IMG/VR virus record: IMGVR_UViG_3300033463_000046 | DNA from: a virus | Taxonomy: Duplodnaviria > Heunggongvirae > Uroviricota > Caudoviricetes | Direction: 5' to 3' (one strand) | Length of the DNA stretch: 64,000 nucleotides | Shown here: positions 1 through 64,000 of the stretch, one piece after another | How positions within the stretch are numbered: position 1 is the first letter of the stretch | Layout of the letters: every line of letters begins with the position of its first letter | The notes under the pieces: model-generated | The model's input: the letters and a program-made list of their open reading frames with translations, nothing else | Database searches by the model: none | What the model was told of the DNA's origin: nothing | Translations under genes and position numbers: made by a program

Positions 1-1970
<1,970 letters not shown>

Positions 1971-2069
1971 GTTTATCAGCTACTTCATTATTCTTACAAT
2001 ATTCTAAAACAGGCTTTCTAAATGCCTTACGTTTTACAATTACCTAACCATCGTAAATAAATATTGCTC

Positions 2070-2264
2070 TCATATTCTAATATGTGCTCTTTTATCCAAT
2101 AACTTCTTTAACTCTTGTGGAGTAACTTCTATTTGCTTCCACTCTTCATATTCATTTAAATCTCCTAATGTTCCATAGTGCAATAGAAATACCCACCTGG
2201 GTACAGATAAATCTATAAAGCACATACTGGGATAATCCATAATTTCTTGAATCCAAACTTTCAT
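2070..2264 (-). CDS. hypothetical small protein
   Basis: 64-aa ORF in track. Confidence 0.35.
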   Translation of the reverse strand: MKVWIQEIMDYPSMCFIDLSVPRWVFLLHYGTLGDLNEYEEWKQIEVTPQELKKLLDKRAHIRI

Positions 2265-2280
2265 AACTAATATTTTTAAT

Positions 2281-2370
2281 TGGTTGGGATAGTAGGATTC
2301 GAACCCACACTTACGCCTTCAGAGGGCTACGGATTTAGAGTCCGCTGTGCTACCATTACACCATATCCCA
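2281..2370 (-). tRNA. suppressor tRNA, anticodon CTA (reads UAG); type II, about 20-nt variable arm; CCA encoded
   Basis: Reverse complement folds as acceptor tgggata/tatccca, D-stem gtgt/gcac, anticodon stem gcgga/tccgt with loop ctCTAaa, long variable arm, T-arm gtggg-ttcgaat-cctac, discriminator a, then cca. Confidence 0.8.
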
Positions 2371-2419
2371 GTATTCCGGTAGCAGAGCTACCGTAACTAC
2401 AAAAATACCTTCCAACAAA

Positions 2420-2839
2420 TTAATTGCAAGAAGGTAAGATTGAGTTCAACTCAGTAAGTCTATCATTTACAACCTTTTTAAGGTATTTCTTAAACTTATG
2501 AATCCCAGCTCTGACTGATTCTAAATTCTCAGAAAATATACAGTCATTAATTTTCTTTACTTCATCTTCTCCCATAAAGTCTAATGTTGCAATAAATAAA
2601 TCATCCGGTAAAGTATTTATATACTCTTGGAATTTCTCTGATTCTATTTTTGCGGAATTATCTTCTAATACTTCGATTCTAATGTTGATTATTTTCTCTC
2701 CATCACTGGAAACAATTGCTTTTACTTTTTTATTTTCAAGATTAAAATCAGCTCCTACTTTCTTTAAAAGTTCTTCAATTTTTGACATAATAAATTTAAT
2801 TTTCTGTTTATATTTCTCATCTGGATTATTTCTATACAA
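2420..2839 (-). CDS. hypothetical protein
   Basis: 139-aa ORF in track. Confidence 0.45.
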   Translation of the reverse strand: MYRNNPDEKYKQKIKFIMSKIEELLKKVGADFNLENKKVKAIVSSDGEKIINIRIEVLEDNSAKIESEKFQEYINTLPDDLFIATLDFMGEDEVKKINDCIFSENLESVRAGIHKFKKYLKKVVNDRLTELNSILPSCN

Positions 2840-3122
2840 GTAATAATATCTTAATTGTTAATTCCAAATTAATTTAATATTAATTTTTGTTAAATATTAT
2901 TTTTACTCTATTTTGCTAAATTTTATGGAGTTAAGCTATACTGGGTACAGGTACTTATATATTTATCCCCCCCCCTATATTGTTAGTGTCTTTTTATATA
3001 TACGTATTCACTATTGCCAAAAATTTTCTGTGGTAGTAGAAAGGGGGTCCACAACCCCCTTAGTCCCCGGCACATACTTGGAATAAAAACAAAATATATT
3101 TACTTAATCACTTTTTAAGCGT

Positions 3123-3689
3123 ATGAAAGAAATAGTATCAAATTCAGCAATTCTGAGTGAGTTCAAGGAGCAGGCTGAGGCTCTTGGTCGTACCGTCAAC
3201 CTCGATGAGGAGAAGCGTGTGGGTTCTAACGGCTACAATATCGGGCAAACATTCACGCTCGATGGCACAATCAAGATTGCCAAGGTCAGCCGTAACGGCG
3301 AAACCACTGGCGTGTTCCTCGCACTCGGAACTAAGGAAGGCACTGACCTTTCCTTGCAGTCCTTGATGGGACTTTCCTCACTGCGTGGCTACGAGATGGA
3401 GGGCGAGGCTGATGACAGCACTGGCAACCACTATGATGCTGAAGTCGCCGCCGACGTCAAGAAGGACTTCGTAGGTTGGAAGAACCTCAAGACGCGTGAC
3501 CTCTATGAGATGGCTGCTCTGATCGAGTCGGGCGATGTCAACCTCAAGGACAAGAAGGTCACTTACAAGGGTCGCGTCTTCCGTAAGTGGACAGCCCGCA
3601 ATGCTGGCACTGACCTGACCACTGGACAGGCTTACGCCGAGGGCGATGCTCGTGTTTCACGCGTTCAGTTGTGGCACGTCGCTGCGTGA
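3123..3689 (+). CDS. hypothetical protein with strikingly GC3-rich codon usage
   Basis: 188-aa ORF. After about 10 AT-rich codons the codons switch to ctc/ggc/gtc/gac; the neighbours are AT-rich. Confidence 0.6.
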   Translation: MKEIVSNSAILSEFKEQAEALGRTVNLDEEKRVGSNGYNIGQTFTLDGTIKIAKVSRNGETTGVFLALGTKEGTDLSLQSLMGLSSLRGYEMEGEADDSTGNHYDAEVAADVKKDFVGWKNLKTRDLYEMAALIESGDVNLKDKKVTYKGRVFRKWTARNAGTDLTTGQAYAEGDARVSRVQLWHVAA

Positions 3690-3735
3690 GAGTAATGGGG
3701 AGAAATCCCCACTCTCACCCCTTTATTTGTAGGTG
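3690..3735 (+). terminator. intrinsic terminator
   Basis: Hairpin gagagt..gggga-GAAA-tcccc..actctc directly after the TGA, followed by a T-rich run. Confidence 0.5.
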
Positions 3736-3739
3736 TGAT

Positions 3740-4575
3740 GCTACTTTGTGTGAAAGGTAAAGTTGGAGGTATGACACTGATAAGCGATGATAACGGAAAA
3801 TCGTACAAGTTGCTCAACCTATGTGTACCTCCATACTTAAACTTTTCTGGATACTTTCAACTGCTCGAAAAGCCGAGAGGTTTCGAAGTGATTCGAGTAG
3901 TTAGATTGTAATACTATTTGTAGGCTGGGTGTTAAACGTTCGCAAAGAGTCGAATAGGCTCGAGCGTCGGCGCACGACTCCGACCCTACAAAACCCTGTT
4001 CTCCCGATTTCAAACAATCTTTGGGAATAGGGCGACCTTTATAGGTCAAACTCCGCTAAAGGCTCCAGGGCCCAAGTGAGCCAATAGTGGAACAACTCAA
4101 CAAACAACAAACAACAACAACAATTTAAAAATTCAAGTTTAACCCGTAGATGTATTTTGTCAATATTCCCTTAATATCAATCTGCTTTCGAGCAGTTTGT
4201 TGTTGAGAATAAACTCAATTTCTTAAGCAGTAATGCTTAGAGTTGCACTCCAGCGAGTGAATAACTTCCCAAGATCTTGAGGGCACCAGTTTCCCACCAA
4301 CTCCAAAGACTCTTTTAGAGCCTTTCTTGGTGGTTTTAGGTGTAAAAGACAACTTTTCTCGCTACAGAGAGAAGACCTTTTATAATGTGTAAATATAGCA
4401 ATAATCTGTACACATTATTAAGTCAGAGAGGATTTTGCTAAAGACTTTAAAAGCGGTTGAACCTCGCATTTACTCTGCAGAGTATTAAGGTCTCGAAGAA
4501 GTTGGAAGGACTTCAAGATCGGAAATGTAGCGCTAGGGCCGAGGAGAAATCCGAAGCTTCTCGGCTCGTTTTTTA
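3740..4575 (+). ncRNA. candidate large structured non-coding RNA
   Basis: About 840 nt with stops in all six frames and GC above the coding regions. Many local hairpins and a (CAA)n tract; bounded by terminators at 3690-3735 and 4538-4575. Confidence 0.3.
4538..4575 (+). terminator. intrinsic terminator
   Basis: Stem gccgag/ctcggc followed by tcgtttttt. Confidence 0.45.
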
Positions 4576-4612
4576 ACAATAACAAAAGCAAAAATTTTTA
4601 AAAACTCTCAGT

Positions 4613-4897
4613 ATGAAACAGAAAATTCAAGTCACAACTGCGGAGATTCATGCTCCTGCACAGGTTGTCCTGCCTAACACGTATTTCGTATCAAAGGCAG
4701 TTAAGGCACAGTTCGCAATCCAGCGTCTAAAGATTGAAGTTGAAGAACAGAAAAAGTTTGTTGCAGAGAATCATCGAGATGATCTCAAGTGCATCGAGAT
4801 TCCAATCGACTTCATCGACCAGGTTGTAGAAACCTCTGGAGATTTCCTCAATGAGCTCATTGATGCTCTCGAAGGTAAAGAATCTGAAAATGAATAA
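4613..4897 (+). CDS. hypothetical protein
   Basis: 94-aa ORF in track. Confidence 0.5.
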   Translation: MKQKIQVTTAEIHAPAQVVLPNTYFVSKAVKAQFAIQRLKIEVEEQKKFVAENHRDDLKCIEIPIDFIDQVVETSGDFLNELIDALEGKESENE

Positions 4898-4899
4898 CC

Positions 4900-6165
4900 C
4901 TTTAAAATTAATTATTCACCAGTTACCATTATAATGCGTAACTTATCATTCTTAAGTCTCGTAAGAGAAACTGAGAATTGTTTTTCTCTCATTGAGAGAA
5001 CTTATGAATACCTACAATTTTACAACATGCCGAGAAACTCTAGTATCTTGGTAATTTGACCAGTTGCCAGGAGAAATTCATGAGTACAAATTGTCCCCAT
5101 CGCCTAGTAGGCGTTTTAGGCTAAAGAAGTCTTGGTCAACACAAGAGTGTTTGTGTAGACTCTGATGCCTAGGGGAATCGTTGGCAGAGAACTGCAGGTT
5201 GAAGTTGAGAATAGTATTCTTAATGAAGTAGCTAGGGGATGTGTGGTAGCGTACATGTCTTTGACTTAAACAGCTAGGAATTAACTTGTCAACACTCTGA
5301 CAATTATTTCCGAACTTCTCAATATGATAAGTGGTATCCTCATGACCGGCCACATTTAAAATGGTTTTAAGAGGTGTAGTAACTGAGAGAAGTAAATCTC
5401 CGGACTTGTAGAAACCGAAAGGGAGTATGTAAGGAGGACTCTTTGCCCAGAAGAGGATAATAAAACTTGGTTAGTCATTAGGACTGGGCTAAATGCACGG
5501 TTTATGATGCTGAAAGAGCCGTAGAGGCATAATGTTATAGACAAGAACATAGGAATTACCAACTCCGAAAATATTGTTTAGGAACATTACATTGAAAGCT
5601 AAGGTCTGTGGATTGCTGTAAAATGTCAACAATCCTACATCGTGGTTGATGGGAGACACAGAGAAACACAGACCAAATACCATTTTGCGTGCAGCGACCT
5701 TCAATGCGTCAAAGCACTTTCCCAAGACAAAGAGGAGCATAATTGGGAATGGTACTTAAATTGCCGTAAAATAAAGAAACGGAGCTTCGCGAGCGGGGAC
5801 CTACGCGCAACCAATCAATGGTATGCTGGCCATCATGGAAACCGCTCACTTTTCTTTGAAAGTATGTTCAAATAACATATTACTCCGATCCAAGTGATCT
5901 CCCTACTTCGGAGGATCCCGCGATTGCTTGCGTACGAAGGCTTTCTTGGGACGAAATGTGGTTATGGCTTTTCAACTACTGATGTAAGTCTTGTAAAAAG
6001 TGGAACTCCCGCCAAAAAAGAGGGCAGTAAGGACCAACTGGAAACTATCTGAGAACCATTTCGGGGCAGCCTTGAGCTGATACCGTTTGGCAGGTTGATG
6101 AACGTAAGGTTAGCTAGGTCTATTGGGAGGTGATGCTATTCCTCCCGCTTTTGTGAGAAACCAAA
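4900..6165 (+). ncRNA. candidate large structured non-coding RNA
   Basis: About 1.27 kb with no frame open beyond about 90 codons and all three stops in every frame. CTAG/TAGG-rich, GC about 45-50%. Ends with hairpin gggagg/cctccc plus gcttttgtg at 6125-6155. Confidence 0.3.
6125..6155 (+). terminator. intrinsic terminator
   Basis: gggagg-tgatgctatt-cctccc then gcttttgtg. Confidence 0.4.
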
Positions 6166-6177
6166 AACTCGAGATAT

Positions 6178-6546
6178 ATGAAGGTAATTGTAACAAGCTG
6201 GATGTTTCCTAATGAAAATGGTGGAAACGATGATAGACCAAAGAGTATTGAGAGAATTTCTTCCTCAATCGAAGACTTAAAAAGATTTCTTAAGGATTAC
6301 TATCCTGAGAAAGATAAATTTGTCTTCAAGAAAACTCTCTTGCATCTGCAAGTGATGGGAACTCCTGATGAGAAGCTCTTCGCCGATAGTGATGATATCA
6401 CTCGTTATTACAACGGTGACGGATTTAAGTATCTGGAAGAATGTCTGAAGGATGACTCTCTTGGTCAGTGTGTTGCTAAGATCTACCGCGAAGGCTGGGA
6501 ACAGCATGCGACGTACTATCTCTTCCAGGTCAGGAATCTTCATTGA
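6178..6546 (+). CDS. hypothetical protein
   Basis: 122-aa ORF in track. Confidence 0.5.
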   Translation: MKVIVTSWMFPNENGGNDDRPKSIERISSSIEDLKRFLKDYYPEKDKFVFKKTLLHLQVMGTPDEKLFADSDDITRYYNGDGFKYLEECLKDDSLGQCVAKIYREGWEQHATYYLFQVRNLH

Positions 6547-6714
6547 CCTGGGAGATATTTCCGAAAATCCAAAAACTCTCAAACATATGAAGAAACTTCA
6601 AATCTCTCCGAAAGGACAAGGCGTCCCGCGCACCAGCTTTGCTGGTGTCGTGGCATGGTGCTTCTGTTCTTATGCTTTCGTGTTATTATGTGCAGTAATT
6701 TACATTTTTGTAAG

Positions 6715-6960
6715 ATGAGACCTAATCCGAAAGCTATGACCCTCATTAATCAGCTTATGGCTGAATCACATGAGGAGACGAAGAAAGCTGCGTATGCTTT
6801 CTTTAATAAGTGTGATTACGCTGATCTCATCAATGATGGATTGTGCGTAGTGGATATGGATCGTCGCGACTCTTTCTTAGAGTATGCGAAAGCTAAAGGT
6901 ATTACACCTTCTGGTGGTGCGTTTACACAGGACATGAAAGCTCAATACTTTTACGTATGA
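6715..6960 (+). CDS. hypothetical protein
   Basis: In-frame ATG at 6715 within track ORF 6655-6960 (MRPNPKAMTLINQL...). The upstream part overlaps a hairpin. Confidence 0.45.
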   Translation: MRPNPKAMTLINQLMAESHEETKKAAYAFFNKCDYADLINDGLCVVDMDRRDSFLEYAKAKGITPSGGAFTQDMKAQYFYV

Positions 6961-7061
6961 AAATTCTAGTCTTGTCAGCAATAATAACAGTAGCGTGCTT
7001 CTTGTTAGGTGCGCTACTTGGTTCATTTGTGTATAAAACCTTTAGAAGATGGCTAAGTTAA
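6957..7061 (+). CDS. small membrane peptide (34 aa)
   Basis: ATGA overlap with the previous stop; MKILVLSAIITVACFLLGALLGSFVYKTFRRWLS. Confidence 0.3.
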   Translation: MKILVLSAIITVACFLLGALLGSFVYKTFRRWLS

Positions 7062-7217
7062 AACACATGACAAGATCACAAGCAATTACAACTGCAGCTC
7101 GTTATGGTCTGCAGCGTGAAATCGCATATGAGATTGATCATAATAATCGTACTCCTGAGGAGGCACTTGCCGAATGGGATATTCTTTAGTATAAAAAATT
7201 TTAAACCAAAAACTCTC

Positions 7218-7649
7218 ATGGATTATAAGGAATTAACAAGAAAACTAAATGAGTTCCGTGAAAAAGCTCGCAAGGAAAGTAGAACTTTCACAAGTGTGCA
7301 GCTTTACGAGGAATTTGAGAAAATCGGCTTTAATGCTTCTATTGCTAAGCGTGTAGCTGCTCTTATGGAGTTTGAAAAAATCGGTACGGCAAAACTATAT
7401 AGTATGCCAGAAAAACCGATTCATCAGGCTCGGATTGAAACCTTGTATAAGGAAGCCCAAAAGTCTCACAAAAAGTACATTGCCAAGCGTGATCGTGTGA
7501 AGACTGAGGACATGACTGAAAAACAAGCTCTGGATATGCTGATCAAGAAGGGTTACAGAATCAAGAAAGCTGTCAAGTTTGACCTAGAGCGTTTCATGGT
7601 TGAGCAGCCTGAGATGTATCGTAGATATTGTATTTATGAATACATTTGA
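7218..7649 (+). CDS. hypothetical protein
   Basis: Internal ATG (MDYKELTRKLNEF...) of track ORF 7104-7649; the upstream part looks non-coding. Confidence 0.5.
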   Translation: MDYKELTRKLNEFREKARKESRTFTSVQLYEEFEKIGFNASIAKRVAALMEFEKIGTAKLYSMPEKPIHQARIETLYKEAQKSHKKYIAKRDRVKTEDMTEKQALDMLIKKGYRIKKAVKFDLERFMVEQPEMYRRYCIYEYI

Positions 7650-7815
7650 GATGGAAGACTTTCTGAAAACAAAGAGAGGCCTCGAGTATCTGCTCGAGAC
7701 CTCTCCTTCTGATATGCCAGTATTAACTGCTGTTCAGAAGGCTAAGGATGATTATCGTGATGCGGAAAATGACTATTTAATGCGTCAAGCTGAAGATACT
7801 TATTGTCATGGCTGA
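7600..7815 (+). CDS. hypothetical small protein
   Basis: 71-aa ORF. Confidence 0.35.
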   Translation: MSSLRCIVDIVFMNTFEMEDFLKTKRGLEYLLETSPSDMPVLTAVQKAKDDYRDAENDYLMRQAEDTYCHG

Positions 7816-8086
7816 AGTTAAACAGTATAATGCGGAATTAGAGTGGGTCAAGCGTGGTCAGTATCGCGCCTACGACGACATGCACTACATTTGTGAGATC
7901 CACACTGAAGAGGAGATTCCTGAAAAGGATATTCTCTTGCTAGTTGAGAACGGTCGAAGGCTGCCTAAAGATGAATGGGACATCCGTTCTAAGCAGTGCT
8001 TTGATGACATATTTAGGGGATATTATACCATTGAGAAAACTGATTATGGTTATCGATATTATGGTGTAGATCCTTACGATGACTAA
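7808..8086 (+). CDS. hypothetical protein
   Basis: 92-aa ORF; ATGA overlap with the upstream ORF. Confidence 0.5.
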   Translation: MAEVKQYNAELEWVKRGQYRAYDDMHYICEIHTEEEIPEKDILLLVENGRRLPKDEWDIRSKQCFDDIFRGYYTIEKTDYGYRYYGVDPYDD

Positions 8087-8099
8087 AATCTTTTGCGGT

Positions 8100-8225
8100 A
8101 TGGATATAAAGTTTTTAAAGGAACATGCTAATAGAATTGATCTTTCTGAAGCTGAGCTTAAAGAGCCAATGACTGAAGAAGATTATGATTTCGAAAGAGC
8201 TTGCGAAATGATTTTCCATATGTAA
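8100..8225 (+). CDS. hypothetical small protein (41 aa)
   Basis: ATG at 8100 to TAA at 8223. Confidence 0.3.
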   Translation: MDIKFLKEHANRIDLSEAELKEPMTEEDYDFERACEMIFHM

Positions 8226-8700
8226 ACGCGCTTGTATCGGCGCTATATAAGAGTGATCAAAGGGCAGAGATCCTAAGGACGTAAGTCCTAAGGTGACGTA
8301 AGGTCAAGCCCGCATCCGAGGTTGATGGACTAGCACTTCGGCCCTACCTTATCTTTTCATCTTTTGTGAAGGAGGTTCTCGATTTTCGTCTTGTTTGGGT
8401 TAATAAGATAGCTAAAGAGAACGGAGTAACCTCTGACTGATCTATGATCGGATATGTCGTAGGCAGGACAAATTCCGATCATTTTCGGCAACTAAGTTGC
8501 CAAAAATGGGTTGAAATTCCCAGACGTTGACAGCGCAATTACTCATTTATGACCCGAGTTATAGTTGACGTCTAAAATCCTATTCATGTTCTAACCTTCA
8601 CGTGGGAATAGGGTGAAAATTGAGATATTGTGATAATATCTTAATGAGTACATATAGAACATTTGCTAAATTCTATAAAATTGTTTATCATTGCATTAGA
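8226..8700. ncRNA. candidate structured non-coding region
   Basis: No ORF. Direct repeats cctaagg/acgtaag and perfect hairpins (ggcaac-ttag-gttgcc). Confidence 0.2.
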
Positions 8701-8731
8701 TAGTTTGATTAAATAATTTAACGTTAAAAAT

Positions 8732-10036
8732 ATGAAAGACAAGATTAAAGAGTTTAGAGACAAAAATCCTATATTGGATTTTGCAGCAGGCTTTATCCCA
8801 GGTGTGGGAGAAGCACAAGATGCTCATGATTTTGTACATGCTGCTAAAAAGAAAGACTTTGGAGGAATGGCATTAGCTTCTTTAGGTTTTATTATTCCAG
8901 GTGTAACTGGAGGACAATTCTTGAAGATACTTAGACCACTAACAAAAACATAGTGGGGAGCTTGGGCTGCTAAACATTTAGATGAGTTGTCTACTGTTAG
9001 ACCAAGACTTGCTGAAGGTGTTGCAAAAAATGAACCAGAAGCTGTAAAGATACATAAGACATTAGAAAAAATAGCTGATGGCAAAGTATATATTCCAGAA
9101 AAACGTGGCATTGTTAAAGATATTGACCCAGATACTCCTATTTTACCATTTGTAGATTAGAGAGGATATAACCTTACTCCTGAAGCTAGAGTAAATGCAG
9201 CTTTAGATTACGCTATAAGTACTGAAAAAGGGCGTGCTGTTCCTGGAATAATGGGAGGAGCAAAGGGAGTGCAAGGTGTAGAAGAATTAATACCAGGATT
9301 CCCAGCTTTTAAGAAAATAAATAATGTTAAAACTAGAATGGGACAATTCACTGGTGCTGACATTATTACTGCATTGTATTATAGTGGTCATGGTAAGATA
9401 AGATCTAGTAATGCTATATATGATGCTATTATGAAAGCTCCAGTATCTGGAAATGCTAAAGAATACGCCAAAGCTTAGTTAGAAGTTGTAGAAGGAATAC
9501 TATAGAAATACAGTAAAAACACTGATAAAGTTGGAGTGTTTAAAGCTACTAAATTAGCTAAGAAAGGTAGAGATAATGTTTCAGAAACAGAAAGAGCACA
9601 TTCATATGGTCTAATTCCAGATGAATTAGTTAATCCTAAAACTGATCAAGCTGTTAAAGATAGAATACATTTGGAAGAATCTTTAAACAATTTGAGTATA
9701 TGGTTTGGTTCTAAAAATGGTAATGGTGTTGCAGAATTTTATGGTCCTATTCCAATGAATTTATATTCTGGAAGTTATGGAGGAAAGAAATTTGGAGGTA
9801 GTGGTGATCATAAATTATTTGGATTTAATAATTCTATATTAGTAAAGAATTAGGATGATCTTGCAATACATATTGCTAATTCTAAAGATAAAACTATGGG
9901 ATTGGTAACTGATATTTAGGATGGTGCTGGTGTGACAAATGACGTAATATTCTAGCCATATAGGTATAGTTTAATAAGACAAAAGAAAGGTGGTCGGATT
10001 TGCCTAACTACTTCGAAGAAGCGAGGACCGTTTTAA
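8732..10036 (+). CDS. hypothetical protein carrying 8 in-frame TAG codons (amber read-through gene)
   Basis: Track ORFs 8732-8953, 9251-9478 and 9536-9853 are collinear in one frame, separated only by TAG triplets. The frame runs to TAA at 10034-10036 (1302 nt = 434 codons from 8732). The C-terminal 60 codons are less certain. Confidence 0.5.
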
Positions 10037-10110
10037 TCCGCCTGGATAATGAATCTACTTTCTGGTGAAAGTCAGTCAGTTAAGCACTTGGACTGCTGGA
10101 TTAAATACAA

Positions 10111-10692
10111 GTGCATTTTAAAACTCTCATTATGCAAATAGTAATTAAAAACAAAAAGTGTTCAATTGACAAAATCAAGAGAGAATATCCTGATTGCGTC
10201 ATTATTGATGTAACGAGTAAAGCTAAGGATGAGTTCAGAAAGCTTAGTCCTTTTTATCCTCATTGCAGTATTCCTGTTAATCCTATTTCTGAACAATTTT
10301 TATTTGGAGCGTCAGTAGAAGGAATTTGGCAAGGTTTGAAAGTATTTGAAGATGAAGGGCCAAGTCTATCTAGTCTTCATAATTCTTCAATGCGTGGATT
10401 AAAGAGAACAACTCGTGTACATGGTCGTTGCTTGGGACATGCTTATGGCGACATAATTGGCAAGAAATATACTTTACTTGGTTACGTAGAAGCTCGTAAG
10501 AAATTGTATGTTCCAGCCTATAAATGGGTGTTAGAGAATAAATGTGCTGATTTAGTTAATAAGATTCGTATCATAGCTCAACATAAGACAGTGATACTTC
10601 TTGATTATAATACTAATGAAGACATTGAAAATGGTAATAAACCGTTATCTCACGCTGCATTAATTAAAAAATATATTAATAAAGAAATTTAA
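10111..10692 (+). CDS. hypothetical protein
   Basis: 193-aa ORF in track. Confidence 0.55.
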   Translation: MHFKTLIMQIVIKNKKCSIDKIKREYPDCVIIDVTSKAKDEFRKLSPFYPHCSIPVNPISEQFLFGASVEGIWQGLKVFEDEGPSLSSLHNSSMRGLKRTTRVHGRCLGHAYGDIIGKKYTLLGYVEARKKLYVPAYKWVLENKCADLVNKIRIIAQHKTVILLDYNTNEDIENGNKPLSHAALIKKYINKEI

Positions 10693-11330
10693 GGTTGAAA
10701 TTCCTTGGACTACTGCCGGCCAATTCTTGTAGTCCTAAAATGCTCCCGTGGTTCACCTGCACGTTGCTTCAGTAATGAGGCGGTGGGAGTGCATGTGTTG
10801 CGAACACTCTATTGAAATATTATAGAGGACTGTGCGACGAACTGACGAACCAAATTTCCCAGCAATGGGCGGCAGGCATCGTGTCGTTAGGATAAACCAG
10901 TAATGGTATAAAGTGGTGAGACCTCTCACTGCACACCCTTTGCCGACTTGTCGGGAGGATGGCTAAAAGAATGCGCATTTATCGAAGTGATACATGGTGT
11001 AAGGACGGGCAGTCCTGATAGTGTTGATCGCTGGGCTCTGACTAAGCTCGGCTTAATCCGTAAGGAGGATAAGAGATAATTGCAAATGTTTCCCGAAGAC
11101 CGCAAATCTGAGAGAGCATTAAGTATGTAGTTTGTAAGCCTATGGGAGTAGCGTCCCACTCAGCCTGCTAAGCTGAGAGAACAGAAATGGTAGGTTTGTA
11201 GAACGGAGATACAGAGAAGTATGTGATTGCAAGCAGAAAATCATGGTGGGGCTGGTCCTGTAGCTGCTCAAAAGGCAGTATGGATACAAGTGCAGCCACC
11301 TCACCTTACAACTAGTCCTTCTTTAAAATA
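10693..11330. ncRNA. candidate structured non-coding region upstream of a tRNA
   Basis: No ORFs and higher GC. Perfect hairpins ggactac..gtagtcc, ctctat..atagag, gtgaga-cc-tctcac, ccgac-tt-gtcgg. Confidence 0.25.
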
Positions 11331-11333
11331 AAG

Positions 11334-11407
11334 AGTCGTTTAGCTCAATTGGTAGGAGCGCAACACTATTAATGTTGAGGCCGTCAGTTCAAGTCTGACA
11401 ACGAATT
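11334..11407 (+). tRNA. tRNA, Asn-like body with anticodon loop ctATTaa (anticodon ATT, atypical)
   Basis: Acceptor agtcgtt/aacgaat (one G-A mismatch), D-arm gctc-aattggta-gagc, anticodon stem caaca/tgttg, T-arm gtcag-ttcaagt-ctgac. Paralogous to tRNAs at 23372 and 30165. Confidence 0.6.
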
Positions 11408-11409
11408 AG

Positions 11410-12210
11410 GATCGCATAAGAAGAAGTAAAAAAAGCAAAAGCGCTGCACACGCTAGATTTAAAATGGTGGTTATCTCCGCTGCCTACCTTTCAAGCTTCG
11501 GCTGTGAGAGGGGAAGATGCGGGTGAGGAGGGGTCGCAAGCCCTGATTCAAGTATTGTGAATAGCAACAGGTATAAGAGGGGGCACCTTCTGTAACTTCC
11601 GGCAGGAGACCTGGGTTTGAAGCAGCTATGAAGTCTAGTGTAGTTTTCGCAAGTTTTTATGAAAGCTTGTCCCCATGACATCTACCAGCAGAAGTGTTGG
11701 TGTGTAAGTACCTCGTAAACAAGGGATATAATGGTGTCACAAAGAGTCATATACTCAGCTCTTTACTTGCCTAGTTAGCTCAGATACTATAAGAGCGTTT
11801 CCTGGATGGAAAAGGTCGGGGGTGTAAATCCTTCACTAGGCACATTGGATTTTTCTTTAAAGCCATTTAGTTCTTCACACTGTGAAGTATGATAGAACGG
11901 AAGGTAGTTTAAGTGACATTGGGATGTGCATATTTTAGTGTCCGAGTTAAAACACGATTTCTTATATAAATCGTATGAGAGGGGCGGATCCTCTCCCTTC
12001 CACAATTCCGAGTTTAAATAAATTGGAGAGTTCGGAACTCCAAAGAGTTTTTGGTAGCCTTGCCGATCGGTGAGGAAGTGTGTTCGCTTGCAAGAAGAAA
12101 CAGTTTCCATACTGGCTTTAGTTATTGTAAGAAAGCGTTCGCGCGTCCCCTCAGTCAGAAATGGCTGAGGGTTTTATTTGGTAATTTATTTACAATAACA
12201 TAAATTTATT
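11410..12210. ncRNA. candidate structured non-coding region
   Basis: About 800 nt without ORFs; track ORFs on the minus strand are short and stop-ridden. GC-rich hairpins. Confidence 0.25.
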
Positions 12211-12214
12211 TAGT

Positions 12215-12766
12215 ATGGAAGAAAAAACAGTAAAATTCAGAGTCCATGCCCAGGGTGAACTTGAATTAGCGGTATCTTGCCCTATAGGCAAATACTATGT
12301 GAACCTGGAAGACCAAATGTTCTATTTTGAACCTAAGTCCGATGAGAAACCTTATGAGTTTATGTCTTCGATTATCTCTATTGTTGTAGCTATGAAGGGT
12401 AGCAAAGTTGCCCAAATGATATTGCATATGCATGCTCATTTTCTTTCTCTCAAGAAGGAGAATGTTACAAAAGTAGACGATGAGAAATATACTTATGACA
12501 TCTCTGTAGAAGGAGAAATGCAGCCTCTTGTCGATTCTGCTTATGGAACGCTGTATGGTAATGCTGAGTACAAGTGCTGCTACTTCGAGTCAGCTCACAA
12601 AGGTTTCATGCAGCCAATAGAGAAAAAGAAATTCGTAAGTGGTTTGAAGAGTGATCTTGCTGGTGATGATGAAGAAAGAAAAGAAGCAGCTGAGACTGTT
12701 TTAGCTGTCATCAAAGAGTTCACAGAACTACATGATGAGGACATTGTTCACGACGAAGCATCGTAA
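12215..12766 (+). CDS. hypothetical protein
   Basis: 183-aa ORF. Confidence 0.55.
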   Translation: MEEKTVKFRVHAQGELELAVSCPIGKYYVNLEDQMFYFEPKSDEKPYEFMSSIISIVVAMKGSKVAQMILHMHAHFLSLKKENVTKVDDEKYTYDISVEGEMQPLVDSAYGTLYGNAEYKCCYFESAHKGFMQPIEKKKFVSGLKSDLAGDDEERKEAAETVLAVIKEFTELHDEDIVHDEAS

Positions 12767-12852
12767 TCTCTAAGTTTTAAACGTTTAACGAATTTTAACT
12801 TTGGCATCTCTCTGACTTGTAGTAGTTTGGGAGGTGCCTTAATTCTGAAACT

Positions 12853-13101
12853 ATGAAACTATTAGAAGGCTTACAAAATCAGATTTCTCACTATATTAAA
12901 GGCACACAAGTCTTTGATAAAAGTGAGTTACTTAGGGTCATTAAAGAACATAACATTGTTTTTGCTAACAGTGTAATGATTGATCAGGATGAACAGGGTG
13001 AACATCTTATTCTGACATTTGATGACCAAATGGTTTGCTTCGAACTAATCTGGAGACAAGAAGGTCCTAGATTTACTCTAATAGAACTAAGATTAGCTTA
13101 G
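12853..13101 (+). CDS. hypothetical protein; ends with tandem TAG TAG
   Basis: 82-aa ORF. TAG at 13099-13101 is immediately followed by TAG at 13102-13104. Confidence 0.5.
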   Translation: MKLLEGLQNQISHYIKGTQVFDKSELLRVIKEHNIVFANSVMIDQDEQGEHLILTFDDQMVCFELIWRQEGPRFTLIELRLA

Positions 13102-13107
13102 TAGGTC

Positions 13108-13193
13108 GGCGTGATGATGGAATTGGTAGACATGCCAGACTTAAAATCTTGTGGGCAGCAATGCCCGTGCGGGTTCGAGTCCCGCTCGCGCTA
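13108..13193 (+). tRNA. tRNA-Leu (anticodon TAA), type II
   Basis: Acceptor ggcgtga/tcgcgct with 2 GU pairs, 3-bp D-stem, anticodon loop ctTAAaa, variable arm gggcagcaatgccc, T-arm gcggg-ttcgagt-cccgc. Confidence 0.7.
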
Positions 13194-13219
13194 CAGTAAA
13201 ACTCTAATTAATAAGAAAT

Positions 13220-14140
13220 ATGCGAAAATTAAACGAAGTATTCTTCGCCAAGGACGGCGAGTATGGTTTGACTGAAACACAGGCAAGCCACCTTTGTGCT
13301 CTCGCAGCTCAAATCAAAGAACAATATGAAGCAACATTGCAGAATGTGAGCTTTGTAAACACTACGATGTCAATTGTAGGTGAGCAAGGAGAACACATAA
13401 CAGATGCAGGTTACACAGACTTGCAAATCATTGAAGAGGCTATTGCTAAGGTCTCAAGTATGAACGCATTTATCAGCTGGTTTGCTGAGGCACGTAAAGA
13501 GCTTGAAGAGTATCGTACTGCACGTACTCGTTACGATCTTACTGGATGGTGTGAGGAAGTTGGGAAGAAATATCCCGATTCTCCTGAGAACCACATTAAT
13601 GATGTAACAATGTCAACTCTCGAAGATATTGTCAACGAGATGAACATTAAGGACAGACAAACTTATCTTGCACTTGAGGCTAAGAGTGCAGTGTATGGTA
13701 AGTTTATCCATCCTCGCAATCCAATGGAACTTGCTCGTAACAAGATGCATAAGATTGCTAAGGCTCCTTATGCAACTCAAGGTAGTGGACGTGACACGCT
13801 CATTTATCATTATGAGCCATCTGTGAATGTTGAGAGTGTTGATACTCTGTACAACAAACTCCAAGCTGAGTATCGTGAAACAGAGCAGAAACTCAATCAC
13901 ATGAAATCCGACTTGCGTAAGAAGTTGGATGCCAAGAACATTGAGGAGAATAACAAGAAGCAAGAGAAGATCGCAGAATATCGCAAAGCTTATGATGATT
14001 ATCATAATGAGCTGACTCAGTTGACCGCAGAGTACAACAAGTGGTTAACTGAAGAGAATGCGAGAATTGCTCAGTATCGCTTCGTTATTCCTGAGAAACT
14101 TGCAGAGACTGAGAAGTATCTGAAGAATCTTGGGAAATAA
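13220..14140 (+). CDS. hypothetical protein
   Basis: 306-aa ORF. Confidence 0.6.
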   Translation: MRKLNEVFFAKDGEYGLTETQASHLCALAAQIKEQYEATLQNVSFVNTTMSIVGEQGEHITDAGYTDLQIIEEAIAKVSSMNAFISWFAEARKELEEYRTARTRYDLTGWCEEVGKKYPDSPENHINDVTMSTLEDIVNEMNIKDRQTYLALEAKSAVYGKFIHPRNPMELARNKMHKIAKAPYATQGSGRDTLIYHYEPSVNVESVDTLYNKLQAEYRETEQKLNHMKSDLRKKLDAKNIEENNKKQEKIAEYRKAYDDYHNELTQLTAEYNKWLTEENARIAQYRFVIPEKLAETEKYLKNLGK

Positions 14141-14492
14141 ATCCTCTAGGATAGGTTAAGAGACTTGACCTTGCCACTATTGGTTTTACAACCTTTGTGT
14201 GGGTCCAAGGTCTAACTCTTATTTGAGAAATGAAGGACTAGCACCCTACATTGTAAGTATCAGGACATTAAAGAATCTGCCCTTATAAGGCGGACTTATT
14301 CGATCAGAGATCGAATGTTACTTCTAGACAGCACATACGAAATACAACTTTTGGCTTTCGAGCTGCCCCAACGGAATTACTCTAAATCTTTCTTGTTGGG
14401 CTCAGTCTAAGTCTCAGTTGTATGTGCTGGTCTCAGTTCCTGATTCAGACTCAGACTGCACGCTGAGTCTTTCAGTTCTACTATCCTAACTA

Positions 14493-14564
14493 GCAGGTGT
14501 AGCACAATGGTTAGTGCATCAGTTTGCCATACTGGGGACGGGAGTTCGATTCTCCTCACCTGCT
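14493..14564 (+). tRNA. tRNA-Gly (GCC)
   Basis: Acceptor gcaggtg/cacctgc, D gcac-aatggtta-gtgc, anticodon loop ttGCCat, T-arm gggag-ttcgatt-ctcct. Confidence 0.8.
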
Positions 14565-14845
14565 CTAACTTTTATGTGGTATAGTGTAAGGGTAGTCTTA
14601 CATTATCTGGATAATGTTAAAATGGGTATAGTTACATGAGATAAGAGTAGTCCAGAATGCTCCTCTGAAGTTATGTACCTTGAAGATGTAGCACGATATG
14701 AGCGTATGCTCATATTGAGAGAGTTCGAGTCTCTCTACCACAACTAGATAATAGAAGTTAAACATTTAAAATAGTTATAATTATGAAGAAGTATTTACGA
14801 AAACGCTTGTTAGGTTACACCGAGATCTAACAGCTCCAATCGTAT

Positions 14846-14936
14846 ATCGGTAAGTGCGTGGAAACAGGCGGATTACATCGGGCTTTTAACCCGAATAGCA
14901 GGGTTCGACTCCCTGTTGGAGCACAAATCAACTCCT
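14846..14936 (+). tRNA. atypically long (91 nt) tRNA-Lys(TTT)-like gene with about 19 extra nt in the D region
   Basis: Perfect acceptor gctccaa/ttggagc; anticodon arm tcggg-ctTTTaa-cccga; T-arm caggg-ttcgact-ccctg. 36 nt lie between acceptor and anticodon stem where 17 are expected. Confidence 0.45.
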
Positions 14937-15460
14937 GCGAGGAAGATTAACGGCAGATTCTATCACTACTGGAGAAGTCATATTCTAGACTAAAACTTCT
15001 CATAACAGTATATTCAAATGGATGTGGTTAGACCTGATGTCAGTCTAGAATGACTGATGGAAGTTGAACATCTTAGAATTCACTGATCACCACCGCTAAC
15101 TGAGGTGGAGGAAGCAAGTTCGACTCTTGCCCTCGCAACATATTCCGAATAGTTATTCATAGTTGCCTATTGGAGACTGACTGCTCCTTTAGGAATGGGT
15201 GATTCAACGTTCAGAGTTAAACTCCTACTGTACAGTCAGATGGTAGGTGCTCCAGAGTTCGCCTGATGGGTTCAAGGAGCATTTTTAAAGAATCAACAAG
15301 TCCATTTACTTAAGTTGCAGTTGTTAAAATAATGAAGCTAACAAAAACAATGAACGCCTTAGTATAAACTTTTTTGAGATAAACTACTTACTCTTGCTTC
15401 AGAGAAGTGCATCTAAGTTGGGAAGACCATTGGGTTATGGTTCCGTTAGAAGATGCAATT

Positions 15461-15532
15461 GCGGGTATAGCACAACGGTTAGTGTAGGAGATTTCCAATC
15501 TTCTGATGTGGGTTCGATTCCCATTACCCGCT
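15461..15532 (+). tRNA. tRNA-Gly (TCC)
   Basis: Acceptor gcgggta/tacccgc, anticodon loop ttTCCaa, T-arm gtggg-ttcgatt-cccat. Confidence 0.8.
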
Positions 15533-15960
15533 CTATAATTTATGATGTATGATACGTAGAATTACAGAAGTTCGAGAAACTACTATTTATGTCGGAGACA
15601 AGCTGATAGTAGTGAAAGAAGAAGTCCACACAATTAGGATTCTTCCAGACACACCCGAGGATTAGCTGCATCTTCCTCGTTAAAATCGCGATGTAGCCGC
15701 AGAGATCCGGCACTGGTGTTAAGCGTCCGGTCATTCTTCGACCAGAATTTTCTTTTGAAATAAAGAAGCTGGCAGAGCTCAAAAGAGTGAATGCCTCTAG
15801 GATGGTAACCTGGAGGCTTTTTCTTTGAAAGTCTGATTTTGCTCATAATAGGTTGGAAAAGTTGAGAATTATCTATAATATCGCATGATATATCAATAGA
15901 TAATTTCTCAACTATTCCGGATTCATGTTGAGAACTAAATTAATTAAACGTTTAATTATT

Positions 15961-17190
15961 ATGAATGAAATTTAGAAATTTAAGCAAGGAAGAAAAGTAC
16001 TTTCTGCTAAATTCGGTGACAATTTTAAAAGAGTTGGCACAGCAAGTAATGGTTTATCTGGTATATATTTCAATCCTGACGATAATCAATTATGGAAAGG
16101 TGGATTAACTGGATATAGTAGAATAGGAGATACATATAGTTATTATTCAGGATTAGGAGGAGGTGTTATTAAAGCTTCTGACTACATTGAAAAGCCTAAG
16201 ACAGGAGTTACTACAAGAACTTCTAGTAATCCAGGTGAAATAGTAGTTAATGGTAAAAGATACGCCTCGAAAGCTGATTGGGTAAAAGAACAAAGAGCAC
16301 AAAGAGAACAACAACCATAGGAAGTAGTAATAACTGGTAGGGCTGGTAAAAGATCTGCTTCTAAAGTCACACCAAGAGGTCAGGGATATTGGGATAAACA
16401 ATACCAAGATTTCTTAGGTAAGATGACTGACGATTAGAAAGCGTGGTTAGCATAGAGAGGTATTGATTATAATTCTGCTCAACAAATGCAAACTTATTTA
16501 GCTAATCATGGTCAAGATCTTGGTAAATGGGGTGCTGATGGTAAATGGGCAGGTGCTTCCCAAGCAGCTTGGGATAATTTCGTTGCAACAACAATGAAGA
16601 ATAATCCTTTACAAACTCCTGTAAGAGATCCACAACCTACAGTTGAACCAGTAGTTGATGCTGCAGACCCATTCGGATATAAGACATCTAATCATTATGG
16701 TGATGGCTTTGCTTTAAAGAATATGGGATTCAGTAATTATGCTGGATTACAAAAATTTGCTATGGGTGATGATCAATTTGCTAAAGACTTACGTGAAAGA
16801 TTTGGTCAAGATGTAAGTCAGTGGGATCAAGCAGCTGTAGAAGGCGCATTGAATGTAAGTGGTCGTTATCGTGGTGGTAGAAGTGGCGACTTTGGTGATA
16901 TGGCTCGTAGTATGCAAGATTGGGCTGCTAAGAAAAATGCTGCATATGATCAAAAAGAATTAGCTTCTAGAACTGGTGCAAGTGGTACAACATATTCTTC
17001 TCCAGAAATGATGAAGAAATTTGAGAGTATTAAAATATCCCCAGAAGTTAAATATGGTTAGAGTACTAAGTTTGATTTTAGTAATATGAAGTTTAATTCT
17101 GGATTTGGTAATACTGGCACTAATACTCTTGGAGATGCTGGGGCAGGTACTATGAACAATCAAAAACAATTAGCATATGCGGATAAGTAA
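15961..17190 (+). CDS. peptidoglycan-binding-domain protein with in-frame TAG codons (recoded)
   Basis: One frame from ATG 15961 through track ORF 16486-17061 to TAA at 17188. In-frame TAG at codon 5 and four more. Motif MQTYLANHGQDLGKWGADGKWAGASQAAWDNFV resembles PG_binding_1. Confidence 0.5.
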
Positions 17191-18235
17191 ATTACAATAC
17201 GGAAATTCACTTTTGGAGGCAAGTAATCGACAAAGAGGAAAAGTTCAAGCTTGGGGTAATAGAGGTATTCAGCAAGTTGGTATGCAAGCTAAACAAGCTG
17301 AAGAAGAAGTTATTCAATATAAAAAAGCTACTGCTCGTGCTAATAAGAAGACAAAGACTCCTATGTAGTCAAATAACTTGGCTAAACTTCAAGACCAATT
17401 ATGGAGAATTGGAGCATTCAAAGGAGTTAAAGATAGAAGAGGAAATGAATCTACATACTAGACTGCTGTTGATGGTATCAAAGGTAATATGACCAATACT
17501 GCTATTGCTAATGCTCAGAAAATGGGTTTCACTATTAACAATGATGGTAGTCTTAGTAAGACATCTGATACATCATCAAAAGTCACAAGTACTGCTAAAA
17601 CACCAGAATAGTCTTCTAAAAAGACTAGATTTATGACATCTAGTGGTCCAATGATGCCTGCTCAAGTAATGGCACAAGCTTCAGAAGCTATTGCTAATAA
17701 CAAGACACTACAAAATACTGCAGACTTCTTAGGACATAATCCTGCTGCTATGGCTTTAGAAGATTTAGATAGAGCTACTTCAAACCGTTTAGCTGAATCA
17801 TTATTTGGTATAAGACCTTTCAAAGGTAGAACTGTTACTCGTTTACCTAATCTATAGACTGAGGAATTAAAGAAATAGGTTTTATTTGCTAGAAGTAAAG
17901 GTTAGAATAACTTTAATTCTGATATGTATAAAGCTATGTATGGTTATAATTATGCGTCTCGTAATGGAAAAGGTGGACAAGATAGAAGTGGATTTTGGAA
18001 TAGAATGGATACTCCTACGGGACGTCTTGAGCATACATTAGGTGCTTATGGTTTTTATGTAGATAATAATGGTGACACAATAGTTGAGGATACATACGAT
18101 TTTAATGTTGGACAAAAATAGGGAGGAGATGGAAGATATGCTGTAACCCGTAATTTCTTAGGAGAATTCGGAAGCAAATCTACTGATCCTAACGAGGGTA
18201 AAATCAAATATAGGATTAATTTAGGTAAATTATGA
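17177..18235 (+). CDS. peptidoglycan-binding-domain protein with multiple in-frame TAG codons (recoded)
   Basis: Track ORFs 17177-17368, 17633-17857 and 17924-18121 share one frame and are separated only by TAGs; the frame ends at TGA 18233-18235. LQDQLWRIGAFKG...DGIKGNMTNTAIANAQKMGF is PG_binding_1-like. Confidence 0.5.
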
Positions 18236-18528
18236 CGAATGATTTGATTTCTAATCCCAGTACTGAAGCAGATTACTACTGTAATTTAATTATTAAAACT
18301 TCTGATGATATCGCTAAAGATATAGGAGTTTCTTATAGTGAATTATGGATAGGAATTATGCTTCTCGTGATTACTATAATAGGCTATTATATTGTAGTAT
18401 CATGTGGTTCCCTCTATTCTAAATATAAAACACTATTTAAGTGGATGTTTTGGATAGGAATAATCTTTATAGGAGTATTGATATTCATCTTTATGAGTAT
18501 AGTATCGACACTCTACGTAAATCCTTGA
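18232..18528 (+). CDS. membrane protein (holin-like candidate)
   Basis: 98 aa with two hydrophobic segments; ATGA overlap with the upstream gene; adjacent to the amidase. Confidence 0.5.
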   Translation: MTNDLISNPSTEADYYCNLIIKTSDDIAKDIGVSYSELWIGIMLLVITIIGYYIVVSCGSLYSKYKTLFKWMFWIGIIFIGVLIFIFMSIVSTLYVNP

Positions 18529-18548
18529 ATAGCCAAGGATTTAATATC

Positions 18549-18621
18549 GCGGGATAACTGGAGGTGGTTCCCAGACTAGGCTCATAACCTAGAAACGTTG
18601 GTTCGAGTCCGACTCCCGCTA
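18549..18621 (+). tRNA. tRNA with CAT anticodon (Met/fMet/Ile-lysidine class)
   Basis: Acceptor gcgggat/ctcccgc (6 of 7 pairs), D ctgg-aggtggttc-ccag, anticodon arm ctagg-ctCATaa-cctag, T-arm gttgg-ttcgagt-ccgac. Confidence 0.65.
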
Positions 18622-18627
18622 CACATC

Positions 18628-18707
18628 GTGGTCGAGTGAAACTGGATAGTTATAAATCACACTAGTCTCATAAGCTAGGAATAACAGGTTCGACTCCTGT
18701 GACCGCA
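18628..18707 (+). tRNA. tRNA-like with CAT anticodon, 80 nt, extended D region
   Basis: Acceptor gtggtcg/tgaccgc (2 GU), anticodon arm ctagt-ctCATaa-gctag, T-arm cagg-ttcgact-cctg. About 7 extra nt lie 5' of the anticodon stem. Confidence 0.45.
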
Positions 18708-18819
18708 ACACTTATTAAAATTATTGTTAAACAACGGTGCTGTCGTGAGACAGTCGTGTTATCCTTTACGTCGCAAGACGTGCTTTGTCATAGGCTTTGG
18801 GGACAGTGGTCTCCTAAAT

Positions 18820-18892
18820 AGCAGTATAGCTTAGCGGCCTAAAGCGCAGCACTCATAATGCTGAGATCGTAGGTTCGAATCCAACTACTGCT
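18820..18892 (+). tRNA. tRNA with CAT anticodon
   Basis: Acceptor agcagta/tactgct, D gctt-agcggccta-aagc, anticodon arm cagca-ctCATaa-tgctg, T-arm gtagg-ttcgaat-ccaac. Confidence 0.75.
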
Positions 18893-18928
18893 ACGCTTTT
18901 GATTTTTGATAGGTATAGCATAAAAAAA

Positions 18929-18962
18929 GGTAGCCATTCGTGAGAACAGCTACCTTATTTTT
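18929..18962. terminator. bidirectional intrinsic terminator
   Basis: ggtagc-cattcgtgagaaca-gctacc flanked by an A-run upstream and ttattttt downstream. Sits between the convergent tRNA array and the amidase gene. Confidence 0.6.
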
Positions 18963-19556
18963 GTAAGTATTTTAAAATACCTTCAACATGAAGTCTTACA
19001 ATATCTTGAAAACCTCTGTCACTAAGGAGATAATCAACATCTGATTTATTATCTTGGAAGAAGTTTTCAGTAAGAACAGCAGGACAAATAGTATGTTTAA
19101 GAACATATAAATGTGCTTCCTTATCTGGATCTCCATCAGAAAAATCAGTGCGCATTCTTTTATCTTGTGCATTATATTTGGCAGCATTATACAAACAGGT
19201 AGCTAAATCATCTGCTTTTGTTTTACCAGGAGTAGTATAAACTTCCCAGCCTGTTCCAGTGTGCCATTTACCATCTGATGATGCAGCATTAACATGAATA
19301 CTTACATATATGCAATCCCCATATACTTTGCATAAATCATTTACAACCTTACAACGTAGACAAAGTTCCTATGATTGAGTAACATTTAAATCATCATCTT
19401 CAATGTCTATAAATACCTAATAACCATAATCCTATAGGATTGCTTTTACTGCTGCAACAATTTCTCTAGAATAAGCGTATTCTTTAAGTCTTTTGTCTGG
19501 TGAACATTTACCAGGTGTACTTTTTAAATGTGCAGTACCTAAAATAATTGTTTTCA
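18955..19556 (-). CDS. N-acetylmuramoyl-L-alanine amidase (Amidase_3-like endolysin) with 3 in-frame TAG codons
   Basis: Minus-strand ATG at 19556. MKTIILGTAHLKSTPGKCSPDKRLKEYAYSREIVAAVKAIL-x-DYGY-x-VFID...VSIHVNAASSDGKWHTGTGWEVYTTPGKTKADD..., where x marks a TAG. This continues into track ORF 18955-19194 and ends at TAA. Shows the Amidase_3 blocks. Confidence 0.75.
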
Positions 19557-19642
19557 TAGTAAAATAGTTATTTAATTTGTTTAACATAAATCTGAATACT
19601 AAATTAGTCAAAATTGTCTCTAACTAAAAATTATTTATTATT

Positions 19643-19861
19643 ATGATAGGAATTTATGTAATAGGAGTCGTTTTAACATTTATTATATCTATTGCTCTTT
19701 GTCGGTATGATGAAAAAAGATATAATAGCGACATGCAATATGAAATGTGTGCTGCAATCTCTCTATTCTCATGGATAGGATTAATAGGATTAGCAATAGC
19801 ATATAGAAATGAAATAAGAACAGTTCTGAGGACACGTAAGTGTAGCAATGTACCACGTTAA
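19643..19861 (+). CDS. small membrane protein
   Basis: 72 aa with two TM-like segments. Confidence 0.45.
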   Translation: MIGIYVIGVVLTFIISIALCRYDEKRYNSDMQYEMCAAISLFSWIGLIGLAIAYRNEIRTVLRTRKCSNVPR

Positions 19862-19994
19862 GAAGTACGCGTGAGTGGTACTACGCTGGTGGGCCGTCTC
19901 ATTAAACATCGAAATCCAAAATCGCGATACGGATTAGAGTCACTATTGAGATAGGAAAGGTGAAAGACCTTTAAGTAAGAACTGTTCTTTCCTC

Positions 19995-20066
19995 GGGAGT
20001 GTAGCGTAATTGGCTAACGTGCCTCCCTGTCACGGAGGAGTTCGGGGTTCGAGTCCCCCACTTCCG
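19995..20066 (+). tRNA. tRNA-Asp (GTC)
   Basis: Acceptor gggagtg/cacttcc, D gcgt-aattggcta-acgt, anticodon arm cctcc-ctGTCac-ggagg, T-loop ttcgagt. Confidence 0.75.
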
Positions 20067-20183
20067 GCTAAAAAACCAGTCCACGAGTTCCGTTGAAAGC
20101 TCGCATAGCATAGGACTTAATTTATACATCGTTAACGGAGATGTATGATTAGCAGGGTTTTGTGGTTATTCCCTGCAAAGCTT

Positions 20184-20257
20184 GCCCCAATAGCTTTAAT
20201 TGGTAGAGCAGCTGACTTGTAATCAGCAGGTTGTCGGTTCGAGTCCGGCTTGGGGCT
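20184..20257 (+). tRNA. tRNA-Thr (TGT)
   Basis: Acceptor gccccaa/ttggggc, D gctt-taattggta-gagc, anticodon arm gctga-ctTGTaa-tcagc, T-arm gtcgg-ttcgagt-ccggc. Confidence 0.85.
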
Positions 20258-20298
20258 CAATTTATTTATTTATTTATTAACTTAATTAATTATTTATT

Positions 20299-20688
20299 AT
20301 GGCTAATTTATTTATTTTAAAAACAGTTCATGACAATGGTGAGTACAACGTTTGCTTAGGAGAATCTTATAGCAAAATTCATTTAACTGGTATTAAAGAT
20401 ATATCAGATAATTGTGCTACACATGAGATTATTCGAGAGTGTGCAGAATATATTAATGAAACTGACCATCCTTTCGATACTTTAGATTTTGTTGTTTCTG
20501 GAGATGGTAATGTTTATGATTTGTCCAGAAATCCTTGGGGATTTGAAACTGGTGTTAAATGTTATTACATAACTTTAGGTGGAAATACTGTTGATAAAAT
20601 TGTCCCTAAAGAGTATGAGAAAGAAGAACTTGATGAAGTTTGGAAGGAACTCATTGATGATCCTGATTTAAATTGGGATTGGGATTAG
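20299..20688 (+). CDS. hypothetical protein
   Basis: 129-aa ORF. Confidence 0.55.
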   Translation: MANLFILKTVHDNGEYNVCLGESYSKIHLTGIKDISDNCATHEIIRECAEYINETDHPFDTLDFVVSGDGNVYDLSRNPWGFETGVKCYYITLGGNTVDKIVPKEYEKEELDEVWKELIDDPDLNWDWD

Positions 20689-20714
20689 TAATTTGTGGAT
20701 TAATTCCACAAACA

Positions 20715-20798
20715 GGGCACGCGCCGAAGTTGGAGAGTCGGGCTTGACTGTAAATCAAGTGCCTTACGGCTGAGTAGGTTCGAATCCTACCGGGCCCA
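20715..20798 (+). tRNA. tRNA-Tyr (GTA), type II
   Basis: Acceptor gggcacg/cgggccc (one mismatch), 3-bp D-stem, anticodon arm cttga-ctGTAaa-tcaag, long variable arm, T-arm gtagg-ttcgaat-cctac. Confidence 0.7.
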
Positions 20799-20827
20799 CA
20801 AAAAATACTTATCAAAAACTCTTAATT

Positions 20828-21088
20828 ATGAAAAGATTCTATTTCAAAAAGCTTAAGGGAAAAGTAAATCCCAATCCACGTAGGTTTACTCTAGACATTT
20901 ATGAGAGGTATCTTACTGAAGAAGACAAAGTTCATGTAATTCATTGCGTGAATAGAGTAGATTTCAATAAGACTTTAAACTTCTTAAAGATGCACATATT
21001 CTTAAACATTAGTACTGATGATAAAGAGTTGTTAATCTATATGCCAAAGAGTTATATCTTAATGGTGGAGAGTGTCTCAGATGTCTGA
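20828..21088 (+). CDS. hypothetical protein
   Basis: 86-aa ORF ending in hairpin gtctcag-atg-tctgagac. Confidence 0.5.
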   Translation: MKRFYFKKLKGKVNPNPRRFTLDIYERYLTEEDKVHVIHCVNRVDFNKTLNFLKMHIFLNISTDDKELLIYMPKSYILMVESVSDV

Positions 21089-21096
21089 GACATTTC

Positions 21097-21171
21097 GGAC
21101 GCTTAGTTCAGCTGGTTCAGAATACTAGTCCTACAAACTAGAGATCGATGGTTCGAATCCATCAGTGTCCA
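21097..21171 (+). tRNA. tRNA, anticodon loop ccTACaa (Val-TAC by standard numbering; C33 atypical)
   Basis: Acceptor ggacgct/agtgtcc, D gttc-agctggttca-gaat, anticodon stem ctagt/actag, T-arm gatgg-ttcgaat-ccatc. Confidence 0.65.
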
Positions 21172-21187
21172 CTTAAACTCTCTCATT

Positions 21188-21469
21188 ATGAAAATATTCA
21201 TTTTAAAAGTTAAAAGAGAAATACTTAGAATGCAGTTAAAGTATCTTTACTTTAGGTTGCTAATAGCAAGAATATCTATTTATGGTTTTATACCAGGATG
21301 TATGAAATGCAACGTTAATCCAATAATGTTTGTGTTACTCTTACTAATGATTCCGGTATTTATTCTTGGAAGTATTCTCAAACCAGTTGCAATTCCTTGT
21401 TATGGTACAATCATAGCTATACTATTGCCGATTGTAGTTATGCAAGAAATATCCTCACATAAGAAATAG
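21188..21469 (+). CDS. small membrane protein
   Basis: 93-aa hydrophobic ORF. Confidence 0.45.
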   Translation: MKIFILKVKREILRMQLKYLYFRLLIARISIYGFIPGCMKCNVNPIMFVLLLLMIPVFILGSILKPVAIPCYGTIIAILLPIVVMQEISSHKK

Positions 21470-21663
21470 GGGTACTATTCTCAGGTACAATACTAGTTAG
21501 GTTCTTAGAGGACTGGCCAGGGCTTGTGTACGGCTTACTAGAGCAGTATGTGCACAAATAAATCCAACAGCTAACTTGGTTTACAATTATTAGAGACTTA
21601 CTTAGAGAGGCTGTTGATCTAAGAAGTCTCAGGTTTTAGATGACTCAGTATTAACTAATACTA

Positions 21664-21900
21664 TTGCTTATGATAGTTATTTATTTGAGTGGTAATCTTT
21701 TAGCCTTATATATGGCTTATAGGATAATACGCCATGAATGTGAATCTGACTTTCATACAAGAGTAGGAATGATTATTGGGATGGCATTCTTTTCTTGGAT
21801 AGCAGTATCTTTAATGCTTACACATTTAAAACTGCATTATAAGTGGGAAATGCAAAGAATGTTAGAAACAGCAATTAAAGAAAAAATTTTACTTCTATAG
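21664..21900 (+). CDS. small membrane protein
   Basis: 78-aa ORF with two TM-like segments. Confidence 0.45.
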   Translation: MLMIVIYLSGNLLALYMAYRIIRHECESDFHTRVGMIIGMAFFSWIAVSLMLTHLKLHYKWEMQRMLETAIKEKILLL

Positions 21901-21906
21901 TAAAGA

Positions 21907-21979
21907 CGGGGCGTGGCGCAGTAGATAGCGCGCGGCATTTGGGATGCTGAGGTCGCAGGTTTGAGCCCTGTCGCCCCGA
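21907..21979 (+). tRNA. tRNA-Pro (TGG)
   Basis: Acceptor cggggcg/cgccccg, D gcgc-agtagata-gcgc, anticodon arm cggca-ttTGGga-tgctg, T-loop tttgagc. Confidence 0.8.
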
Positions 21980-21996
21980 CAATATAAGCTTCTCAT

Positions 21997-22842
21997 TTGA
22001 GGAGCTTTTATTATTTTAGATTTATAGTTATGAAGATGAACACTCTTCTGGCAAAAGTTGATCATGCGTCAGCTTCTGCCGCAGCTATGGTCAAGGACTA
22101 TGCTGCGTTCTTCAAAACCAAGCAAGGAGCATTCCGTGGTGAGAAGAACACGTATTCCGCTGTTAACGGATACGACGAGCGCCCTGAGCGCAACACACAG
22201 ACTCGCGTACAGACAACTGTACAAGAGAAATTAGACTGGTTCGAAGAAAGATACATTCCGTATCTGAAAGAACTATTTAGCATCGAGTCTACTAATTCTG
22301 GAGATGCTTATAAGGTTGAGTTAGTTGTTGATGGAATCTCATTCGGTAAGCTGAGTGCTATCGAGTTGATGAGACTTCGAAACATCTTAACCAGTCGTGA
22401 ACTCAATACTATGTATGAGAACATTCCTGTTCGTAGTGATGCAAAGATCTATGAGAAATGTGATGATGCACAGTATGAAGGTCGAGAGATCTTCCAAACT
22501 CCTGTTCTTAAGTCAGACGAGAGAACAACTGAGAAGGAAGAAATTATCCTGAAGGATCCAAACATCGATCCTCAGCATATGCCTGCTAACTATCGTGCAC
22601 AGGTAACAGTCAAGAACAAGACTGTCAAGGTTGCTGAGACAACACATCAGGAGTTCACTGGTGAATGGACACAACGTAAACGTGCAGAACTCTTACGTCG
22701 TAAGAGTGCTATTCTTAATGCTATCACAGTTGCTTTGAAAGAAGTAAATGAGGTAGAGGCTAAGGAAGCAAATCTGAACGTTGATGCTCTTATTTCTTAC
22801 ATCCACTACGGTGGTCCAGGTAAGAACGTAAAGGTACAGTAA
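21997..22842 (+). CDS. hypothetical protein
   Basis: 281-aa ORF; the start could be the internal MKMNTLL. Confidence 0.55.
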   Translation: MRSFYYFRFIVMKMNTLLAKVDHASASAAAMVKDYAAFFKTKQGAFRGEKNTYSAVNGYDERPERNTQTRVQTTVQEKLDWFEERYIPYLKELFSIESTNSGDAYKVELVVDGISFGKLSAIELMRLRNILTSRELNTMYENIPVRSDAKIYEKCDDAQYEGREIFQTPVLKSDERTTEKEEIILKDPNIDPQHMPANYRAQVTVKNKTVKVAETTHQEFTGEWTQRKRAELLRRKSAILNAITVALKEVNEVEAKEANLNVDALISYIHYGGPGKNVKVQ

Positions 22843-23371
22843 CGAATCGACATATAGCTTTAGCTTTAAACACAACCTTCGGGTCTCAGCTTTATTTGGA
22901 TACTAGATATTTAGATTTAGCATTGTGTCGAAAAGCTTCAGCCTTGAGATTCTTATGTGGAAACCCAACATCTATTTTTTAAACCGTAAATTCGGGGGTT
23001 CGAATCCCCCATTCCCCTCACTTGTCCACGGGTCCGTCTAGTAATAGACAATGGGACATTGTAGTATCACACCGCCTCTGATACTACACGCAACCTAGTA
23101 GTGTGTGTTCTTTCTCATGCTTTGAGATATAAAGTACTAGGAAAGCTTGGAAGGAGAAGAGACGTAGCAGGTTAACTGGGAATGCAGTGCGTATAATGGC
23201 AAAGAGTGAAGGCATTCTAATCCTGAAGATAAGTCCATTAATATCCTGCCTCCTTCCTAAATGGGGAATTAGTTAAGTGGATTAAAACATACGGGAAATT
23301 TAGCTTAAAGATGTTGAACGGTAGAAGCAAACTGTCAGGCTCTCATTGCTAGGATATTTGATTGAGAGTCT

Positions 23372-23444
23372 GGGGGGTCTAGCTCAGTTGGTAGAGCGCA
23401 ACACAGTTAATGTTGAAGTCGGAGGTTCGATTCCTCCGACCTCC
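23372..23444 (+). tRNA. tRNA-Asn-like (GTT) with A33 instead of U33
   Basis: Acceptor gggggtc/gacctcc, D gctc-agttggta-gagc, anticodon arm caaca-caGTTaa-tgttg, T-arm ggagg-ttcgatt-cctcc. Confidence 0.65.
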
Positions 23445-23689
23445 GCTATTATTCCAGTCCGAACTCAGAGCGGACTTTAAAATCTACTGAGCGCACAATG
23501 AGCAAGTGGCGGACAGCTTACTTCGTTGAAGACTGGCGGTTCGGTCGGAGGCTCTTCGGAGTATCAGGGAGAGAAGTGGAATACCTCTCCCTTTCGATTG
23601 ATGTAATTTAGTATTTGATAAAGGAAGCCAAAACTATAAGTATTAACAATACGTTTATAAATTCTGAATTAAAGTTAAGGCTTCCATTT

Positions 23690-23810
23690 GAAGGGGTGGT
23701 GGAATGGTAGACACGTATGTAAGTTGGTGCATATCCTAGTTATTCGTTTGAATCCGTTCTATATTCTAGTTGTTAGAGCGTTGGTTGAGAGTTCGAGTCT
23801 CTCCCCCTTC
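23690..23810 (+). tRNA. atypical 121-nt tRNA-like locus: type II 5' half and canonical T-arm/acceptor separated by extra sequence
   Basis: 5' gaagggg-tg-gtg-gaatggtaga-cac is a Leu/Ser-like start. 3' gagag-ttcgagt-ctctc plus ccccttc is perfectly complementary to gaagggg. The middle about 60 nt does not fold as a standard anticodon or variable arm. Confidence 0.35.
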
Positions 23811-23816
23811 ACAAAT

Positions 23817-23891
23817 TGGACCGGTAGCGCAGGTGGTCAGTTCGCGCCAGACTGAAAATCTGGAGATCGTGGTTCAACTCCACGTCGGTCC
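23817..23891 (+). tRNA. tRNA-Phe (GAA)
   Basis: Acceptor ggaccgg/tcggtcc, anticodon arm ccaga-ctGAAaa-tctgg, T-arm cgtgg-ttcaact-ccacg. The D-loop is slightly long. Confidence 0.7.
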
Positions 23892-23894
23892 GCA

Positions 23895-24596
23895 ATGATT
23901 GACAAAATTGTTAAATATGTACAGGGTAAATTACCTGTAACTGTTACTGAATCAGTATCTACCAATAGTAAATACATTAAGTATTCTGATGGTGGAAAAC
24001 AAGTAAGAGTATCTGATCATTTCGGTAACATTAAGGACAATGTAGATGTAACAATCATTGTTCCTGAGAACCCAGGACAATTTATAGTTGTAATGGGATT
24101 TAAGACTTTTATTTATAGTTCTTTTCAAAAGGTTGCAGAGTTCATTGTTACATATTTAATACTTGAAGATAATGTTCTTGGTAAAGAATCAACTAAGATT
24201 AAAAATCAATCTCAAGTTATCTATGATATGCAGGTAAAGATTGATAATTTAACTTCTGAAAATGTCAAACTTAAAAAGTTAAATGATCAATTACAGGCAT
24301 TAAATAAGAACTTAGCGAGCAACAATAAAGAATTAGAGCTTAGAAAGAAAGTTGAGCGTCAAGCTGCTGAAATTCAAATCTTGAATGAAAAGCAGGCTGA
24401 ATCCAAAAAGTTAATTAAGCAGAAAGATGATGCTATTAAAGAAGCTGCTGATTTACTTGAGGATCTCTCAACAAATCCAGAGTTACGAGAAATGTTATAT
24501 GATCGTAATTCAGGTAAGAAGTATTACATAGATAACTTTTCGGAAGAGATGCAAGATGTTGTTAAAGAATTAATTGCAAATTATTATAGCAAATGA
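23895..24596 (+). CDS. coiled-coil protein, hypothetical
   Basis: 233 aa; the C-terminal half is rich in heptad-like K/E/L. Confidence 0.55.
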   Translation: MIDKIVKYVQGKLPVTVTESVSTNSKYIKYSDGGKQVRVSDHFGNIKDNVDVTIIVPENPGQFIVVMGFKTFIYSSFQKVAEFIVTYLILEDNVLGKESTKIKNQSQVIYDMQVKIDNLTSENVKLKKLNDQLQALNKNLASNNKELELRKKVERQAAEIQILNEKQAESKKLIKQKDDAIKEAADLLEDLSTNPELREMLYDRNSGKKYYIDNFSEEMQDVVKELIANYYSK

Positions 24597-24811
24597 CAGT
24601 CAATGCGGTTAATGTAATACTTGAAAAGGCCTGGGAGATGAAGTCTCAGGCCTTAATATTTACAGACAAATTGTTTGCTATTTGGCCAAAAGACTATGAT
24701 TGGAAGGTATATGACAATTTGAAAATATTATGTATATTTGACAAAACCTCTAAAGCAGAATCATATTTGGATACAGATAGTATCAGAAAAATTGTAATAA
24801 AAGATGAGTAA
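24593..24811 (+). CDS. hypothetical small protein
   Basis: 72 aa; ATGA overlap with the upstream gene. Confidence 0.45.
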   Translation: MTVNAVNVILEKAWEMKSQALIFTDKLFAIWPKDYDWKVYDNLKILCIFDKTSKAESYLDTDSIRKIVIKDE

Positions 24812-26012
24812 CATTCATTGGTTAAAAACCAACAACACTTTTCGAAAGGTTGAAGGAGATTTCAGTACCATTGACTCAGTTCCAGTAGGTATTTATAATA
24901 TTGGATTGAGTATGACAGGTTGGTATCTGGAAAAGTACGCAGACAAATTCACTTTCGATTACAAAATGTACGGATTACAGACAGAGTTCTGTAAGCACGT
25001 ACTGAAGACTTATCACAACACTATTGGTAACTTTGGTATTATGTTAACTGGTACTAAAGGAACTGGTAAAACTGTAACAGCTAAAACTTTAGCAAATGAT
25101 TTTAATCTTCCAGTAATTATTGTCAAGGATATGGGAGATTCTAATCAAAGCATGATTGAGTTCCTGAGTGGATTCAATTTTGATTGTGTTTTATTCCTTG
25201 ACGAGTTTGAGAAGAATTTCTCTGATAAAGATTCTACTATCTTACAAATAATGGATGGTGTCTACAACATTGGTTATCGCAAGATATTCTTGTTAACAAC
25301 TAATGAGATGACAGTAAATGAGAATCTTATTGGTAGACCATCTCGTATTCGTTATGTAAAGAGATTCGGAAACTTGGACATCAAGACTGTTGAAGATTAT
25401 CTTAATGATGAACTTCAAGTTCCAGAGGCTCGTCAAGAGCTTATTGATTTCATTGATACCTTAACTATATCTACTATAGATATTCTTAAGACTATTGTCA
25501 ATGAGGTTAATATCCATGGAATGGCTGGTCTTCTTAAGGCTAAGGAATTCTTTAATGTTAGCACTCTTGAGTTTAACTATTCATGTGTTCGTGGATATGT
25601 TGAGGAAGGAGAAATGATGAATGAGCCTGACAAATATAACATGAAGAATTTCTTAAAGGATGTTGAGAAGTATGAGAATCCTATTTGGGAACCTGGTTTC
25701 TATCGTAGTACTCCGAAGGAACAGTGGACACAATCTCAACAGAAGGAATTTGATGAATGGCAAGAGAATCGTAGAAAGACCTTCAATGGTGTTCAACGTA
25801 TGAATTGTCATGCTAACTGTCGTTTTAACCATCTTAAGGTTGGAGGAGAATTTGATGGAGAAGAAATTGTGATTATTGATATTAAGAAGAATGTTGTTGT
25901 AACTCGTTATGATGACTACTTCTATTGGTATTACATTTCTAATCCTGCTAAGAAACCTTCATTATATGGTGGAGGATCAAGTGAAGACTTTGTAAGATTC
26001 TTAGACTATTAA
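24804..26012 (+). CDS. AAA+ family ATPase
   Basis: Walker A GIMLTGTKGTGKT and Walker B VLFLDEFEK. Confidence 0.7.
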   Translation: MSNIHWLKTNNTFRKVEGDFSTIDSVPVGIYNIGLSMTGWYLEKYADKFTFDYKMYGLQTEFCKHVLKTYHNTIGNFGIMLTGTKGTGKTVTAKTLANDFNLPVIIVKDMGDSNQSMIEFLSGFNFDCVLFLDEFEKNFSDKDSTILQIMDGVYNIGYRKIFLLTTNEMTVNENLIGRPSRIRYVKRFGNLDIKTVEDYLNDELQVPEARQELIDFIDTLTISTIDILKTIVNEVNIHGMAGLLKAKEFFNVSTLEFNYSCVRGYVEEGEMMNEPDKYNMKNFLKDVEKYENPIWEPGFYRSTPKEQWTQSQQKEFDEWQENRRKTFNGVQRMNCHANCRFNHLKVGGEFDGEEIVIIDIKKNVVVTRYDDYFYWYYISNPAKKPSLYGGGSSEDFVRFLDY

Positions 26013-26019
26013 AAATATA

Positions 26020-26490
26020 GAAGAGGGGATGTAGGCTTGAAAGCAGCCATCATCTAAGGAGTTCCGAGTGGAGAGCGTGGGTAAATACCCTTGAACCTGT
26101 AAGACTAGTATGCAGGGAAGATCGCTAAGTGCACCAGGAAGTAGTAGTGTGAGATGTCCTGGGAAACCACACGGATTTGAAGCGCGGATTTCAGCGAGTA
26201 ACCTTCCTCAAGTCTTTGGCAGCATAGCTGCCAAAGCAAGGCTGAAATGCTGAGGGTTCCGAGGTGGCTCAATGTATTATCTATGTTGTCGGAGATTGTT
26301 TATGTGTTAGGCCCGAAAGTACAGGCGGAACCTGGGCTTAAAAGAAAACACTACGTGATAGTGTATGGGAGTATACTCTGAAAGAAGCGGTATATGCTCG
26401 TCAGTTACTGCGAATCACCTCTGTCTGACACTCAATGCACATAAGCGCCGTTGGAGGATTAGGCGTAAAAGCACACCCTCTTCTTTTTAA
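26020..26490 (+). ncRNA. candidate structured ncRNA (about 470 nt) closed by a 9-bp terminal helix
   Basis: 5' gaagaggg (about 26024) pairs with 3' ccctcttc (about 26480) then ttttt. Internal perfect hairpins include ctttggcagc-atag-ctgccaaag. No ORF; GC-rich relative to the flanks. Confidence 0.35.
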
Positions 26491-26495
26491 TTATT

Positions 26496-26873
26496 ATGAA
26501 TTACCGTGATTTTCATCCAGGTGATATAGCTCTTGTATACGGTAGTCCTAAACGAATTGAACGTGTAGATAGAACACACGTTGCTACAAGAGCTGATAAT
26601 GATAATTTAGAACTGTGGGCATATTCTGAAGATCTACGACCTATAATCCACTCTGATAAGCTTTGGCTATTAGATTTGGGTTTTGCATACAAGGACGATT
26701 ATTATATCTATGATGTTAACGACAGGTACGTTGTTTATTGGAAACCAATTAACTGCATTGTAGAAGATCGTGAGGATACACATCCATATCGCAAAAGGTG
26801 TAGAACATTAGGAGATGTCCAACAGTTCTTTTATCAAATTGCTAATTTTGAATTACCATTACATGATAGCTGA
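26496..26873 (+). CDS. hypothetical protein
   Basis: 125-aa ORF. Confidence 0.5.
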   Translation: MNYRDFHPGDIALVYGSPKRIERVDRTHVATRADNDNLELWAYSEDLRPIIHSDKLWLLDLGFAYKDDYYIYDVNDRYVVYWKPINCIVEDREDTHPYRKRCRTLGDVQQFFYQIANFELPLHDS

Positions 26874-27159
26874 TCTTCTTACGATTCCAGAAGAAGTATA
26901 TCAATTTTCTGGAAAGAATAAACCGTGTGAAATAACAGATATTGATCTTCTTGATTATCTTTATGAAGTGCAATCTATGGAATTGCGTCCCAGAATATAT
27001 AGAGGTGATTATGGAGAAAGATTATGGTGTGTAGAAATCTATGACTGGTCTAAGAAGTTTGATAATCATATTAAAACTTTAGTAGGATATGTAACTAGGA
27101 AAGATGCTGTACACTATGCATTGTTATGGTATTTTGAAAGCTCTGTTAAAGAAAGTTAA
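26815..27159 (+). CDS. hypothetical protein
   Basis: 114-aa ORF, frame-shifted overlap with the previous ORF. Confidence 0.45.
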   Translation: MSNSSFIKLLILNYHYMIADLLTIPEEVYQFSGKNKPCEITDIDLLDYLYEVQSMELRPRIYRGDYGERLWCVEIYDWSKKFDNHIKTLVGYVTRKDAVHYALLWYFESSVKES

Positions 27160-27417
27160 AAATCTTGTCTTTTATATACTTAGCTGAGTAGTATAGACTT
27201 ACAACTTGGCAAGGTAGCGAAAAAGGGTTTATAGTAGCGTCCACAAACCAGAAACCCTGAGCCTCGTAAGTACAATTCAGTACGGAAGAGAGCAACAGTC
27301 CATTGGGTAATTCCATAGGAGTGCTGTTAGGTGGACATTTTTAAGACCAATTGATGGTAATTAACAATATAGTAAAGCTCGTAGAACTCTCGTCTGTGAA
27401 GATATAGAGTTCTTATT

Positions 27418-27491
27418 GGGGTCATAGCTCAGTTGACTAGAGCACCTCGTTTGCACCGAGGAGGTCGTGGGTTTGAGTCCCACTGGCTCCA
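27418..27491 (+). tRNA. tRNA-Ala (TGC)
   Basis: Acceptor ggggtca/tggctcc including G3-U70, D gctc-agttgacta-gagc, anticodon arm cctcg-ttTGCac-cgagg, T-loop tttgagt. Confidence 0.8.
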
Positions 27492-27511
27492 CATATCGTT
27501 AATCTATAGAT

Positions 27512-28600
27512 ATGACATTACAAGAAGAGAACGAAAAACTTAGAGAAAAACTAAGTGAGTATGAAGATTTACTGCTAAAAATGATGGAAGGACCGTATTC
27601 AAGTGGTACGATCATTTCAAAAACTGCTCTTAGTATGTATAGAGTAGCAACAGATGCAGGCACAGAAGTAATTATTACTGCACATCCTGAGATTAAAAGG
27701 AGTGACCTCAAAGAAGGGTGCAGAGTAATTATTAACACTAAGATGATTACAAATGTTCTTCCTGTAGAATTAGAAAAGACACCAGAAGAAGTTAAATTTG
27801 ATTTTATTGATTGGAGTCAAATTGCTGGTGTTAGGTCGCAGGTTGAACGAATTAAAGAAGCTGTCAATGCTCCATTACTATTCGGAAAGTATTACAAAGA
27901 ATATGGATTATCTCCATGTAAAGGTATTCTTTTGTATGGACCTCCGGGTTGTGGTAAAACTCTTATTGCAAGAGCAATTGCTACTAACTTCTTAAGAGGT
28001 AAGAACATTACTAAAGATTCTTTCATTTATATGAAAGGAGGAGAAATGTTAAGTCCATATGTAGGTGTTGCTGAAAATAATATTAAATCAGTGTTTACAA
28101 GGGCGAGACGTAATTTTGAGAAGAGTGGTAATAAGTCTGTTATCTTTATTGATGAAGCTGAAGCATTATTACCTGCAAGAGGTTCACGCAGAAGTTCAGA
28201 TGTAGAGACAACAATTGTTCCAACTTTCCTTTCTGAGATGGATGGATTTGAAGACAGCAGTACCTTTGTTATACTAGCAACTAATTACCCAGGACAAATT
28301 GATCCAGCTGTAATAAGACCAGGTAGAATTGATCTCCGAATAGAGATTGGTAGGCCTAATGTCGAGGATGCAGAAGAAATATTTGATCTTTATTTAAATA
28401 AAACCAAATGTGGAACTAACAAGTTAGCTCAGATGGCTGCTAAAAGACTATTTAAGTCTGATGTGGCTAAGAATGTATCAGGAGCACTTATTAAGAATGT
28501 TGTGGATAGAGCCACATTATCAGCAGTTAAACGTGCTGTAAATGGTGACAATAGTGGAGTAAACGAGAAAGACATAATCGTAGCAATAGAAGAGTTATGA
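27512..28600 (+). CDS. AAA ATPase (classical AAA domain, CDC48/FtsH-like)
   Basis: GILLYGPPGCGKTLIARAIA, Walker B VIFIDEAEAL, second region ATNYPGQIDPAVIRPGRIDLRIEIGRPN. Confidence 0.8.
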   Translation: MTLQEENEKLREKLSEYEDLLLKMMEGPYSSGTIISKTALSMYRVATDAGTEVIITAHPEIKRSDLKEGCRVIINTKMITNVLPVELEKTPEEVKFDFIDWSQIAGVRSQVERIKEAVNAPLLFGKYYKEYGLSPCKGILLYGPPGCGKTLIARAIATNFLRGKNITKDSFIYMKGGEMLSPYVGVAENNIKSVFTRARRNFEKSGNKSVIFIDEAEALLPARGSRRSSDVETTIVPTFLSEMDGFEDSSTFVILATNYPGQIDPAVIRPGRIDLRIEIGRPNVEDAEEIFDLYLNKTKCGTNKLAQMAAKRLFKSDVAKNVSGALIKNVVDRATLSAVKRAVNGDNSGVNEKDIIVAIEEL

Positions 28601-28863
28601 AGCAAGACAAATTAAAAGCAGCTACACTTCAGCAAACTAGAGAGGAAGATCTTAAATCCGAGTTTGAAGCAATTAAAAACAAGGATGTTGAGAAAGCAAC
28701 AACTAAGATTGTTAATATTAAAATCAGAGTAGGATGTGGCTGTGGAGGTTCTTATGACAGATATCATGTAGAAGTTCCAATTGATTCTGAAATTGAAGAC
28801 GGAGACTACTTTGATGGCTTTGAAGATTGGATGGATAATATTGAGGATGGATGGGTTTATTAG
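28597..28863 (+). CDS. hypothetical protein with CxC-rich segment
   Basis: 88 aa; ATGA overlap with the upstream gene. Confidence 0.45.
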   Translation: MKQDKLKAATLQQTREEDLKSEFEAIKNKDVEKATTKIVNIKIRVGCGCGGSYDRYHVEVPIDSEIEDGDYFDGFEDWMDNIEDGWVY

Positions 28864-29225
28864 AGTATTTAATATTGGTGGCATTATGTGCTGCTAGTAT
28901 TAGTTACACTATCAGCTACACCTCAATATTTCTTGGTTTTAGAGAATGGATTTCAAAGTTCCATCATAAGTTAGAAGAACTTATCCATTGTCCTTATTGT
29001 TTGAGTCATTACATAATACTTACAATAATGTTTACTACTAAGGATATTAGTAGTAAATTAGTACCAATAACAGATTTTATTATATATAATTTCTTATTTA
29101 CTTGGTTTTGTATTGTATGTATTACTAGTCTTTTACACTGCATAATGCTTATAGCATATCGTCCTATTATGCAATATATGGCTGATAGGAAAATTGCTAA
29201 AATCAAATTTAAAAAGGGGAAATAA
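28851..29225 (+). CDS. membrane protein
   Basis: 124 aa with multiple TM segments. Confidence 0.5.
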   Translation: MGLLEYLILVALCAASISYTISYTSIFLGFREWISKFHHKLEELIHCPYCLSHYIILTIMFTTKDISSKLVPITDFIIYNFLFTWFCIVCITSLLHCIMLIAYRPIMQYMADRKIAKIKFKKGK

Positions 29226-29238
29226 TTTTCCCCTAAAT

Positions 29239-29312
29239 GCGCCGGTAGTTCAGTAGGTTAGAATGGTGGTCTCCAAAACCATTGGTCGTGGGTTCGAATC
29301 CTTCCCGGCGTG
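29239..29312 (+). tRNA. tRNA-Trp (CCA)
   Basis: Acceptor gcgccgg/ccggcgt, D gttc-agtaggtta-gaat, anticodon arm gtggt-ctCCAaa-accat, T-arm gtggg-ttcgaat-ccttc. Confidence 0.75.
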
Positions 29313-29351
29313 CTACGCTTCTGCCTAAGAAGCGCGTACGAGAGTTTTTGA

Positions 29352-29385
29352 TAGTGCTTGCTCGTGAGAGTAGGCACTAGTTTTT
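29352..29385 (+). terminator. intrinsic terminator
   Basis: tagtgc-ttgctcgtgagagtag-gcacta followed by gttttt. A second hairpin cgcttc/gaagcg lies upstream at 29316-29337. Confidence 0.5.
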
Positions 29386-29405
29386 GAAAAAATTAATAAC
29401 AAGAT

Positions 29406-29699
29406 ATGGATAGTAGCCGTTTGAGAGGATTCTTAAAAGTACATGTATTTAAAGGATCTTTTTCTTTAAGAAAAGTTTCCGATGATGGAAATTTAAAAGT
29501 GTTTAGATCAGGTAGTATAATAGCAGCATGTTCCAGCGATACAGAAGTATCTAGAAAAGCTGTATTAGACTACGCTTTATCTGTAAGAGATAGTTTGTAC
29601 GCTCCTTATTTATTCCAAGGATTATCTGAGGAAGAGACATTGAAGATGATTGAGAGAAGAATCTTTAATATTAAGGAGGGCGGTGCATACTTTCTTTAA
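29406..29699 (+). CDS. hypothetical protein
   Basis: 97-aa ORF. Confidence 0.5.
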   Translation: MDSSRLRGFLKVHVFKGSFSLRKVSDDGNLKVFRSGSIIAACSSDTEVSRKAVLDYALSVRDSLYAPYLFQGLSEEETLKMIERRIFNIKEGGAYFL

Positions 29700-29837
29700 A
29701 AATCTATTCCGAACCAGTTGGCATTACGACGGTGGACCACAAGGAGAAGGACGTACGCTTCAGGCTTGTTGAATGCTGGTGTAAAGAGCCTCCAGTACTT
29801 ATGTATAATGCAACTTACTGTACAGGGTTCGGAATTT

Positions 29838-29912
29838 GGGGAGAAAGCTTAAGTGGTATACAGCAGAGGCCTGTTAAGCCTAAGATAGTGGGTTCGAATC
29901 CCTCTCTCCCCG
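29838..29912 (+). tRNA. tRNA-Asn (GTT)
   Basis: Acceptor ggggaga/tctcccc, anticodon arm gaggc-ctGTTaa-gcct, T-arm gtggg-ttcgaat-ccctc, 3-bp D-stem. Confidence 0.7.
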
Positions 29913-30164
29913 CTTTCTCCGTCCAAGTGGTGGGACGTATAAATAACACCATTCGTTCAGGCACCAACTGGGTACCACAGACTGCCGCACTAACGACATG
30001 AGTGCTGAAATGTTAACCACGTTCTAAAGAAGCATAAGATGTGGGTATGTGACTAGAGCAGAAACTCTAGCAGAACTGTTTGAAGAGGCACACGAATCGA
30101 CAGCGAATAGGACATGTGCTACCGTTACGATGAGAATAAGTTGACGGATGTTAGTGTCCTTTAT

Positions 30165-30236
30165 GGCTCTTTAGCTCAGTGGTAGAGCATCGCGCTGTTA
30201 ACGCGACGGTCGTCAGTTCGATCCTGACAGGGGCCT
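30165..30236 (+). tRNA. tRNA-Asn (GTT)
   Basis: Acceptor ggctctt/aggggcc with GU pairs, D gctc-agtggta-gagc, anticodon arm tcgcg-ctGTTaa-cgcga, T-arm gtcag-ttcgatc-ctgac. Confidence 0.8.
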
Positions 30237-30251
30237 CAACATTTATTAATT

Positions 30252-30491
30252 ATGAAGCAAATGACTGTACTTGCAAGAAAAATGACTGACTTGGAGAAGA
30301 GCAGACTTCGTAAATTTAAGAAGAATCATAAAGGTGCTAAAGCTTATTATTCTACAGACTATTCGTTAGGTGTAGGATATGATATTATAGCATCTACGCT
30401 CGATCTAACTCAAGAAAGAAATCGTCTCCTTATAGACGAAAGTAACAGTAAGTTTATTACTGATGAAGAAAACGAATTAAAGAATTTTTAA
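30252..30491 (+). CDS. hypothetical small protein
   Basis: 79-aa ORF. Confidence 0.45.
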   Translation: MKQMTVLARKMTDLEKSRLRKFKKNHKGAKAYYSTDYSLGVGYDIIASTLDLTQERNRLLIDESNSKFITDEENELKNF

Positions 30492-31013
30492 ATGGAACAA
30501 ATTTATTATGGTGTAGCTGTATTTGTATACAGCCTATTTATTGTCCGATTTATCCTTAGTTGGGTAGGTGGTGACTTTGATTTGGATATGGATGCCGATG
30601 GAGATATTGATTTAGGAGATGTAGTATCTTTTAAAGGTGCTACTCACTTTTTAATGGGATTTTCCGGTTGGTTGTCTGTGAAAAGTTTTACAACTCACAA
30701 TGTTATGTGGTATGATTATCTTATTGCATTTGCATTGGGAGTTATTTTCGTGATAATACTTTACTTCGTATACAAATTCATGATGTCTCTAGAAAAGAAG
30801 CCGCAAGTGCTTACAGGTAAACAATTGATTGGCAAGACTGCTAAGGTCTATTTAAGAACGGGTTATGATAGTATAGATGATACGTGCAAATATGTCATTA
30901 CCGTTGACAATAATGTCGGGACTATGGAGTATCCTGCTAAATCCAAATCTGTGTACAATGTAGGTGACAGTGTGACTATTTCTGATTTTGCAAACGCTTA
31001 TTACATTATTTAA
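30492..31013 (+). CDS. NfeD-like membrane protein (partner of SPFH/flotillin)
   Basis: 173 aa with N-terminal TM helices plus a C-terminal beta-rich soluble domain. Sits immediately upstream of the flotillin gene. Confidence 0.5.
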   Translation: MEQIYYGVAVFVYSLFIVRFILSWVGGDFDLDMDADGDIDLGDVVSFKGATHFLMGFSGWLSVKSFTTHNVMWYDYLIAFALGVIFVIILYFVYKFMMSLEKKPQVLTGKQLIGKTAKVYLRTGYDSIDDTCKYVITVDNNVGTMEYPAKSKSVYNVGDSVTISDFANAYYII

Positions 31014-31016
31014 AAA

Positions 31017-32990
31017 ATGACATTGACAACAATGATTATCGCGGCAGTTATTGTACTGCTTGTGATTTTAACAATTATCGGACTCTTGTCTCGTTATCGC
31101 AAGTGTCCAAGTGACCAACTCTTAGTTGTGTTTGGTAAAGTGGGTGGAAAATCTGCTGCCAAGATATATCCTGGAGGTGGTGTGTTTGTATGGCCTGTCA
31201 TTCAGGACTACAAAGTTATGTCGATGAAACCATTTCAGATTAACTCGGAAGTAGTTGGTCCTGATAGTGGTATGATTCAGACTCATGTGAAGGTAGCTTT
31301 AACTACTGCAATCTCTCAAGATCCCACTATTCAGCAAAATGCTGCTGCTCGTTTCTTAAGTGCTGACAAACAAGAAATTCAGAAACAGATTCAAACCATT
31401 CTTGAAGGTGAAGTAAGATTAATTATTGCTTCATTGTCAATTGAGGAGATTAACTCCAATCGAGATGCCTTTAAGACTAAGGTTAAAGATAGTCTTGGTA
31501 CTGAACTTGCTAAGGTTGGTTATGATATAACTAATATTAACATTCAGGAAATCACTGATGAACAAGACTACATTAAAAATCTATCTAAGAAGAAGGAAAC
31601 GGAGGCAAGAGCTAATGCTGAGGCTGATATTGCTGACAAGGAAAAAGATGGAGCTATTAGAAAAGCTAAGATTAGACAAGAGCAGGAAATCCAAGTAGCA
31701 ACTGCTGATAAGGAAAGAGAGACTACAGTTTCTCAAACTAAGCAGGAGCAGGCTGTAAGAGTAGCAGAAATTGAGAAAGAACAGGAAACTCAGATTGCCG
31801 AAACTCAGAAGGCAAAGGAAGTACAGCTTTCCGAAATTGAGAAGGAGAAGCAGACTGGTATCGCTAACCAGAAGGCTCTTCAGACTGCTGCTGTAGCAAA
31901 TGCTGATGCAGATGCTGAATCTAAGAAAGCAGAGGCTGATGCTCGTAAGGTTGCAGCTGTTGCTGAACAGAAGGCAAAGGCTGAATCTTCTAAGGCAGAA
32001 TCTGAAGCAACTCAGCGTAAAGCTGTAGCCGCTGCTCAGGCAGATGCTGAAGCTACTGAGAACGAGAAGGAAGCTTTAAAGCAGACTCGTATTGCTGAAG
32101 CTAATCAGAAGAAGGAAGCTGATATTGCTAAGGCAACTCAGGAGAAGGAAGCAAAGAAAGCTGAGTATGAGTCACAGAAGCAGATTCGTAAGGCTAAGGC
32201 TGACCAGGATGCAGGTGTAGCTGAGCAGAATGCAAAGATTCTTGTTGCTGAGGCTCGTGCGAAGGCTGGTCAGGCAGAAGCTGATGCTGACAAGACTGTC
32301 CAGGTTGCTAAGATTGAAGCTGATATGAAGGCTGCTAAGACTAAGCAAGAACGTCAGTTAGAGGTTAACGAGGCTGAAGCCAAGGCAGTTGAAGCTAAGT
32401 TAAATGCTGAGCAGGTTGTTCCAGCCGAGCAGTCTAAGAAGAAGACTATCATCGAAGCAGAAGCTATTAAAGAGAAGGCAATTCTCGAAGCTGAAGCAGA
32501 GAAACAGCGTATTCTTAAGAAGGCTGAAGCCGATTCTGAGGAAATCAAACTGAAGAAGTTAGCAGAAGCTGAGGGTACAAAGCAGATTAAGCTGGCTGAA
32601 GCTGAGGGTCAGAAGGCTCTGTGGTTTGCAGAGGCAGAGGCTCTTCAGAAGAAGGAAATGGCTCCTGCACTTGCTCTGGAGAAGATGGTACAGTCATTCG
32701 GTGGTAACCCAGATCTTCTTGTTCAATACAAGATGGTTGACCAGTATAAGGGTATTGCTGAAGCTTCTGAGAAGATGCTTGAGCATATTCAGCTTGGTAA
32801 TGTCACTGTTTATGGTGACGCTACAACTGGTGCGAAGTTTGCTAAGAGCTTTATTGAGATGTTCACTCCTGGTCTTGACATCGTTCAGAATGGTTTCAAA
32901 GACAAGTTTAAGGAAGTGTTCGGTCTTGATAAGAAGTCTGAAGAACTTCCCGAAGAGAAAACTGACGAAAACTTCGAGGAGGTTAAGTAA
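31017..32990 (+). CDS. flotillin-like SPFH/band-7 protein with long E/A/K coiled-coil
   Basis: 657 aa. N-terminal TM IIAAVIVLLVILTIIGLL, SPFH block LLVVFGKVGG...GPDSGMIQTHVKVALT, then about 300 aa of EA-rich heptad repeats. Confidence 0.75.
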   Translation: MTLTTMIIAAVIVLLVILTIIGLLSRYRKCPSDQLLVVFGKVGGKSAAKIYPGGGVFVWPVIQDYKVMSMKPFQINSEVVGPDSGMIQTHVKVALTTAISQDPTIQQNAAARFLSADKQEIQKQIQTILEGEVRLIIASLSIEEINSNRDAFKTKVKDSLGTELAKVGYDITNINIQEITDEQDYIKNLSKKKETEARANAEADIADKEKDGAIRKAKIRQEQEIQVATADKERETTVSQTKQEQAVRVAEIEKEQETQIAETQKAKEVQLSEIEKEKQTGIANQKALQTAAVANADADAESKKAEADARKVAAVAEQKAKAESSKAESEATQRKAVAAAQADAEATENEKEALKQTRIAEANQKKEADIAKATQEKEAKKAEYESQKQIRKAKADQDAGVAEQNAKILVAEARAKAGQAEADADKTVQVAKIEADMKAAKTKQERQLEVNEAEAKAVEAKLNAEQVVPAEQSKKKTIIEAEAIKEKAILEAEAEKQRILKKAEADSEEIKLKKLAEAEGTKQIKLAEAEGQKALWFAEAEALQKKEMAPALALEKMVQSFGGNPDLLVQYKMVDQYKGIAEASEKMLEHIQLGNVTVYGDATTGAKFAKSFIEMFTPGLDIVQNGFKDKFKEVFGLDKKSEELPEEKTDENFEEVK

Positions 32991-33140
32991 TGAGTTTATA
33001 CAAGTAAAGTATTATCCCTCTCTGAAAAGGGAGGGAACATGGGTCAATTAGTTCAACGGCTAGAATGAAGGTTTGTGGCACCTAAGACGTAGGTTCGACT
33101 CCTACATTGACCCCAATTAATTTTTAAAACGTTTTAAATT

Positions 33141-33338
33141 ATGGGATGGTTAAGCAAGAAAAAGAAATCTGAAGAAGATGAGAAGAAAGAATCTCTCATC
33201 AAGGAAGGAAAAGAACTCGGTCTCAATCTTGAGAAGAGTATGAGTGTTTATGAAATGGAACATCGAATCTCTGAGGAGAAGGAGAAGCAGAAGCCAACTC
33301 CTAAACCTCAGCCATCACCAAGACGAGGTGAGCACTAA
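33141..33338 (+). CDS. hypothetical small K/E-rich protein
   Basis: 65-aa ORF; the 3' end overlaps the next ORF in another frame. Confidence 0.3.
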   Translation: MGWLSKKKKSEEDEKKESLIKEGKELGLNLEKSMSVYEMEHRISEEKEKQKPTPKPQPSPRRGEH

Positions 33339-34293
33339 GATTGAGAAAATCCGATTTGCTATTATGCATAACCCTACGCTTATTCCTGCATTATTGAGGG
33401 ATACGTCGGTGAATAAAGGGTTAATCTACAGGGAATTGCGTAAAGCTCTTCCTTGTAGAATCGGAATAGAATTCGAAATGGGAGCAAGTTTTCTTACAGG
33501 TTTTCAATCCAAGTACAGTCAACCAAAAGCAACTGATAAAGAGATGCAAGAGCATTATGGAGTATTAGAAATAAGATCCGACAGTTCTTCCGTCACTTTA
33601 AATCAAGCCTTAACCAGAAGGGACAGAGTTCGCAGACAGCTTAATGATCCATTTATGGACGAGCCTGCTGACGATGCTGATCCTGATAGGTTGATTGAAA
33701 CTAGAGTATCTATTAAAGATTATTCTCAACTTGTTGGACTTTACAAATTTATGCAAGATTTACCTGAATTTTGTACTCTACACGAAGGAGGAGGAATTCA
33801 TATTCATATTGATATGTCTATGTTTCCGTATGAGAATACCAATAAAGAGAATGAAATTCATAAATGGATTACTCATAGATTGAATGAAGTAGGAAGCTTG
33901 TTCCCTGTTTATAAAGGAAAATATAATCGTAAGTTGGTAGGGATACGAGCAAAATCTACATGGGTGAATATTAGTAGACTACATACGCTTGAATTTCGTA
34001 CCCCGCCACTTACTTTTGACTACTACACACTTATGAGTTGGATAGTTGGAATTGTAAAGTTCCGTAATAAGCTGATTCATGAGTGTAGACTAAGGTCTAA
34101 GCTTTCTGCTAAGAATACAGTGGAAACTATAAATCAACTTATGATAGACCTTAATGAGATGCAGTGTAATCCACCAACCACCAATGTCATGGATGGTTAT
34201 GTTGCTGTAGCCAACAATAACAGAAGTGACGGAACTTATTGGACTTTCACTCAAGCTGACTCTGGCACCGTATGGACAGCTGAATCTCGTTAA
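33244..34293 (+). CDS. hypothetical protein
   Basis: 349-aa ORF in track. Confidence 0.55.
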   Translation: MFMKWNIESLRRRRSRSQLLNLSHHQDEVSTKIEKIRFAIMHNPTLIPALLRDTSVNKGLIYRELRKALPCRIGIEFEMGASFLTGFQSKYSQPKATDKEMQEHYGVLEIRSDSSSVTLNQALTRRDRVRRQLNDPFMDEPADDADPDRLIETRVSIKDYSQLVGLYKFMQDLPEFCTLHEGGGIHIHIDMSMFPYENTNKENEIHKWITHRLNEVGSLFPVYKGKYNRKLVGIRAKSTWVNISRLHTLEFRTPPLTFDYYTLMSWIVGIVKFRNKLIHECRLRSKLSAKNTVETINQLMIDLNEMQCNPPTTNVMDGYVAVANNNRSDGTYWTFTQADSGTVWTAESR

Positions 34294-34560
34294 GAAATGC
34301 TTTAGAAAGGACATTGCCGTCTTTTTAAAGTATTTTAACTTTGACATTAGGCAAGATGTCAGTAGTTTATCGTAGCACAGCTGAGGAATTGCAAACCTTG
34401 GTAATACTGCTATATCGTGCGGGTCTAGGCACACCACACATACCTAAGTGGTTAAATAAATGGGAAAAGCCTGGCTGGAGCTTTGTATGTTGTAGTCAGG
34501 TGCAATGGAGGAGTGGGAGAGTGGTTTATTCCAGCTGTCTTGAAAATTTATAATCTAATT

Positions 34561-35007
34561 ATGAATCCTTGGTCATCTAATTACAAATCGCATCAAGGGA
34601 ATGTAGGATTAGGTAGAGCTATAGCATACTATACAGCTCAATGTGTACCTGTCTTACTCCCACTAAATGATACTTAGAAGTATGATTTAGCAGTCGATAA
34701 AGATGGTAAGTTACAAAGAGTATCTGTAAAGACAACTCAAGGAAAGAATAAAACAGGAACTTATTATACTGTTCAATTAAAGAATAGTGGAGGAGCCTCT
34801 GGAAAGTCTGTTATAAGACATTTCGATAATAGTTCTTGTGATATTTTATTCATTGTAACTGTAGAAGGAACTATGTATGAAATACCTTCCTCTTTAATAA
34901 ATGTTAGTGCTCAACTAACTTTAACTGAAGATTGGGATGATTATATAGTCACATTAGATTGGGGTACGAGTGCTCCTGAGGAAACTCAGGAAGTAGAAGC
35001 AGGCTAA
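34561..35007 (+). CDS. PD-(D/E)XK-type nuclease-like protein with one in-frame TAG (recoded)
   Basis: MNPWSSNYKSHQGNVGLGRAIAYYTAQCVPVLLPLNDT-TAG-KYDLAVDKDGKLQRVSVKTTQGK... The frame reads through TAG at 34675-34677 to TAA at 35005. The G-x-G...YDL...VxVK pattern is typical of Hjc/Mrr-like nucleases. Confidence 0.5.
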
Positions 35008-35377
35008 TTCGGTGAAGGTTATAGCCCTATAAATATAAATAACGCCGAGCTAAATTAAGAGAACTATCGAGATTGGTAGGGATAGTACTGAAGTAGGGTA
35101 CCGATAAGCATGGGTCACAAAACCCTGAATATGTCGCAATCTATCCTATAGTTCTCTTATAAATGTGTACAGACTATACACCTGCAACCTAAACACTTTA
35201 TGTGCATGGTTAAGACATAGTCGGTCTGTTCGTAAGAACAGAGGAAAACAGCCGACCGCTAACACCGGTCCGTCGGTTCGAATCCGGCCTCCTCCGCTAT
35301 CCGAGGTTGAGGTACATACTCGATTTGTACTGTAATTGGAGGTGGTTCCTTAATAGTTTAAGGGTGTAGGATTGATT

Positions 35378-35495
35378 GGTGATATAAGACGGTATGTTGG
35401 TTAACCGAACCCTGTAGGAGGGCATAGTAGGATGTAAGCACCGTTACTTACTTAATAATACTACTATTACGAAGGTTCAATTCCTTCTATCACCA
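35378..35495 (+). tRNA. atypical 118-nt tRNA-like locus (perfect acceptor halves ggtgata/tatcacc, canonical T-arm)
   Basis: T-arm gaagg-ttcaatt-ccttc. The intervening about 85 nt contains hairpin gtaag-caccgtta-cttac but no standard D or anticodon arms. Confidence 0.3.
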
Positions 35496-35500
35496 CCTTC

Positions 35501-35588
35501 GGAGAGTTGGGTGAGTGGTTTAAACCACCGACCTGCTAAGTCGGTGTCCGCTAACAACGGGCCACTAGTTCGAATCTAGTACTCTCCG
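35501..35588 (+). tRNA. tRNA-Ser (GCT), type II
   Basis: Acceptor ggagagt/actctcc, D ggtg-agtggtttaaa-ccac, anticodon arm ccgac-ctGCTaa-gtcgg, variable hairpin ccg-ctaacaa-cgg, T-arm actag-ttcgaat-ctagt. Confidence 0.8.
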
Positions 35589-35605
35589 CAATAAATTTTT
35601 AATCT

Positions 35606-35776
35606 ATGGTACTAACAACTTATTTAGTAGGAGTTATTGTTGCCCTTTACCTTATAGGAAAACTCTTATATGAAAGAGATGAAAGTGAAGGTGGTGTAGT
35701 ATGTTATACATTTGCCATTTTCTCATGGGTGACAGTATTAATATTAGTGATTGCCAAAAAGTTTGATAGATTATGA
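35606..35776 (+). CDS. small membrane protein (56 aa)
   Basis: MVLTTYLVGVIVALYLIGKLLYERDESEGGVVCYTFAIFSWVTVLILVIAKKFDRL. Confidence 0.3.
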   Translation: MVLTTYLVGVIVALYLIGKLLYERDESEGGVVCYTFAIFSWVTVLILVIAKKFDRL

Positions 35777-35865
35777 GCTGGCAGGAAATAATCTTCTATT
35801 GTGCTATAATAGCTGGACAAATAGCTATTATTTGGATATTATTTAACGAAAGAAATTTTTAAAAT

Positions 35866-36102
35866 ATGGAGGTAAATAATCGAATTGTAGAAATTCTTAA
35901 AGACAAATTGATGGTTGATGAAATCAGCTCTGATGATAATTTAATAATTGATCTGAAAGCAGATAGTCTTGACATAATCGAGTTAGTCATGGAATTAGAA
36001 CATGAATTTGATATTGTTATCTTAGACGAAGAAGTAGATCCTAACTTTGATAGTGTAGGTCATTTAATAGATTTCATACAAACCAAAGTAAATAACAAAT
36101 AA
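35866..36102 (+). CDS. acpP: acyl carrier protein
   Basis: 78 aa, acidic, with motif DLKADSLDIIELVMELEHEFDIVILDEE containing the phosphopantetheine-attachment DSL. Confidence 0.75.
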   Translation: MEVNNRIVEILKDKLMVDEISSDDNLIIDLKADSLDIIELVMELEHEFDIVILDEEVDPNFDSVGHLIDFIQTKVNNK

Positions 36103-36209
36103 TGGAAAATATAATTAATATTAACGAACCTTGTATTCAAGATCTTATAATCCAGAAAGGAGAATAGGATTTATGTCTTACGACAAAAGATGGTCAAATT
36201 GAGTATAAA

Positions 36210-38168
36210 TTGTTTTTAGGTGACAAAGATTCGGTGATGTTAACTCTCAACTTTGGAGATGTCTCCAGTATAGGTTGGGGTGGTACAGATAACTGGGGTA
36301 AAGATAAGCTTCCTCTATACTTAGAAAGTAATAAAGGTGCTGAGAATTATGACAGTGTATTTGTTGATAATATCACTATTCAGGAGTATGCCGGAGAAGG
36401 AAATTGGTGTAAATGCGAACTTATAAATAAAGGTAAAACGGTTCATTACGTGGCTGTAAACGAAAATCGATTGGATAAGGAACGCGTAGCATATTTCTGG
36501 CATACTACTACTGACTCTGTAGTTAATAATGGATTTAATAAAGGAAAACCAGTTGCAAAGAAATGGTGTGTGACTGTTATTCAAAATCCAGGAAAAGCAC
36601 AAGAATAGCCAAAAGAAGAAGAAAAGAAAGTTGATCTCGGAAAATATCTTTATTCAGTAGGATTATTATCGGATTTACATATTTGTAAAGCTAATAATAA
36701 TGATTCGTTAAACTGGTGGGATGAAGATGACTTTAAGAGAGCAATGAATTTATATGTAAATGATAAAAATATTAAGTTTATTGCATCTTGTGGTGATATT
36801 TCCGAAGCACAAACTAATGATAATATTAAACACCCAGAATCAACAGCAGAAACTGATTATGCTGAGTTTACAGAAATGTATGATGTACCTTATTGGCAAG
36901 TAGCAGGATTAAGATTCTTTAGTCCATTAGGTAATCATGATTTCTATGGAATGTTTGAAGGTAGACAAGGAGACACAATAACTAAAAAGAAAAACTCAGA
37001 AACTATAAACGGTTACAATGCTGGAGTAAAAGAACGTATAGGTAATTGGATTACAGGACAACAAATAAATGGAATTGTTCCAGGTAGAGGAAGAATTCAA
37101 TTTGAACTTGAGAATGGTAAGAGTACTGCAAATGGTCAAGCAGATATGAGATTCTTCTCATATAACGATTATGTAGACTTGTACGCAAAAGAAAATGGTT
37201 ATACAGGTTCAATATGGGATTCTTCTAAAGGTGGAATATCTGACAAAGCAATCGAAACTGCAAAGAAATATGTCAATAGTAATTGGAATAAAGTAAAAGA
37301 CAATTTAACTATGTGGAATGATGGCGGAGGTCACGGTCGTAATGGTTATTCTAAATTAAACTATTGGATGAAAAAAGACAATGATATTTACATATTCTTA
37401 TCAGTAGATTATGGCGATGATATATGGGGCATTAAAAGTGGTTGGCATGATAGAATGATTCATGCAAGAACTATTATTAATCTTAATGAAGATGATCCAT
37501 ATGTCAAGAGAATGAAAGAGTATGTTGGAGATACTGGTTATTCAAAAGCTGATGAAGCTTATAACTATCAGTATTATAGTCCTAACACTCTTATATGGTT
37601 GAAGGAACTTCTTGAGAATAATAAGGATAAGAAGATTTACATCTTCACTCATCACTTTATGCCTAATCGTGTTGGTAATGGTGTTGGACTTGCTAAAGAT
37701 GGAAATTGGTATTACTCTGTAATCAATCCTGATGGAGTAAAAGAGAATGGTTATAATAAGGGATCTAATGCATTAACTGGTATTGAGTTCTGGTTTATTG
37801 ATAAGCTTATGAATCAATATAATAATGTGATATGGTTCAGTGGTCATTCTCATATAAGTTTTGCATCTGGTGCTAACTTTGATAATCATGATTACTCTAT
37901 AGTAAATCCATCTGAGAAAAGTGAATATGTATATACTAAGAGTAATACAATTCCAACTAAAGAATCAGCATGGTGTGTAGCACTTCCATCACTTTCTAAA
38001 CCAAGAGGTATTGATAATGGTCAATCAGTAAGACATTATGAAGATGCTGAAATGGGTATTATGGAAGTATATGAGAAAGGTGTTAAGATAAAAGGATATA
38101 AAATCCGAGAAAATAACAAAGATGTCAACGAGTTACTTGTTGAAAAAGAAATTCAATTAATCAATTAA
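36210..38168 (+). CDS. calcineurin-like metallophosphoesterase with N-terminal extension; one in-frame TAG (recoded)
   Basis: Track ORFs 36210-36608 and 36744-38168 are in the same frame (534 nt apart), joined through TAG 36606-36608. The connecting segment encodes GLLSDLHI (motif I). Downstream: GNHDF and GHSH motifs. Confidence 0.6.
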
Positions 38169-38273
38169 CAATTATGAAACGTTTGTGAACACGTAACAAG
38201 GGTCCGGACAATCAAGTTAATATTTTGACTATTCGTAGATAATTTATTAACTAATTTTTAAAATGATTGTATT

Positions 38274-38546
38274 ATGAGACCAAATGTATTTAAATTTCAA
38301 AGTGATATTAAGATCTTAGTTGCTAAACAGAAAGGGACTGGAGATTGCGGAGTATGGATGCATCCAATGTACTGTGCTTATTATTTAATAAAGCATAATG
38401 TTCAAGAAATTGATAAGTTCATTGAAGATGATATTAAGAAATCCTATAAAGCATTACCAGATGAATATTCTAAGAAAGCTTTTCGCAAGAAAGTCGAAGA
38501 CTACTATATTCAATACGGAGAAGAGACTGTACGTGCTGATAGATAA
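38274..38546 (+). CDS. hypothetical protein
   Basis: 90-aa ORF. Confidence 0.45.
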   Translation: MRPNVFKFQSDIKILVAKQKGTGDCGVWMHPMYCAYYLIKHNVQEIDKFIEDDIKKSYKALPDEYSKKAFRKKVEDYYIQYGEETVRADR

Positions 38547-38802
38547 AGAACTTGATTCAATCTATGGATGTGTTCAAGGAGGACACGTAGTAGCTGAATG
38601 GCTTTTAAAGCATCCTCAGCAAGATTGGAACAATAGTTACCTTATCTATGTGTCAGCAGATGTAATAATGTGGAAAGAGAAATTAGATATTCTCGAAATA
38701 GATTATACAGAGTTTCGTGAACCTGACCTTAATAATAAGGTAACAGCATTAGCAATTCTGAATAATGACAGACTCTTTAAGAAACTAAGATTGATAAAAT
38801 AA
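38398..38802 (+). CDS. hypothetical protein (start uncertain, overlaps previous ORF)
   Basis: 134-aa ORF in another frame; the plausible start is near 38540. Confidence 0.4.
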   Translation: MFKKLISSLKMILRNPIKHYQMNILRKLFARKSKTTIFNTEKRLYVLIDKELDSIYGCVQGGHVVAEWLLKHPQQDWNNSYLIYVSADVIMWKEKLDILEIDYTEFREPDLNNKVTALAILNNDRLFKKLRLIK

Positions 38803-38943
38803 TATCTTCCGAGGTAGTGGCGAGGAGCAGCTAGTTGACAACAAGACGTAGCTGTGCGAACAAAGCGTAGGGGCTGAATACAACCGAGAAGTTGTACGAG
38901 AGCTGTGTAGGAAGATACCCTCTATCTGCAGGTAGAGGGACTT

Positions 38944-39015
38944 GATCGTATAGCTCAATGATAGAGCAGCGGTCCTCAAAACCGAAGGTTTAGGGTTTGA
39001 ATCCCTATACGATCA
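38944..39015 (+). tRNA. tRNA with anticodon loop ccTCAaa (anticodon UCA, reads UGA/UGG); candidate opal suppressor or Trp-UCA
   Basis: Acceptor gatcgta/tacgatc, D gctc-aatgata-gagc, anticodon stem cggt/accg (4 bp), T-arm taggg-tttgaat-cccta. Position 33 is C. Confidence 0.6.
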
Positions 39016-39094
39016 CTCCCCACTGTGAAGTGGCATCTCCTTTCATTAAAAACAAATGTCACTAAATTTCTCGGGACTCAGAGGAGTCCCACTT

Positions 39095-39168
39095 GGGTAC
39101 ATAGCTCAGTAGGTTAGAGCACTGCCCTGATAAGGCAGAGGTCACAGGTTCAAGTCCTGTTGTACCCA
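39095..39168 (+). tRNA. tRNA-Ile (GAT)
   Basis: Acceptor gggtaca/tgtaccc, D gctc-agtaggtta-gagc, anticodon arm ctgcc-ctGATaa-ggcag, T-arm acagg-ttcaagt-cctgt. Confidence 0.85.
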
Positions 39169-39169
39169 C

Positions 39170-39319
39170 ATGACGAAACAAGAAGCAGTTAAAGAAATAC
39201 GTTCTAAGACAGGAGTACCACTAACGTGGTGCAAAGAAGCTTACGATAAATGTAAAGGTGATATACAATTGTCTGTAGAATGGATACATAAGCACTATGG
39301 TAATCATTGGGCTATGTAA
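39170..39319 (+). CDS. hypothetical small protein (49 aa)
   Basis: MTKQEAVKEIRSKTGVPLTWCKEAYDKCKGDIQLSVEWIHKHYGNHWAM. Confidence 0.3.
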   Translation: MTKQEAVKEIRSKTGVPLTWCKEAYDKCKGDIQLSVEWIHKHYGNHWAM

Positions 39320-39458
39320 GACTTCCAAGAGAGTACAAGGCTAAAACCGGGATTGGACACTTACCCTACGTGTAGGGGGAGGACAGTATAGCCAATAAAG
39401 TAAGGATGAAACCGCCTGAAGCCGTGGAAGACGTATGATTCATATATTACTCTCATTA

Positions 39459-39532
39459 GGGCCCTTAGCTCAGTTGGTCAGAGCAGCAGACTCATAATCT
39501 GAAGGTCGGGGGATCATAACCCTCAGGGCCCA
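39459..39532 (+). tRNA. tRNA-like with CAT anticodon and non-canonical T-loop (atcataa)
   Basis: Acceptor gggccct/agggccc perfect, D gctc-agttggtca-gagc, anticodon arm gcaga-ctCATaa-tctga, T-stem ggggg/ccctc but loop ATCATAA. Confidence 0.5.
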
Positions 39533-39550
39533 CCCTAAACTTATAAATAT

Positions 39551-40672
39551 ATGAGTGAAAAGAAATGGTCAGTAAAGTATCGAGATCATAGCTTCCGCGG
39601 TAAACGCGGAAAGAAGGGAGGTTCACAATTCCCACGTCATGCTATGAAACTATTTGAGGGAACTCATTTAGGAATGAAGAAAAAGTATTATTCAAAGAGT
39701 CACATGGGTGCTGGTTGGCATTACGGTGGTGCTGGTCTTAACTCTAAGTATATTATAGGACTCTTGAATAAATTTGTAGGTAAACCCTACGAAGATTTCA
39801 AACAGATATTCGATAACAAACTTAGACAAATTAAAAAGAAGTATGACATTCATTGGTGTAAGTTAGAAGATTATTTACACGATGAACCAAAGACCTGTTA
39901 TTGGAAACAAGAGTTTTATCTTGATGATAATGGTTTGATTCAGCGTTGTAAATTAATTTCTCGTCACAGTATGTGGCTTAAACTCACCAAGAAACAACAA
40001 AAGTTTAATGAGAGAGTTAAAATACCTAATCTAGGAGTATGTAGAGATGATGTTCATTATCCAGTAAAGAAAAGTTACTGGGGCAATTATGAAGATGAAT
40101 CATCTACATTTGGAATGCATAAGCATAAAAAGAAAGGTCCGATTCTTCTCGGAGAATTTTGGGTAATAGTTAATAAAAAAGTATTAAAATTACCAGTATA
40201 TACATATAATGATGGTTATATGGTTGAGTATTATAATTATCAAGATACTCATTATGATTATCGTTTGAGAAAGTATATAACAACTCCATTTGAAGATTAT
40301 GTTCCTTATTATGCCAAGTATGATGAATCTATTCGTAAGAAGCGTGCTCAAGTAGTTAATGATTGGATACCTATTAAAACTAACATTAGTAATAAAATGA
40401 AGGGACAAGACTGTTGGGTTATTGCTGATAATCCAGAAGTTATTGATGCTAAAAGGAATATCCATAATTTAGAAGTACAACTTAGGAAACAGCAAGGTTC
40501 TGAGAATATCGAAGCATTGATTAAAAAATTAGAAGAAGAGCGAAAGAAAATAGAATCTCTTCCGGCAAAGAAACATATCAATTTAGGTTATGGTAAATTT
40601 TATCTCTTTGTAAAGAAAGCTGATTATGAAAGAAAAATTGAAAGATTGGTGGCGAAAAATCAACCATGCTAA
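39551..40672 (+). CDS. hypothetical protein
   Basis: 373-aa ORF. Confidence 0.6.
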   Translation: MSEKKWSVKYRDHSFRGKRGKKGGSQFPRHAMKLFEGTHLGMKKKYYSKSHMGAGWHYGGAGLNSKYIIGLLNKFVGKPYEDFKQIFDNKLRQIKKKYDIHWCKLEDYLHDEPKTCYWKQEFYLDDNGLIQRCKLISRHSMWLKLTKKQQKFNERVKIPNLGVCRDDVHYPVKKSYWGNYEDESSTFGMHKHKKKGPILLGEFWVIVNKKVLKLPVYTYNDGYMVEYYNYQDTHYDYRLRKYITTPFEDYVPYYAKYDESIRKKRAQVVNDWIPIKTNISNKMKGQDCWVIADNPEVIDAKRNIHNLEVQLRKQQGSENIEALIKKLEEERKKIESLPAKKHINLGYGKFYLFVKKADYERKIERLVAKNQPC

Positions 40673-40887
40673 ATATCAACACTACTTTGAAGAGTGGTAT
40701 TCAAATCTAACGGAGGGCCAACTTAGTTGGCTCTCTGCTCATTTTTAGTAATGCTGGTCAACGAGTGAAAGCTGTAGAGCAGGGCAACTAGTATTAGTCC
40801 CATGAAATAACCTCGATGGTTATGAAGCTGGTGAGTGTAACTAAGTAAGGTATAGGAAAGCTATACACGATGGAAGGCATTACTAAC

Positions 40888-40958
40888 GTGCTCATAGCTC
40901 AATGGTAGAGCCTCGGACTTTTAATCCGGTGATCTGGGTTCGATTCCCAGTGGGCACA
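40888..40958 (+). tRNA. tRNA-Lys (TTT)
   Basis: Acceptor gtgctca/tgggcac, D gctc-aatggta-gagc, anticodon arm tcgga-ctTTTaa-tccgg, T-arm ctggg-ttcgatt-cccag. Confidence 0.85.
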
Positions 40959-41153
40959 CAATGGGCAAATCAAACCCCTCACTTATATATCAACGTATAG
41001 CGTAAACACGTAAGAATATATAAACATAGAGTCCCTGATTATTTGTCCTTGGAGATATAAACATTGAACCTGGTTTGACCGCGCGGAGTTGTAGGGGTCG
41101 CTCCCCGAAAAAACATCCAGTTTGCCCAGTCAATATGTTTTATCTCCTAAAAA

Positions 41154-41225
41154 GCCCCTATGGCAGAAGGGTTTATGCACCAGACTCTTAATCTGGCTAT
41201 CAAGGTTCGAGTCCTTGTGGGGGTA
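41154..41225 (+). tRNA. tRNA-Lys (CTT)
   Basis: Acceptor gccccta/tgggggt (2 GU), anticodon arm ccaga-ctCTTaa-tctgg, T-arm caagg-ttcgagt-ccttg. Confidence 0.7.
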
Positions 41226-41245
41226 CAATAAAAAATTTTAAAGAT

Positions 41246-41464
41246 ATGATTAGTTATGAAGGTCATGGATGTTCAGCTGTTGTTGCTGTTTTAATATTAG
41301 TAGCAGCTGCACTATTCTTACAGGCATGGTTAGTCCAATTATTATGGAATTGGTTAGTTCCTATGTTTTGGACAAGTGCACCTATCTTAACTTACTGGCA
41401 ATCATTTGGTTGCTGTGTATTGTTGGGAATTATAGGTAGCAAATTTAGATCCTCTAGTAAATAA
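41246..41464 (+). CDS. small membrane protein
   Basis: 72 aa with two TM segments. Confidence 0.45.
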   Translation: MISYEGHGCSAVVAVLILVAAALFLQAWLVQLLWNWLVPMFWTSAPILTYWQSFGCCVLLGIIGSKFRSSSK

Positions 41465-41482
41465 TTAAACTGTCGGAAAATA

Positions 41483-42550
41483 ATGATGTACAGAGTAATT
41501 ACAATTGTTTACACTAGGCGAAAACTGTCAGCATTAGAAATAGCTGAACAGAAGAAGTACCTATTTATTTGTGACTATGAAGTAAAGATTGGAGATATGT
41601 TAGATTCTCCTGTCTACGCTACTCCATGTCAGGTTGTGGATGTTACTTGGAAGAGTTCTAAACCAATGAACCCTCGAGGGCAATATCTAAAAACTCTCAT
41701 TGTAGAAAGAATTAACGGTAAATCAGTAAATGATGAACCAGAAGTTATTAATCCATCTAAAAGTAAAGAAATGAAGGACAATTCAATGTTCAGTGGAATT
41801 ATGTCTAAGTATTCTGGACAATTCATTCCACAAAAGGAAGACAAAGTGCGTATGTCACTTAATGGTCTATTGTGTGTTCCTCAGGATGGAGAGTATGTTG
41901 GTGTAAATGGAGAAGAGCTTGTATCTTTCCCACCAGAAATGACTCTTCAGATTCCTGTGTATTCTATTATTAAAGCTAACTCAGCTGTAGTTCCTGGAGA
42001 CATTATCAAGAATGGTAACAACTATTCTAAGGTAATTGGAATTAATCCTGATGGAAGCTTAAAGATCTTGTCGTTTACCGGTTTCACTCACAATAAGAAG
42101 CCTGTTACAGACTTCATTATGGGTGCTGCTACTACTCGTGTGCTTATCAATATGTTTAACTTCGATGAGAAGTCTGGATTCAATCCTATCTTCTTTGCTA
42201 TGGCAAGTGGAGAATCTATCGATGTTAACTCATTGATGATGCTTTCTATGACTCCTCAGGGTAAGAACCTCTTCAGCAATGCTGGTGGTGGTTTCAATCC
42301 TGCTATGTTATGGATGCTTGATAAGAACCGTCAAGAGAATGGTGGTGGAATGGACATGATGTCAATGTTTATGATGTCCTCTATGATGGGCGGACAGAAT
42401 CCATTTGGTAACATGTTTGGAGCAGCTCCTCAACCAGCTCCTCAGCCAGCAACTAAACCAGCTGAGCCATCTGCAGATGAAGCCTTGAATATTATTCTCA
42501 AGGATCCTGATGCTTTAGCTAAATTAAAGGACGCATTAAAAGCTGAGTAA
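41483..42550 (+). CDS. hypothetical protein with Met/Gly-rich low-complexity C-terminus
   Basis: 355-aa ORF. Confidence 0.6.
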   Translation: MMYRVITIVYTRRKLSALEIAEQKKYLFICDYEVKIGDMLDSPVYATPCQVVDVTWKSSKPMNPRGQYLKTLIVERINGKSVNDEPEVINPSKSKEMKDNSMFSGIMSKYSGQFIPQKEDKVRMSLNGLLCVPQDGEYVGVNGEELVSFPPEMTLQIPVYSIIKANSAVVPGDIIKNGNNYSKVIGINPDGSLKILSFTGFTHNKKPVTDFIMGAATTRVLINMFNFDEKSGFNPIFFAMASGESIDVNSLMMLSMTPQGKNLFSNAGGGFNPAMLWMLDKNRQENGGGMDMMSMFMMSSMMGGQNPFGNMFGAAPQPAPQPATKPAEPSADEALNIILKDPDALAKLKDALKAE

Positions 42551-42551
42551 T

Positions 42552-43367
42552 ATGGGTGGTGGTAGTTACGATCCGATAGCGTCTCGTAGTAGATCTACGA
42601 CGTATTATCAAAATAGGTCTCGAGAAGAAGTATTCTCTCAGCGTCATATGGATCCTTTAATGAATCCGAAGGGTGTAGCATATCGTGAAGCCCGTGACTC
42701 TGAAGAACATCCAGAATCGTTCCCAATTATTATTGCTCTCGATGAGACTGGTAGTATGGGACGTATTCCCGAAATTATTATCAAGAAGATTCTTCCTGAC
42801 ATTATGGAATCCATAATGAATGCAGGAGTTAAGGATCCTCAAGTAATGTTTATGGGAATTGGAGACTGTGCTAACTATGAAGAGGCTCCTCTTCAAGTTG
42901 GTCAGTTTGAAAGTTCCGACGAACTTATAGAAAAGTGGCTTACTAAAGTCTACTTGGAACATAAGGGAGGCGGAAACGGTTTCGAGTCCTATCCTCTAGC
43001 ATGGTATTTTGCTGCTCACCATATCGTTACAGATTCGTGGGAAAAGAGACAGCAGAAAGGTGTTCTTATCACTATTGGTGATGAGAGTTATCAGCAACGT
43101 CTCTTAGCAGAACAGATTACACGCTATATTGGCGACACCCCCGAAGTCGATATAGTTGCGTCTGAACTGCTTGAACGTGTTCGTGAACAGTGGAATGTAT
43201 TCCATATCCATTGTAATGGTGGCAGCTACCGTGCTTCTGAAACTAAATGGGAGAAACTCCTCGGTCCAAATCTCGTTGTCTCCGTAGATAATGATGGTAT
43301 GGATATTAAGGATATTATCCCTCGTATTGTAGTTGGTTGTTATCGTAAACCAGAAGATGATGCGTAA
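42552..43367 (+). CDS. von Willebrand factor A (vWA) domain protein
   Basis: MIDAS-like IIIALDETGSMG (D-x-S-x-S) followed by a Rossmann-like fold pattern. Confidence 0.65.
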   Translation: MGGGSYDPIASRSRSTTYYQNRSREEVFSQRHMDPLMNPKGVAYREARDSEEHPESFPIIIALDETGSMGRIPEIIIKKILPDIMESIMNAGVKDPQVMFMGIGDCANYEEAPLQVGQFESSDELIEKWLTKVYLEHKGGGNGFESYPLAWYFAAHHIVTDSWEKRQQKGVLITIGDESYQQRLLAEQITRYIGDTPEVDIVASELLERVREQWNVFHIHCNGGSYRASETKWEKLLGPNLVVSVDNDGMDIKDIIPRIVVGCYRKPEDDA

Positions 43368-44487
43368 AACTCAAATAGTACTGGGAGCCCTTTTCGGAGA
43401 CGAAGGAAAGGGTTCCACAGTACAGTTTCTTTGTAAAGAACAATTAAGAAAAGGAATTACACCTTTAGTTATAAGGTTTAGTGGAGGACCACAAGCAGGA
43501 CATCGTGTAATGTATAATGGTATTGATCACGTATGTTCTCTTTTAGGTTCAGGTGTTCTATTGGGCTGTCCTACATATCTTGATAAAGATGTTATGATTG
43601 ATCCAATTTCTCTAATGAAAGAAGTGCAATCTCTTCAACAATTCGGAATAAACCCAGACATATACGTTCATCCATATTGCCGAGTTATTTTCCCTGATGA
43701 TATTATAAAGAATCAGAGTAATAAAAAGACAATACAGGATGGTACTTGTGGTTGTGGCATATTTGAATGTTTTGATAGAAATCGTAAAAATCCAGATATA
43801 CTTAGATGTATTGCTAGTGCAACTGTAGCTCCTGAGGATTATGTAGATCTTTATGGAGTTAAACACAATAGAGAGCAGTTTATTGAAGCGTGTAAATGGA
43901 TGGATAACTATTGTCATATTCGTATGCTAGAAGAATTGGCAGAGATGCATAGTTCTCTAATATTTGAAGGAAGTCAAGGATTATTACTTGATATGGAAGG
44001 TGGTTTTATGCCTAATTGTACTCCTAGTATGGTTGGCTTAAATGGAGTAAGAGAAGAATTTCTTGAAAATGCTGAAGTTTTCTTAGTAATGAGAAGTTAT
44101 CTTACTCGACATGGTAATGGTTATGATCCTGTTGGTGAATCATTTGTACGAAAGTATTTTACAAACTTAGAAGAACCTACAAATTTGAATGATGGTCCAC
44201 AAGGACAATTCAAACTTGGTGTCCTTGATTTAGATCTAGTAATTCGCTCTTTTGACCGAAATCGTTTGGACAATTATAAAAGAATGTATAATATTGAATA
44301 CAACGCAGTGATAACACACATGGATTGTAGTCCATATCCGACTATTATTCCTGCATTCTTCAATTATAGTAAAATTGATTATATTGATATTGATAAAGCA
44401 ATGCAATATTGTTTTAGGCACATATCTCTTAAAAATACTTACTTAGGACTAGGTCCTGAGTCTGAAATCGTCCTCTTCAATAGATAA
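43357..44487 (+). CDS. adenylosuccinate synthetase family protein (PurA/PurZ-like)
   Basis: LGALFGDEGKGSTVQF (PurA P-loop GDEGKGK-like), FSGGPQAGHRV (GG-N-AGH block), FEGSQGLLLDMEGG (FEGAQG block). Starts at ATG 43357, overlapping the vWA stop. Confidence 0.65.
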   Translation: MMRKTQIVLGALFGDEGKGSTVQFLCKEQLRKGITPLVIRFSGGPQAGHRVMYNGIDHVCSLLGSGVLLGCPTYLDKDVMIDPISLMKEVQSLQQFGINPDIYVHPYCRVIFPDDIIKNQSNKKTIQDGTCGCGIFECFDRNRKNPDILRCIASATVAPEDYVDLYGVKHNREQFIEACKWMDNYCHIRMLEELAEMHSSLIFEGSQGLLLDMEGGFMPNCTPSMVGLNGVREEFLENAEVFLVMRSYLTRHGNGYDPVGESFVRKYFTNLEEPTNLNDGPQGQFKLGVLDLDLVIRSFDRNRLDNYKRMYNIEYNAVITHMDCSPYPTIIPAFFNYSKIDYIDIDKAMQYCFRHISLKNTYLGLGPESEIVLFNR

Positions 44488-44518
44488 TTTAATTTTTGAA
44501 CTTGAAATTCAAATTGTT

Positions 44519-44626
44519 ATGAAAAGAGTAAAGCATTTGATTGGAAGAATAGGCCGCGCTTATCTTAATGGTATGGTTGAAATGTATCGTCCAGCCTTAG
44601 AGCATAACGTTCCTATTATTTTCTAA
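44519..44626 (+). CDS. hypothetical small protein (35 aa)
   Basis: MKRVKHLIGRIGRAYLNGMVEMYRPALEHNVPIIF. Confidence 0.25.
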   Translation: MKRVKHLIGRIGRAYLNGMVEMYRPALEHNVPIIF

Positions 44627-44658
44627 TCTCGCAATGCGGAGTGACGATCCGCATTACT

Positions 44659-44732
44659 GCTCCCATAGACGAATTGGTCAAGTCGTCACACTCTCAATGT
44701 GGAGATTCCGAGTTCGATCCTCGGTGGGAGTA
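44659..44732 (+). tRNA. tRNA-Glu (CTC), probable
   Basis: Acceptor gctccca/tgggagt, 3-bp D-stem with long loop, anticodon arm tcaca-ctCTCaa-tgtgg, T-arm ccgag-ttcgatc-ctcgg. Confidence 0.6.
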
Positions 44733-44826
44733 CAAAGTCCGAAGAAATTCGGCCAACCAGTCGGGATCCCCAGAGGTGGTAGTTATCTGTGCACGGAAGG
44801 ACGCCATCGTGTTGGCTGGTTGAGAT

Positions 44827-44899
44827 GCCCCTTTAGTTCAGTGAATAGAACGCTTCGCTACGAACGAAGAGGTCAGCGGTTTGAATCCGTTAAGGGGTA
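44827..44899 (+). tRNA. tRNA-Arg (ACG)
   Basis: Acceptor gcccctt/aaggggt, D gttc-agtgaata-gaac, anticodon arm cttcg-ctACGaa-cgaag, T-arm agcgg-tttgaat-ccgtt. Confidence 0.85.
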
Positions 44900-45013
44900 C
44901 AATGAGGAGTACTTACCTCAGCACTCTTGGCGATAGCCCTTGAAAGCCATTTACACTGCAATGTATTTCGGCAAGTATCGTGATGTTATCAAAAGAGATG
45001 TAGTTGCAGCTAC

Positions 45014-45117
45014 ATAGGTGTAGTTCATGGGAATAGAACGTTGCTCAGCAGCAGACGGTAAGAAGTTATCGTGGTGTGGTGACGAGAAAGAACCAGGTTC
45101 GAGTCCTGGCACCTAGC
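45014..45117 (+). tRNA. atypical ~103-nt tRNA-like locus
   Basis: 5' ataggtg-ta-gttc-atgggaata-gaac (canonical acceptor plus D-arm). 3' ccagg-ttcgagt-cctgg plus cacctag. The middle region does not form a standard anticodon arm. Confidence 0.3.
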
Positions 45118-45341
45118 AATTTGTTTACAAAATTAAGAATGTGAGAATAATGCACTCACATGAAATCCTACAAGCATTAGTAGGGAGTCTTTATGCGTAC
45201 AAGACTATAACAAAGACACACGTTTTTGAGACAACGTAATAAACTCACGTTTAGAGTAACGTAATAAGCTCCAACTTTGTGGTAAGTTGTAAATACAAGC
45301 CAAGAGCCTTCTCAAATGGAGGCTCACTTTTATTGACTCTT

Positions 45342-46508
45342 ATGCATAAGATATTATATTTACTAATCGCAGCACTAATGCTCGTCGGATGTTCACATGA
45401 GACAGGTATAGATAATACCGAATATGTGACAAATAAGTATAACACCGCATTTGTGCAAACATTTGGACAACCTGCTCCTAATCAGACTTGGGGATTCTCA
45501 GAGTCCGCAAATACTAGGACAACTCAGCCAGAAAGTAATATGTGGGAGAGCTGGGGATACGTTGTTCCAAGTGCTATTACTGCAGATGAAATTACAGAGG
45601 TAAAGAAGGTATTTGATAAGAAGGGTGAAGCTTCTTATGAGTCATTAGTAGATTGGGATTGCTTCTTTGTTCAGCATGTTTATGGTAATCATGGTAATAT
45701 GGATTATTTATGTTCATATTTACCTGGAGGAAAAGAAGAGACGATTTATCCAGACTGGAACAATTGGCAACCTACAGTCGTTACTAATTACGACGACCAT
45801 ATCTTTAACTTTAATGCAACAAGTGGAAGTATTCAACTAATGGTTGAAAGTTCTACTCAGAGATTTGGTTTCCATTCATCTCAAGATAGTCAAATGCACT
45901 ATTGGTTTAGGATGGAAGAGATTAATGGTGCTTATTATGTAGGTATTGATTACGAAGCAACTGGACAATGGGATAATCAAAAAGAGGCTCGTGACTTTAT
46001 CTACAATGACTGGGTAATCAAGATTGTTCCAGGAAAAGGAAGTACTCCTCCAGTTAACAATGTAAGAATTATGGTGGAAGACTTATCTGCTTCTAGTGGA
46101 ACTGACTTTGATTTTAATGACGCAGTATTTGATGTAAACATTGTTAATGGTAATGCTGAATGTATTTTACAGGCTGCAGGAGGTATTCTACCATTAAAGA
46201 TTGAGGGATATGAAGTACATCAATTATTTGGTCAACCTGAACAAGAAGAGTACCCAATGATTAATACTGGTGCTGGACCTACACATGCTCCTGTTCCATT
46301 TACACTTACAGGTAAATCTAATCCTAAGGACATCCATATATATGTAAATAAGAATGGTAATTGGATTGAAATATCTGCAAATAAGGGACAACCTGCTTCC
46401 AAGATTGCAACTTGGCAAAATAAAGCGTGGTGTACTGAAAGGCAACCAATTTCTGAGAGATATCCTGGATTCCCATTATGGGTAAGTAATCCAGACATCG
46501 TTTGGTGA
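45342..46508 (+). CDS. lipoprotein, hypothetical
   Basis: MHKILYLLIAALMLVGCSHE, a signal peptide with lipobox LVGC. The track ORF starts 21 codons upstream (45279). Confidence 0.6.
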   Translation: MHKILYLLIAALMLVGCSHETGIDNTEYVTNKYNTAFVQTFGQPAPNQTWGFSESANTRTTQPESNMWESWGYVVPSAITADEITEVKKVFDKKGEASYESLVDWDCFFVQHVYGNHGNMDYLCSYLPGGKEETIYPDWNNWQPTVVTNYDDHIFNFNATSGSIQLMVESSTQRFGFHSSQDSQMHYWFRMEEINGAYYVGIDYEATGQWDNQKEARDFIYNDWVIKIVPGKGSTPPVNNVRIMVEDLSASSGTDFDFNDAVFDVNIVNGNAECILQAAGGILPLKIEGYEVHQLFGQPEQEEYPMINTGAGPTHAPVPFTLTGKSNPKDIHIYVNKNGNWIEISANKGQPASKIATWQNKAWCTERQPISERYPGFPLWVSNPDIVW

Positions 46509-46523
46509 GTAATCACCAAACCT

Positions 46524-46597
46524 GGCCCTGTGGTCTAATAGGTAAGGACGTCACTCTTTCAAGGTGGAAATGCCGGGTTCGATTCCCGCCGGGGCTG
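46524..46597 (+). tRNA. tRNA-Glu (TTC)
   Basis: Acceptor ggccctg/cggggct (2 GU), D gtct-aataggtaa-ggac, anticodon arm tcact-ctTTCaa-ggtgg, T-loop ttcgatt. Confidence 0.7.
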
Positions 46598-46617
46598 CTA
46601 ACTTAAAATTATAGATT

Positions 46618-47199
46618 ATGTTAAAGGTTGGAGATTATGTAACGCTCAAAAAAGGACTTGTTCTAGGCAAGAAATATGGAACTGTGACTTTTGGTCTTAG
46701 ACATTCTCAATATAATGGAATGTTATTAAAGATAGTTAAGATCAGTTCTACAGGAACCGCATATTGTACTCATTCTGGTTATGCATGTGAATGTGGAACT
46801 ATACATGAAAGTATGCTAAATACTGCTAAGTTTAAAGAAGGTGATAAAGTTCATATTTGGAACCTTCGTTTAACTAGTAAGAGTTATACTGTAGGAATGA
46901 TACAATATGCTGATCAAGAAGCTACTGTTGAAAAAGTAAAGATGGGTGAGGATGGATTTGCATATCTTTTGGATATTGACGAACATCTAAACCTATGGCC
47001 AGAACAAGCACTTAGTAATGAAGACAGTTTACTAGAAGACTTAAAAGATTCTCTAGACAATGAAAATCGATTACAAAAACAAGAGACTCTTATCCGCAAC
47101 GGAGAAGGAATCAAAGGAAGTCGAGTACTTGGTAGGCTCGGCAAAACTTCAATTCGAAGCAGACCTCTTAGAAACCCGCAGAGGGTTAGAGGAAAGTAA
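46618..47199 (+). CDS. hypothetical protein
   Basis: 193-aa ORF; the C-terminal third overlaps the next ORF in another frame. Confidence 0.5.
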   Translation: MLKVGDYVTLKKGLVLGKKYGTVTFGLRHSQYNGMLLKIVKISSTGTAYCTHSGYACECGTIHESMLNTAKFKEGDKVHIWNLRLTSKSYTVGMIQYADQEATVEKVKMGEDGFAYLLDIDEHLNLWPEQALSNEDSLLEDLKDSLDNENRLQKQETLIRNGEGIKGSRVLGRLGKTSIRSRPLRNPQRVRGK

Positions 47200-47338
47200 G
47201 GCTAAGGTTGAAGATCTTAAAACAGAACATCCTTTGGATGTAAAAGCTATTATTGAAGCCGAAATTGATGTGGAAGCATATCAAGACGGAATTAGTCGCC
47301 TAACTAAGTTAGGAAAAGAATTAGGTTTTATTGAGTAA
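47060..47338 (+). CDS. hypothetical protein
   Basis: 92-aa ORF. Confidence 0.4.
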   Translation: MKIDYKNKRLLSATEKESKEVEYLVGSAKLQFEADLLETRRGLEESKAKVEDLKTEHPLDVKAIIEAEIDVEAYQDGISRLTKLGKELGFIE

Positions 47339-47727
47339 TGGAACAAGATCCAAAGAGAGCGGCGCAAGAAATGTTCGTAAAGTTCATGGAGACGACGCTT
47401 AAACATTCTAGGATTTGTGTGCCACAGCCTCTTCCTTTAGTAGAAGAGAAGGCCACAAAACGTCTGGACACAGACGACCTTATATCCTGGAAGGTTATTT
47501 TGAAAGAGTGGGAGAAGGTATCACCAGAGGGTAAGAAAGAGATTTCTTTACTTTTAACTCTCAACTCCTATGATTTAATCGAGTGTATTAATCTCAGAGA
47601 AAAGCTTGCCGATGAAGCTAGGGACACTGGAGACTATGTTCATCAGCATCCAGAATTCGGAAAGTCTGATGAGCAGATCGATAGTGAAAGCATCGTTGAC
47701 GATTTTAAAAGCATGCTAGGCATGTAA
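47338..47727 (+). CDS. hypothetical protein
   Basis: 129-aa ORF. Confidence 0.5.
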   Translation: MEQDPKRAAQEMFVKFMETTLKHSRICVPQPLPLVEEKATKRLDTDDLISWKVILKEWEKVSPEGKKEISLLLTLNSYDLIECINLREKLADEARDTGDYVHQHPEFGKSDEQIDSESIVDDFKSMLGM

Positions 47728-47977
47728 TTCTGCAGAGCGTCATTACTGTTTTCGACGTTAAATTTAAGCAGTAGGTGATTCTCGGCCTCTTAAGTACAAT
47801 GATTGTATGATAGTTAACAGCCCTCGCAAAGGGCGAGAAGTTAGTCATTCAAAGCTAAACCTTAGTCCGAATAAGGGAGCCTTTCTAGCATCAAATGTTA
47901 GAAACTGCAAGCAAGGATGCATTATTAATAGCCTCATGAACTATTAATATTAGGAATGCCCATTTAGTTGGGCATTT

Positions 47978-48058
47978 GCCCCTTTGGCGTAATTGGTAGC
48001 CGCGCTAGACTTAGGATCTAGTCCTTCTTGGGTAGGAGTTCGAGTCTCCTAGGGGGCA
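47978..48058 (+). tRNA. tRNA-Leu (TAG), type II
   Basis: Acceptor gcccctt/agggggc, 3-bp D-stem, anticodon arm ctaga-ctTAGga-tctag, variable arm, T-arm aggag-ttcgagt-ctcct. Confidence 0.75.
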
Positions 48059-48077
48059 CTACTAATTTTTTAAATCT

Positions 48078-48203
48078 ATGGTAATTAATTGTCCAAAATG
48101 TAAAGAACCGACAGAATTCAGAATATCAGACGCACAAGACTCTGAAGGAGAAGTATTTAAGTGTCTGTATTGTGGTTATAAATTTAGATATGCAGAAAGA
48201 TGA
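48078..48203 (+). CDS. small zinc-ribbon protein (41 aa)
   Basis: CPKC...CLYC pairs. Confidence 0.35.
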   Translation: MVINCPKCKEPTEFRISDAQDSEGEVFKCLYCGYKFRYAER

Positions 48204-48430
48204 GTAAAGGTAGAGGAACCCTTGTGGTTCGACAAAAGGCTGCGTTAGCCAGGTTGGAGGAAGCCTACGAAAAGTTTAAGGCTGCCAAAGAAGACAAGAA
48301 ACCTTGGGATTCAACGCGAAATGGTAGAGTAATTCGCCATCAGGGACGTAAGTATGCTGATGAATGTGCGCGTATGGCCAATGAGATTAAGATTCTCAAG
48401 GCTAAACTCTCTAAGCAATTCAAGACATGA
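48200..48430 (+). CDS. hypothetical protein
   Basis: 76-aa ORF; ATGA overlap with the upstream ORF. Confidence 0.45.
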   Translation: MSKGRGTLVVRQKAALARLEEAYEKFKAAKEDKKPWDSTRNGRVIRHQGRKYADECARMANEIKILKAKLSKQFKT

Positions 48431-48582
48431 TTGCTTCTGAAACTCCATTTAAGGAGTTTGAATACGATGATAATGGCGAGTTAGTATGTTCCAAATGTGG
48501 ATCAAGGGACATATCTTTAATTCCAAAAATGTACACAACTTATTATATGTGCAATGGATGCGGAAACGAAGAAAGGATATGA
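48427..48582 (+). CDS. small zinc-ribbon protein (51 aa)
   Basis: CSKCGS...CNGCG. Confidence 0.35.
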   Translation: MIASETPFKEFEYDDNGELVCSKCGSRDISLIPKMYTTYYMCNGCGNEERI

Positions 48583-48787
48583 AGCTAATTTGCAAAGAAT
48601 TAAACAAAGGCAAACAGCTAATTTGGAGATTCTAAAAATCTTGAATATGATTGTTAATCGGTTTCCAGACTTGAGATTTACTCAAATTTTAACAAATCTT
48701 AACTTAGATAAAGACTTGTTTTATGAAGAAAGTGTGGATACATTAGAACATATCAAGAAACAACTTGAAGGGAAGATCTCGTTATGA
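48554..48787 (+). CDS. hypothetical protein
   Basis: 77-aa ORF overlapping the previous one in another frame. Confidence 0.4.
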   Translation: MDAETKKGYEANLQRIKQRQTANLEILKILNMIVNRFPDLRFTQILTNLNLDKDLFYEESVDTLEHIKKQLEGKISL

Positions 48788-49369
48788 GGTCTTCCTATTA
48801 AATGGGGCTGACAGGATTAGACGGATAATGAAGGTAATAAGAACATGCAAAGGCTGTATGGAAAGACATACAAATCAATTAAATGGCAAGAACAATGTTT
48901 CTTTCGCCATCACAAGCTACAGAGTAGCTGCGTGAGGCGTGGGGTCGTGATTAACCCTATCATCCAATAATCACAAAGTCTACGATTCTCAGTGTCTCCG
49001 ACTATAAACACAGCAACTGAGTGGTGGCAGGTGCGACTTCGGTCAATCCCCCAGTCATTGCCTAAGACTTTAAAAAAGGCACTGGTGAAGAAAACACTCC
49101 AAATTGAAAAGCATGTACAATTCTTATAGAATAGTTGTTGCGGACGGCGGTTCGATTCCGCCCAGTTCCACTCCTGTGATCTGACGGAGCATGCGGTCAC
49201 TAAAAGGCATGCGTCAATTCTCACTTAGACTCAAGAAGTGATAGGTTGTACAACTGAAGGGAATGAATTTTTTGCAGGTAAGGAAACCGCCATCTCAAGT
49301 TTTCTAATCTATAAATCATAAAACTAGAGAAAAGGGTAAGTAGGTGTACGGGACACCTACGTAAATATA

Positions 49370-49443
49370 CTCCGATTGGTGTGAGTTGGTTTAGCCACCG
49401 GTCTGCAAAACCGGGCACGTCAGTTCGAATCTGACATCGGAGT
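49370..49443 (+). tRNA. tRNA-Cys (GCA)
   Basis: Acceptor ctccgat/atcggag, anticodon arm ccggt-ctGCAaa-accgg, T-arm gtcag-ttcgaat-ctgac. The D region is 2 nt long. Confidence 0.7.
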
Positions 49444-49464
49444 CAATAGCTAATTATTAGCACT

Positions 49465-49794
49465 ATGAAATTTAAAGATAACTTAAACTGTGTTCACTGC
49501 GAGCTCAACAATTGGGACTATGATAAAGATGGCCTCATGTATCCGATCGCCTATGAGCTTGCTTTTAAATTCTATGGAACAGATGTAACTGCTTGTATTA
49601 CAGCTGAGGAGTTACAAAATGATGCTGAAGGCGCTTTTGCTTCTGTAGAAACTGATGGCGAATTGTTAACCTCTTTTGAAGAAGTCTTTGAAGACAATGA
49701 TTACTTCAGAGACAAAGTCAGAGAAGTATGTAAAGAATGCTGGGATGATAACCTTAACAGCAATGACTACGATTATCAAGGATTAAAGTTATGA
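49465..49794 (+). CDS. hypothetical protein
   Basis: 109-aa ORF. Confidence 0.5.
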   Translation: MKFKDNLNCVHCELNNWDYDKDGLMYPIAYELAFKFYGTDVTACITAEELQNDAEGAFASVETDGELLTSFEEVFEDNDYFRDKVREVCKECWDDNLNSNDYDYQGLKL

Positions 49795-49931
49795 AGTACG
49801 TAGTTGAGTACGAGTATGGTCCAATGGACGACAAGCAGTTAAACGAATACTGCGAAGAGAATCAGTGTGAACTGGTTACAATTGTAAGAGATCAATTTGA
49901 TGTGTATGCTCATTATTTTAGATTAATCTAA
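49791..49931 (+). CDS. hypothetical small protein (46 aa)
   Basis: ATGA overlap with the upstream ORF. Confidence 0.3.
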   Translation: MKYVVEYEYGPMDDKQLNEYCEENQCELVTIVRDQFDVYAHYFRLI

Positions 49932-49954
49932 TACAAATTAAATTTTTTAATGAA

Positions 49955-50614
49955 ATGAAGAAATTTTTAGGTTTCTTAATGTTAATGTGTATGAGCCTAA
50001 TCATGGCATCATGCAATGGTTGTAGTCAACCACAAGATCAGCCAAGTGTCGATTCTACTTTGATTGATACTATTAGTATTAAAAATGTTATTGATGTAGA
50101 TCACGCAATTGCTACAGATAGACAAGCAATGTATATGAACTATAAAGATGATTATCGTTGGTTTGAAACGGAAATTCTTCTTCCAGAGTTTATAGATTCT
50201 GATAGTGCAACAAGTAACCCAGAAATGGTTGTAAATATTTTACAAAGCATTGTTGAGAAGGGTAATGGTGCTGATGTGTGGGTACACAAATTCCAACACT
50301 TTAATGATGGAACAATTGTACACGACTCTATTCAAGGTTTTTGGATTGAAAATTATGCACTAAATGATGAAGTAATTAAACTTAATTATACAGAAGCTTG
50401 GGATAGAATGATGGCTGTTAATTATCCTAAACCACATTCAAAACATGTTACTTTAAGAAATCCTATTGGTCCTGTTGCAGTTAATACACAATGGATCTTT
50501 GGTAATATTCATGAACAAATCTGGATTGATGCTGTAACAGGTAATGCTAGAAATTCTAATCCAGCATTCCCAGAAGAGAAAGGATTTAAGATGCCACTGG
50601 GAGAGTGGCCCTAA
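49955..50614 (+). CDS. lipoprotein, hypothetical
   Basis: MKKFLGFLMLMCMSLIMASCNG, a signal peptide with a lipobox. Confidence 0.6.
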   Translation: MKKFLGFLMLMCMSLIMASCNGCSQPQDQPSVDSTLIDTISIKNVIDVDHAIATDRQAMYMNYKDDYRWFETEILLPEFIDSDSATSNPEMVVNILQSIVEKGNGADVWVHKFQHFNDGTIVHDSIQGFWIENYALNDEVIKLNYTEAWDRMMAVNYPKPHSKHVTLRNPIGPVAVNTQWIFGNIHEQIWIDAVTGNARNSNPAFPEEKGFKMPLGEWP

Positions 50615-50708
50615 TTTTACCATAATTAAATAATTTAGAAAGGTTAATGTTTTAGGAGCCGGGTTCGCTCAGACCGGACTTTAACCTTGCCCCTATAAGG
50701 GGGCTAAA

Positions 50709-50780
50709 CTGGCCCTTTGTGTAATGGTTAGCACACGGGACTTTGACTCCCGTAGTACAGGTTCGAATCCTGTAGGGCCA
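50709..50780 (+). tRNA. tRNA-Gln (TTG)
   Basis: Acceptor tggccct/agggcca (U1-A72), D gtgt-aatggtta-gcac, anticodon arm cggga-ctTTGac-tcccg, T-arm acagg-ttcgaat-cctgt. Confidence 0.85.
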
Positions 50781-50827
50781 ACGTTCTGTTTGAACATAGG
50801 TTTTAAGTTTTTAGTTATTTATTTGCG

Positions 50828-50852
50828 GGGAGACAGCGGTCTCCCAATTTTT
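50828..50852 (+). terminator. intrinsic terminator
   Basis: gggagac-agcg-gtctccc followed by aattttt. Confidence 0.5.
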
Positions 50853-50926
50853 GGGCTTTGTGGTGTAAATGGCTAACACACTTCTCTTGCAAGGAAGAGT
50901 TTAGGGTTCGAATCCCTCATCGTCCA
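50853..50926 (+). tRNA. tRNA-like (anticodon loop ctTGCaa, Ala-like); acceptor pairing unresolved
   Basis: D gtgt-aaatggcta-acac, anticodon arm cttct-ctTGCaa-ggaag, T-arm taggg-ttcgaat-ccctc. No good complement to the 3' acceptor atcgtcc was found. Confidence 0.35.
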
Positions 50927-50928
50927 CT

Positions 50929-51072
50929 ATGAAAAAGCGATACCAATACTGGAGTAAAGAAGGTCTAGTATGGACTGATTGGTTTAATTGGGATTCTGAC
51001 TATATGCCAGAATTACAAATGAATGACCACAGAATCTTTTGTAGACTAAAAAACGAATATAAAGATGATTAA
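50929..51072 (+). CDS. hypothetical small protein (47 aa)
   Basis: MKKRYQYWSKEGLVWTDWFNWDSDYMPELQMNDHRIFCRLKNEYKDD. Confidence 0.3.
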   Translation: MKKRYQYWSKEGLVWTDWFNWDSDYMPELQMNDHRIFCRLKNEYKDD

Positions 51073-51412
51073 CATGATAAGTGTTAAGGAGGGAAAAATT
51101 ATAGACTTTGGAGATTACTTAGTAATAGCAGTCAAAGAAGAAGAGAGGAGAGCTTGTACTGGATGTTATTTCTCCAAAACAAACTGTTCTAAGATAATGA
51201 ATTGTCCTTCTAATAAATTAATCTTTAAAAAGATACAATACACTATGAAGGTTAAGTGTATAAAAGAATTACAGACCAAACACACAACATTTAAAGTGAA
51301 TGAAGAATATAATGCTCAAAAGGTTAATGAGCATTGGTATTGTGTTGATGCTGTAGGAATAAAAAACATAGACTTTAACGAACATTTTAAGCTAGAGGAG
51401 GGTGGCCTCTAG
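51065..51412 (+). CDS. hypothetical protein
   Basis: 115-aa ORF. Confidence 0.5.
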   Translation: MINMISVKEGKIIDFGDYLVIAVKEEERRACTGCYFSKTNCSKIMNCPSNKLIFKKIQYTMKVKCIKELQTKHTTFKVNEEYNAQKVNEHWYCVDAVGIKNIDFNEHFKLEEGGL

Positions 51413-51807
51413 TCAGCCGTAGCTCAGCTACGGTGAATGCTCCGAAGCTAGCAACTATCAAACTAGTTAGGAGCCATAATAAGATTGGTGGGTGTTTTAT
51501 TATGTTACACTAACCCACGAACCTCTTTTATATTGGGATAAATAATTGAGGTTTTCAGGATAGCATATCCCCATTAGCTATATGGTGAACAAGAAACGTA
51601 CAAATGGTTAGTCCTTATTCCGGATTTATTCGGAAGTACTTGTTCTCTGCCGACATAAGACTGTTATACGTAAACACGAGCGTGAACATATAGTTAATGT
51701 TTTTTAGCTCAAAGTAAAAAATTTTTACATCTATCCATTTGGACTATTTATAAATATTTAATATAATTGTATTAGATAAAACAAGTTTAATTCTAATACT
51801 AAATTAT

Positions 51808-52347
51808 ATGATAAGTGAAATAAAAATATGTCCGATTCATGGAGAAACAGAATTTCATTATTATGAAAAGCAAGGAAGATCAGGACAATGGAAATGTTTA
51901 AAATGTGAAGCAGAAAATGCTGTATTAAAAAAGCAAAAATACAAGTATAAAGCTGTTTTGCAAAAAGGTGGAAAATGTGAAATATGTGGATATGATAAAA
52001 ATGTAGGAGCATTAGAATTCCATCATATTGATCCATCTACTAAAAGTTTTACTATTTCTGATACTCAACACTCTTGGGAAGATACCTTAAAAGAGTTAGA
52101 TAAGTGTATACTAATATGTGCTAATTGCCATAGAGAAATACATAATCCATTGGCCACTTTCGAAAATATAGAAAGAATTTTAGAAGAACATAATAAAAAG
52201 ATTTCTAAACCAAAAGAATTTCCATACACCCTAGAGGAGCTTTTACAAAAAAGGTCTGAATGCAATAATTGGGAGGAAGTTGCTAAATTTTATGGAGTAA
52301 GTTTAGCTACAATTAAGAGACATAAAAAAATACTTGAAGAAAAATAA
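51808..52347 (+). CDS. HNH endonuclease with N-terminal zinc ribbon
   Basis: CPIHGETEF...CLKCEAEN; core EFHHIDPSTKSF...CANCHREIH. Extremely AT-rich. Confidence 0.75.
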   Translation: MISEIKICPIHGETEFHYYEKQGRSGQWKCLKCEAENAVLKKQKYKYKAVLQKGGKCEICGYDKNVGALEFHHIDPSTKSFTISDTQHSWEDTLKELDKCILICANCHREIHNPLATFENIERILEEHNKKISKPKEFPYTLEELLQKRSECNNWEEVAKFYGVSLATIKRHKKILEEK

Positions 52348-52421
52348 GCATCCTTAGCTCAACTGCATAGAGCATAGCACTTCTAATGCTACGGTTCCGG
52401 GTTGGAGCCCCGGAGGATGTA
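52348..52421 (+). tRNA. tRNA-Arg (TCT) with unusual T-loop ttggagc
   Basis: Acceptor gcatcct/aggatgt, D gctc-aactgcata-gagc, anticodon arm tagca-ctTCTaa-tgcta, T-stem ccggg/cccgg. Confidence 0.7.
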
Positions 52422-52445
52422 CAATCACTTTAACATTTATTAATT

Positions 52446-52679
52446 ATGGCAAAAGTTAAAACACATTGGACAAAGACGTCTCCTTGGGGACATTATGGTA
52501 TGACTCATGACAGATTGTCAGCGAGAACAAACAGAACTACACAAGTAATTCGTCAGGCTCGGGCACTTGGCGTATGTGGTAAACATGCTGGTTCCAAGCC
52601 ATTAGGTAGACTTCTTAAAGGTATTCGTACTGTAGAGATGGCTGTCAGAGCTATGAAAGTAGCAGCAAATAAGTCCTGA
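52446..52679 (+). CDS. hypothetical basic protein, GC-richer than its neighbours
   Basis: 77-aa ORF between two tRNAs. Confidence 0.4.
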   Translation: MAKVKTHWTKTSPWGHYGMTHDRLSARTNRTTQVIRQARALGVCGKHAGSKPLGRLLKGIRTVEMAVRAMKVAANKS

Positions 52680-52782
52680 TAAAACCGTAAATTCGTGATC
52701 ACACGGTATTAAACAGGCAGGCGTTTCACGTGCGCTTGAACTCCTGGGATCCAGGTTTGTTCGTAGGGGAGTGAAACCCTAT

Positions 52783-52854
52783 ACTCTGATAGCTCAATGG
52801 ATAGAGCATCAGTTTCCTAAACTGAGTATCTACGTTCGATTCGTAGTCGGAGTA
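52783..52854 (+). tRNA. tRNA-Arg (CCT)
   Basis: Acceptor actctga/tcggagt, D gctc-aatggata-gagc, anticodon arm tcagt-ttCCTaa-actga, T-arm ctacg-ttcgatt-cgtag. Confidence 0.8.
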
Positions 52855-52886
52855 CCACATTCTTGATTGTTTTTTCATTTATTTTT

Positions 52887-52922
52887 CCCTCTCTTGTCTG
52901 TGAAGACAGGGGAGGGTTTTTT
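52887..52922 (+). terminator. strong intrinsic terminator
   Basis: ccctctc..gtctg-tgaa-gacag..ggaggg followed by tttttt. Confidence 0.65.
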
Positions 52923-52927
52923 GTGTT

Positions 52928-53467
52928 ATGGAATCAATAACTATTGATGGAAAACTTTACAAACTAGTTCCTGTTGATAATCCTTTCGAGCAACTCGATA
53001 GGGGTTATGAGTTTTCAACACTTGCTGCAAAAGAGAAGGCAGACCTCTATAAAAGCAAGTACAATGATTACAAAAATATTCCGACAAATGAACTAGTAAG
53101 CCGTATTATTAAGATTGACCAAATGTCTGAGTTAGATTACTGTTTGTATGCAGTTGATACTTGGACAAATTGGGAAGAACTTTATAAAGCGGTAAAAACC
53201 CAGATTCATTGTCCTTACAAGTCTTTAACACAATTTAGACAAATGGGACTAGACTTAGTAAAAGAATCATTTGAGAGAAAAGAATCTATCGCTACTGGCT
53301 ACTTTGAAGTTAAGTATTATGATGGGTATGAGGATAATGACCATGAATGGTGCTATCCTGAAATTTCTCTTAATGTTGTCTTTTATGGAGCGACACATCA
53401 ATTAGATAATAAGGATAGAGATTATTTAGTTCCTGGAGATGATCAAACTTACAACAACGCAGGCTAG
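52928..53467 (+). CDS. hypothetical protein
   Basis: 179-aa ORF. Confidence 0.55.
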   Translation: MESITIDGKLYKLVPVDNPFEQLDRGYEFSTLAAKEKADLYKSKYNDYKNIPTNELVSRIIKIDQMSELDYCLYAVDTWTNWEELYKAVKTQIHCPYKSLTQFRQMGLDLVKESFERKESIATGYFEVKYYDGYEDNDHEWCYPEISLNVVFYGATHQLDNKDRDYLVPGDDQTYNNAG

Positions 53468-53867
53468 AGCTGTTGCCTCTAAAATCAGAGAGAGACTTAT
53501 AGATCATGATTCGCAAGTGAGAAAAGATCTAAGAGAAGAATACATGAACTCTGATGATTACAAAAACATGCTCAAAGAAGCACACGAAGTTGCTATCACT
53601 ATGCGTCAAGCTAGTCTAAAACTCGGAATAACTATGGGAGTAGGTATATCTGGAAGATATAGTACTCATTATATTTATGAGGAGGAGGACGTTAAAAAAG
53701 TGGAAGAAAATATTGTAAGTCCACTTGTTGACAAATATGTTGAAGAGCATCGTAATTTTAAAGGTATCCCATCTGAGGATAAATTAGTTACTGACTTGAT
53801 TTTTGAGTCATTAACAAGTGAAGGAATTGAAGACTTAATGAACAAATTTATAGAACAATATCTATGA
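53439..53867 (+). CDS. hypothetical protein
   Basis: 142-aa ORF. Confidence 0.5.
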   Translation: MIKLTTTQARAVASKIRERLIDHDSQVRKDLREEYMNSDDYKNMLKEAHEVAITMRQASLKLGITMGVGISGRYSTHYIYEEEDVKKVEENIVSPLVDKYVEEHRNFKGIPSEDKLVTDLIFESLTSEGIEDLMNKFIEQYL

Positions 53868-54367
53868 AAGAGAAAATCGTAACCGTAGTTAGTGAATTTA
53901 CAGACTTTAAGGGTTTGGTTCACAAGTTTGTAGTAGCTGCTGTAAGCATGCCAGTAGATGCCGAAATCGATATTTACGAGGACGACAAAATTGTTGGCTG
54001 GACAAGTGCTGAGAAGGCAGTTAAGTTAGGAGTAGCTGTATGTAATCCAACAGATGAGTACAGTGAAGAAAAGGGTAAGATGATTGCTATTAACAAAGCT
54101 CGTAACAGTGTTGACTATGCTTTGTATGCAACACTTCCTGGCATGATTAACACCGCTGTAGTCAATGCTCTTATCAAGCAAGAGGTAGAGTTCATCAAGA
54201 ACAATCCTGCTAGAGTTATTCCTGGCTACATTGATGAGAAAGAGAAGTTTGAGAAGCGTCAAGCTTTCACTGCTGCTCTAGATGCCCTTACTGAGGAGGA
54301 ACGCTCAGTATATGAGGCAATGAAAGAACATAAGTTCCCAAAGGTTGAGGCCCTACTCAACGCTTAA
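53864..54367 (+). CDS. hypothetical protein
   Basis: 167-aa ORF; ATGA overlap with the upstream ORF. Confidence 0.55.
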   Translation: MKEKIVTVVSEFTDFKGLVHKFVVAAVSMPVDAEIDIYEDDKIVGWTSAEKAVKLGVAVCNPTDEYSEEKGKMIAINKARNSVDYALYATLPGMINTAVVNALIKQEVEFIKNNPARVIPGYIDEKEKFEKRQAFTAALDALTEEERSVYEAMKEHKFPKVEALLNA

Positions 54368-54506
54368 TGCTTTTTAGTTGTTTTAGGTTGGCACCTCAAG
54401 AACGAAGGATAGTAGTTCTTGGCTGAAAAACAACTTGGAGTGCCCGACGAAAGACGGGAATTAACATAGTTTAACTTGGAATCTCTGACTATGCAGAGTA
54501 AATTAG

Positions 54507-54839
54507 ATGGTTGAGTACATCAAATTGCCCAATGGTCGATGTGACTTGAAGTTTCACCAGCAAATGAAGAATTTCAAAGGAATCTTCAAATTGAATCATG
54601 GTAAGAAACATTTTGAGCTTCACATCGACAAGAACAATCAGGTCTATGACGTATTACAATGTATTGTTAAGACCTGGAAGGCTATCGAGAAAGGCAAACG
54701 TAAGTTTACAGTACCTGATGTGATAGTCAAGAAGCGTGCAGTAGAGTTATTCAGTCTTGTTAAGGGACGACCGATAAAGTCAGCCGTTGAGAAGATTAAA
54801 ACCATTTTAGATCGTGCTTCAGTTGAGGGTAATCTCTAA
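54507..54839 (+). CDS. hypothetical protein
   Basis: 110-aa ORF. Confidence 0.5.
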   Translation: MVEYIKLPNGRCDLKFHQQMKNFKGIFKLNHGKKHFELHIDKNNQVYDVLQCIVKTWKAIEKGKRKFTVPDVIVKKRAVELFSLVKGRPIKSAVEKIKTILDRASVEGNL

Positions 54840-54987
54840 ACCCTATGGCTATTATCCGGAATTCTCGATAAGATGAAAATGGAGGTTGGCTAACCTAATA
54901 ATAGTACAGGCCGTAAGGTGACAATAGGAGGGAATAATGTATTGGAAGCATGGACATTTGAACCTCCTATTTTTAACTAAATTTATT

Positions 54988-55416
54988 ATGGCAGAAATAT
55001 CTTGCTACACAGATGGCGCTTATAGCCCACTTCGAGACAAAGGCGGAATCGGAATAGTATTTGTAAAAAATGGTAATGTGATTCACAAATTTAGTAAGAT
55101 GTTTGAAAAAACAACTAACAATAAATGTGAAATCATGGCTGTAATTTATGCTTTACATGCTATTAGCAAACCCATTGACAAATTAACTATTTATTCGGAT
55201 TCCCAGTACGTAATTGGATGCGCTACTCTAGGATGGAAGCGAAAAAAGAATCCAGAATATTGGGCTCTATATGATAGGACTTTAGAAAAGGCTAAAGGCT
55301 TTTGTCCGAATATCGAGTTTAAGTGGGTTCGTGGTCATACATCTAACAAAGATTTCGATTCTCAGATGAATGATTTAGCCGATAAATTAGCAGTAGAAGC
55401 CAGTAACGAAATTTAA
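54988..55416 (+). CDS. rnhA: ribonuclease H (RNase HI)
   Basis: MAEISCYTDGAY...GIGIVF...CEIMAVIYAL...IYSDSQYV...VRGHTSNKDFDSQMNDLADKLA: DEDD catalytic residues in RNase H order. The internal ATG was chosen over the track start 54937. Confidence 0.75.
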   Translation: MAEISCYTDGAYSPLRDKGGIGIVFVKNGNVIHKFSKMFEKTTNNKCEIMAVIYALHAISKPIDKLTIYSDSQYVIGCATLGWKRKKNPEYWALYDRTLEKAKGFCPNIEFKWVRGHTSNKDFDSQMNDLADKLAVEASNEI

Positions 55417-55418
55417 TT

Positions 55419-55532
55419 ATGAAAGCAAAAAACAGAATGAAGTATCTCATTGGTAAACAGAACTGGTGGGATAAATTACCTAAAGATGTTCAAGCCGCAA
55501 CTACCCGTCCAGGATCAGTTAAGACAGCATGA
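55419..55532 (+). CDS. hypothetical small protein (37 aa)
   Basis: Short ORF. Confidence 0.25.
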   Translation: MKAKNRMKYLIGKQNWWDKLPKDVQAATTRPGSVKTA

Positions 55533-55681
55533 TTTGGTTCTTAGTCCTATTAGTAATTATACTATTGGCTGGAAAAGTTTTCTTCGATGTGAAGTTTGAC
55601 TTTAAGAAACAGTATGGTGTTATCTGGTATTCTTATAAGGGTAAGAGAGACGGGCTCGTATTATGGGGATCTAAGTACTAA
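55529..55681 (+). CDS. small membrane protein (50 aa)
   Basis: MIWFLVLLVIILLAGKVFF... Confidence 0.3.
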   Translation: MIWFLVLLVIILLAGKVFFDVKFDFKKQYGVIWYSYKGKRDGLVLWGSKY

Positions 55682-55683
55682 CT

Positions 55684-56148
55684 ATGACTACCATTAGGAA
55701 GTTAGTAAATGATTTGAACACTCTTTGTGACAGATTAGATGAAGATTATAATATTAACTATGGTGGTTGTTGTTTTGTTGCGTACATTCTAATGAAGAAT
55801 TTTGAATCTATTGGTATAAATCCTATTCTAGTAATAGAAAGTGATTGTAATGAAATCGATGGAGGAGAATTTCTTGATAAAGTACATGATAGAAATACAG
55901 AGTGTAGTGGCTTAGGTTTTAACACTTGCTATCATTACTTCGTATCAATTCCGAAAATTGGTTATGTAAATGCTGGAGATTATTGTAGAGATAGTCTTAA
56001 CAAATTTAGAGGTTTATCTTCTAAAGATGTTCAATGGATTTACAAAACTGGTGATTGGAATAGTTGTTATGAAACAAAAAACAACGCTATGGTTGGTAGA
56101 AGAATTAAACAAGTCTTCCGAAAATATGAGGACTTATTTAAAGGATGA
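55684..56148 (+). CDS. hypothetical protein
   Basis: 154-aa ORF. Confidence 0.55.
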   Translation: MTTIRKLVNDLNTLCDRLDEDYNINYGGCCFVAYILMKNFESIGINPILVIESDCNEIDGGEFLDKVHDRNTECSGLGFNTCYHYFVSIPKIGYVNAGDYCRDSLNKFRGLSSKDVQWIYKTGDWNSCYETKNNAMVGRRIKQVFRKYEDLFKG

Positions 56149-56383
56149 TGAGGTAGTCGGTGTAAATGATAAATTTATATATCATATTGAAACATATGTA
56201 ACTTGGAAAGGTGGAGTTGCTCTTTTTGATGAGAAATGGTATTCGACTGATAAACCATTAAAGTTTAAGAAGAAAGACAATGTCTTAAAAAGGAAAAAGT
56301 ATAAGTTATTCAGAATAGTTACACTTGATTACGCACCTCAGAGCTATTTAGAAAGAAATGGGTATTATGAAGATAAATGGTAA
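56126..56383 (+). CDS. hypothetical protein
   Basis: Internal ATG (MRTYLKDDEVVGVNDKF...) of track ORF 55970-56383. Confidence 0.4.
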   Translation: MRTYLKDDEVVGVNDKFIYHIETYVTWKGGVALFDEKWYSTDKPLKFKKKDNVLKRKKYKLFRIVTLDYAPQSYLERNGYYEDKW

Positions 56384-56690
56384 AACTTATTTAATAATAT
56401 CTGCCATTCTGATAGCTTCATTCTTACTGGGTTACGTCTTAGGGTGCAATAAAAAACCTAAAGAAATCGTTGTACCTTCCACTCCTGTGACGATAATCAA
56501 AGATTCTATAATCAGAGAAGAAATCGTTAAGGAGAATGAAGTTATCAAATGGAAGATAAAAGACGCCAAAAAACAGTATGATAAAGAGGTATCTATTATT
56601 CTGTCTAATACTGATAGTGCCAATCTTATCTATTTCTCAGACTACGTCCGACAGTATCAAAATCAGCACGGAGCAATTAAGAGTGACTAA
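56358..56690 (+). CDS. membrane-anchored hypothetical protein
   Basis: 110 aa with an N-terminal TM segment. Confidence 0.5.
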   Translation: MGIMKINGKTYLIISAILIASFLLGYVLGCNKKPKEIVVPSTPVTIIKDSIIREEIVKENEVIKWKIKDAKKQYDKEVSIILSNTDSANLIYFSDYVRQYQNQHGAIKSD

Positions 56691-56937
56691 CTTGATATTT
56701 GCAGAGCATAGCAAATTATCTAAGGAAAATACTCTTCTTAAATCTCAAATTGTTAATCTTGAAAAGGTTGATAGTATTTGGGTACATACTGATTCTGTTC
56801 GTAGAGAACAAATAACTCAGTATGCTACTGTTGTAAAACAGCAAGAGAATCAAATTAAAAAGGTTAAAAAATGGTCTAGAATCAAAGATTACGTAATTGG
56901 TGGACTAACTATTCTTAGTGTATGCCTGTTATTGTAA
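56578..56937 (+). CDS. hypothetical membrane protein
   Basis: 119 aa; overlaps the previous ORF in another frame. Confidence 0.4.
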   Translation: MIKRYLLFCLILIVPILSISQTTSDSIKISTEQLRVTNLIFAEHSKLSKENTLLKSQIVNLEKVDSIWVHTDSVRREQITQYATVVKQQENQIKKVKKWSRIKDYVIGGLTILSVCLLL

Positions 56938-57091
56938 ATTTTAAAGACAAAGATGGTTTTAGATATAAACATCCTGAACGTAGTTGTAAACGTTGCACAA
57001 AGTATCCATGTCTGCCAAAAATGAGTTTACTCAATGGGGATTTTGCTGCATATGGTTGTACTATGTTTGAGGATAATAATACCTTTGAAGT

Positions 57092-57409
57092 ATGACCGAA
57101 GTTACTTATCATGTTAAGTTTCTTGCGGAAAGTATGGATTGTATGAATTATCATTCATATGTTTTTGAGAATCTTGATTATACTGATTGGGATAACCATT
57201 ATATAATGTGTGTAAGATTTCCAAATTGGGATCAAGCACCATTTAATATTGGTGATGTTGGTTTTCTTAATGTAAGGTATGTAGAAGCAGGAATTGATAA
57301 ATGGTTTGATGGAAAAGACTTCAATTTTTATCGCTATACTAATGTAATATTTATGAAATTTATATTAGAAAAACCAATGGTGATAACGAATGAAGTTATT
57401 TTAGATTAA
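57092..57409 (+). CDS. hypothetical protein
   Basis: 105-aa ORF. Confidence 0.5.
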   Translation: MTEVTYHVKFLAESMDCMNYHSYVFENLDYTDWDNHYIMCVRFPNWDQAPFNIGDVGFLNVRYVEAGIDKWFDGKDFNFYRYTNVIFMKFILEKPMVITNEVILD

Positions 57410-57453
57410 AAATTTAAAGATAATAATTATGACGTAAAAAGAGAAAGTAATTT

Positions 57454-58323
57454 ATGGCTAATATTTTAGGCGAAAAATTAAAGGAGAAGTTAGCTGAAAA
57501 AGCAAACGACATTACTACTTATGTATGGAAAGGACCAAAGGTTAATGGAGTTCAAGAAGAAGTAAAGCTTATTGACGCAAGTTTTGAGCAACTTCAGAAA
57601 TATTATGAGCATTGTGAACAAATGCTTTATAATACTGATTCTAAGAATCCAGGTCGTGTAACCTTACAGAAGATCGTTGATGACCAAATACAAAGATGTC
57701 GTGCAGAACTTCTTATCAGATGGCTTCGTTCCGAGAAGCATTATACTAATACTAGTTGTTTAGAAGATTTAAAGAATATTATTCATAACAATCGTGAGGT
57801 ATTCACAAATGAATCCATAAAGGTTATTCCTATTAGCGAAGTTATGAGTGGTCTTCCAATTGAATTCGAGAGAATTCCAATTAGTCTAGTTATGGATGCT
57901 TGTCTTGATTCGCTTGGTCAATTCGATAATTCTCATTTAACTCTTAGTTTCATTGTTAAGATGGGCTTATGGTTTACTAACCAAGAGATGCAAAAGGATT
58001 TATATCGTAAAGACCCTGTGACTGGCAAGGCAATGAACCGTCTGGAGATCGTTAGCAAGGAACTTCGTTTGAATCCTTCTATAGTTCTTAAGGTTAGTGA
58101 CACTGGACTTACTTATGCTGAGTTCCGTTCTATGTGTCGTCTTAAGAGAGATAAGTATGCTAATCTAACTAGCGATCAATTAAGACTACTATCTAACAAA
58201 GTATTATACCGATTCCAAGATCAGTGTGCTAAACAGGCACAGCAATGGCTGGATAAGGAAGAGGAAATTAAGAAGGTCGCTGAGTCTAAAGGCTGGGATG
58301 TTACCCGTGCCGTAGATGCGTGA
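57454..58323 (+). CDS. hypothetical protein
   Basis: 289-aa ORF. Confidence 0.6.
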   Translation: MANILGEKLKEKLAEKANDITTYVWKGPKVNGVQEEVKLIDASFEQLQKYYEHCEQMLYNTDSKNPGRVTLQKIVDDQIQRCRAELLIRWLRSEKHYTNTSCLEDLKNIIHNNREVFTNESIKVIPISEVMSGLPIEFERIPISLVMDACLDSLGQFDNSHLTLSFIVKMGLWFTNQEMQKDLYRKDPVTGKAMNRLEIVSKELRLNPSIVLKVSDTGLTYAEFRSMCRLKRDKYANLTSDQLRLLSNKVLYRFQDQCAKQAQQWLDKEEEIKKVAESKGWDVTRAVDA

Positions 58324-59590
58324 TCTATTCGAGCCTATTTCTCGGGATGAGAGGCAGGCAGAATCAGTTCGAAAGTGGTTAAAAGCTAAAGGCAGAGGAA
58401 CTCTCGAGTGTTGTACAGGATATGGTAAAACTCGTTGTGCTTTTATTATTATAAAGAAAGTACTATCTCGCTATCCTAATTTAAAGATATGGGTGGTAGT
58501 TCCTACAGAGCTTTTAAAGAAGCAGTGGGAAAAATTGATAGAAGAAAATCAATTACAATTCAGCGTTGAAGTATATATTATAAACTCCGCTGCAAAAAAT
58601 GGAGGACAATGTGATTTTCTTATTATTGATGAAATACATACAGCAGGGGCAAACCTGCTGATTCAAGTATTTGAAACGATCAAATACAAATTAATCCTCG
58701 GCCTTACTGCTACTTTCGAAAGATTAGACGAACGACATAAACTTATTGCTAAATATTGTCCTATAGTTGATACTGTAACACTTCAAGAAGCACAATTGAA
58801 TGGTTGGGTATCTAACTATAAAGAGTATCTGGTATTGATTGATGTAGAAGATATTAATGTTTACCAAGACTATAACAAGCAATTCACAGAGCATTTTGAA
58901 TTCTTTAACTATGATTTCAATTTAGCAATGAGTATGTTAGGTCCGCAAGGTTTTAAGAAAAAGATTGAATATAGGGATGAGTTGTGTAAGGATAATCCTG
59001 ATATGAAGTCTGAAATACTTAAAGCTATTACGTACCACGCAAATGGTTTTATTAGAGCCATACAAAATCGTAAAAAGTTCGTCTATGAACATCCAGAAAA
59101 AATCCGATTAACACAAGAGATTATTAACCATCGTCCCAATAGTAAGATTGTAACCTTTTCAGCAAATACTAAGATGGCTGAAGCTATTGGTGTAGGGTAT
59201 ATCTATACAGGCAAAGAAGGTAAAAAGAAGAATCGTATAACTCTTCAGGAGTTTTCTGCTATGCCTAGCGGAGTTCTTAATACCTGTAAACTTGCTGAAG
59301 CTGGTATGGATATACCTGGATTGTCAGTCGGAATAATGTTAGGAGTTAATTCTAGCGAGACAAAAGCACAACAAACAAGAGGACGTATCATAAGAAAAGA
59401 AGGTGATAAGGAAGCTGAATATTTTACCCTTGTAATTAATGATACAATAGAAAGTAAATGGTGGCAGAACTCTCATAAAAACGATACTAACATTATTAAA
59501 ATTGATTCTGAGAATCTAATTAAAGTTCTCAATGGAGAACCATATGAAACTTACACAAAGAAATTAAAGAATTACACTTATCGATTTTAA
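58316..59590 (+). CDS. superfamily-2 DNA/RNA helicase (DEAH-like)
   Basis: Motif I CCTGYGKT, motif II FLIIDEIHTAG, motif III LTATFER. Confidence 0.7.
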   Translation: MRDLFEPISRDERQAESVRKWLKAKGRGTLECCTGYGKTRCAFIIIKKVLSRYPNLKIWVVVPTELLKKQWEKLIEENQLQFSVEVYIINSAAKNGGQCDFLIIDEIHTAGANLLIQVFETIKYKLILGLTATFERLDERHKLIAKYCPIVDTVTLQEAQLNGWVSNYKEYLVLIDVEDINVYQDYNKQFTEHFEFFNYDFNLAMSMLGPQGFKKKIEYRDELCKDNPDMKSEILKAITYHANGFIRAIQNRKKFVYEHPEKIRLTQEIINHRPNSKIVTFSANTKMAEAIGVGYIYTGKEGKKKNRITLQEFSAMPSGVLNTCKLAEAGMDIPGLSVGIMLGVNSSETKAQQTRGRIIRKEGDKEAEYFTLVINDTIESKWWQNSHKNDTNIIKIDSENLIKVLNGEPYETYTKKLKNYTYRF

Positions 59591-59593
59591 ATT

Positions 59594-59821
59594 ATGGAGA
59601 CTTATTATACTAAAAAGGAATATAATGAGATGAAATCCATACTCAATCGTAAGCTCAAAGCTGCTGAAAAGAAACTTACTGCTGCTGAGAAGGAAAATGA
59701 ACTTCTTAAGACACAGGTTAAAGGTTTAGAGCAGAAAATCCATGACCTTGAGTATCCTCTTGAGGTAACAGTGGACTTAGAAGAGCCTACAGAGGAGGAG
59801 ACCCACGTAACCGAAGAATAA
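59594..59821 (+). CDS. small coiled-coil protein
   Basis: 75-aa ORF. Confidence 0.45.
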   Translation: METYYTKKEYNEMKSILNRKLKAAEKKLTAAEKENELLKTQVKGLEQKIHDLEYPLEVTVDLEEPTEEETHVTEE

Positions 59822-59886
59822 GTTCGTAACTGACGCAAACTTTTCGGTGTATAGAGATTAGTTAATAATCATTTAAATCTATACAC

Positions 59887-60492
59887 GTGAGGAATTTAGA
59901 AATTGAACAGCAACTCATATTCTGTGAGAAATATAGTATTAATCCCAGTGAGTTGTTACTACTGGAAATTATTCTGCTAGCTCAAGAGGACGATGATCCT
60001 GAGCTAGTCCAATTATATTTTAAATCTCGTATGTGTGCTCGTGGTAGCACAATAGATCTTTTACAAGGTTTGCAAGATGCAGGCGTAATACTTAAGACAT
60101 ATAAAATCCCTGAGAAGGGACAAAAGTTTGACATATTCTCAGTACCTATCAATAAGAATTTAGTGAAAGATTTTCACAAAAGTTCTTTTGAAATGGGAGA
60201 AGAACTGTTTGAGAATTATCCACTCTCTACAGTTGTCAATGGTCTTGAGTATAAATTACGAAGAATTAGTAAGAAGTTTGATTCTCTTGAAGATGCTTAT
60301 AGAGCATATGGTAAAGCTATTAGGTGGAAACCTGAAGCCCATGAGAGAGTACTCGAACTTATAAAGCAGGGCAAGGAGAATGGTTATCAATTTACTAATC
60401 TGGGAGACTTTATAGTTGACCACGATTGGTTAAATATGGAAGCCATTTCTAAAGATGGTGTCATGTCTAACTCTAATATGACCATGCTATGA
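59887..60492 (+). CDS. hypothetical protein (replication module)
   Basis: 201-aa ORF immediately upstream of the DnaB-like helicase. Confidence 0.5.
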   Translation: MRNLEIEQQLIFCEKYSINPSELLLLEIILLAQEDDDPELVQLYFKSRMCARGSTIDLLQGLQDAGVILKTYKIPEKGQKFDIFSVPINKNLVKDFHKSSFEMGEELFENYPLSTVVNGLEYKLRRISKKFDSLEDAYRAYGKAIRWKPEAHERVLELIKQGKENGYQFTNLGDFIVDHDWLNMEAISKDGVMSNSNMTML

Positions 60493-61577
60493 CAATAGCG
60501 GAGAAACTCCGCAATGAAATAGATAGAGGTAGATTAGGATTAAATCATGGCATATCTATGGGTCTTCCTAAACTTGAAAGTGTTATTGATGGAGTAACTA
60601 AGGAAACTTATACTCTAATCATTAGTAATTCAGGTGCAGGTAAGACTTCTTTTGCCTTGTATGCGTATGTTTATAAACCTATCATGGAACATCTAGATGA
60701 TGATGACTTTAAAGTTCTCTATTTCTCAATGGAAATGAATGAAGTTAGTTTGTATATCAAGCTACTTTCTATTTATATCTTTGAAACATATGGAATAGAG
60801 TTATCTTATAAAGAAATTTTATCTAGAAAACGTGAATATATATTATCTGATGAACACTACCACTTAATATTGGAGTGTATGCCTTGGATAGAGAAAGTTA
60901 GTCAGAAACTTGAGATATATGATAAATCTTTAAATGCTAAGAGAGCTTATGCAATTCTTAAGACTCGTCTTGAAGCATTAGGAGAGTTTGAGGAAACTGA
61001 GACTCGAATGGTATATCATCCCAAGAATCCTAATTTAATCTATGCAGTAGTCTTTGATCATATTGGTCTAATTAAACCTACTTCTGGTAATCTTAAAGCG
61101 GAAATTGATACTTTATCAGCGTATCTCGTAACTTTAAGAGAGAAGTGCCTTATTTCTCCTGTAGTGATACAGCAAGCTAATAGGGAGCAAGGTAACATAG
61201 AAAGATTTAAACAAGGTAAGAGTGCATTTACTATTAATGATGCAAAAGATTCAGGTAATACTGTACAGGATTGTAATGTGATGATTGCATTATATAATCC
61301 TTTCAGAGATGGTTTAAAGACATATAAAAAGTATAACATTGAAATCCTACAATCTAATTTCCGAAGTATTATGGTACTGAAAAATAGATATGGTGATTGT
61401 GACGTTGAGATTGGTTGTAACTTCTTCGGAGCAATTAATATGTTTCATGAGCTTCCAAAGCCAGATGAAATATATGATTATCAACGTTATACAGATGCTA
61501 ATTACCTATTAGAAAAAGAAGATGAAGTTAAGCAAGTAGATGAAACATCGATTAGTAACTTTGATTTTATTTTATAA
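60489..61577 (+). CDS. DnaB-family replicative helicase (RecA-like C-terminal domain)
   Basis: Walker A LIISNSGAGKTSF, Walker B VVFDHIGLI, VVIQQANRE (DnaB VxxSQLNR-like). Confidence 0.7.
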   Translation: MTIAEKLRNEIDRGRLGLNHGISMGLPKLESVIDGVTKETYTLIISNSGAGKTSFALYAYVYKPIMEHLDDDDFKVLYFSMEMNEVSLYIKLLSIYIFETYGIELSYKEILSRKREYILSDEHYHLILECMPWIEKVSQKLEIYDKSLNAKRAYAILKTRLEALGEFEETETRMVYHPKNPNLIYAVVFDHIGLIKPTSGNLKAEIDTLSAYLVTLREKCLISPVVIQQANREQGNIERFKQGKSAFTINDAKDSGNTVQDCNVMIALYNPFRDGLKTYKKYNIEILQSNFRSIMVLKNRYGDCDVEIGCNFFGAINMFHELPKPDEIYDYQRYTDANYLLEKEDEVKQVDETSISNFDFIL

Positions 61578-61578
61578 T

Positions 61579-62277
61579 ATGGCTGCAGAAACAATTGCAC
61601 TTGTAGGAGAATCTGGTACTGGTAAAAGTACCGCTTTAAGAAATCTCAATCCTGAAGAAACATTTATTATATCAACTACTGGTAAACCACTTCCATTCCG
61701 TGCTTGGAAGAAGAAGTATACACCACTTAAGAAAGATGAGGAAGGTAACTGGTCTGGTAACTATTATGTAAGTTCTAAATGGGATGCTATCATTAAGATA
61801 CTTACTATTGTTAACAAGAAGATGCCTCATATTAAGCAAGTAGTAATAGATGATTTCCAATATGTATTATCTTATGAATTTGTAGATAGAGCGACTGAAG
61901 TTGGTTATACCAAATTCTCAGAATTAGCTCAACATGCTATGGAGATATTAAGATATTCAGAGCAAATGAGAGATGATTGTAAAATGATTTTCTTAACTCA
62001 CTCTGAGAATGTTGGAGACGCTATGAATCCTAAATATGTCATTAAGACTGTAGGAAAGCTTCTTGCTGAGAAGGTAACTCTAGAAGGCCTATTTACTTAT
62101 ATCTTCTTTACTAAGGTGACAGAAGGTGATGATGGTAAGATGCAATATAAACTATTAACTAATAGTGATGGTACTTGTATTGCTAAAACATCATTCGGTA
62201 TGTTTGAAGATATGGAGATTGATAATGATTTAGCTGAGATTATTAAAGTTATTGATGCTTATAATGAAGGTGAATAA
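61579..62277 (+). CDS. P-loop NTPase (Sak4-like or AAA-like ATPase)
   Basis: MAAETIALVGESGTGKST Walker A; hhhDD Walker B VVIDDF. Confidence 0.55.
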   Translation: MAAETIALVGESGTGKSTALRNLNPEETFIISTTGKPLPFRAWKKKYTPLKKDEEGNWSGNYYVSSKWDAIIKILTIVNKKMPHIKQVVIDDFQYVLSYEFVDRATEVGYTKFSELAQHAMEILRYSEQMRDDCKMIFLTHSENVGDAMNPKYVIKTVGKLLAEKVTLEGLFTYIFFTKVTEGDDGKMQYKLLTNSDGTCIAKTSFGMFEDMEIDNDLAEIIKVIDAYNEGE

Positions 62278-62846
62278 TGAAATTGGATATTTTAATGCAC
62301 TATGATGTCGATGAGACAACAGGCGAGATAAAGTTTATTGGTAAGGAAGAAATTACAGTTGACTCTGCTGGTAGCAGCAAGTCATCTACTACCAAGAAGA
62401 GCACTTCTAAAGTAGATGAGAATCCAGAGCCTCTGATTACGCTTGAGGCTAACAAGTTAGTTCTAACTAAGGGAGCAGTTGAAGCACTCGATCCGTGTGA
62501 AGACTGTCGTATAGACATCAAGTATAAGAAGAAGGACAAGAAGCTCGTACCAGTGATTGGTACTGATGCTGCTTTTGGAACTAAAGCAGGTAATAAGTTA
62601 ACAAAGACTAACACAGTTAGTTATCGTGGTGCAGCTAATGATAAGTTAGCAGCTTATGGTACAGTATTTAAACTTGTACCAACTGAAGAAGATGGTATCT
62701 TCTATATGGTTGGAGATAAGACACCACATGAGCCTGAAGCTCCAAAAGAATTAGTAGATATAGAGTCTGAACTAGAGGTTCCTAGTTTAGAAGACTTAGA
62801 AAACGCAGATGATAAAGAATTAGGAAGTTTTGATTTTAATCTTTAA
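62277..62846 (+). CDS. hypothetical protein
   Basis: 189-aa ORF. Confidence 0.5.
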   Translation: MKLDILMHYDVDETTGEIKFIGKEEITVDSAGSSKSSTTKKSTSKVDENPEPLITLEANKLVLTKGAVEALDPCEDCRIDIKYKKKDKKLVPVIGTDAAFGTKAGNKLTKTNTVSYRGAANDKLAAYGTVFKLVPTEEDGIFYMVGDKTPHEPEAPKELVDIESELEVPSLEDLENADDKELGSFDFNL

Positions 62847-62851
62847 TCATT

Positions 62852-63544
62852 ATGGCATTTAATTTTGGTATTGACGACAAACCAGCTGTAAGAAGCACTA
62901 GACAGCAATTAAAGCCCTGGAACATTTACGATGTAAAGTTTACAGGTTGTGAGATTCGTGAGTTCAATGGTAAGAAGGATCCTTCTGCCCACTATAAGGT
63001 ACTCGCTATTAACTTCGAGAATGAGGATGGAGTATTCTCTGTAACAAACTTCTTCCCGAAGGAGGGTGACGATGAGCGTCATTCTTATGATGGTAAGAAC
63101 GGTGGAAAGGTAGAGATGCCTTCTAACTTCGAGACACTTATGGCAATTGTTAAGCAGACCGCTATGGTTCTTAATCCCAAGGGATTTGAGGCTATGCAGG
63201 CTGCAAGTTCTAAGTTCAAGAGCTTTGATGATGTAGCTGCTGCTCTTATCAAGATTACCGATAAGGTAAAGGGTACAGAGACAAAACTTAAGTTGATTGG
63301 TCGCAATCGTGACGGTAAGGTTGTAGCTGAGATTCCTCGTATCCTTGGTATCAACAAGGAAGGAGAAGCTTTCGTAGCTGACAATTATATTGGCAGTAAG
63401 TTATTCTTTTCTGATTATGAGGAGGGTAAGAGAGCTGAGTATCTTGGTAGCAAACCTACCGATATGAGCAAAAAGGATGATCTTGGAGAAATCGCAGATG
63501 AACAAGAAAAGAATGACGATGAATTCGATTTAGCCAATCTTTAA
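62852..63544 (+). CDS. putative single-stranded DNA-binding protein (acidic C-terminal tail)
   Basis: 230 aa ending ...EQEKNDDEFDLANL. Sits in the replication gene block. The fold is not verifiable from sequence alone. Confidence 0.35.
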   Translation: MAFNFGIDDKPAVRSTRQQLKPWNIYDVKFTGCEIREFNGKKDPSAHYKVLAINFENEDGVFSVTNFFPKEGDDERHSYDGKNGGKVEMPSNFETLMAIVKQTAMVLNPKGFEAMQAASSKFKSFDDVAAALIKITDKVKGTETKLKLIGRNRDGKVVAEIPRILGINKEGEAFVADNYIGSKLFFSDYEEGKRAEYLGSKPTDMSKKDDLGEIADEQEKNDDEFDLANL

Positions 63545-63563
63545 TAAATAATACTCCCTAGTA

Positions 63564-64000
63564 ATGCTTGACTTTACTATTGAGCCTAAGATTACTAGGG
63601 AGTTCCTATTATCGAAGGCTAATCAAGAAACTTATATGTCTTACTACCTAGGTATACCAGTAAAGAAAGGATTGTTTACTAATCCATTGAGAAGTGATAA
63701 TCACGTTACTTGCTCATTTTTTACTGGAAAATCTGGAACATTATATTTTAAGGATTTTGCCACTGGAGAATGTTTATCATTTGAAAGTGTAGTGATGAAG
63801 AAATTTGGTTGCAAATATTATGAAGCATTAAAAGTAATCGCAAGAGATTTTGGATATATCAAAGGAGAAAGTAAGCCTAAAGTAATACCTATTCAGCCAA
63901 AATTTGATGAAGAACGTCAGACTATTATTCAAGCTGAGGTAAAAGAATATACTCCCGCAGAACTTAAATGGTGGGAAAGCTTTGGTATAACGAAATCTAT
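63564..64000 (+). CDS. hypothetical protein, 3' end off window (possible primase-like Cys-rich N-terminus)
   Basis: The ORF from ATG 63564 is open to the window end. Contains HVTCSFFTGKSGTLYF...GECLSF. Confidence 0.4.
   Translation, partial: MLDFTIEPKITREFLLSKANQETYMSYYLGIPVKKGLFTNPLRSDNHVTCSFFTGKSGTLYFKDFATGECLSFESVVMKKFGCKYYEALKVIARDFGYIKGESKPKVIPIQPKFDEERQTIIQAEVKEYTPAELKWWESFGITKS

What the first reader, a model, noticed from the sequence alone, without database searches (positions are those of the whole stretch)
10693..12210. 1.5-kb non-coding island around tRNA 11334-11407 with dense perfect hairpins
No credible ORF on either strand, and GC is enriched. Repeated perfect stems include ggactac/gtagtcc, ctctat/atagag, gtgaga/tctcac and ccgac/gtcgg. 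A tRNA sits in the middle, which is the typical arrangement of phage ornate ncRNAs or co-transcribed, processed RNA precursors.
Basis: seen in the sequence. Interest (0 to 1): 0.55.

Follow-up and report, generated by a model that had tools for sequence, protein, structure and literature searches.

The report
Divergent GOLLD RNA carrying a tRNA
The 1.5-kb gene-free island is a divergent copy of GOLLD, a giant phage RNA whose known members self-assemble into hollow RNA cages, here carrying a tRNA in its internal linker and followed by a tRNA look-alike and a hairpin-rich tail: a known kind of RNA in a new lineage of large gut phages.

Summary
Window 10693-12210 has no plausible ORF, also if TAG, TGA or TAA is read as sense; it is GC-enriched, and a tRNA lies at 11334-11407. 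Rfam's GOLLD model (RF02032) matches 11244-11761 over its full length (54 bits, E=8e-13, below the curated 150 bits), with the tRNA in the variable linker, as in phiCbK and other published GOLLDs.

Four relatives from metagenomes (79-91% identical) also score sub-threshold where their 3' domain is complete (45-54 bits). They support the structure by covariation: the independent Rfam 3'-domain structure is 82% paired with 11 doubly changed pairs (1-4 when partners are slid); a 92-pair 5'-domain structure has 31 (2 when slid).

The conserved unit is about 10693-11765. Downstream lie a conserved tRNA-like cloverleaf with a 4-6-nt "anticodon" loop (11770-11843), a present/absent hairpin cassette (11845-12000), a highly conserved 180-nt module and an intrinsic terminator (12148-12180).

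Verdict: new, divergent member of a known family; function unknown, as for all GOLLDs. Interest moderate (0.36).

The parts
10693..10890 (+). 5'-most, fast-evolving subdomain of the GOLLD 5' domain. It starts directly after the upstream stop codon (GGTTGAAATTCC). The first stem GGACTAC/GTAGTCC (10707-10735) is conserved while its loop varies.
   Evidence: The start and first stem are conserved in the window, L155 and L158 although the upstream genes differ. Loop lengths are 15, 42 and 44 nt. The next roughly 150 nt are remodelled in L158, and a 16-nt GNRA hairpin present in the window is absent from L155.
10891..11243 (+). Conserved core of the GOLLD 5' domain: 17 predicted helices closed by 10891-10893/11240-11242. 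It includes a small hairpin (stem 11222-11224/11233-11235) with the invariant loop GAUUGCAA just before the 3' domain.
   Evidence: RNAalifold on 5 sequences gives 92 pairs, 96.4% of cells paired, and 31 pairs changed on both sides against 11.6 +/- 2.4 in shuffles (0/500) and 2 when partners are slid. Known GOLLDs have an equivalent GAGUAGC-hairpin-GCGAAAG motif at this position.
11244..11306 (+). First hairpin of the GOLLD 3' domain (P13/P14 in the published numbering) with the family-typical loop CUCAAAAGG.
   Evidence: Rfam RF02032 alignment, model positions 1-62. The loop is invariant in all 5 clade members, and one inner pair changes AU to GC.
11307..11450 (+). Variable linker (J13/15) holding the embedded tRNA, ending in the conserved A-rich motif AAAGCAAAAG (11432-11441).
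   Evidence: In the Rfam alignment the tRNA is an insertion in the unpaired linker. The motif is invariant in the clade. Published structures place this linker inside the cage (PMC12286853, PMC12990946).
11334..11407 (+). Embedded tRNA, Asn type, with the unusual anticodon AUU (A34) and a G2.A71 mismatch in the acceptor stem.
   Evidence: Rfam tRNA 56.7 bits; ARAGORN. A tRNA is at this position in all relatives, with anticodon ATT (L156, L158), GTT (L157) or TTT (L155). The 2:71 mismatch is kept in all five. The anticodon arm is close to the window's tRNA-Asn(GTT) at 23373.
11451..11761 (+). Body of the GOLLD 3' domain: long-range helix 11451-11460/11631-11640 enclosing hairpins with CGCAA-type loops, then the 3'-terminal multi-helix part ending in ...CUCAGCUC.
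   Evidence: The window has 94 of the 95 model pairs, and 80 of those are standard pairs. Across the clade 82.1% of cells are paired (40-45% when slid), and 11 pairs change on both sides (1-4 when slid; 1/500 shuffles reach 11).
11469..11523 (+). Clade-specific extension of one 3'-domain hairpin (internal loop, 6-bp helix, UUCG tetraloop), invariant in all five relatives.
   Evidence: The window has 36 nt where the Rfam model has 13. Every column is invariant although the RNA as a whole is about 80% identical. Fold.
11770..11843 (+). tRNA-like cloverleaf that cannot decode: the 'anticodon' loop is 5 nt here (4-6 nt in relatives), the D-loop lacks GG, and the T-loop is GUGUAAAUC. It starts 9 nt after the GOLLD 3' end.
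   Evidence: Not called by ARAGORN or Rfam tRNA in the window. In 5 sequences 100% of cells are paired and 9 of 20 pairs change on both sides, against 0-1 when slid. It is also found in tRNA arrays without GOLLD (L001, L159, L161) and is absent from L157.
11845..12000 (+). Accessory hairpin cassette (four local hairpins) that is present or absent and changes position among relatives.
   Evidence: Absent from L155, L156 and L151. In L157 part of it follows the GOLLD directly and another part lies after an inserted 198-aa gene. It contains perfect stems at 11873-11887, 11954-11974 and 11977-11995. MFE z = -2.0.
12001..12147 (+). Highly conserved 3' module of local hairpins; role unknown.
   Evidence: About 95% identical to L155 and L156 by counting differences in alignment A3, whereas BLAST gives 79% for the segment 12001-12900 as a whole and about 80% for the GOLLD. 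Fold (z = -1.5). No Rfam family.
12148..12180 (+). Intrinsic terminator (10-bp GC-rich stem followed by a U tract) that probably ends the non-coding transcription unit.
   Evidence: Terminator scan. The stem is kept in L155 and L156 despite substitutions.

Best explanation
The island is a non-coding transcription unit on the + strand of a large (196.7-kb contig) TAG-recoding phage, probably from the gut. Its core, about 10693-11765 (roughly 1.07 kb), is a divergent GOLLD RNA: a structured 5' domain of about 550 nt, then the family's conserved 3' domain, with a tRNA of the Asn/Lys anticodon family (NUU) inserted in the single-stranded linker between the first 3'-domain hairpin and the long-range helix.

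Inferred by homology with solved GOLLDs (10- to 14-mer RNA-only cages with this linker facing the lumen): this RNA is expected to self-assemble into a homo-oligomeric shell that holds its own tRNA inside. The conserved 2:71 mismatch may keep that tRNA from being excised.

Also inferred: the tRNA-like cloverleaf 9 nt downstream would give RNase P a cleavage site that releases the GOLLD 3' end, as ordinary tRNAs could do about 10 nt after the GOLLD in PegLeg and L130. The remaining 340 nt are accessory hairpin modules ending in an intrinsic terminator.

Shown here: homology, secondary structure, modularity and the absence of coding potential. Inferred: transcription as one unit, processing, cage assembly and any role of the tRNA. 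The biological function is unknown, as for the whole family.
For: Family match:
- Rfam GOLLD matches the full model length at 54 bits, E=8e-13 in the region and 2.7e-11 in the whole window.
- 94 of the 95 model pairs are present and 80 of those are standard pairs.
- Family motifs are present: UCAAAAG loop, AAAGCAAAAG, CGCAA loop, UGACA..UAC and the CUCAGC end.
- The motif upstream of the Rfam model is also shared with known GOLLDs.

Relatives and covariation:
- Relatives give the same sub-threshold hit: L155 53.8 bits, L157 44.8, L151 (cut at the contig end) 34.2.
- Covariation supports the independent Rfam structure and the 5'-domain structure.
- A model built only from this clade ranks the known GOLLD of L130 first, ending at the exact Rfam end coordinate (E about 0.02).

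Architecture:
- A tRNA lies in the linker of phiCbK, Mesorhizobium phage Cp1R7A-A1 and Erythrobacter phage vB_EliS-L02.
- A tRNA starts 10-11 nt after the GOLLD in PegLeg and L130.
- The island sits in a tRNA and tmRNA island.
- It has no ORF under any stop-codon recoding and ends in a terminator.

Cage assembly and the inward-facing linker come from PMC12286853 and PMC12990946.
Against: - The score is far below Rfam's gathering threshold (54 against 150 bits).
- Four Rfam helices pair poorly in the clade: 45-65% of cells in helices 7, 9, 13 and 14. Helix 13 is present by eye in a shifted register.
- The reciprocal model found only 1 of 7 known GOLLDs, and weakly.
- The 5' part shows no MFE excess over shuffles (z = -0.56).
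- The covariation rests on only five sequences that are 79-91% identical, and the 5' structure was predicted from the same alignment on which it was scored.
- No promoter was found, and there are no expression, processing or assembly data.
- The tRNA-like element occurs without GOLLD elsewhere and is missing from L157, so it is not an obligatory GOLLD part.
Confidence: 0.88

Rival explanations
1. The island is not one large RNA. It is a decayed stretch of the tRNA array: one live tRNA, one degenerate tRNA and leftover spacer hairpins. On this reading the GOLLD match is a composition-driven false positive.
For: The score is sub-threshold. A degenerate-looking tRNA-like element lies next to it. 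The 5' part has no MFE excess. The window contains many other gene-free stretches of 0.5-1.2 kb that hold tRNAs.
Against: The E-value is 8e-13 over the full model, and the hit recurs in relatives. A 10-bp long-range helix spanning 180 nt is kept. Pairs changed on both sides number 31 and 11, far above the slid controls. A 55-nt block is invariant. The 'degenerate' tRNA-like element is itself conserved with covariation.
Confidence: 0.03
2. The region encodes protein after all, hidden by the phage's alternative genetic code or by frameshifts.
For: The phage reads TAG as sense in the gene at 8732-10036, which has seven in-frame TAG codons and ends in TAA. It also carries tRNAs with anticodons CTA and TCA.
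Against: No + strand frame within the island exceeds 72 aa under TAG, TGA or TAA recoding. Substitutions among relatives are compensatory in stems and indels fall in loops, which is not a codon-like pattern. The ENA and Logan gene callers called nothing there.
Confidence: 0.02
3. It is a true GOLLD homologue but works mainly as a scaffold for maturing or releasing tRNA. On this reading the embedded tRNA and the tRNA-like element are excised, and the flanking RNA is only a precursor by-product and not a cage.
For: All five relatives keep a tRNA in the linker. tRNAs or tRNA-like elements directly flank GOLLDs. The anticodon changes among relatives as if the tRNA itself were under selection. Phage tRNAs are known to evolve anticodon loops to escape host nucleases (PMC10264068).
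Against: About 1 kb of flanking RNA is conserved with covariation, far more than a precursor needs. Solved GOLLDs are stable cages (PMC12286853). No expression of the embedded pseudo-tRNA could be detected in a Mycobacterium GOLLD (PMC6582537). The embedded tRNAs carry a conserved acceptor-stem defect.
Confidence: 0.07

Closest known systems
GOLLD RNA (Rfam RF02032); solved examples are env-38 (14-mer, PDB 9MEE) and Streptococcus agalactiae GOLLD (12-mer)
   Same: Order of 3'-domain helices, the long-range helix, the signature loops and motifs, a variable structured 5' domain, a linker that can hold a tRNA, and a phage tRNA-array context (PMC12286853, PMC12990946).
   Different: Scores 54 bits against a 150-bit threshold. 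Four model helices are weak or shifted. One hairpin is extended by an invariant 23 nt. The 5' domain is about 550 nt, against 420 nt in env-38. Total length is about 1.07 kb including the tRNA. The host phage lineage is gut-associated, TAG-recoding and probably infects Bacteroidota, whereas the GOLLD phages examined here infect Caulobacter, Mesorhizobium, Ruegeria, Erythrobacter, Vibrio and Mycobacterium, with further solved or described examples from marine metagenomes and Lactobacillales (PMC12286853, PMC12990946, PMC6582537).
GOLLDs with an embedded tRNA: Caulobacter phage phiCbK (tRNA-Gly), Mesorhizobium phage Cp1R7A-A1 (tRNA-Leu), Erythrobacter phage vB_EliS-L02 (tRNA-Glu), Mycobacterium tRNA-array GOLLDs (pseudo-tRNA or tRNA-Phe)
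   Same: The tRNA sits right after the first 3'-domain hairpin, inside the linker (PMC6582537, PMC12990946).
   Different: Here the tRNA has an NUU anticodon that switches among A, G and U at position 34 in close relatives, and a conserved 2:71 mismatch. There is no sequence similarity to those phages.
ROOL RNA (the other phage-associated cage-forming ornate RNA)
   Same: A large structured phage RNA found near tRNA arrays, with an internal variable linker (PMC12286853).
   Different: No ROOL match in Rfam at E up to 1 in the region or up to 0.01 in the window. Sequence and fold are unrelated.
tRNA-like processing or mimic elements (for example the tRNA-like 3' module of MALAT1/mascRNA, or the tRNA-like domain of bacterial YrlA Y RNAs). 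This comparison comes from my own knowledge and was not tested.
   Same: For the element at 11770-11843: a cloverleaf with acceptor, D and T arms but no usable anticodon loop, placed directly at the 3' end of a large ncRNA.
   Different: No Rfam YrlA or tRNA hit in the window. The element also occurs free-standing in tRNA arrays of related phages. Cleavage by RNase P is untested.

Membership tests
GOLLD RNA (RF02032) | Significant full-length match to the family covariance model | tested here: met
   54 bits, model positions 1-416 of 416, E=8e-13 (region) and 2.7e-11 (window). Relatives score 53.8, 44.8 and 34.2 bits, the last one cut at the contig end.
GOLLD RNA (RF02032) | Reaches Rfam's curated gathering score (150 bits) | tested here: not met
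   54 bits in the window and no more than 54 bits in any clade member. A canonical GOLLD (L130) scores 204.9. This is an operational cut-off, not a biological feature, but it marks the clade as divergent.
GOLLD RNA (RF02032) | Conserved 3'-domain architecture: first hairpin with UCAAAAG loop, long-range helix enclosing the CGCAA-loop hairpins, and the 3'-terminal multi-helix region | tested here: met
   94 of the 95 model pairs are present and 80 of those are standard pairs. The clade is 82% paired against 40-45% when slid, with 11 doubly changed pairs. The long-range helix is 94% paired; helices 10-12 are 100% paired.
GOLLD RNA (RF02032) | All model helices conserved (helices 7, 9, 13 and 14 in the numbering) | tested here: inconclusive
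   45-65% of cells are paired in the clade under the projected register. Helix 13 exists by eye in a shifted register. The others could be altered, or misaligned by MAFFT.
GOLLD RNA (RF02032) | Large, structured, lineage-variable 5' domain upstream of the 3' domain | tested here: met
   551 nt; 92 predicted pairs, 31 doubly changed. The 5'-most 200 nt are remodelled between relatives. The junction motif is shared with known GOLLDs.
GOLLD RNA (RF02032) | Variable single-stranded linker (J13/15) after the first 3'-domain hairpin, sometimes carrying a tRNA | tested here: met
   The tRNA at 11334-11407 lies inside the linker. The position is the same in phiCbK, Cp1R7A-A1 and vB_EliS-L02.
GOLLD RNA (RF02032) | Phage or prophage location within or beside tRNA arrays | tested here: met
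   35 tRNA calls and a tmRNA in the window. The 196.7-kb contig has phage-like neighbours.
GOLLD RNA (RF02032) | Self-assembly into a homo-oligomeric RNA cage | not testable with these tools
   Known only from cryo-EM and mass photometry of env-38 and S. agalactiae GOLLD (PMC12286853, PMC12990946).
GOLLD RNA (RF02032) | Conservation of the nucleotides that make the inter-subunit bridges (L20 kissing loop, L21a/L21b loops, A-minor adenosines) | tested here: inconclusive
   The CGCAA-type loop and a GC dinucleotide in the L21a-equivalent loop are present. The env-38 text copy lost 17 nt, so residue numbers could not be mapped reliably.
tRNA (RF00005), embedded gene 11334-11407 | Cloverleaf above the curated score, with a 7-nt anticodon loop | tested here: met
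   56.7 bits against a threshold of 29; loop CUAUUAA, anticodon AUU.
tRNA (RF00005), embedded gene 11334-11407 | Fully paired 7-bp acceptor stem | tested here: not met
   G2.A71 in the window; the 2:71 mismatch is kept in all 5 relatives. 23 of 27 free-standing tRNAs in the window have 7 of 7 pairs.
tRNA (RF00005), element 11770-11843 | Detected by tRNA models; 7-nt anticodon loop; G18G19 and the T-loop consensus | tested here: not met
   No Rfam tRNA hit at E up to 1 and no ARAGORN call in the window. The loop is 4-6 nt, the D-loop is AGAUAnUAUAA and the T-loop is UGUAAAU. It is therefore tRNA-like and not a tRNA.
ROOL RNA | Match to the Rfam ROOL model | tested here: not met
   No hit at E up to 1 in the region or up to 0.01 in the window.

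The most novel reading that the evidence does not exclude
This clade could be a distinct GOLLD subtype in which the cage is built around a deliberately non-excisable tRNA. The conserved 2:71 acceptor defect would keep the NUU tRNA tethered inside the shell. The switching of anticodon position 34 (A, G or U) among phages that are about 80% identical would reflect an arms race with host anticodon nucleases that target tRNA-Asn or tRNA-Lys. On this reading the GOLLD would be a protective or decoy container for a tRNA, which would give the family a testable function. The anticodon-less tRNA-like element would serve as a dedicated RNase P handle that trims the cage RNA.
Probability: 0.12. Interest if true: 0.75.

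Novelty: new member of a known kind. Interest (0 to 1): 0.36.

Why it matters
GOLLD is one of only two natural RNA families known to build closed RNA-only cages, and its function is still unknown. This locus extends the family to a lineage that the curated Rfam threshold misses: large, TAG-recoding phages whose nearest relatives come from human faeces.

It also supplies a small comparative series of five loci in which the cage RNA is conserved while the tRNA in its lumen-facing linker changes anticodon and keeps an acceptor-stem defect. That contrast is what one would want for testing the 'tRNA storage or protection' hypotheses raised by the structural papers.

In practical terms, sub-threshold GOLLD hits next to phage tRNAs deserve to be taken seriously, and the family model could be broadened to include them.

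Tried and rejected
- blastn (distant mode) of the island against 50,697 GenBank phages found no match.
- The upstream DUF6939 gene has relatives in IMG/VR (L001-L006), but none has a GOLLD next to it. The downstream ORF had no IMG/VR relative by pattern search.
- Motif-pattern scans for GOLLD found almost only chance matches. A two-motif pattern gave 120 loci, mostly chance. Stricter three-motif patterns found one real GOLLD, L130, plus coding-sequence hits. The single metagenome scan returned 11 chance hits. GOLLD sequence motifs are too variable for exact patterns.
- The genome-contig scan with the invariant block found nothing.
- MFE z-scores were uninformative for the 5' domain.
- My first shuffle script hung and was rewritten.
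- Mapping the published inter-subunit contacts failed. The terms are absent from the supplements, the PDF copy of env-38 lost 17 nt, and the Stockholm file is truncated.
- I considered a kissing interaction between the invariant GAUUGCAA loop and the CGCAA loop, but I could not tie it to the published nomenclature, so I make no claim.
- An H-type pseudoknot at 12006-12043 was considered and rejected on steric grounds, because there is no loop between the two 3' arms.
- L151 has an inverted segment and looks like an assembly chimera, so it was left out of the alignments.
- Pfam gave nothing for the 198-aa gene inserted in L157.
Full report
**What is in the sequence.** Window 10693-12210 lies between two + strand genes: a DUF6939 protein (10111-10692) and a 183-aa protein of unknown function (12215-12766). 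No table-11 ORF in it exceeds 107 aa, and the longest ones are on the minus strand.

The ENA gene caller had annotated a 434-aa gene just upstream (8732-10036) that contains seven in-frame TAG codons and ends in TAA. I therefore re-scanned the island with each stop codon in turn read as sense. No + strand frame within the island exceeds 72 aa.

GC is 0.42-0.48 in the island against 0.30-0.37 in the flanks. The tRNA is at 11334-11407.

Perfect stems of at least 6 bp are enriched in the island (13 against 5.35 +/- 2.3 in dinucleotide shuffles). The excess lies in 11762-12210 (8 against 1.7), not in the 5' part that holds the cited stems (3 against 1.5) or in the central part (1 against 1.9). MFE z-scores agree: -0.56 for 10693-11243, -3.39 for 11762-12180 and -1.71 for a coding control.

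**Identity.** At Rfam's gathering thresholds only tRNAs and a tmRNA are reported in the window. With E-value reporting, the GOLLD model RF02032 matches 11244-11761 over its whole length (positions 1-416). The score is 54 bits, with E=8e-13 for the region and 2.7e-11 for the whole window. This is below the curated cut-off of 150 bits.

The tRNA is aligned as an insertion in the model's unpaired linker. Projecting the model's structure onto the window gives 94 of its 95 pairs, of which 80 are standard pairs. This includes all ten pairs of the long-range helix 11451-11460/11631-11640.

The family's sequence signatures are there: the CUCAAAAGG loop, AAAGCAAAAG at the end of the linker, a UCGCAAG loop, UGACA..UAC...GUG, and a 3' end ...CUCAGCUC. 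Similarity extends about 30 nt upstream of the Rfam model. Known GOLLDs have GAGUAGC, a small hairpin, then GCGAAAG there; the window has GAAGUA, then UGU[GAUUGCAA]GCA, then GAAAAUCA.

**What is known about the family.** GOLLD RNAs are large RNAs of phages and prophages, often more than 800 nt long, and are typically found near tRNA arrays. They have a conserved 3' domain and a variable 5' domain. Cryo-EM shows RNA-only cages: a 14-mer for env-38, and 10- to 12-mers for the S. agalactiae RNA. The variable linker (J13/15) is disordered and faces the interior. Some members carry a tRNA in that linker, and an 'inhibited storage' role has been suggested for it. The function of the family is unknown (PMC12286853, PMC12990946). 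A Mycobacterium GOLLD lies in a 32-tRNA cluster and contains a pseudo-tRNA whose expression could not be detected (PMC6582537).

I fetched published GOLLD loci and confirmed both arrangements seen here.
- A tRNA lies in the linker of phiCbK (Gly), Mesorhizobium phage Cp1R7A-A1 (Leu) and Erythrobacter phage vB_EliS-L02 (Glu).
- A tRNA starts 10-11 nt after the GOLLD 3' end in PegLeg (Gln) and in the IMG/VR contig L130, a canonical GOLLD scoring 204.9 bits.

**Relatives.** The window is identical to part of ENA contig ERZ27257207:k141_8582193 (196.7 kb) and to two Logan contigs.

Homologues of the downstream ORF led to contigs that carry homologues of the island: L155 (about 80% identical), L156 (about 91%, truncated at its 5' end), L157 (about 81%) and the partly inverted L151. 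An exact-match scan with an invariant block added L158 from IMG/VR (79%, cut at its 3' end).

Rfam gives the same sub-threshold GOLLD hit in L155 (53.8 bits), L157 (44.8) and L151 (34.2, cut). This is therefore a coherent divergent clade and not a single decayed copy.

**Covariation.** The Rfam structure is independent of these sequences. On the five-sequence alignment of the 3' domain it is 82.1% paired, against 40-45% when partners are slid by 1-3 columns. Eleven pairs change on both sides, against 1-4 when slid and 5.1 +/- 1.7 in shuffles (1 of 500 shuffles reaches 11).

Helices 7, 9, 13 and 14 of that projection pair poorly (45-65%), which explains much of the low score. By eye, helix 13 exists in each sequence in a shifted register.

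For the 5' domain there is no published model, so I used RNAalifold. It predicts 92 pairs in 17 helices over 10891-11243. These are 96.4% paired, with 31 pairs changed on both sides, against 11.6 +/- 2.4 in shuffles (0 of 500) and 2 when slid. That structure was derived from the same alignment, which favours it, but the margin is large.

The 5'-most 200 nt evolve faster. The start (GGGTTGAAATTCC, immediately after the stop codon of unrelated upstream genes) and the first stem are kept, while its loop is 15, 42 or 44 nt. A GNRA hairpin is present only in the window, and L158 has a different substructure there.

A model built only from the clade's last 120 nt ranks the GOLLD of L130 first among 90 kb, ending at the exact Rfam end coordinate. 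The hit is weak (19.5 bits, E about 0.02), and the model misses the six GC-rich GenBank GOLLDs.

**Clade-specific features.**
- One 3'-domain hairpin carries 36 nt where the model has 13. The block 11469-11523 is invariant in all five sequences although the RNA overall is about 80% identical.
- The linker tRNA is always present but is not the same. The anticodon is ATT in the window, L156 and L158, GTT in L157 and TTT in L155.
- Two acceptor and T-arm lineages differ with compensation, yet all five keep a non-standard 2:71 pair with A71 invariant. In contrast, 23 of 27 free-standing tRNAs in the window have seven standard acceptor pairs.

Phage tRNAs are known to vary their anticodon loops to escape host tRNA-targeting defences (PMC10264068). 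Applying that to this tRNA is an inference.

**The tail.** The conserved unit ends at about 11765 (...CUCAGCUCUUUA). What follows is modular.

- **tRNA-like element, 11770-11843.** It forms a cloverleaf that neither ARAGORN nor Rfam calls in the window. Five copies (window, L155, L001, L159, L161) are 100% paired, with 9 of 20 pairs changed on both sides against 0-1 when slid. The 'anticodon' loop is only 4-6 nt, the D-loop lacks GG and the T-loop is UGUAAAU, so it cannot decode. It also occurs in tRNA arrays that have no GOLLD and is missing from L157. It is therefore an independent element of this phage group. Here it could supply an RNase P site 9 nt past the GOLLD end.
- **Hairpin cassette, 11845-12000.** It is absent from L155, L156 and L151 and is rearranged in L157 around an inserted 198-aa gene.
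- **Conserved module, 12001-12147.** It is about 95% identical to L155 and L156 by counting differences in alignment A3. That is more conserved than the GOLLD (about 80%) or the BLAST segment 12001-12900 that includes the downstream ORF (79%).
- **Terminator, 12148-12180.** An intrinsic terminator ends the region.

None of the tail matches an Rfam family.

**Context.** The window holds 35 ARAGORN calls, a tmRNA and suppressor-type tRNAs. The closest phage relatives of its helicase are uncultured phages from human faeces (57% and 43% identity), followed by a crAss-like phage and Flavobacterium phages. This suggests a large gut phage of Bacteroidota.

**Conclusion.** The island is a GOLLD RNA with an embedded tRNA, plus accessory modules. 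Homology, secondary structure and modularity are shown. Transcription as one unit, RNase P processing, cage assembly and any role for the tRNA are inferred from the family and remain untested.

The element is a new, divergent member of a known family. Its main value is comparative, because it provides a series of related loci for testing what the tRNA in the linker is for.

Noticed in passing
window 8732-10036 (+); tRNAs at 2281-2370 (-) and 38944-39016 (+): The ENA gene caller annotated a 434-aa gene with seven in-frame TAG codons that ends in TAA. The window also encodes a tRNA with anticodon CTA (labelled 'Pyl' by ARAGORN) and one with TCA (labelled 'SeC'). This points to TAG-to-sense recoding in at least some genes of this phage. 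Relative L158 also carries a CTA tRNA.
   Followed up: partly
window 34929-35242 (+): Full-length match to the Rfam group I intron model just below threshold (46 bits against 50, E=1.5e-8). It lies in a gene-free stretch (35008-35862) that also holds tRNA-Ser. The interrupted gene was not identified.
   Followed up: no
window 48804-49173 (+): A phage-encoded tmRNA (73 bits; tag peptide GKNNVSFAITSYRVAA) lies within the tRNA island. L130 (with its canonical GOLLD) and the phiCbK, DSS3P8 and PegLeg loci also have a tmRNA close to their GOLLD.
   Followed up: no
window 23373-23446 (+): The free-standing tRNA-Asn(GTT) shares its anticodon stem with the embedded tRNA but appears to have A instead of the near-universal U at position 33 (loop CAGTTAA). 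This is another anticodon-loop oddity in the same phage.
   Followed up: no
window 29838-29912 (+); 14833-14924 (+): Rfam calls a tRNA at 29838-29912 (54.7 bits) that ARAGORN misses. ARAGORN calls a 92-nt 'tRNA-Ala(ggc)' at 14833-14924 that Rfam does not report.
   Followed up: no
window 10111-10692 (+): The gene directly upstream of the GOLLD is a DUF6939 protein with a weak, sub-threshold resemblance to the DarT1-associated NADAR antitoxin family (E=3.5e-4). Its relatives in other large phages are not next to a GOLLD.
   Followed up: partly
L159 5429-5547 (-): A sub-threshold Y RNA-like (YrlA) hit (39 bits against 69, E=2e-5) lies in a related 176-kb phage contig that also carries the anticodon-less tRNA-like element.
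   Followed up: no
L157 1005-1601 (+): A 198-aa ORF with no Pfam match is inserted between pieces of the hairpin cassette, right after the GOLLD in this relative. It may be a mobile gene, by analogy with the HNH endonucleases seen next to mycobacterial GOLLDs.
   Followed up: partly
L001 2805-2893 (+): The clade-specific 3'-terminal GOLLD model gives a weak hit (16.3 bits, E about 0.1) in a gene-free gap of the related phage contig L001, which otherwise shows no GOLLD. This is probably chance.
   Followed up: no

What the first reader, a model, noticed from the sequence alone, without database searches (positions are those of the whole stretch)
14846..14936. Over-long tRNA genes: perfect 7-bp acceptor helices enclosing 80-175 nt
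Several loci have a canonical T-arm plus 3' acceptor whose exact 7-nt complement lies much further upstream than 65 nt. The loci are 14846-14936 (91 nt, Lys-TTT anticodon arm intact, +19 nt in the D region), 18628-18707 (80 nt, CAT), 23690-23810 (121 nt, type II 5' half), 35378-35495 (118 nt) and 45014-45117 (about 103 nt). Possibly also 14574-14747 (tgtggta...taccaca around the T-arm at 14718-14747). Five or more exact 7-mer matches at these spacings are unlikely by chance. They suggest tRNAs carrying short insertions/introns, split or permuted tRNAs, or tRNA-like ends of slightly larger RNAs.
Basis: seen in the sequence. Interest (0 to 1): 0.7.

Follow-up and report, generated by a model that had tools for sequence, protein, structure and literature searches.

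The report
Over-long tRNA-like RNAs in phage
A large rumen-type phage carries, among its roughly 35 ordinary tRNA genes, several longer genes that keep the ends and elbow of a tRNA but have lost or altered the decoding part, so they look like conserved tRNA mimics of unknown function and not like tRNAs with introns.

Summary
Canonical T-arms followed by a 3' acceptor strand have their complement 80-203 nt upstream. Five of nine such orphan elements show an exact 7-mer, against 0.13 expected. The first locus is really 14833-14924, and two listed loci have only 6 paired bases.

These are not introns. Related metagenomic phage contigs show the extra sequence is part of a conserved fold.
- 23690-23811 belongs to a family of at least 17 distinct sequences. 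25 of 33 pairs show compensatory change. The acceptor, D arm and discriminator are tRNA-Leu-like, there is no conserved anticodon loop, and a 52-nt two-hairpin arm carries an invariant loop.
- 45014-45117, 18627-18708 and 14936-15138 are also conserved with compensatory changes.
- 14575-14743, 14833-14924 and 35378-35495 have no orthologue among the contigs retrieved.

tRNA-Ser(UGA) at 34507-35297 carries a 702-nt group I intron. A circularly permuted tRNA-like domain spans 22845-23372 and has the topology of bacterial Y-RNA-like YrlA.

Best reading: tRNA-derived structured RNAs matured by the tRNA-processing pathway. Most do not decode; two may be variant decoders. Function is unknown. These are new variants of a known kind.

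The parts
14833..14924 (+). A 92-nt tRNA-Lys(UUU)-like gene. Acceptor 14833-14839 with 14917-14923, discriminator A at 14924. Canonical anticodon arm 14878-14894 with TTT at 14885-14887. T arm 14899-14915. The D arm is replaced by a 38-nt segment. No orthologue was found in the relatives retrieved.
   Evidence: Rfam tRNA 26.4 bits. ARAGORN forces Ala-ggc. The block 14566-15138 is absent from L002 and L003.
14575..14743 (+). E1. A 169-nt tRNA-like RNA counted with its discriminator. 7-bp acceptor TGTGGTA/TACCACA, a 10-bp hairpin with a GGUA-type loop at the D position, internal hairpins, a 10-bp hairpin just before the T arm at 14719-14735, then discriminator A and CTA. No orthologue was found in the relatives retrieved.
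   Evidence: MFE -54.5 kcal/mol, z = -4.8, with the acceptor and T arm formed without constraint..
14936..15138 (+). E3. A 203-nt tRNA-like RNA. Acceptor TGCGAGG/CCTCGCA and T arm 15114-15130. An orthologue in L010 shows compensatory changes in the T stem and in the hairpin before it.
   Evidence: window 14927-15284 aligns to L010 2194-2546 at 80% identity. T stem GCAAG/CTTGC becomes GCGGG/CCCGT. Hairpin CCACC/GGTGG becomes CCGGC/GCCGG.
18627..18708 (+). E4. An 80-82-nt tRNA(CAU) variant. C1/A72 mismatch plus a 6-bp acceptor. A 3-bp D stem with a 17-nt loop, about 8 nt longer than normal. Invariant anticodon loop CTCATAA with CAT at 18669-18671. T arm 18684-18700.
   Evidence: It is conserved in L010, L021 and L002. 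Compensatory changes occur in the acceptor (GGTC/GACC to GGGA/TCCC) and the D stem (TGA/TCA to TGG/CCA). L003 has a normal 76-nt tRNA-Met at this position.
23690..23811 (+). E6. A 122-nt tRNA-Leu-derived RNA. Acceptor 23690-23696 with 23804-23810 and discriminator A. Leu-type D arm. A hairpin at the anticodon position whose loop is not conserved and is 6-10 nt long. Two extra hairpins, the second with the invariant loop ATATTCTAGT at 23761-23770. T arm 23787-23803. It ends 6 nt before tRNA-Phe.
   Evidence: 17 sequences, 94.6% of cells paired, 25 of 33 pairs compensatory, at most 8 in slid controls. Rfam tRNA 37.5 bits with the anticodon arm skipped; family members 83-137 bits, next best tRNA-Leu at 40-56..
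35378..35495 (+). E8. A 118-nt tRNA-like RNA. Acceptor GGTGATA/TATCACC, D-like hairpin CGGT/ACCG, a short 4-bp hairpin with a 5-nt loop at the anticodon position, a roughly 50-nt extra arm, and T arm 35471-35487. It ends 5 nt before tRNA-Ser(GCT). Absent from relatives.
   Evidence: Rfam tRNA 29.1 bits. L051-L054 carry unrelated spacers or other tRNAs here. It scores only 19.4 bits with the E6 model.
45014..45118 (+). E9. A roughly 104-nt tRNA-like RNA. 6-bp acceptor, canonical D arm GTTC-ATGGGAATA-GAAC, no anticodon loop, a conserved GAAG-capped hairpin, and T arm 45093-45109. A conserved hairpin TGTAG-TTGCAG-CTACA precedes it.
   Evidence: four genomes, with compensatory changes in the D and T stems and A-U/G-C/G-U variation in the acceptor.
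34507..35297 (+). E7. tRNA-Ser(UGA) interrupted in the anticodon loop by a roughly 700-nt group I intron at about 34543-35244. This explains the orphan T arm at 35272-35288.
   Evidence: Rfam Intron_gpI at 34929-35242, 46 bits, E = 1e-8. The insertion 34547-35243 is absent in L051, L052 and L053. ARAGORN in intron mode calls tRNA-Ser(tga) with a 702-nt intron starting at tRNA position 37.
22845..23372 (+). E5. A circularly permuted tRNA-like RNA gene. The parts, in genomic order:
- upstream conserved domain from 22845;
- helix strand CAACATCT 22966-22973;
- anticodon-stem strand CCGTA 22984-22988;
- variable loop 22989-22993;
- T arm 22994-23010;
- 3' acceptor ATTCCCC 23011-23017;
- discriminator T 23018;
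- mosaic linker 23019-23262;
- 5' acceptor GGGGAAT 23263-23269;
- D arm 23272-23288;
- TACGG 23290-23294;
- AGATGTTG 23309-23316;
- terminal hairpin 23337-23371, abutting tRNA-Asn at 23373.
   Evidence: at least 24 loci have the exact 7-mer partner downstream and never upstream, with 10 different acceptor sequences; 19 sequences, 94.4% paired, 24 of 29 pairs compensatory; the linker is 19-252 nt and modular.

Best explanation
The window is part of a roughly 197-kb phage genome of rumen-metagenome type. Its tRNA island holds ordinary tRNAs and also a set of tRNA-derived structured RNA genes.

Each over-long gene keeps the acceptor stem and T arm. Most also keep a D arm, so the tRNA elbow is preserved. 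This is the part read by RNase P, the 3' end-trimming enzymes and the CCA-adding enzyme. The decoding part is altered in one of three ways:
- It is replaced, as in 14575, 14936, 35378 and 45014.
- It has degenerated alongside a large elaborated extra arm, as in 23690.
- It is left intact next to an abnormal D region, as in 14833 (UUU) and 18627 (CAU).

Proposed mechanism (inferred):
1. The genes are co-transcribed head to tail with the neighbouring tRNAs.
2. The tRNA-like top half directs 5' cleavage by RNase P, 3' trimming and CCA addition.
3. This releases and stabilises discrete RNAs of 80-200 nt. Their non-tRNA domains are the functional payload.
4. The tRNA-Leu-like member may additionally still be recognised by LeuRS, which does not read the anticodon.

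Shown here: the helices, their conservation and covariation, the lack of a conserved anticodon loop, the tRNA-Leu ancestry, the tight packing and the shared 3' trailer.

Inferred, not shown: transcription, processing, stability, any charging, and the biological role.

The two members with intact anticodon arms may still decode.
For: - Non-chance acceptor pairing.
- 23690-23811: 17 distinct orthologues, 94.6% of cells paired, and 25 of 33 pairs compensatory against at most 8 when partners are slid.
- In the same family the loop at the anticodon position varies in both length (6-10 nt) and sequence between close relatives.
- Its covariance model separates members (83-137 bits, one per genome) from the next-best hits. 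Those are canonical tRNA-Leu genes at 40-56 bits.
- Its D arm and discriminator A match the phage's own tRNA-Leu genes.
- 45014 shows compensatory changes in the D and T stems across four genomes.
- 14936 shows compensatory changes in the T stem and the hairpin before it, compared with L010.
- 18627 shows compensatory changes in the acceptor and D stem in three relatives, with an invariant CAU loop.
- Every element folds into acceptor plus T arm without constraints.
- Spacers to adjacent tRNAs are 5-11 nt.
- 3' trailers follow the same pattern as the canonical tRNAs, namely discriminator, C, A or T, then A. The background frequency of that trinucleotide is 3.5%.
- No terminator-like site lies inside the 14.5-15.5 kb or 22.8-23.9 kb blocks.
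- Established knowledge, not tested here: RNase P, RNase Z and the CCA-adding enzyme recognise the acceptor/T-arm minihelix. Bacterial LeuRS identity rests on A73 and D-arm tertiary structure, not on the anticodon or the variable arm.
Against: - There are no expression or end-mapping data.
- 14575, 14833 and 35378 have no orthologue in any relative retrieved, so selection on them is untested. They could be recent decay products.
- The set is heterogeneous, so one mechanism may not cover all members.
- Full conservation of the D arm and elbow in 23690 and 45014 exceeds what processing alone needs. That points to an additional, unidentified partner.
- Pfam scans of about 30 window ORFs found no RNA-handling partner protein.
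- 14936 rests on only 2 sequences and 45014 on only 4.
Confidence: 0.6

Rival explanations
1. The elements are decaying tRNA pseudogenes. They would be duplicated tRNA genes in a fast-evolving array that picked up insertions and are drifting without function.
For: - 14575, 14833 and 35378 have no orthologue among the relatives retrieved. They sit in indel-prone spacers.
- The array composition differs greatly between relatives.
- All 20 amino acids are already covered by canonical tRNAs.
- At the 18627 position one relative, L003, has a normal-length tRNA-Met.
Against: - 23690, 45014, 14936 and 18627 are retained over 70-97% nucleotide identity, with compensatory changes in the tRNA helices and in the extra helices.
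- An invariant 10-nt loop is kept in all 17 members of the 23690 family.
- Even the elements without orthologues keep perfect 7-bp acceptors, perfect T arms and canonical 3' trailers.
Confidence: 0.12
2. They are real decoding tRNAs carrying introns or removable insertions that are spliced out to give normal tRNAs.
For: - Intron-containing tRNAs do occur in this lineage. One is the group I intron in tRNA-Ser(UGA) at 34507-35297.
- Another is a roughly 455-nt insertion carrying a PD-(D/E)XK ORF in the tRNA-Ser(GCT) orthologue of L051.
- ARAGORN in intron mode returns calls for 23690 and 45014.
Against: - Outside 34929-35242 there is no Rfam intron or ribozyme match.
- The extra segments are only 8-130 nt, too short for self-splicing introns. 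Bacteria have no known protein-dependent tRNA splicing pathway (established knowledge).
- The extra segments covary as helices.
- The anticodons ARAGORN proposes are not conserved. GTT becomes GTC in L013, L018 and L020.
- Removing any single segment from 23690, 35378 or 45014 does not leave a 5-bp stem with a 7-nt anticodon loop.
Confidence: 0.05
3. They are pure punctuation signals. The tRNA-like structures would exist only to direct RNase P and RNase Z cleavage of a long transcript, as plant mitochondrial t-elements do. The RNAs themselves would have no function.
For: - They are packed tightly between tRNAs and ORFs on one strand.
- Their 3' trailers are shared with canonical tRNAs.
- Plant mitochondrial t-elements set a precedent for tRNA-like processing signals (PMC1920247, listed from its title and abstract only).
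Against: - Processing needs only the acceptor/T-arm minihelix. Yet 23690 and 45014 conserve the full D arm, extra hairpins with covariation and an invariant loop.
- Most of these elements are flanked by canonical tRNAs, which could already provide cleavage sites.
Confidence: 0.15

Closest known systems
Phage T4 stable RNAs species 1 and 2 (rnaC and rnaD), encoded in the T4 tRNA cluster.
   Same: They are small stable RNAs of about 120-140 nt encoded among phage tRNA genes and co-processed with them. They have a tRNA-like acceptor end and no known function or decoding role.
   Different: No sequence relation was tested. The elements here include a tRNA-Leu-derived family with a complete D arm and elbow and a conserved extra arm. 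There are also many more of them per genome.
YrlA, the bacterial Y-RNA-like tRNA mimic (Rfam RF02553)
   Same: The permuted element at 22845-23372 has the same order of parts as the YrlA consensus. That order is stem strand, variable loop, T arm, closed acceptor hairpin, D arm, stem strand. A related contig carries a weak true YrlA match at L016 390-504, 39.3 bits, E = 1.5e-7 when the 270-520 stretch was searched alone.
   Different: - There is no YrlA model hit on E5 in the window or in relatives with short linkers.
- E5 has a 7-bp acceptor closed by a 19-252-nt mosaic linker, not a 3-5-nt loop.
- It has a canonical discriminator and trailer, which suggests cleavage into two pieces.
- No Rsr/TROVE gene was found in the window.
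Two-piece (circularly permuted) tmRNA
   Same: The gene order is T arm and 3' acceptor, then an intervening segment, then the 5' acceptor. tRNA-processing enzymes are expected to cut out the intervening segment and leave two base-paired pieces (PMC11915505).
   Different: - E5 has a full D stem and no G3-U70 pair.
- Its discriminator is U.
- I found no tag reading frame by inspecting two members, and there is no tmRNA_permuted hit on E5.
- The phage already has a standard tmRNA at 48804-49173.
- Permuted tmRNA is known from alpha- and beta-proteobacteria, cyanobacteria and organelles, not from phages.
GOLLD and ROOL large ornate RNAs of phage tRNA islands
   Same: They are structured non-coding RNAs of unknown function encoded next to tRNA arrays in phages. 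GOLLD linkers sometimes contain tRNAs (PMC12286853; PMC5737381). The window itself has a GOLLD-like match enclosing a tRNA at 11244-11761.
   Different: The over-long elements are much smaller, at 80-200 nt. They are built on a tRNA scaffold and match no GOLLD or ROOL model.
Bacterial and phage tRNAs with group I introns in the anticodon loop
   Same: tRNA-Ser(UGA) at 34507-35297 is a standard example.

Membership tests
Canonical decoding tRNA (tested on 23690-23811 and 45014-45118) | A 7-bp acceptor stem, a T arm with the TTCRANN loop, and a D arm with GG | tested here: met
   The acceptor of 45014 has only 6 bp.
Canonical decoding tRNA (tested on 23690-23811 and 45014-45118) | A 5-bp anticodon stem closing a 7-nt loop, with U33 and an anticodon conserved among orthologues | tested here: not met
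   In 23690 the loop is 6-10 nt and varies in sequence among 17 orthologues. The Rfam tRNA model skips this arm. In 45014 a 4-5-nt loop sits at this position.
Canonical decoding tRNA (tested on 14833-14924 and 18627-18708) | An anticodon arm with a 7-nt loop and U33 | tested here: met
   The loops are CTTTTAA and CTCATAA, the latter invariant in four genomes.
Canonical decoding tRNA (tested on 14833-14924 and 18627-18708) | A D arm of normal size, with a 3-4-bp stem and a 7-11-nt loop | tested here: not met
   In 14833 a 38-nt segment replaces the usual 19-20 nt. In 18627 a 3-bp stem closes a 17-nt loop. Rfam tRNA scores are 26.4 and 22.8 bits, below the gathering score of 29.
Intron-containing tRNA (tested on the listed loci) | An insertion with a recognisable self-splicing intron fold, absent from intron-less orthologues, whose removal restores a cloverleaf | tested here: not met
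   There is no intron or ribozyme match at these loci. The inserted segments are retained and covary in orthologues. The feature is met only at 34507-35297.
YrlA / Y-RNA-like (tested on 22845-23372) | A permuted tRNA-like module in the order T arm, closed acceptor, D arm, enclosed by a stem that carries the RNA termini | tested here: met
   compared with the YrlA consensus.
YrlA / Y-RNA-like (tested on 22845-23372) | A match to the family covariance model, including the Rsr-binding helix | tested here: not met
   RF02553 gives no hit on E5 in the window at E up to 10, nor in relatives with 19-21-nt linkers at E up to 1.
YrlA / Y-RNA-like (tested on 22845-23372) | Genomic linkage to an rsr (Ro60/TROVE) gene | tested here: inconclusive
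   No TROVE domain appears in about 30 window ORFs, nor in the precomputed Pfam lists of the related loci for which gene tables were returned. About two thirds of the roughly 197-kb genome was not available.
Two-piece tmRNA (tested on 22845-23372) | A G3-U70 alanine identity pair and a tag reading frame that ends at a stop codon | tested here: not met
   Position 3-70 is G-C, C-G or A-U in all 19 sequences. I found no conserved tag frame by inspecting the downstream pieces of the window and L028 only. ARAGORN and RF04321 give no call here.
tRNA-Leu, by ancestry (tested on 23690-23811) | A type II D arm of the form TGGTGGAAT(T)GGTAGACAC and discriminator A73 | tested here: met
   Alignment with four phage tRNA-Leu genes. 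tRNA-Leu genes are the best non-member hits of the family model.
tRNA-Leu, by function (tested on 23690-23811) | Aminoacylation by LeuRS | not testable with these tools
   This needs an in vitro charging assay or charged-tRNA sequencing.

The most novel reading that the evidence does not exclude
The conserved members are non-decoding tRNA mimics that the host still treats as tRNAs. This applies above all to the tRNA-Leu-derived 122-nt RNA and to the permuted Y-RNA-like element 700 nt upstream of it.

On this reading they are CCA-tailed and, for the Leu-like one, charged by LeuRS. The phage would then use them off the ribosome. Possible uses are as an amino-acid donor, as a sponge or regulator of a tRNA-binding host factor, or as subunits of a multi-RNA assembly.

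One lead for an assembly: the CUAG-containing loop AUAUUCUAGU of the Leu-like RNA is complementary to the block ACUAGAUAU of the permuted element, except for one bulged base. ACUAGAU is invariant among the relatives aligned and the remainder is nearly so. Because neither block varies enough, covariation cannot test this pairing.
Probability: 0.18. Interest if true: 0.85.

Novelty: new variant of a known kind. Interest (0 to 1): 0.6.

Why it matters
Phage tRNA islands are usually annotated as plain lists of tRNAs. Here the same island also encodes several conserved RNA families built on a tRNA chassis but without a decoder. They have strong covariation, and automatic tools either miss them or mislabel them, for example as tRNA-Ala(ggc) or tRNA-Asn with an intron.

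If they are matured and perhaps charged like tRNAs, phages would be reusing the host tRNA-processing and recognition machinery for non-translational RNAs. These elements would then sit beside GOLLD, ROOL and Y-RNA-like RNAs as unexplained RNA cargo of tRNA islands.

Practically, the 23690 family and the permuted element are ready-made seeds for new RNA family models. They are also testable substrates for RNase P, the CCA-adding enzyme and LeuRS.

Tried and rejected
- Near-identity search of 14000-22000 against 50,697 phage records found no match.
- A protein search with the 306-aa neighbour against the same records found only two distant hits.
- The exact 3' end of 14575-14742, and a 14936 motif, found nothing in IMG/VR.
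- The conserved hairpin upstream of 45014 gave 15 IMG/VR hits. Only one is a true orthologue, and it lies on a contig already held.
- I used the 474-aa protein at 36744-38168 to find syntenic contigs. Its homologues sit in unrelated phage contexts, so four look-ups were wasted.
- Pfam scans of about 30 ORFs found no RNA-handling enzyme and no TROVE domain.
- The promoter scan showed no enrichment over shuffles.
- I considered whether the second extra hairpin of 23690 is a displaced anticodon arm reading UAG, because its invariant loop contains CUA. I rejected this for three reasons. The loop is 12 nt. The closing pairs that would give a 7-nt loop fail in several orthologues. A 9-bp bulged stem at the variable-arm position is geometrically incompatible with decoding.
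- I considered a CTAG/CTAG pseudoknot in 23690. It is weakened because L020 and L038 lack the upstream CTAG.
- I considered that 22994-23018 is a duplicated tRNA 3' end, like an att site. I rejected this because the D arm, anticodon-stem equivalent and extension helix covary across the permuted junction.
- A look-up of the 100%-identical protein, meant to identify the source sample, returned nothing.
Full report
**Context**

The window is AT-rich, at 37% G+C. On the plus strand it carries 33-35 canonical tRNA genes and a standard tmRNA at 48804-49173. These are interspersed with small ORFs and replication-type genes: SF2 and DnaB-like helicases, RNase H, AAA ATPases and adenylosuccinate synthetase.

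It has no close match among 50,697 deposited phage genomes. It has many relatives among metagenome contigs, most of them JGI series that I take to be rumen-derived on my own reading of their identifiers, plus ENA and Logan assemblies. A 100%-identical protein is recorded on a 196.7-kb contig, and relatives lie on contigs of 110-190 kb. I conclude that this is the tRNA island of a large uncultured phage.

**Checking the observation**

I scanned for a canonical T arm followed by 7 nt and looked for the complement upstream. Nine T-arm plus 3'-acceptor elements are not explained by normal tRNAs.

Five have an exact Watson-Crick 7-mer partner 40-260 nt upstream:
- 14575-14742
- 14833-14924
- 14936-15138
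- 23690-23811
- 35378-35495

Shuffling the upstream segments gives 0.13 expected. The maximum was 3 in 2000 trials, and none reached 5.

Two listed loci are not exact 7-mers. 18627-18708 has a C1/A72 mismatch plus 6 pairs. 45014-45118 has a 6-bp acceptor. One perfect case, 14936-15138, was not listed. All elements fold into acceptor plus T arm without constraints.

**Comparative evidence**

I retrieved related contigs in three ways:
- through the neighbouring proteins at 13220-14140, 21997-22842 and 41483-42550;
- by BLAST of the elements against those contigs;
- by alignment of the matches.

*23690-23811 (E6).* There are 17 distinct orthologues, down to about 70% identity. On my structure 94.6% of cells pair and 25 of 33 pairs show compensatory change. 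Slid controls give at most 8 such pairs, and no shuffle reached the observed score.

The helices are:
- a 7-bp acceptor, which takes six different sequences;
- a D stem;
- a hairpin at the anticodon position;
- two extra hairpins;
- the T stem.

The loop at the anticodon position varies from 6 to 10 nt and in sequence, even between close relatives. No anticodon is conserved, and the Rfam tRNA model simply skips this arm. In contrast, the 12-nt loop of the second extra hairpin contains the invariant ATATTCTAGT.

The D arm TGGTGGAAT(T)GGTAGACAC and discriminator A match the phage's own tRNA-Leu genes. With a covariance model of the family, members score 83-137 bits and occur once per genome. The next-best hits are tRNA-Leu genes at 40-56 bits. 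35378-35495 scores only 19 bits. E6 is therefore a discrete, conserved, tRNA-Leu-derived RNA that cannot decode in the normal way.

*45014-45118 (E9).* Orthologues exist in three other contigs. The D stem (GTTC/GAAC to GTCT/AGAC) and the T stem show compensatory changes, and the acceptor shows A-U, G-C and G-U. A GAAG-capped hairpin is conserved, and the anticodon position carries a loop of 4-5 nt.

*14936-15138 (E3).* There is a full orthologue in L010, with compensatory changes in the T stem and in the hairpin before it.

*18627-18708 (E4).* It is retained in L010, L021 and L002. The acceptor and the 3-bp D stem show compensatory changes. The CTCATAA loop is invariant and the D loop is enlarged. 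L003 has a normal 76-nt tRNA-Met at this position. E4 may be a working CAU tRNA with an unusual D loop.

*14575, 14833 and 35378 (E1, E2, E8).* No orthologue was found among the contigs retrieved. The block 14566-15138 is missing from L002 and L003. The 35.3-35.5 kb spacer holds unrelated sequence or other tRNAs in L051-L054. Their function cannot be tested by conservation.

A real intron-containing tRNA exists. The orphan T arm at 35272-35288 belongs to tRNA-Ser(UGA) at 34507-35297, which is split by a roughly 700-nt insertion.
- The insertion matches the Rfam group I intron model at 46 bits, E = 1e-8.
- It is absent from three relatives.
- ARAGORN in intron mode calls the gene.

A real permuted tRNA-like gene also exists. 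The T arm at 22994-23010 is followed by ATTCCCC, and the complement GGGGAAT lies downstream at 23263, followed by a D arm.
- In at least 24 related loci the exact partner is always downstream, by 19-252 nt, and never upstream. Ten different acceptor sequences occur.
- I re-ordered the two halves into tRNA order and aligned 19 distinct sequences. On that alignment 94.4% of cells pair and 24 of 29 pairs are compensatory. This covers the acceptor, the D stem, a 5-bp anticodon-stem equivalent (CCGTA/TACGG in the window) and an 8-bp extension helix.
- The linker that closes the acceptor is mosaic. It can be present or absent between otherwise identical genomes.

The order of parts is that of the Rfam YrlA (Y-RNA-like) consensus and of two-piece tmRNA genes (PMC11915505). 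However, E5 matches neither model, has no G3-U70 pair, and showed no tag frame in the two members I inspected. No Ro/TROVE gene was seen in the window.

**Mechanism**

Several features are shared between the canonical tRNAs and the over-long elements:
- strand;
- spacers of 5-11 nt to adjacent tRNAs;
- no terminator-like site inside the blocks;
- a common 3' context, namely discriminator, C, A or T, then A, against a 3.5% background for that trinucleotide.

Together with the conserved acceptor/T-arm top half, this argues that the RNAs are cut out of polycistronic transcripts by the tRNA maturation machinery and stabilised as tRNA-like molecules. The non-tRNA domains would be the functional part.

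Conservation of the whole elbow and of exactly the LeuRS-relevant features in E6 suggests an additional tRNA-specific partner. That step is inference.

The alternatives and their probabilities:
- pseudogenes, 0.12, mainly relevant to the three elements without orthologues;
- spliceable insertions, 0.05;
- pure punctuation signals, 0.15.

**Comparison with known systems**

The closest known cases are:
- T4 species 1 and 2 stable RNAs (from my own knowledge);
- YrlA;
- two-piece tmRNA;
- the GOLLD and ROOL RNAs of phage tRNA islands.

Four literature searches found no description of these particular families. I rate the finding as a new variant of a known kind, phage-encoded tRNA mimics. Interest is 0.6. 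The structures are solid and partly unexpected, but their function is unknown.

Noticed in passing
window 11244-11842: A divergent GOLLD-like RNA scores 54 bits, E = 3e-13 when the 11150-11850 stretch was searched alone (1.8e-11 in the 42-kb scan), below the Rfam gathering score of 150. A tRNA (anticodon ATT, 11334-11407) is embedded in its linker. A further tRNA at 11769-11842 scores 40.6 bits in Rfam but was missed by ARAGORN.
   Followed up: partly
window 2281-2370 (- strand), 38944-39016, and 36606: Suppressor-type tRNAs with anticodons CTA and TCA are present. The gene at 36210-38168 has a single in-frame TAG at 36606, while its homologues are uninterrupted proteins of 680-800 aa. This suggests amber read-through or recoding in this phage.
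   Followed up: partly
window 23019-23262; L007, L012, L015, L021, L025: The linker inside the acceptor loop of the permuted element is built from mosaic modules shared in different combinations between genomes. One example is a roughly 95-nt module at window 23157-23249, 92% identical to part of L007. L014 and L015 differ only by the presence or absence of a 138-nt insert. The modules match no Rfam family.
   Followed up: partly
L016 390-504: A related phage contig has a Y-RNA-like (YrlA) match at 39.3 bits, E = 1.5e-7, between two tRNAs. I did not search the window specifically for an orthologue.
   Followed up: no
L016 4717-4788, L018 1403-1473, L019 6946-7017, L031 11120-11191, L002 17817-17887, L007 2368-2438, L021 8739-8814: ARAGORN reports tRNAs with 6-nt or 8-nt anticodon loops (2- or 4-base 'anticodons') in relatives. 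They sit at positions that flank the permuted element and the tRNA-Leu-like RNA. The window has a normal tRNA-Asn at the first of these positions.
   Followed up: no
L051 5985-6438: In a relative, the orthologue of tRNA-Ser(GCT) (window 35501-35589) is interrupted by a roughly 455-nt insertion. The insertion encodes a 136-aa PD-(D/E)XK (PDDEXK_5) protein. This points to mobile insertions that target tRNA genes in this lineage.
   Followed up: no
window 15139-15460: The segment between 14936-15138 and tRNA-Gly(TCC) is non-coding. Its first roughly 146 nt (15139-15284) are conserved in L002, L003 and L010 at 80-86% identity and contain a long hairpin (GACTGACTGC.../...GGACAGTCAGC). It may be another structured RNA.
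   Followed up: no
whole window: CTAG is under-represented overall, at 133 observed against 187-213 expected. It is about 2.4 times denser inside the RNA genes. It recurs in conserved loops or helices of 23690 (ATTCTAGT), 14936 (ATTCTAGAC and GTCTAGAAT) and the permuted element (ACTAGAT and GCTAGGAT).
   Followed up: partly
window 35853-36081: This segment aligns to the PP-binding (acyl-carrier-like) genes of L051, L053 and L054 and lies just downstream of the 35.3-35.6 kb tRNA-like cluster. In L053 that gene has a neighbouring RNA-ligase-domain gene, and an ORF with a faint amidoligase hit lies about 0.7 kb upstream of the pair.
   Followed up: no

What the first reader, a model, noticed from the sequence alone, without database searches (positions are those of the whole stretch)
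18955..19556. Amber (TAG) codons read as sense: endolysin gene interrupted by three in-frame TAGs
The minus-strand Amidase_3-like gene has a single continuous frame from ATG 19556 to TAA 18955. That frame contains three TAG triplets, in the stretch AIL-x-DYGY-x-VFID...TQS-x-ELC. The conserved Amidase_3 blocks (GTAHL.., SIHVNAA.., GTGWEVYTT) lie on both sides of the TAGs. The gene is therefore only functional if TAG is translated. Recoded and standard-code genes coexist in this window: the replication and early-type genes terminate with TAA/TGA and lack internal TAG.
Basis: partly seen in the sequence, partly recalled or inferred. Interest (0 to 1): 0.85.

Follow-up and report, generated by a model that had tools for sequence, protein, structure and literature searches.

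The report
Amber-recoded phage endolysin gene
A large gut-type phage writes its cell-wall-cutting enzyme with three TAG "stop" codons that its own suppressor tRNA reads as glutamine; this is a known phage trick for delaying lysis, but the tRNA itself carries an unusual extra arm that copies the glutamine anticodon loop.

Summary
It matches Amidase_3 end to end only when TAG is read through.

- Only TAG interrupts coding frames in this window, never TGA.
- Six genes carry 25 internal TAGs, while the replication genes carry none.
- The amidase is under strong purifying selection across the TAG region (dN/dS 0.08).
- The window encodes a tRNA with a CUA anticodon and a tRNA-Gln-like body.
- TAG aligns mainly with Gln in orthologues, including a direct TAG/CAG swap.
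- In recoded genes CAG is depleted, as if TAG had replaced it.

This is genetic code 15 recoding of late and lysis genes, already described for Lak, crAss-like and other phages. It is a new member of a known kind.

One side lead may be new. The suppressor tRNA belongs to a phage family with a long variable arm. The loop of that arm carries a near-invariant YUGA motif, which copies the Gln anticodon plus A37. The motif may restore recognition by the glutamine-charging enzyme. I found no description of it.

The parts
18954..19557 (-). Endolysin gene: N-acetylmuramoyl-L-alanine amidase (Amidase_3), 200 codons plus TAA, with three in-frame TAGs at 19434-19432, 19419-19417 and 19371-19369.
   Evidence: Pfam, full length only with read-through; PHROG 435 endolysin, E 2.6e-40; homologues and solved relatives 3QAY, 7RAG; dN/dS 0.077 against the L088 orthologue.
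18917..18956 (-). Intrinsic-terminator-like hairpin and T run directly after the TAA of the amidase.
   Evidence: 13-pair stem with 5 G-C pairs, followed by TTTTTAT.
2281..2370 (-). Suppressor tRNA with anticodon CUA, 90 nt. It has a tRNA-Gln-like body (U1-A72, G2-C71, G3-C70, G10, and the same D arm as the window's tRNA-Gln(UUG)). It also has a 20-nt variable arm that forms a 3-bp hairpin with loop CUCUGAA.
   Evidence: Rfam tRNA, 64.2 bits; minimum-energy fold is a cloverleaf plus variable-arm hairpin.
8732..10036 (+). Recoded gene of unknown function, 434 codons, 7 in-frame TAGs.
   Evidence: (coding score 0.39 in this frame, negative or near zero in the other five).
15925..17190 (+). Recoded gene of unknown function, 421 codons, 5 in-frame TAGs. 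Metagenomic homologues carry TAGs at other positions.
17177..18235 (+). Recoded gene of unknown function, 352 codons, 7 in-frame TAGs. A weak PG_binding_1-like stretch is present.
34561..35007 (+). Recoded PD-(D/E)XK endonuclease-like gene, 1 in-frame TAG at codon 39.
   Evidence: phrog_5018 match spans the TAG; PDDEXK_5, E 5.8e-12.
36102..38168 (+). Recoded 688-codon gene with 2 in-frame TAGs. Orthologues at 60-65% identity carry TAGs at other positions.
21670..21903 (+). Small membrane-protein gene that ends ...LLL-TAG-TAA. The orthologue in L088 ends ...LLL-CAG-TAA.
   Evidence: a direct TAG/CAG (Gln) equivalence.
50710..50782 (+). Ordinary tRNA-Gln(UUG) of the phage, used for comparison with the suppressor.
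54937..64000 (+). Replication module: RNase H, SF2 helicase, DnaB-like helicase, AAA_24 ATPase and neighbours. None has an internal TAG.

Best explanation
The window is part of a large phage genome with 34 tRNA genes and a tmRNA; its closest relatives are in gut and rumen metagenomes, and its endolysin relatives infect Bacteroidota. The phage uses genetic code 15 (TAG = glutamine) for a subset of its genes.

The endolysin is an Amidase_3 zinc amidase. Its predicted metal and catalytic residues H10 and E26 lie upstream of the three TAGs, and H88 and E165 lie downstream. An active enzyme is therefore made only when all three TAGs are translated.

The decoder is the phage's own tRNA(CUA) at 2281-2370. 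Its body resembles tRNA-Gln, and it is presumably charged with Gln by the host machinery.

Genes readable in the host's standard code, such as the replication genes, contain no internal TAG. So the amidase and the other TAG-bearing genes can be made only once the suppressor is present and competing with release factor 1. With three TAGs, the yield rises roughly as the cube of suppression efficiency. That makes a threshold gate on lysis.

Shown here: the in-frame TAGs, homology across them, purifying selection, the suppressor gene, the TAG/Gln equivalence, and the split between TAG-bearing and TAG-free genes.

Inferred: the charging enzyme, the timing of expression, and the lysis-gating role. 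That role is the published hypothesis of Borges et al.
For: 1. Reading through TAG restores a full-length enzyme.
- Pfam Amidase_3 matches profile positions 1-173 of 174 with read-through, against 66-173 for the largest piece.
- The protein matches PHROG 435, endolysin.
- In the alignment to the solved amidase 7RAG, H10, E26, H88 and E165 fall on the GH, E, SIHxNA and E motifs.

2. Homologues are continuous across the TAG sites.

3. Only TAG is involved.
- The window has 18 TAG, 0 TGA and 2 TAA in coding-like contexts.
- Among 86 amidase homologue loci, 13 carry in-frame stops: 33 TAG, 0 TGA, 0 TAA. The Lak phages are among them.

4. The gene is under purifying selection.
- dN/dS against the 83.5%-identical orthologue in L088 is 0.077 overall and 0.043 for codons 1-63.
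- The TAG at codon 42 is conserved although synonymous sites are near saturation.

5. The decoder is present.
- The tRNA(CUA) scores 64 bits against the Rfam tRNA model.
- It has U1-A72 and the same D arm as the phage tRNA-Gln(UUG).
- In six relatives the only tRNA in 20 kb is a tRNA(CUA) lying 1.7-4 kb upstream of the recoded amidase. The two relatives whose amidase has no TAG have no such tRNA.

6. TAG means Gln.
- The window's TAG corresponds to CAG in the orthologue at 21898-21900.
- A BLOSUM62 tally over TAG columns in four gene families gives Q 22.5, K 8.2, E 7.6 and L -45.
- Across 124 loci, TAG in genomes with the long-arm tRNA pairs with Q in 85 of 187 non-TAG cases, mostly CAA, which is two mutations away. 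L accounts for 8 and S for 4.
- Gln codons in recoded genes are CAA 68, CAG 8 and TAG 25. In standard genes they are CAA 147, CAG 108 and TAG 0 (Fisher p = 1e-7).

7. The genes split into two classes. Six genes carry 25 internal TAGs, and the replication genes carry none, also in relative L092.

8. The published description of the same behaviour is read. The title and abstract of the paper reporting metaproteomic confirmation were seen.
Against: - There is no protein-level evidence for this phage.
- The host is unknown, so a host that itself reads TAG as sense is not formally excluded.
- The three TAG sites in the amidase fall at variable surface positions (K/R/Q/E/N in relatives). The residue inserted there is therefore inferred statistically and from other genes.
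- The suppressor has a long variable arm that no canonical tRNA-Gln has. Its nearest GenBank match is a jumbo-phage tRNA-Leu(CAA) at 75% identity.
- No RF2, GlnRS or amidotransferase gene was found among the ORFs I scanned in the window. The scan was not exhaustive, and the genome extends beyond the window.
- The temporal class (early or late) of the genes is assumed from function, not measured.
Confidence: 0.9

Rival explanations
1. The amidase is a decaying pseudogene hit by three nonsense mutations, and the real endolysin lies elsewhere in the genome.
For: Three stops within 22 codons would normally indicate a dead gene under code 11.
Against: - All three stops are TAG, as are all 33 in-frame stops found in 13 homologue loci.
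- There are no frameshifts.
- dN/dS is 0.077 overall and 0.043 in the stretch containing the stops.
- Codon 42 is TAG in both the window and L088 despite near-saturated synonymous divergence.
- Codon usage in the frame is coding-like.
- A matching suppressor tRNA is encoded in the window.
Confidence: 0.02
2. TAG is translated, but as an amino acid other than glutamine. Leu, Ser or Tyr are suggested because the suppressor has a type-II-like long variable arm and A73. Pyrrolysine is suggested because ARAGORN labels the gene tRNA-Pyl. Lys is suggested by the aligned residues.
For: - The tRNA has a long variable arm and discriminator A73, and is 75% identical to jumbo-phage tRNA-Leu(CAA).
- In relatives L007-L012, two TAGs align with Leu in sister sequences.
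- The window's three amidase TAGs align mostly with K or R.
Against: - In genomes carrying the long-arm tRNA, TAG pairs with Q in 85 of 187 non-TAG cases. L accounts for 8, S for 4, Y for 6 and K for 26.
- The BLOSUM tally puts Q far ahead.
- There is a direct TAG/CAG swap with an orthologue.
- CAG is depleted in recoded genes.
- The tRNA has U1-A72 and a tRNA-Gln D arm.
- Most family members have G73 with U1-A72 or an A1/C72 mismatch. This is the Gln-type acceptor end, not the Leu type.
- tRNA-Pyl hallmarks are absent: a 3-nt variable loop, a 6-bp anticodon stem, and G1-C72 with G73.
Confidence: 0.05
3. The whole genome, or its host, reads TAG as sense at all times. There would then be no code switch, and the TAG-free genes would simply lack TAG by chance or by codon bias.
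For: The host is unknown. Near-terminal TAGs occur in five otherwise TAG-free genes.
Against: - About 6,900 codons of standard-class genes contain 255 CAA or CAG codons and no TAG. By contrast, 25 of 101 Gln codons in the six recoded genes are TAG.
- The same split is seen in relative L092.
- The amidase's nearest characterised relatives infect Bacteroides, Porphyromonas and Prevotella. Per Borges et al., the hosts predicted for recoded phages (Firmicutes and Bacteroidetes) use the standard code.
- The phage carries its own suppressor.
Confidence: 0.05
4. A sequencing or assembly artefact, or a programmed frameshift, explains the stops.
For: None specific.
Against: - The gene is one continuous frame.
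- Independent contigs from other samples carry TAGs in the same gene family, and one carries a TAG at the same codon.
- Five other genes in the window show the same pattern.
Confidence: 0.01

Closest known systems
Genetic code 15 (TAG to Gln) recoded phages: Lak, crAss-like, Garnet, Amethyst, Jade, Sapphire and Agate clades (Borges et al., bioRxiv 10.1101/2021.08.26.457843; Peters et al., PMC9523058)
   Same: - In-frame TAG is confined to a subset of genes that includes the lysis amidase.
- Replication genes are in standard code.
- The phage encodes a tRNA(CUA).
- TAG aligns with Gln.
- Recoded modules are scattered through a large genome, as described for Jade, Sapphire, Agate and Lak.
- The Lak endolysin homologues also carry an in-frame TAG.
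   Different: - Clade membership was not determined, because no terminase lies in the window.
- There is no nucleotide match to any GenBank phage around the amidase.
- The closest GenBank contig, MT836666.1, is only 69.5% identical over the replication module.
- The suppressor lies 16.6 kb from the amidase. In six relatives it lies 1.7-4 kb upstream.
Amidase_3 (PF01520) endolysins, e.g. CD27L catalytic domain (PDB 3QAY), CwlD (7RAG), and Bacteroides phage endolysins (PQ571269.1, ON453897.1)
   Same: - Full-length profile match.
- Conserved GH, E, SIHxNA and E motifs.
- 45-49% identity to annotated endolysins of Bacteroides and Porphyromonas phages.
   Different: - The gene is written with three TAG codons.
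- It is a single-domain protein with no cell-wall-binding domain.
- It sits alone on the minus strand inside a plus-strand tRNA array.
E. coli supE-type amber suppressor (tRNA-Gln with anticodon CUA) and the known tendency of GlnRS to charge CUA-anticodon tRNAs (review PMC9976931)
   Same: A tRNA-Gln body with a CUA anticodon. U35 is kept and G36 is lost. The acceptor end is Gln-type.
   Different: The phage tRNA carries a 20-nt variable arm whose loop repeats the Gln anticodon loop. No canonical tRNA-Gln has a long variable arm, and 27 of 27 ordinary tRNA-Gln genes in the same phage loci are short.
Jade-phage 'code change module' (suppressor tRNA, aaRS and release factor upstream of the lysis cassette; Borges et al.)
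   Same: In six relatives the suppressor tRNA sits just upstream of the recoded amidase, in the same orientation.
   Different: No synthetase or release factor was found among the ORFs scanned in the window. Here the tRNA neighbours a GroEL-like chaperonin gene, an arrangement conserved in L104 and L109 (the L184 locus ends within the gene).
Anticodon-loop mimics that bind aminoacyl-tRNA synthetases, e.g. the thrS mRNA operator (review PMC9976931)
   Same: A hairpin loop displays the cognate anticodon sequence outside a real anticodon arm.
   Different: Here the mimic sits inside a tRNA, in its variable arm. It would serve charging rather than translational repression, and no binding has been shown.
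Zeta crAss-like phages with both TAG and TGA suppressor tRNAs (PMC12386605)
   Same: - A second suppressor (tRNA-UCA, 38944-39016) is present although TGA is not used as a sense codon in the window.
- Terminal TAGs are followed shortly by another stop.
   Different: In the Lera phage and its close relatives described there it is TGA that is recoded; here it is TAG.

Membership tests
Amidase_3 (PF01520) N-acetylmuramoyl-L-alanine amidase / phage endolysin | Profile match above the curated cut-off over the whole domain. | tested here: met
   68.8-72.3 bits against a cut-off of 27, covering profile positions 1-173 of 174, when TAG is read through. PHROG 435 endolysin, E 2.6e-40.
Amidase_3 (PF01520) N-acetylmuramoyl-L-alanine amidase / phage endolysin | Zinc ligands His, Glu and His plus a catalytic Glu, as known for the family. 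| tested here: met
   in the alignment to 7RAG, H10, E26, H88 and E165 fall on the conserved GH, E, SIHxNA and E positions. The assignment of roles rests on established knowledge of the family.
Amidase_3 (PF01520) N-acetylmuramoyl-L-alanine amidase / phage endolysin | Peptidoglycan-cleaving and lytic activity. | not testable with these tools
   Requires a zymogram or lysis assay.
Genetic code 15 recoded phage (TAG = Gln) | In-frame TAG, and only TAG, in conserved protein-coding genes. | tested here: met
   18 TAG, 0 TGA; 33 TAG, 0 TGA, 0 TAA in amidase homologues.
Genetic code 15 recoded phage (TAG = Gln) | TAG positions correspond to glutamine in homologues. | tested here: met
   TAG/CAG swap; Q ranks first; Q is the commonest partner, 45-53% of non-TAG partners; CAG depleted where TAG is used.
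Genetic code 15 recoded phage (TAG = Gln) | Phage-encoded suppressor tRNA with anticodon CUA. | tested here: met
   Relatives.
Genetic code 15 recoded phage (TAG = Gln) | Recoding concentrated in late or lysis genes, with early or replication genes readable in standard code. | tested here: met
   Four of the six recoded genes have no assigned function, and the temporal class is inferred from function only.
Genetic code 15 recoded phage (TAG = Gln) | Gln found at TAG positions in the proteins. | not testable with these tools
   Requires proteomics. This has been done for other code-15 phages (PMC9523058; abstract seen).
Bacterial tRNA-Gln (identity set as in E. coli; PMC9976931) | Weak first pair U1-A72, with G2-C71 and G3-C70. 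| tested here: met
   In the 33-member family, pair 1-72 is U-A in 15 and non-standard in 14; the sequences show these are mostly A1 opposite C72.
Bacterial tRNA-Gln (identity set as in E. coli; PMC9976931) | Anticodon U35 and G36. | tested here: not met
   The anticodon is CUA: U35 is kept and G36 is replaced by A. A YUGA copy sits in the variable-arm loop instead.
Bacterial tRNA-Gln (identity set as in E. coli; PMC9976931) | Short (4-5 nt) variable loop, i.e. a type I tRNA. | tested here: not met
   The variable region is 20 nt and forms a hairpin. Ordinary phage tRNA-Gln genes are short in 27 of 27 cases.
Bacterial tRNA-Gln (identity set as in E. coli; PMC9976931) | Discriminator G73. | tested here: inconclusive
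   The window tRNA has A73, as does the window's own tRNA-Gln(UUG). About two thirds of the long-arm family have G73.
tRNA-Pyl / pyrrolysine system | 3-nt variable loop, 6-bp anticodon stem, G1-C72 with G73, and pylS/pylBCD genes. | tested here: not met
   One search shows a 20-nt variable arm, a 5-bp anticodon stem, U1-A72 and A73. The hallmarks are listed in PMC7609411. No Pyl gene was seen among the scanned ORFs.
Type II tRNA (Leu, Ser or Tyr) amber suppressor | Long variable arm together with insertion of Leu, Ser or Tyr at TAG. | tested here: not met
   The long arm is present. However, TAG pairs with L in 8, S in 4 and Y in 6 of 187 cases, against Q in 85. The first pair is U1-A72 rather than G1-C72.

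The most novel reading that the evidence does not exclude
The suppressor that decodes these TAGs belongs to an undescribed structural class of phage tRNA. It is a tRNA-Gln(CUA) with a long variable arm whose hairpin loop is a copy of the glutamine anticodon loop.

In the window the arm's loop is CUCUGAA and the real anticodon loop is CUCUAAA. Across the family the loop carries Y-U-G-A, equivalent to positions 34-37.

The proposal is that this second 'anticodon' is read by the enzyme that recognises the Gln anticodon (GlnRS, or a non-discriminating GluRS). That would restore the G36 identity element, which a CUA anticodon necessarily loses, and would make the host charge the suppressor efficiently with Gln.

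Facts in hand:
- In 33 diverse members, U and G of the motif are invariant and A is present in 32 of 33. All three stem pairs show compensatory changes.
- The motif occurs in 39 of 43 long-arm CUA tRNAs that begin with U or A, against 9 of 90 other long-arm tRNAs.
- Ordinary tRNA-Gln genes in the same loci never have the arm (0 of 27).
- No long-arm UCA suppressors were found.
- Genomes with this tRNA read TAG as Gln.
- Seven literature searches found no description (and within-paper searches).

What is not shown is any contact with a synthetase. GlnRS is a class I enzyme and in its known binding mode leaves the variable region facing solvent, so the geometry is an open problem.
Probability: 0.35. 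Interest if true: 0.8.

Novelty: new member of a known kind. Interest (0 to 1): 0.42.

Why it matters
The finding as stated adds one more large phage lineage to the known list of phages that write lysis and other late genes in code 15. The practical consequence is that standard-code annotation of this genome would miss or truncate at least six genes, including the endolysin.

The wider value lies in the decoder. Borges et al. left open how a host synthetase is made to charge a CUA suppressor with glutamine efficiently enough to change the code of an infected cell.

A conserved copy of the Gln anticodon loop inside the suppressor's variable arm is a concrete and cheaply testable candidate answer. 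If it works, it would also be a natural design principle for engineering efficient amber suppressors.

Tried and rejected
- **Close relatives of the TAG-rich ORFs.** I looked for close relatives of 17177-18235 and 8732-10036 in IMG/VR and found none. A tblastn search of all three TAG-rich ORFs (these two and 15925-17190) against GenBank phages also found nothing. Their reality as genes therefore rests on codon usage. For 15925-17190 it also rests on two metagenomic homologues.
- **Synteny around the amidase in L007-L016.** I hoped to use it for codon-level comparison. The flanks are not syntenic; only the amidase and the tRNA are shared.
- **Megablast of 15-25 kb against GenBank phages.** No match.
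- **TAG as a true stop with a back-up stop.** I considered this for the five genes with near-terminal TAG. It is weakened by the TAG/CAG correspondence with L088. Near-terminal TAGs are better seen as positions tolerated under either code, and a similar observation is already published.
- **TGA also recoded.** I considered this because a tRNA-UCA is present. There are no in-frame TGAs in coding-like contexts.
- **Leu or Ser identity for the long-arm suppressor.** I considered this after the match to jumbo-phage tRNA-Leu(CAA). It is rejected by the residue tally.
- **Analogous anticodon mimic in TGA suppressors.** No long-arm UCA tRNAs were found, so the idea does not generalise and the control is uninformative about mechanism.
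- **The variable-arm hairpin as the real anticodon arm, with the CUA arm as an insertion.** Rejected: the hairpin stem is only 2-6 bp, while the CUA arm has the canonical 5-bp stem and 7-nt loop.
- **RF2, GlnRS and amidotransferase.** None was seen in the window's larger ORFs. Small ORFs were not scanned.
Full report
**1. The observation**

Reading the minus strand of 18800-19700 shows an ATG at 19557-19555 and a TAA at 18956-18954. The correct frame gives a 200-residue protein with exactly three internal stops:

MKTIILGTAHLKSTPGKCSPDKRLKEYAYSREIVAAVKAIL*DYGY*VFIDIEDDDLNVTQS*ELC...SIHVNAA...GTGWEVYTT...LTENFFQDN...

All three stops are TAG, at 19434-19432, 19419-19417 and 19371-19369. A strong terminator-like hairpin with a T run starts at the TAA.

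With TAG as X the protein matches Pfam Amidase_3 from profile position 1 to 173 of 174 (68.8 bits). With Q it scores 72.3 bits. The largest standard-code piece covers only profile positions 66-173 (49 bits), and the N-terminal piece matches nothing. The protein also matches PHROG 435, 'endolysin', at E 2.6e-40.

The alignment to the solved amidase 7RAG puts H10 and E26 upstream of the TAGs and H88 and E165 downstream. These fall on the family's GH, E, SIHxNA and E motifs. No fragment could therefore be a complete enzyme.

**2. More than chance, and only TAG**

The window has 17 TAA/TGA-free stretches of at least 200 codons that contain TAG. In 100 dinucleotide shuffles the mean was 0.44 and the maximum 2.

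I trained a codon-usage score on 15 TAG-free genes. With it, in-frame stops whose 50-codon flanks both look coding number 18 for TAG, 0 for TGA and 2 for TAA. The two TAAs are real gene junctions, and three of the TAGs lie antisense to one highly biased gene.

Six genes carry 25 internal TAGs:

| Gene | Strand | Internal TAGs | Note |
|---|---|---|---|
| 8732-10036 | + | 7 | unknown function |
| 15925-17190 | + | 5 | unknown function |
| 17177-18235 | + | 7 | unknown function |
| 18954-19557 | - | 3 | amidase |
| 34561-35007 | + | 1 | PD-(D/E)XK endonuclease-like |
| 36102-38168 | + | 2 | unknown function |

Each scores as coding in the TAG-bearing frame and not in the other five frames.

The replication genes have no internal TAG. 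These are RNase H, an SF2 helicase, a DnaB-like helicase and an AAA_24 ATPase. The same holds for their orthologues in the closest GenBank contig, MT836666.1.

**3. Homologues**

A tblastn search against GenBank phages finds 134 records, and 98 of them cover at least 80% of the protein in a single piece. The best annotated hits are endolysins of Bacteroides and Porphyromonas phages (45-49% identity) and the Lak megaphages (44-47%).

IMG/VR holds closer relatives at 69-75% identity (L007-L014) and 59-60% (L015, L016). One metagenome contig, L088, carries an 83.5%-identical orthologue in partly conserved synteny.

Across 86 homologue loci, 13 have in-frame stops: 33 TAG, no TGA and no TAA. The Lak copies are among them.

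Between the window and L088, dN/dS is 0.077 for the whole gene and 0.043 for codons 1-63. The TAG at codon 42 is shared although synonymous sites are close to saturation. This excludes a pseudogene.

**4. The decoder**

ARAGORN finds 34 tRNA genes and a tmRNA in the window. Among them are a tRNA with anticodon CUA at 2281-2370 on the minus strand and one with anticodon UCA at 38944-39016. Rfam confirms both as tRNAs.

The CUA tRNA begins with U1-A72, G2-C71 and G3-C70. Its D arm is GUGUAAUGGUAGCAC, the same as the phage's own tRNA-Gln(UUG) apart from one fewer U in the D loop. It is the only other tRNA in the window that starts with U.

In six of the close amidase relatives, the only tRNA in 20 kb is a tRNA(CUA). 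All six begin with U and have A at position 73, and they lie 1.7-4 kb upstream of the recoded amidase in the same orientation. The two relatives whose amidase has no TAG have no such tRNA.

**5. Which amino acid**

The three amidase sites are variable (K/Q/E/R, K/Q/R/T/N and K/R/N in relatives), so they do not settle it alone. Other evidence does.

- The gene 21670-21903 ends LLL-TAG-TAA where its L088 orthologue ends LLL-CAG-TAA.
- In 15925-17190 and its two homologues, TAG stands opposite Q at the columns where the partners agree.
- A BLOSUM62 tally over the TAG columns of four families gives Q 22.5, K 8.2, E 7.6, S -2.2 and L -45.
- An all-against-all comparison of ORFs from 124 loci kept only the best frame and well-aligned contexts. 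Results are in the table below.
- In the window's recoded genes the Gln codons are CAA 68, CAG 8 and TAG 25. In standard genes they are CAA 147, CAG 108 and TAG 0 (Fisher p = 1e-7). TAG seems to have taken the place of CAG.

| Loci carrying | TAG pairs with TAG | Q | K | E | L | S |
|---|---|---|---|---|---|---|
| Long-arm U1 tRNA(CUA) | 383 | 85 (65 CAA, 20 CAG) | 26 | 18 | 8 | 4 |
| Short-arm tRNA(CUA) | 451 | 311 of 588 non-TAG partners | 40 | 59 | 23 | 9 |

CAA is two substitutions from TAG, so the excess of Q reflects amino-acid equivalence and not mutational proximity. TAG is glutamine.

**6. What is known**

This is the behaviour described by Borges et al..
- TAG-to-Gln recoding occurs in Lak, crAss-like and six 'gemstone' clades.
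- Suppressor tRNAs are encoded by the phages.
- Replication genes are often in standard code.
- Structural and lysis genes are recoded, and an amidase is among the few families significantly biased to TAG.
- In Jade phages a suppressor-containing 'code change module' sits upstream of the lysis cassette.

Metaproteomics has confirmed code 15 in crAss-like phages (PMC9523058; abstract seen).

Two further features of the window are also already reported, for Zeta crAss-like phages. One is a second suppressor (UCA) that is not visibly used. The other is terminal TAGs followed shortly by another stop.

The finding is therefore a new member of a known kind. The lysis-timing role remains the published hypothesis and is not shown here.

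**7. A side lead: the suppressor's variable arm**

The tRNA is 90 nt long because its variable region has 20 nt (AGCCCUCUGAAGGCGUAAGU). Its minimum-energy fold is a cloverleaf plus a 3-bp hairpin with loop CUCUGAA. That loop equals the tRNA's real anticodon loop, CUCUAAA, except for G in place of A at the position equivalent to 36. It is therefore the anticodon loop of tRNA-Gln(CUG).

I scanned IMG/VR with a pattern that fixes only the CUA anticodon loop, the T arm and the spacing between them. It returned 104 stretches, mostly on contigs of 80-415 kb.

- Of 54 distinct long-arm CUA tRNAs, 43 start with U or A. Of these, 39 carry YUGA in the variable region.
- By comparison, 2 of 9 that start with G carry it, and 9 of 90 long-arm tRNAs with other anticodons carry it.
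- In an alignment of 33 members, U and G of the motif are invariant and A is present in 32. No other position of the variable region is conserved.
- All three stem pairs show compensatory changes, with 89% of cells paired.
- Loop size (4-7 nt) and stem length (2-6 bp) both vary, but YUGA stays in the loop.
- The variable position of the motif (C or U) is the one that differs between natural Gln isoacceptors. The fixed positions (U35, G36) are major GlnRS determinants (PMC9976931).
- Ordinary tRNA-Gln genes in the same loci are all 72-77 nt long (27 of 27).
- Short-arm CUA suppressors also exist, sometimes in the same genome, so the arm is not obligatory.
- The same pattern for UCA suppressors returned no tRNA.
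Two are ~160-kb contigs binned into Mollicutes and Erysipelotrichaceae MAGs and are probably phage; the third was not identified.

I found no description of this arm in seven literature searches or in the recoding papers I read. Borges et al. explicitly leave open how the suppressor gets glutaminylated.

The most economical reading is an anticodon-loop mimic that restores the identity element lost with G36. I rate this at about one in three. The reason is geometry: GlnRS in its known binding mode does not face the variable region, and nothing here shows binding.

**8. Verdict**

- The mechanism is phage-encoded tRNA-Gln(CUA) suppression of TAG in an Amidase_3 endolysin and at least five other genes (confidence 0.9).
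- The phenomenon is known.
- The variable-arm Gln-anticodon mimic is the part worth a bench test.

Noticed in passing
window 2281-2370 (-); also L011 8183-8272 and the pattern-scan loci L093-L196 (e.g. L097, L104, L109): The CUA suppressor belongs to a phage tRNA family with a Gln-like body and a long variable arm. The hairpin loop of that arm carries a near-invariant YUGA motif, a copy of the Gln anticodon plus A37. The stem covaries. Ordinary tRNA-Gln genes never have the arm.
   Followed up: yes
window 38944-39016 (+): A tRNA with anticodon UCA (opal suppressor type; C at position 33, A73, D arm resembling the Arg and Lys tRNAs). No in-frame TGA occurs in any coding-like context in the window. 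A similar 'unused second suppressor' is reported for Zeta crAss-like phages.
   Followed up: partly
window 20299-20691, 21670-21903, 28597-28872, 51065-51436, 52928-53482 (+): Five otherwise TAG-free genes have a single TAG within their last 8 codons, twice as TAG-TAA in tandem. In 21670-21903 the TAG corresponds to CAG in the L088 orthologue. Near-terminal TAGs seem to be tolerated under either code.
   Followed up: yes
window-wide; recoded genes listed under parts: CAG is strongly depleted in recoded genes (8 of 101 Gln codons) compared with standard genes (108 of 255). This looks as if TAG arose mainly from CAG by C-to-T change.
   Followed up: yes
window 48804-49171 (+): A phage-encoded tmRNA (Rfam 73 bits; tag peptide GKNNVSFAITSYRVAA) sits inside the tRNA-rich region. 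It could matter for rescuing ribosomes stalled or terminated at TAG.
   Followed up: no
window 14833-14924 (+); similar in L136 and L195: A 92-nt tRNA-like gene that ARAGORN calls Ala(GGC). It contains a perfect Lys(UUU)-type anticodon stem-loop (UCGGG-CUUUUAA-CCCGA) preceded by an extra insertion. Rfam does not call it at the gathering threshold. Similar two-hairpin tRNAs occur in other phage contigs.
   Followed up: no
window 11333-11408 (+) and 29838-29912 (+): Two irregular tRNA calls. One has anticodon AUU and a mismatched acceptor stem and is found by ARAGORN only. The other is found by Rfam only.
   Followed up: no
window 1-1458 (-), 1455-1808 (-), 2420-2788 (-): The suppressor tRNA is the only tRNA on the minus strand. 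It sits in a minus-strand block with a GroEL-like chaperonin (Cpn60_TCP1, E 3.8e-72). The chaperonin-tRNA arrangement is conserved in L104 and L109; in L184 the locus ends within the gene (82-95% identity).
   Followed up: partly
window 19643-19861 (+) and 18232-18528 (+): Two small TAG-free ORFs flank the amidase, each with two predicted membrane helices. The 72-residue one has a basic C-terminus and a weak Phage_holin_3_1 hit (E 0.046). It is a holin candidate, divergently oriented from the amidase.
   Followed up: partly
L102, L108, L130, L144, L190, L192 (IMG/VR contigs): Other phage CUA suppressors have G1 and Ser-, Leu- or Tyr-like type II bodies without the YUGA motif. They might insert an amino acid other than Gln at TAG. 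The tally had only TAG-TAG pairs for them.
   Followed up: no
L101, L120, L136, L151, L195: Type-II-like tRNAs (long variable arm, Ser/Tyr-like D arm) that carry the Trp anticodon CCA.
   Followed up: no
L004 and L005 (Lak-C1, Lak-B5 endolysin homologues); L029, L031, L047: Endolysin homologues in Lak megaphages and in three further IMG/VR contigs also carry 1-5 in-frame TAGs at positions different from the window's. This indicates repeated independent recoding of this gene family.
   Followed up: partly
window 43390-44487 (+), 31017-32990 (+), 24804-26012 and 27512-28600 (+): Auxiliary genes in standard code: an adenylosuccinate synthetase-like protein, a 657-residue SPFH/Band 7 protein and two AAA ATPases.
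   Followed up: no
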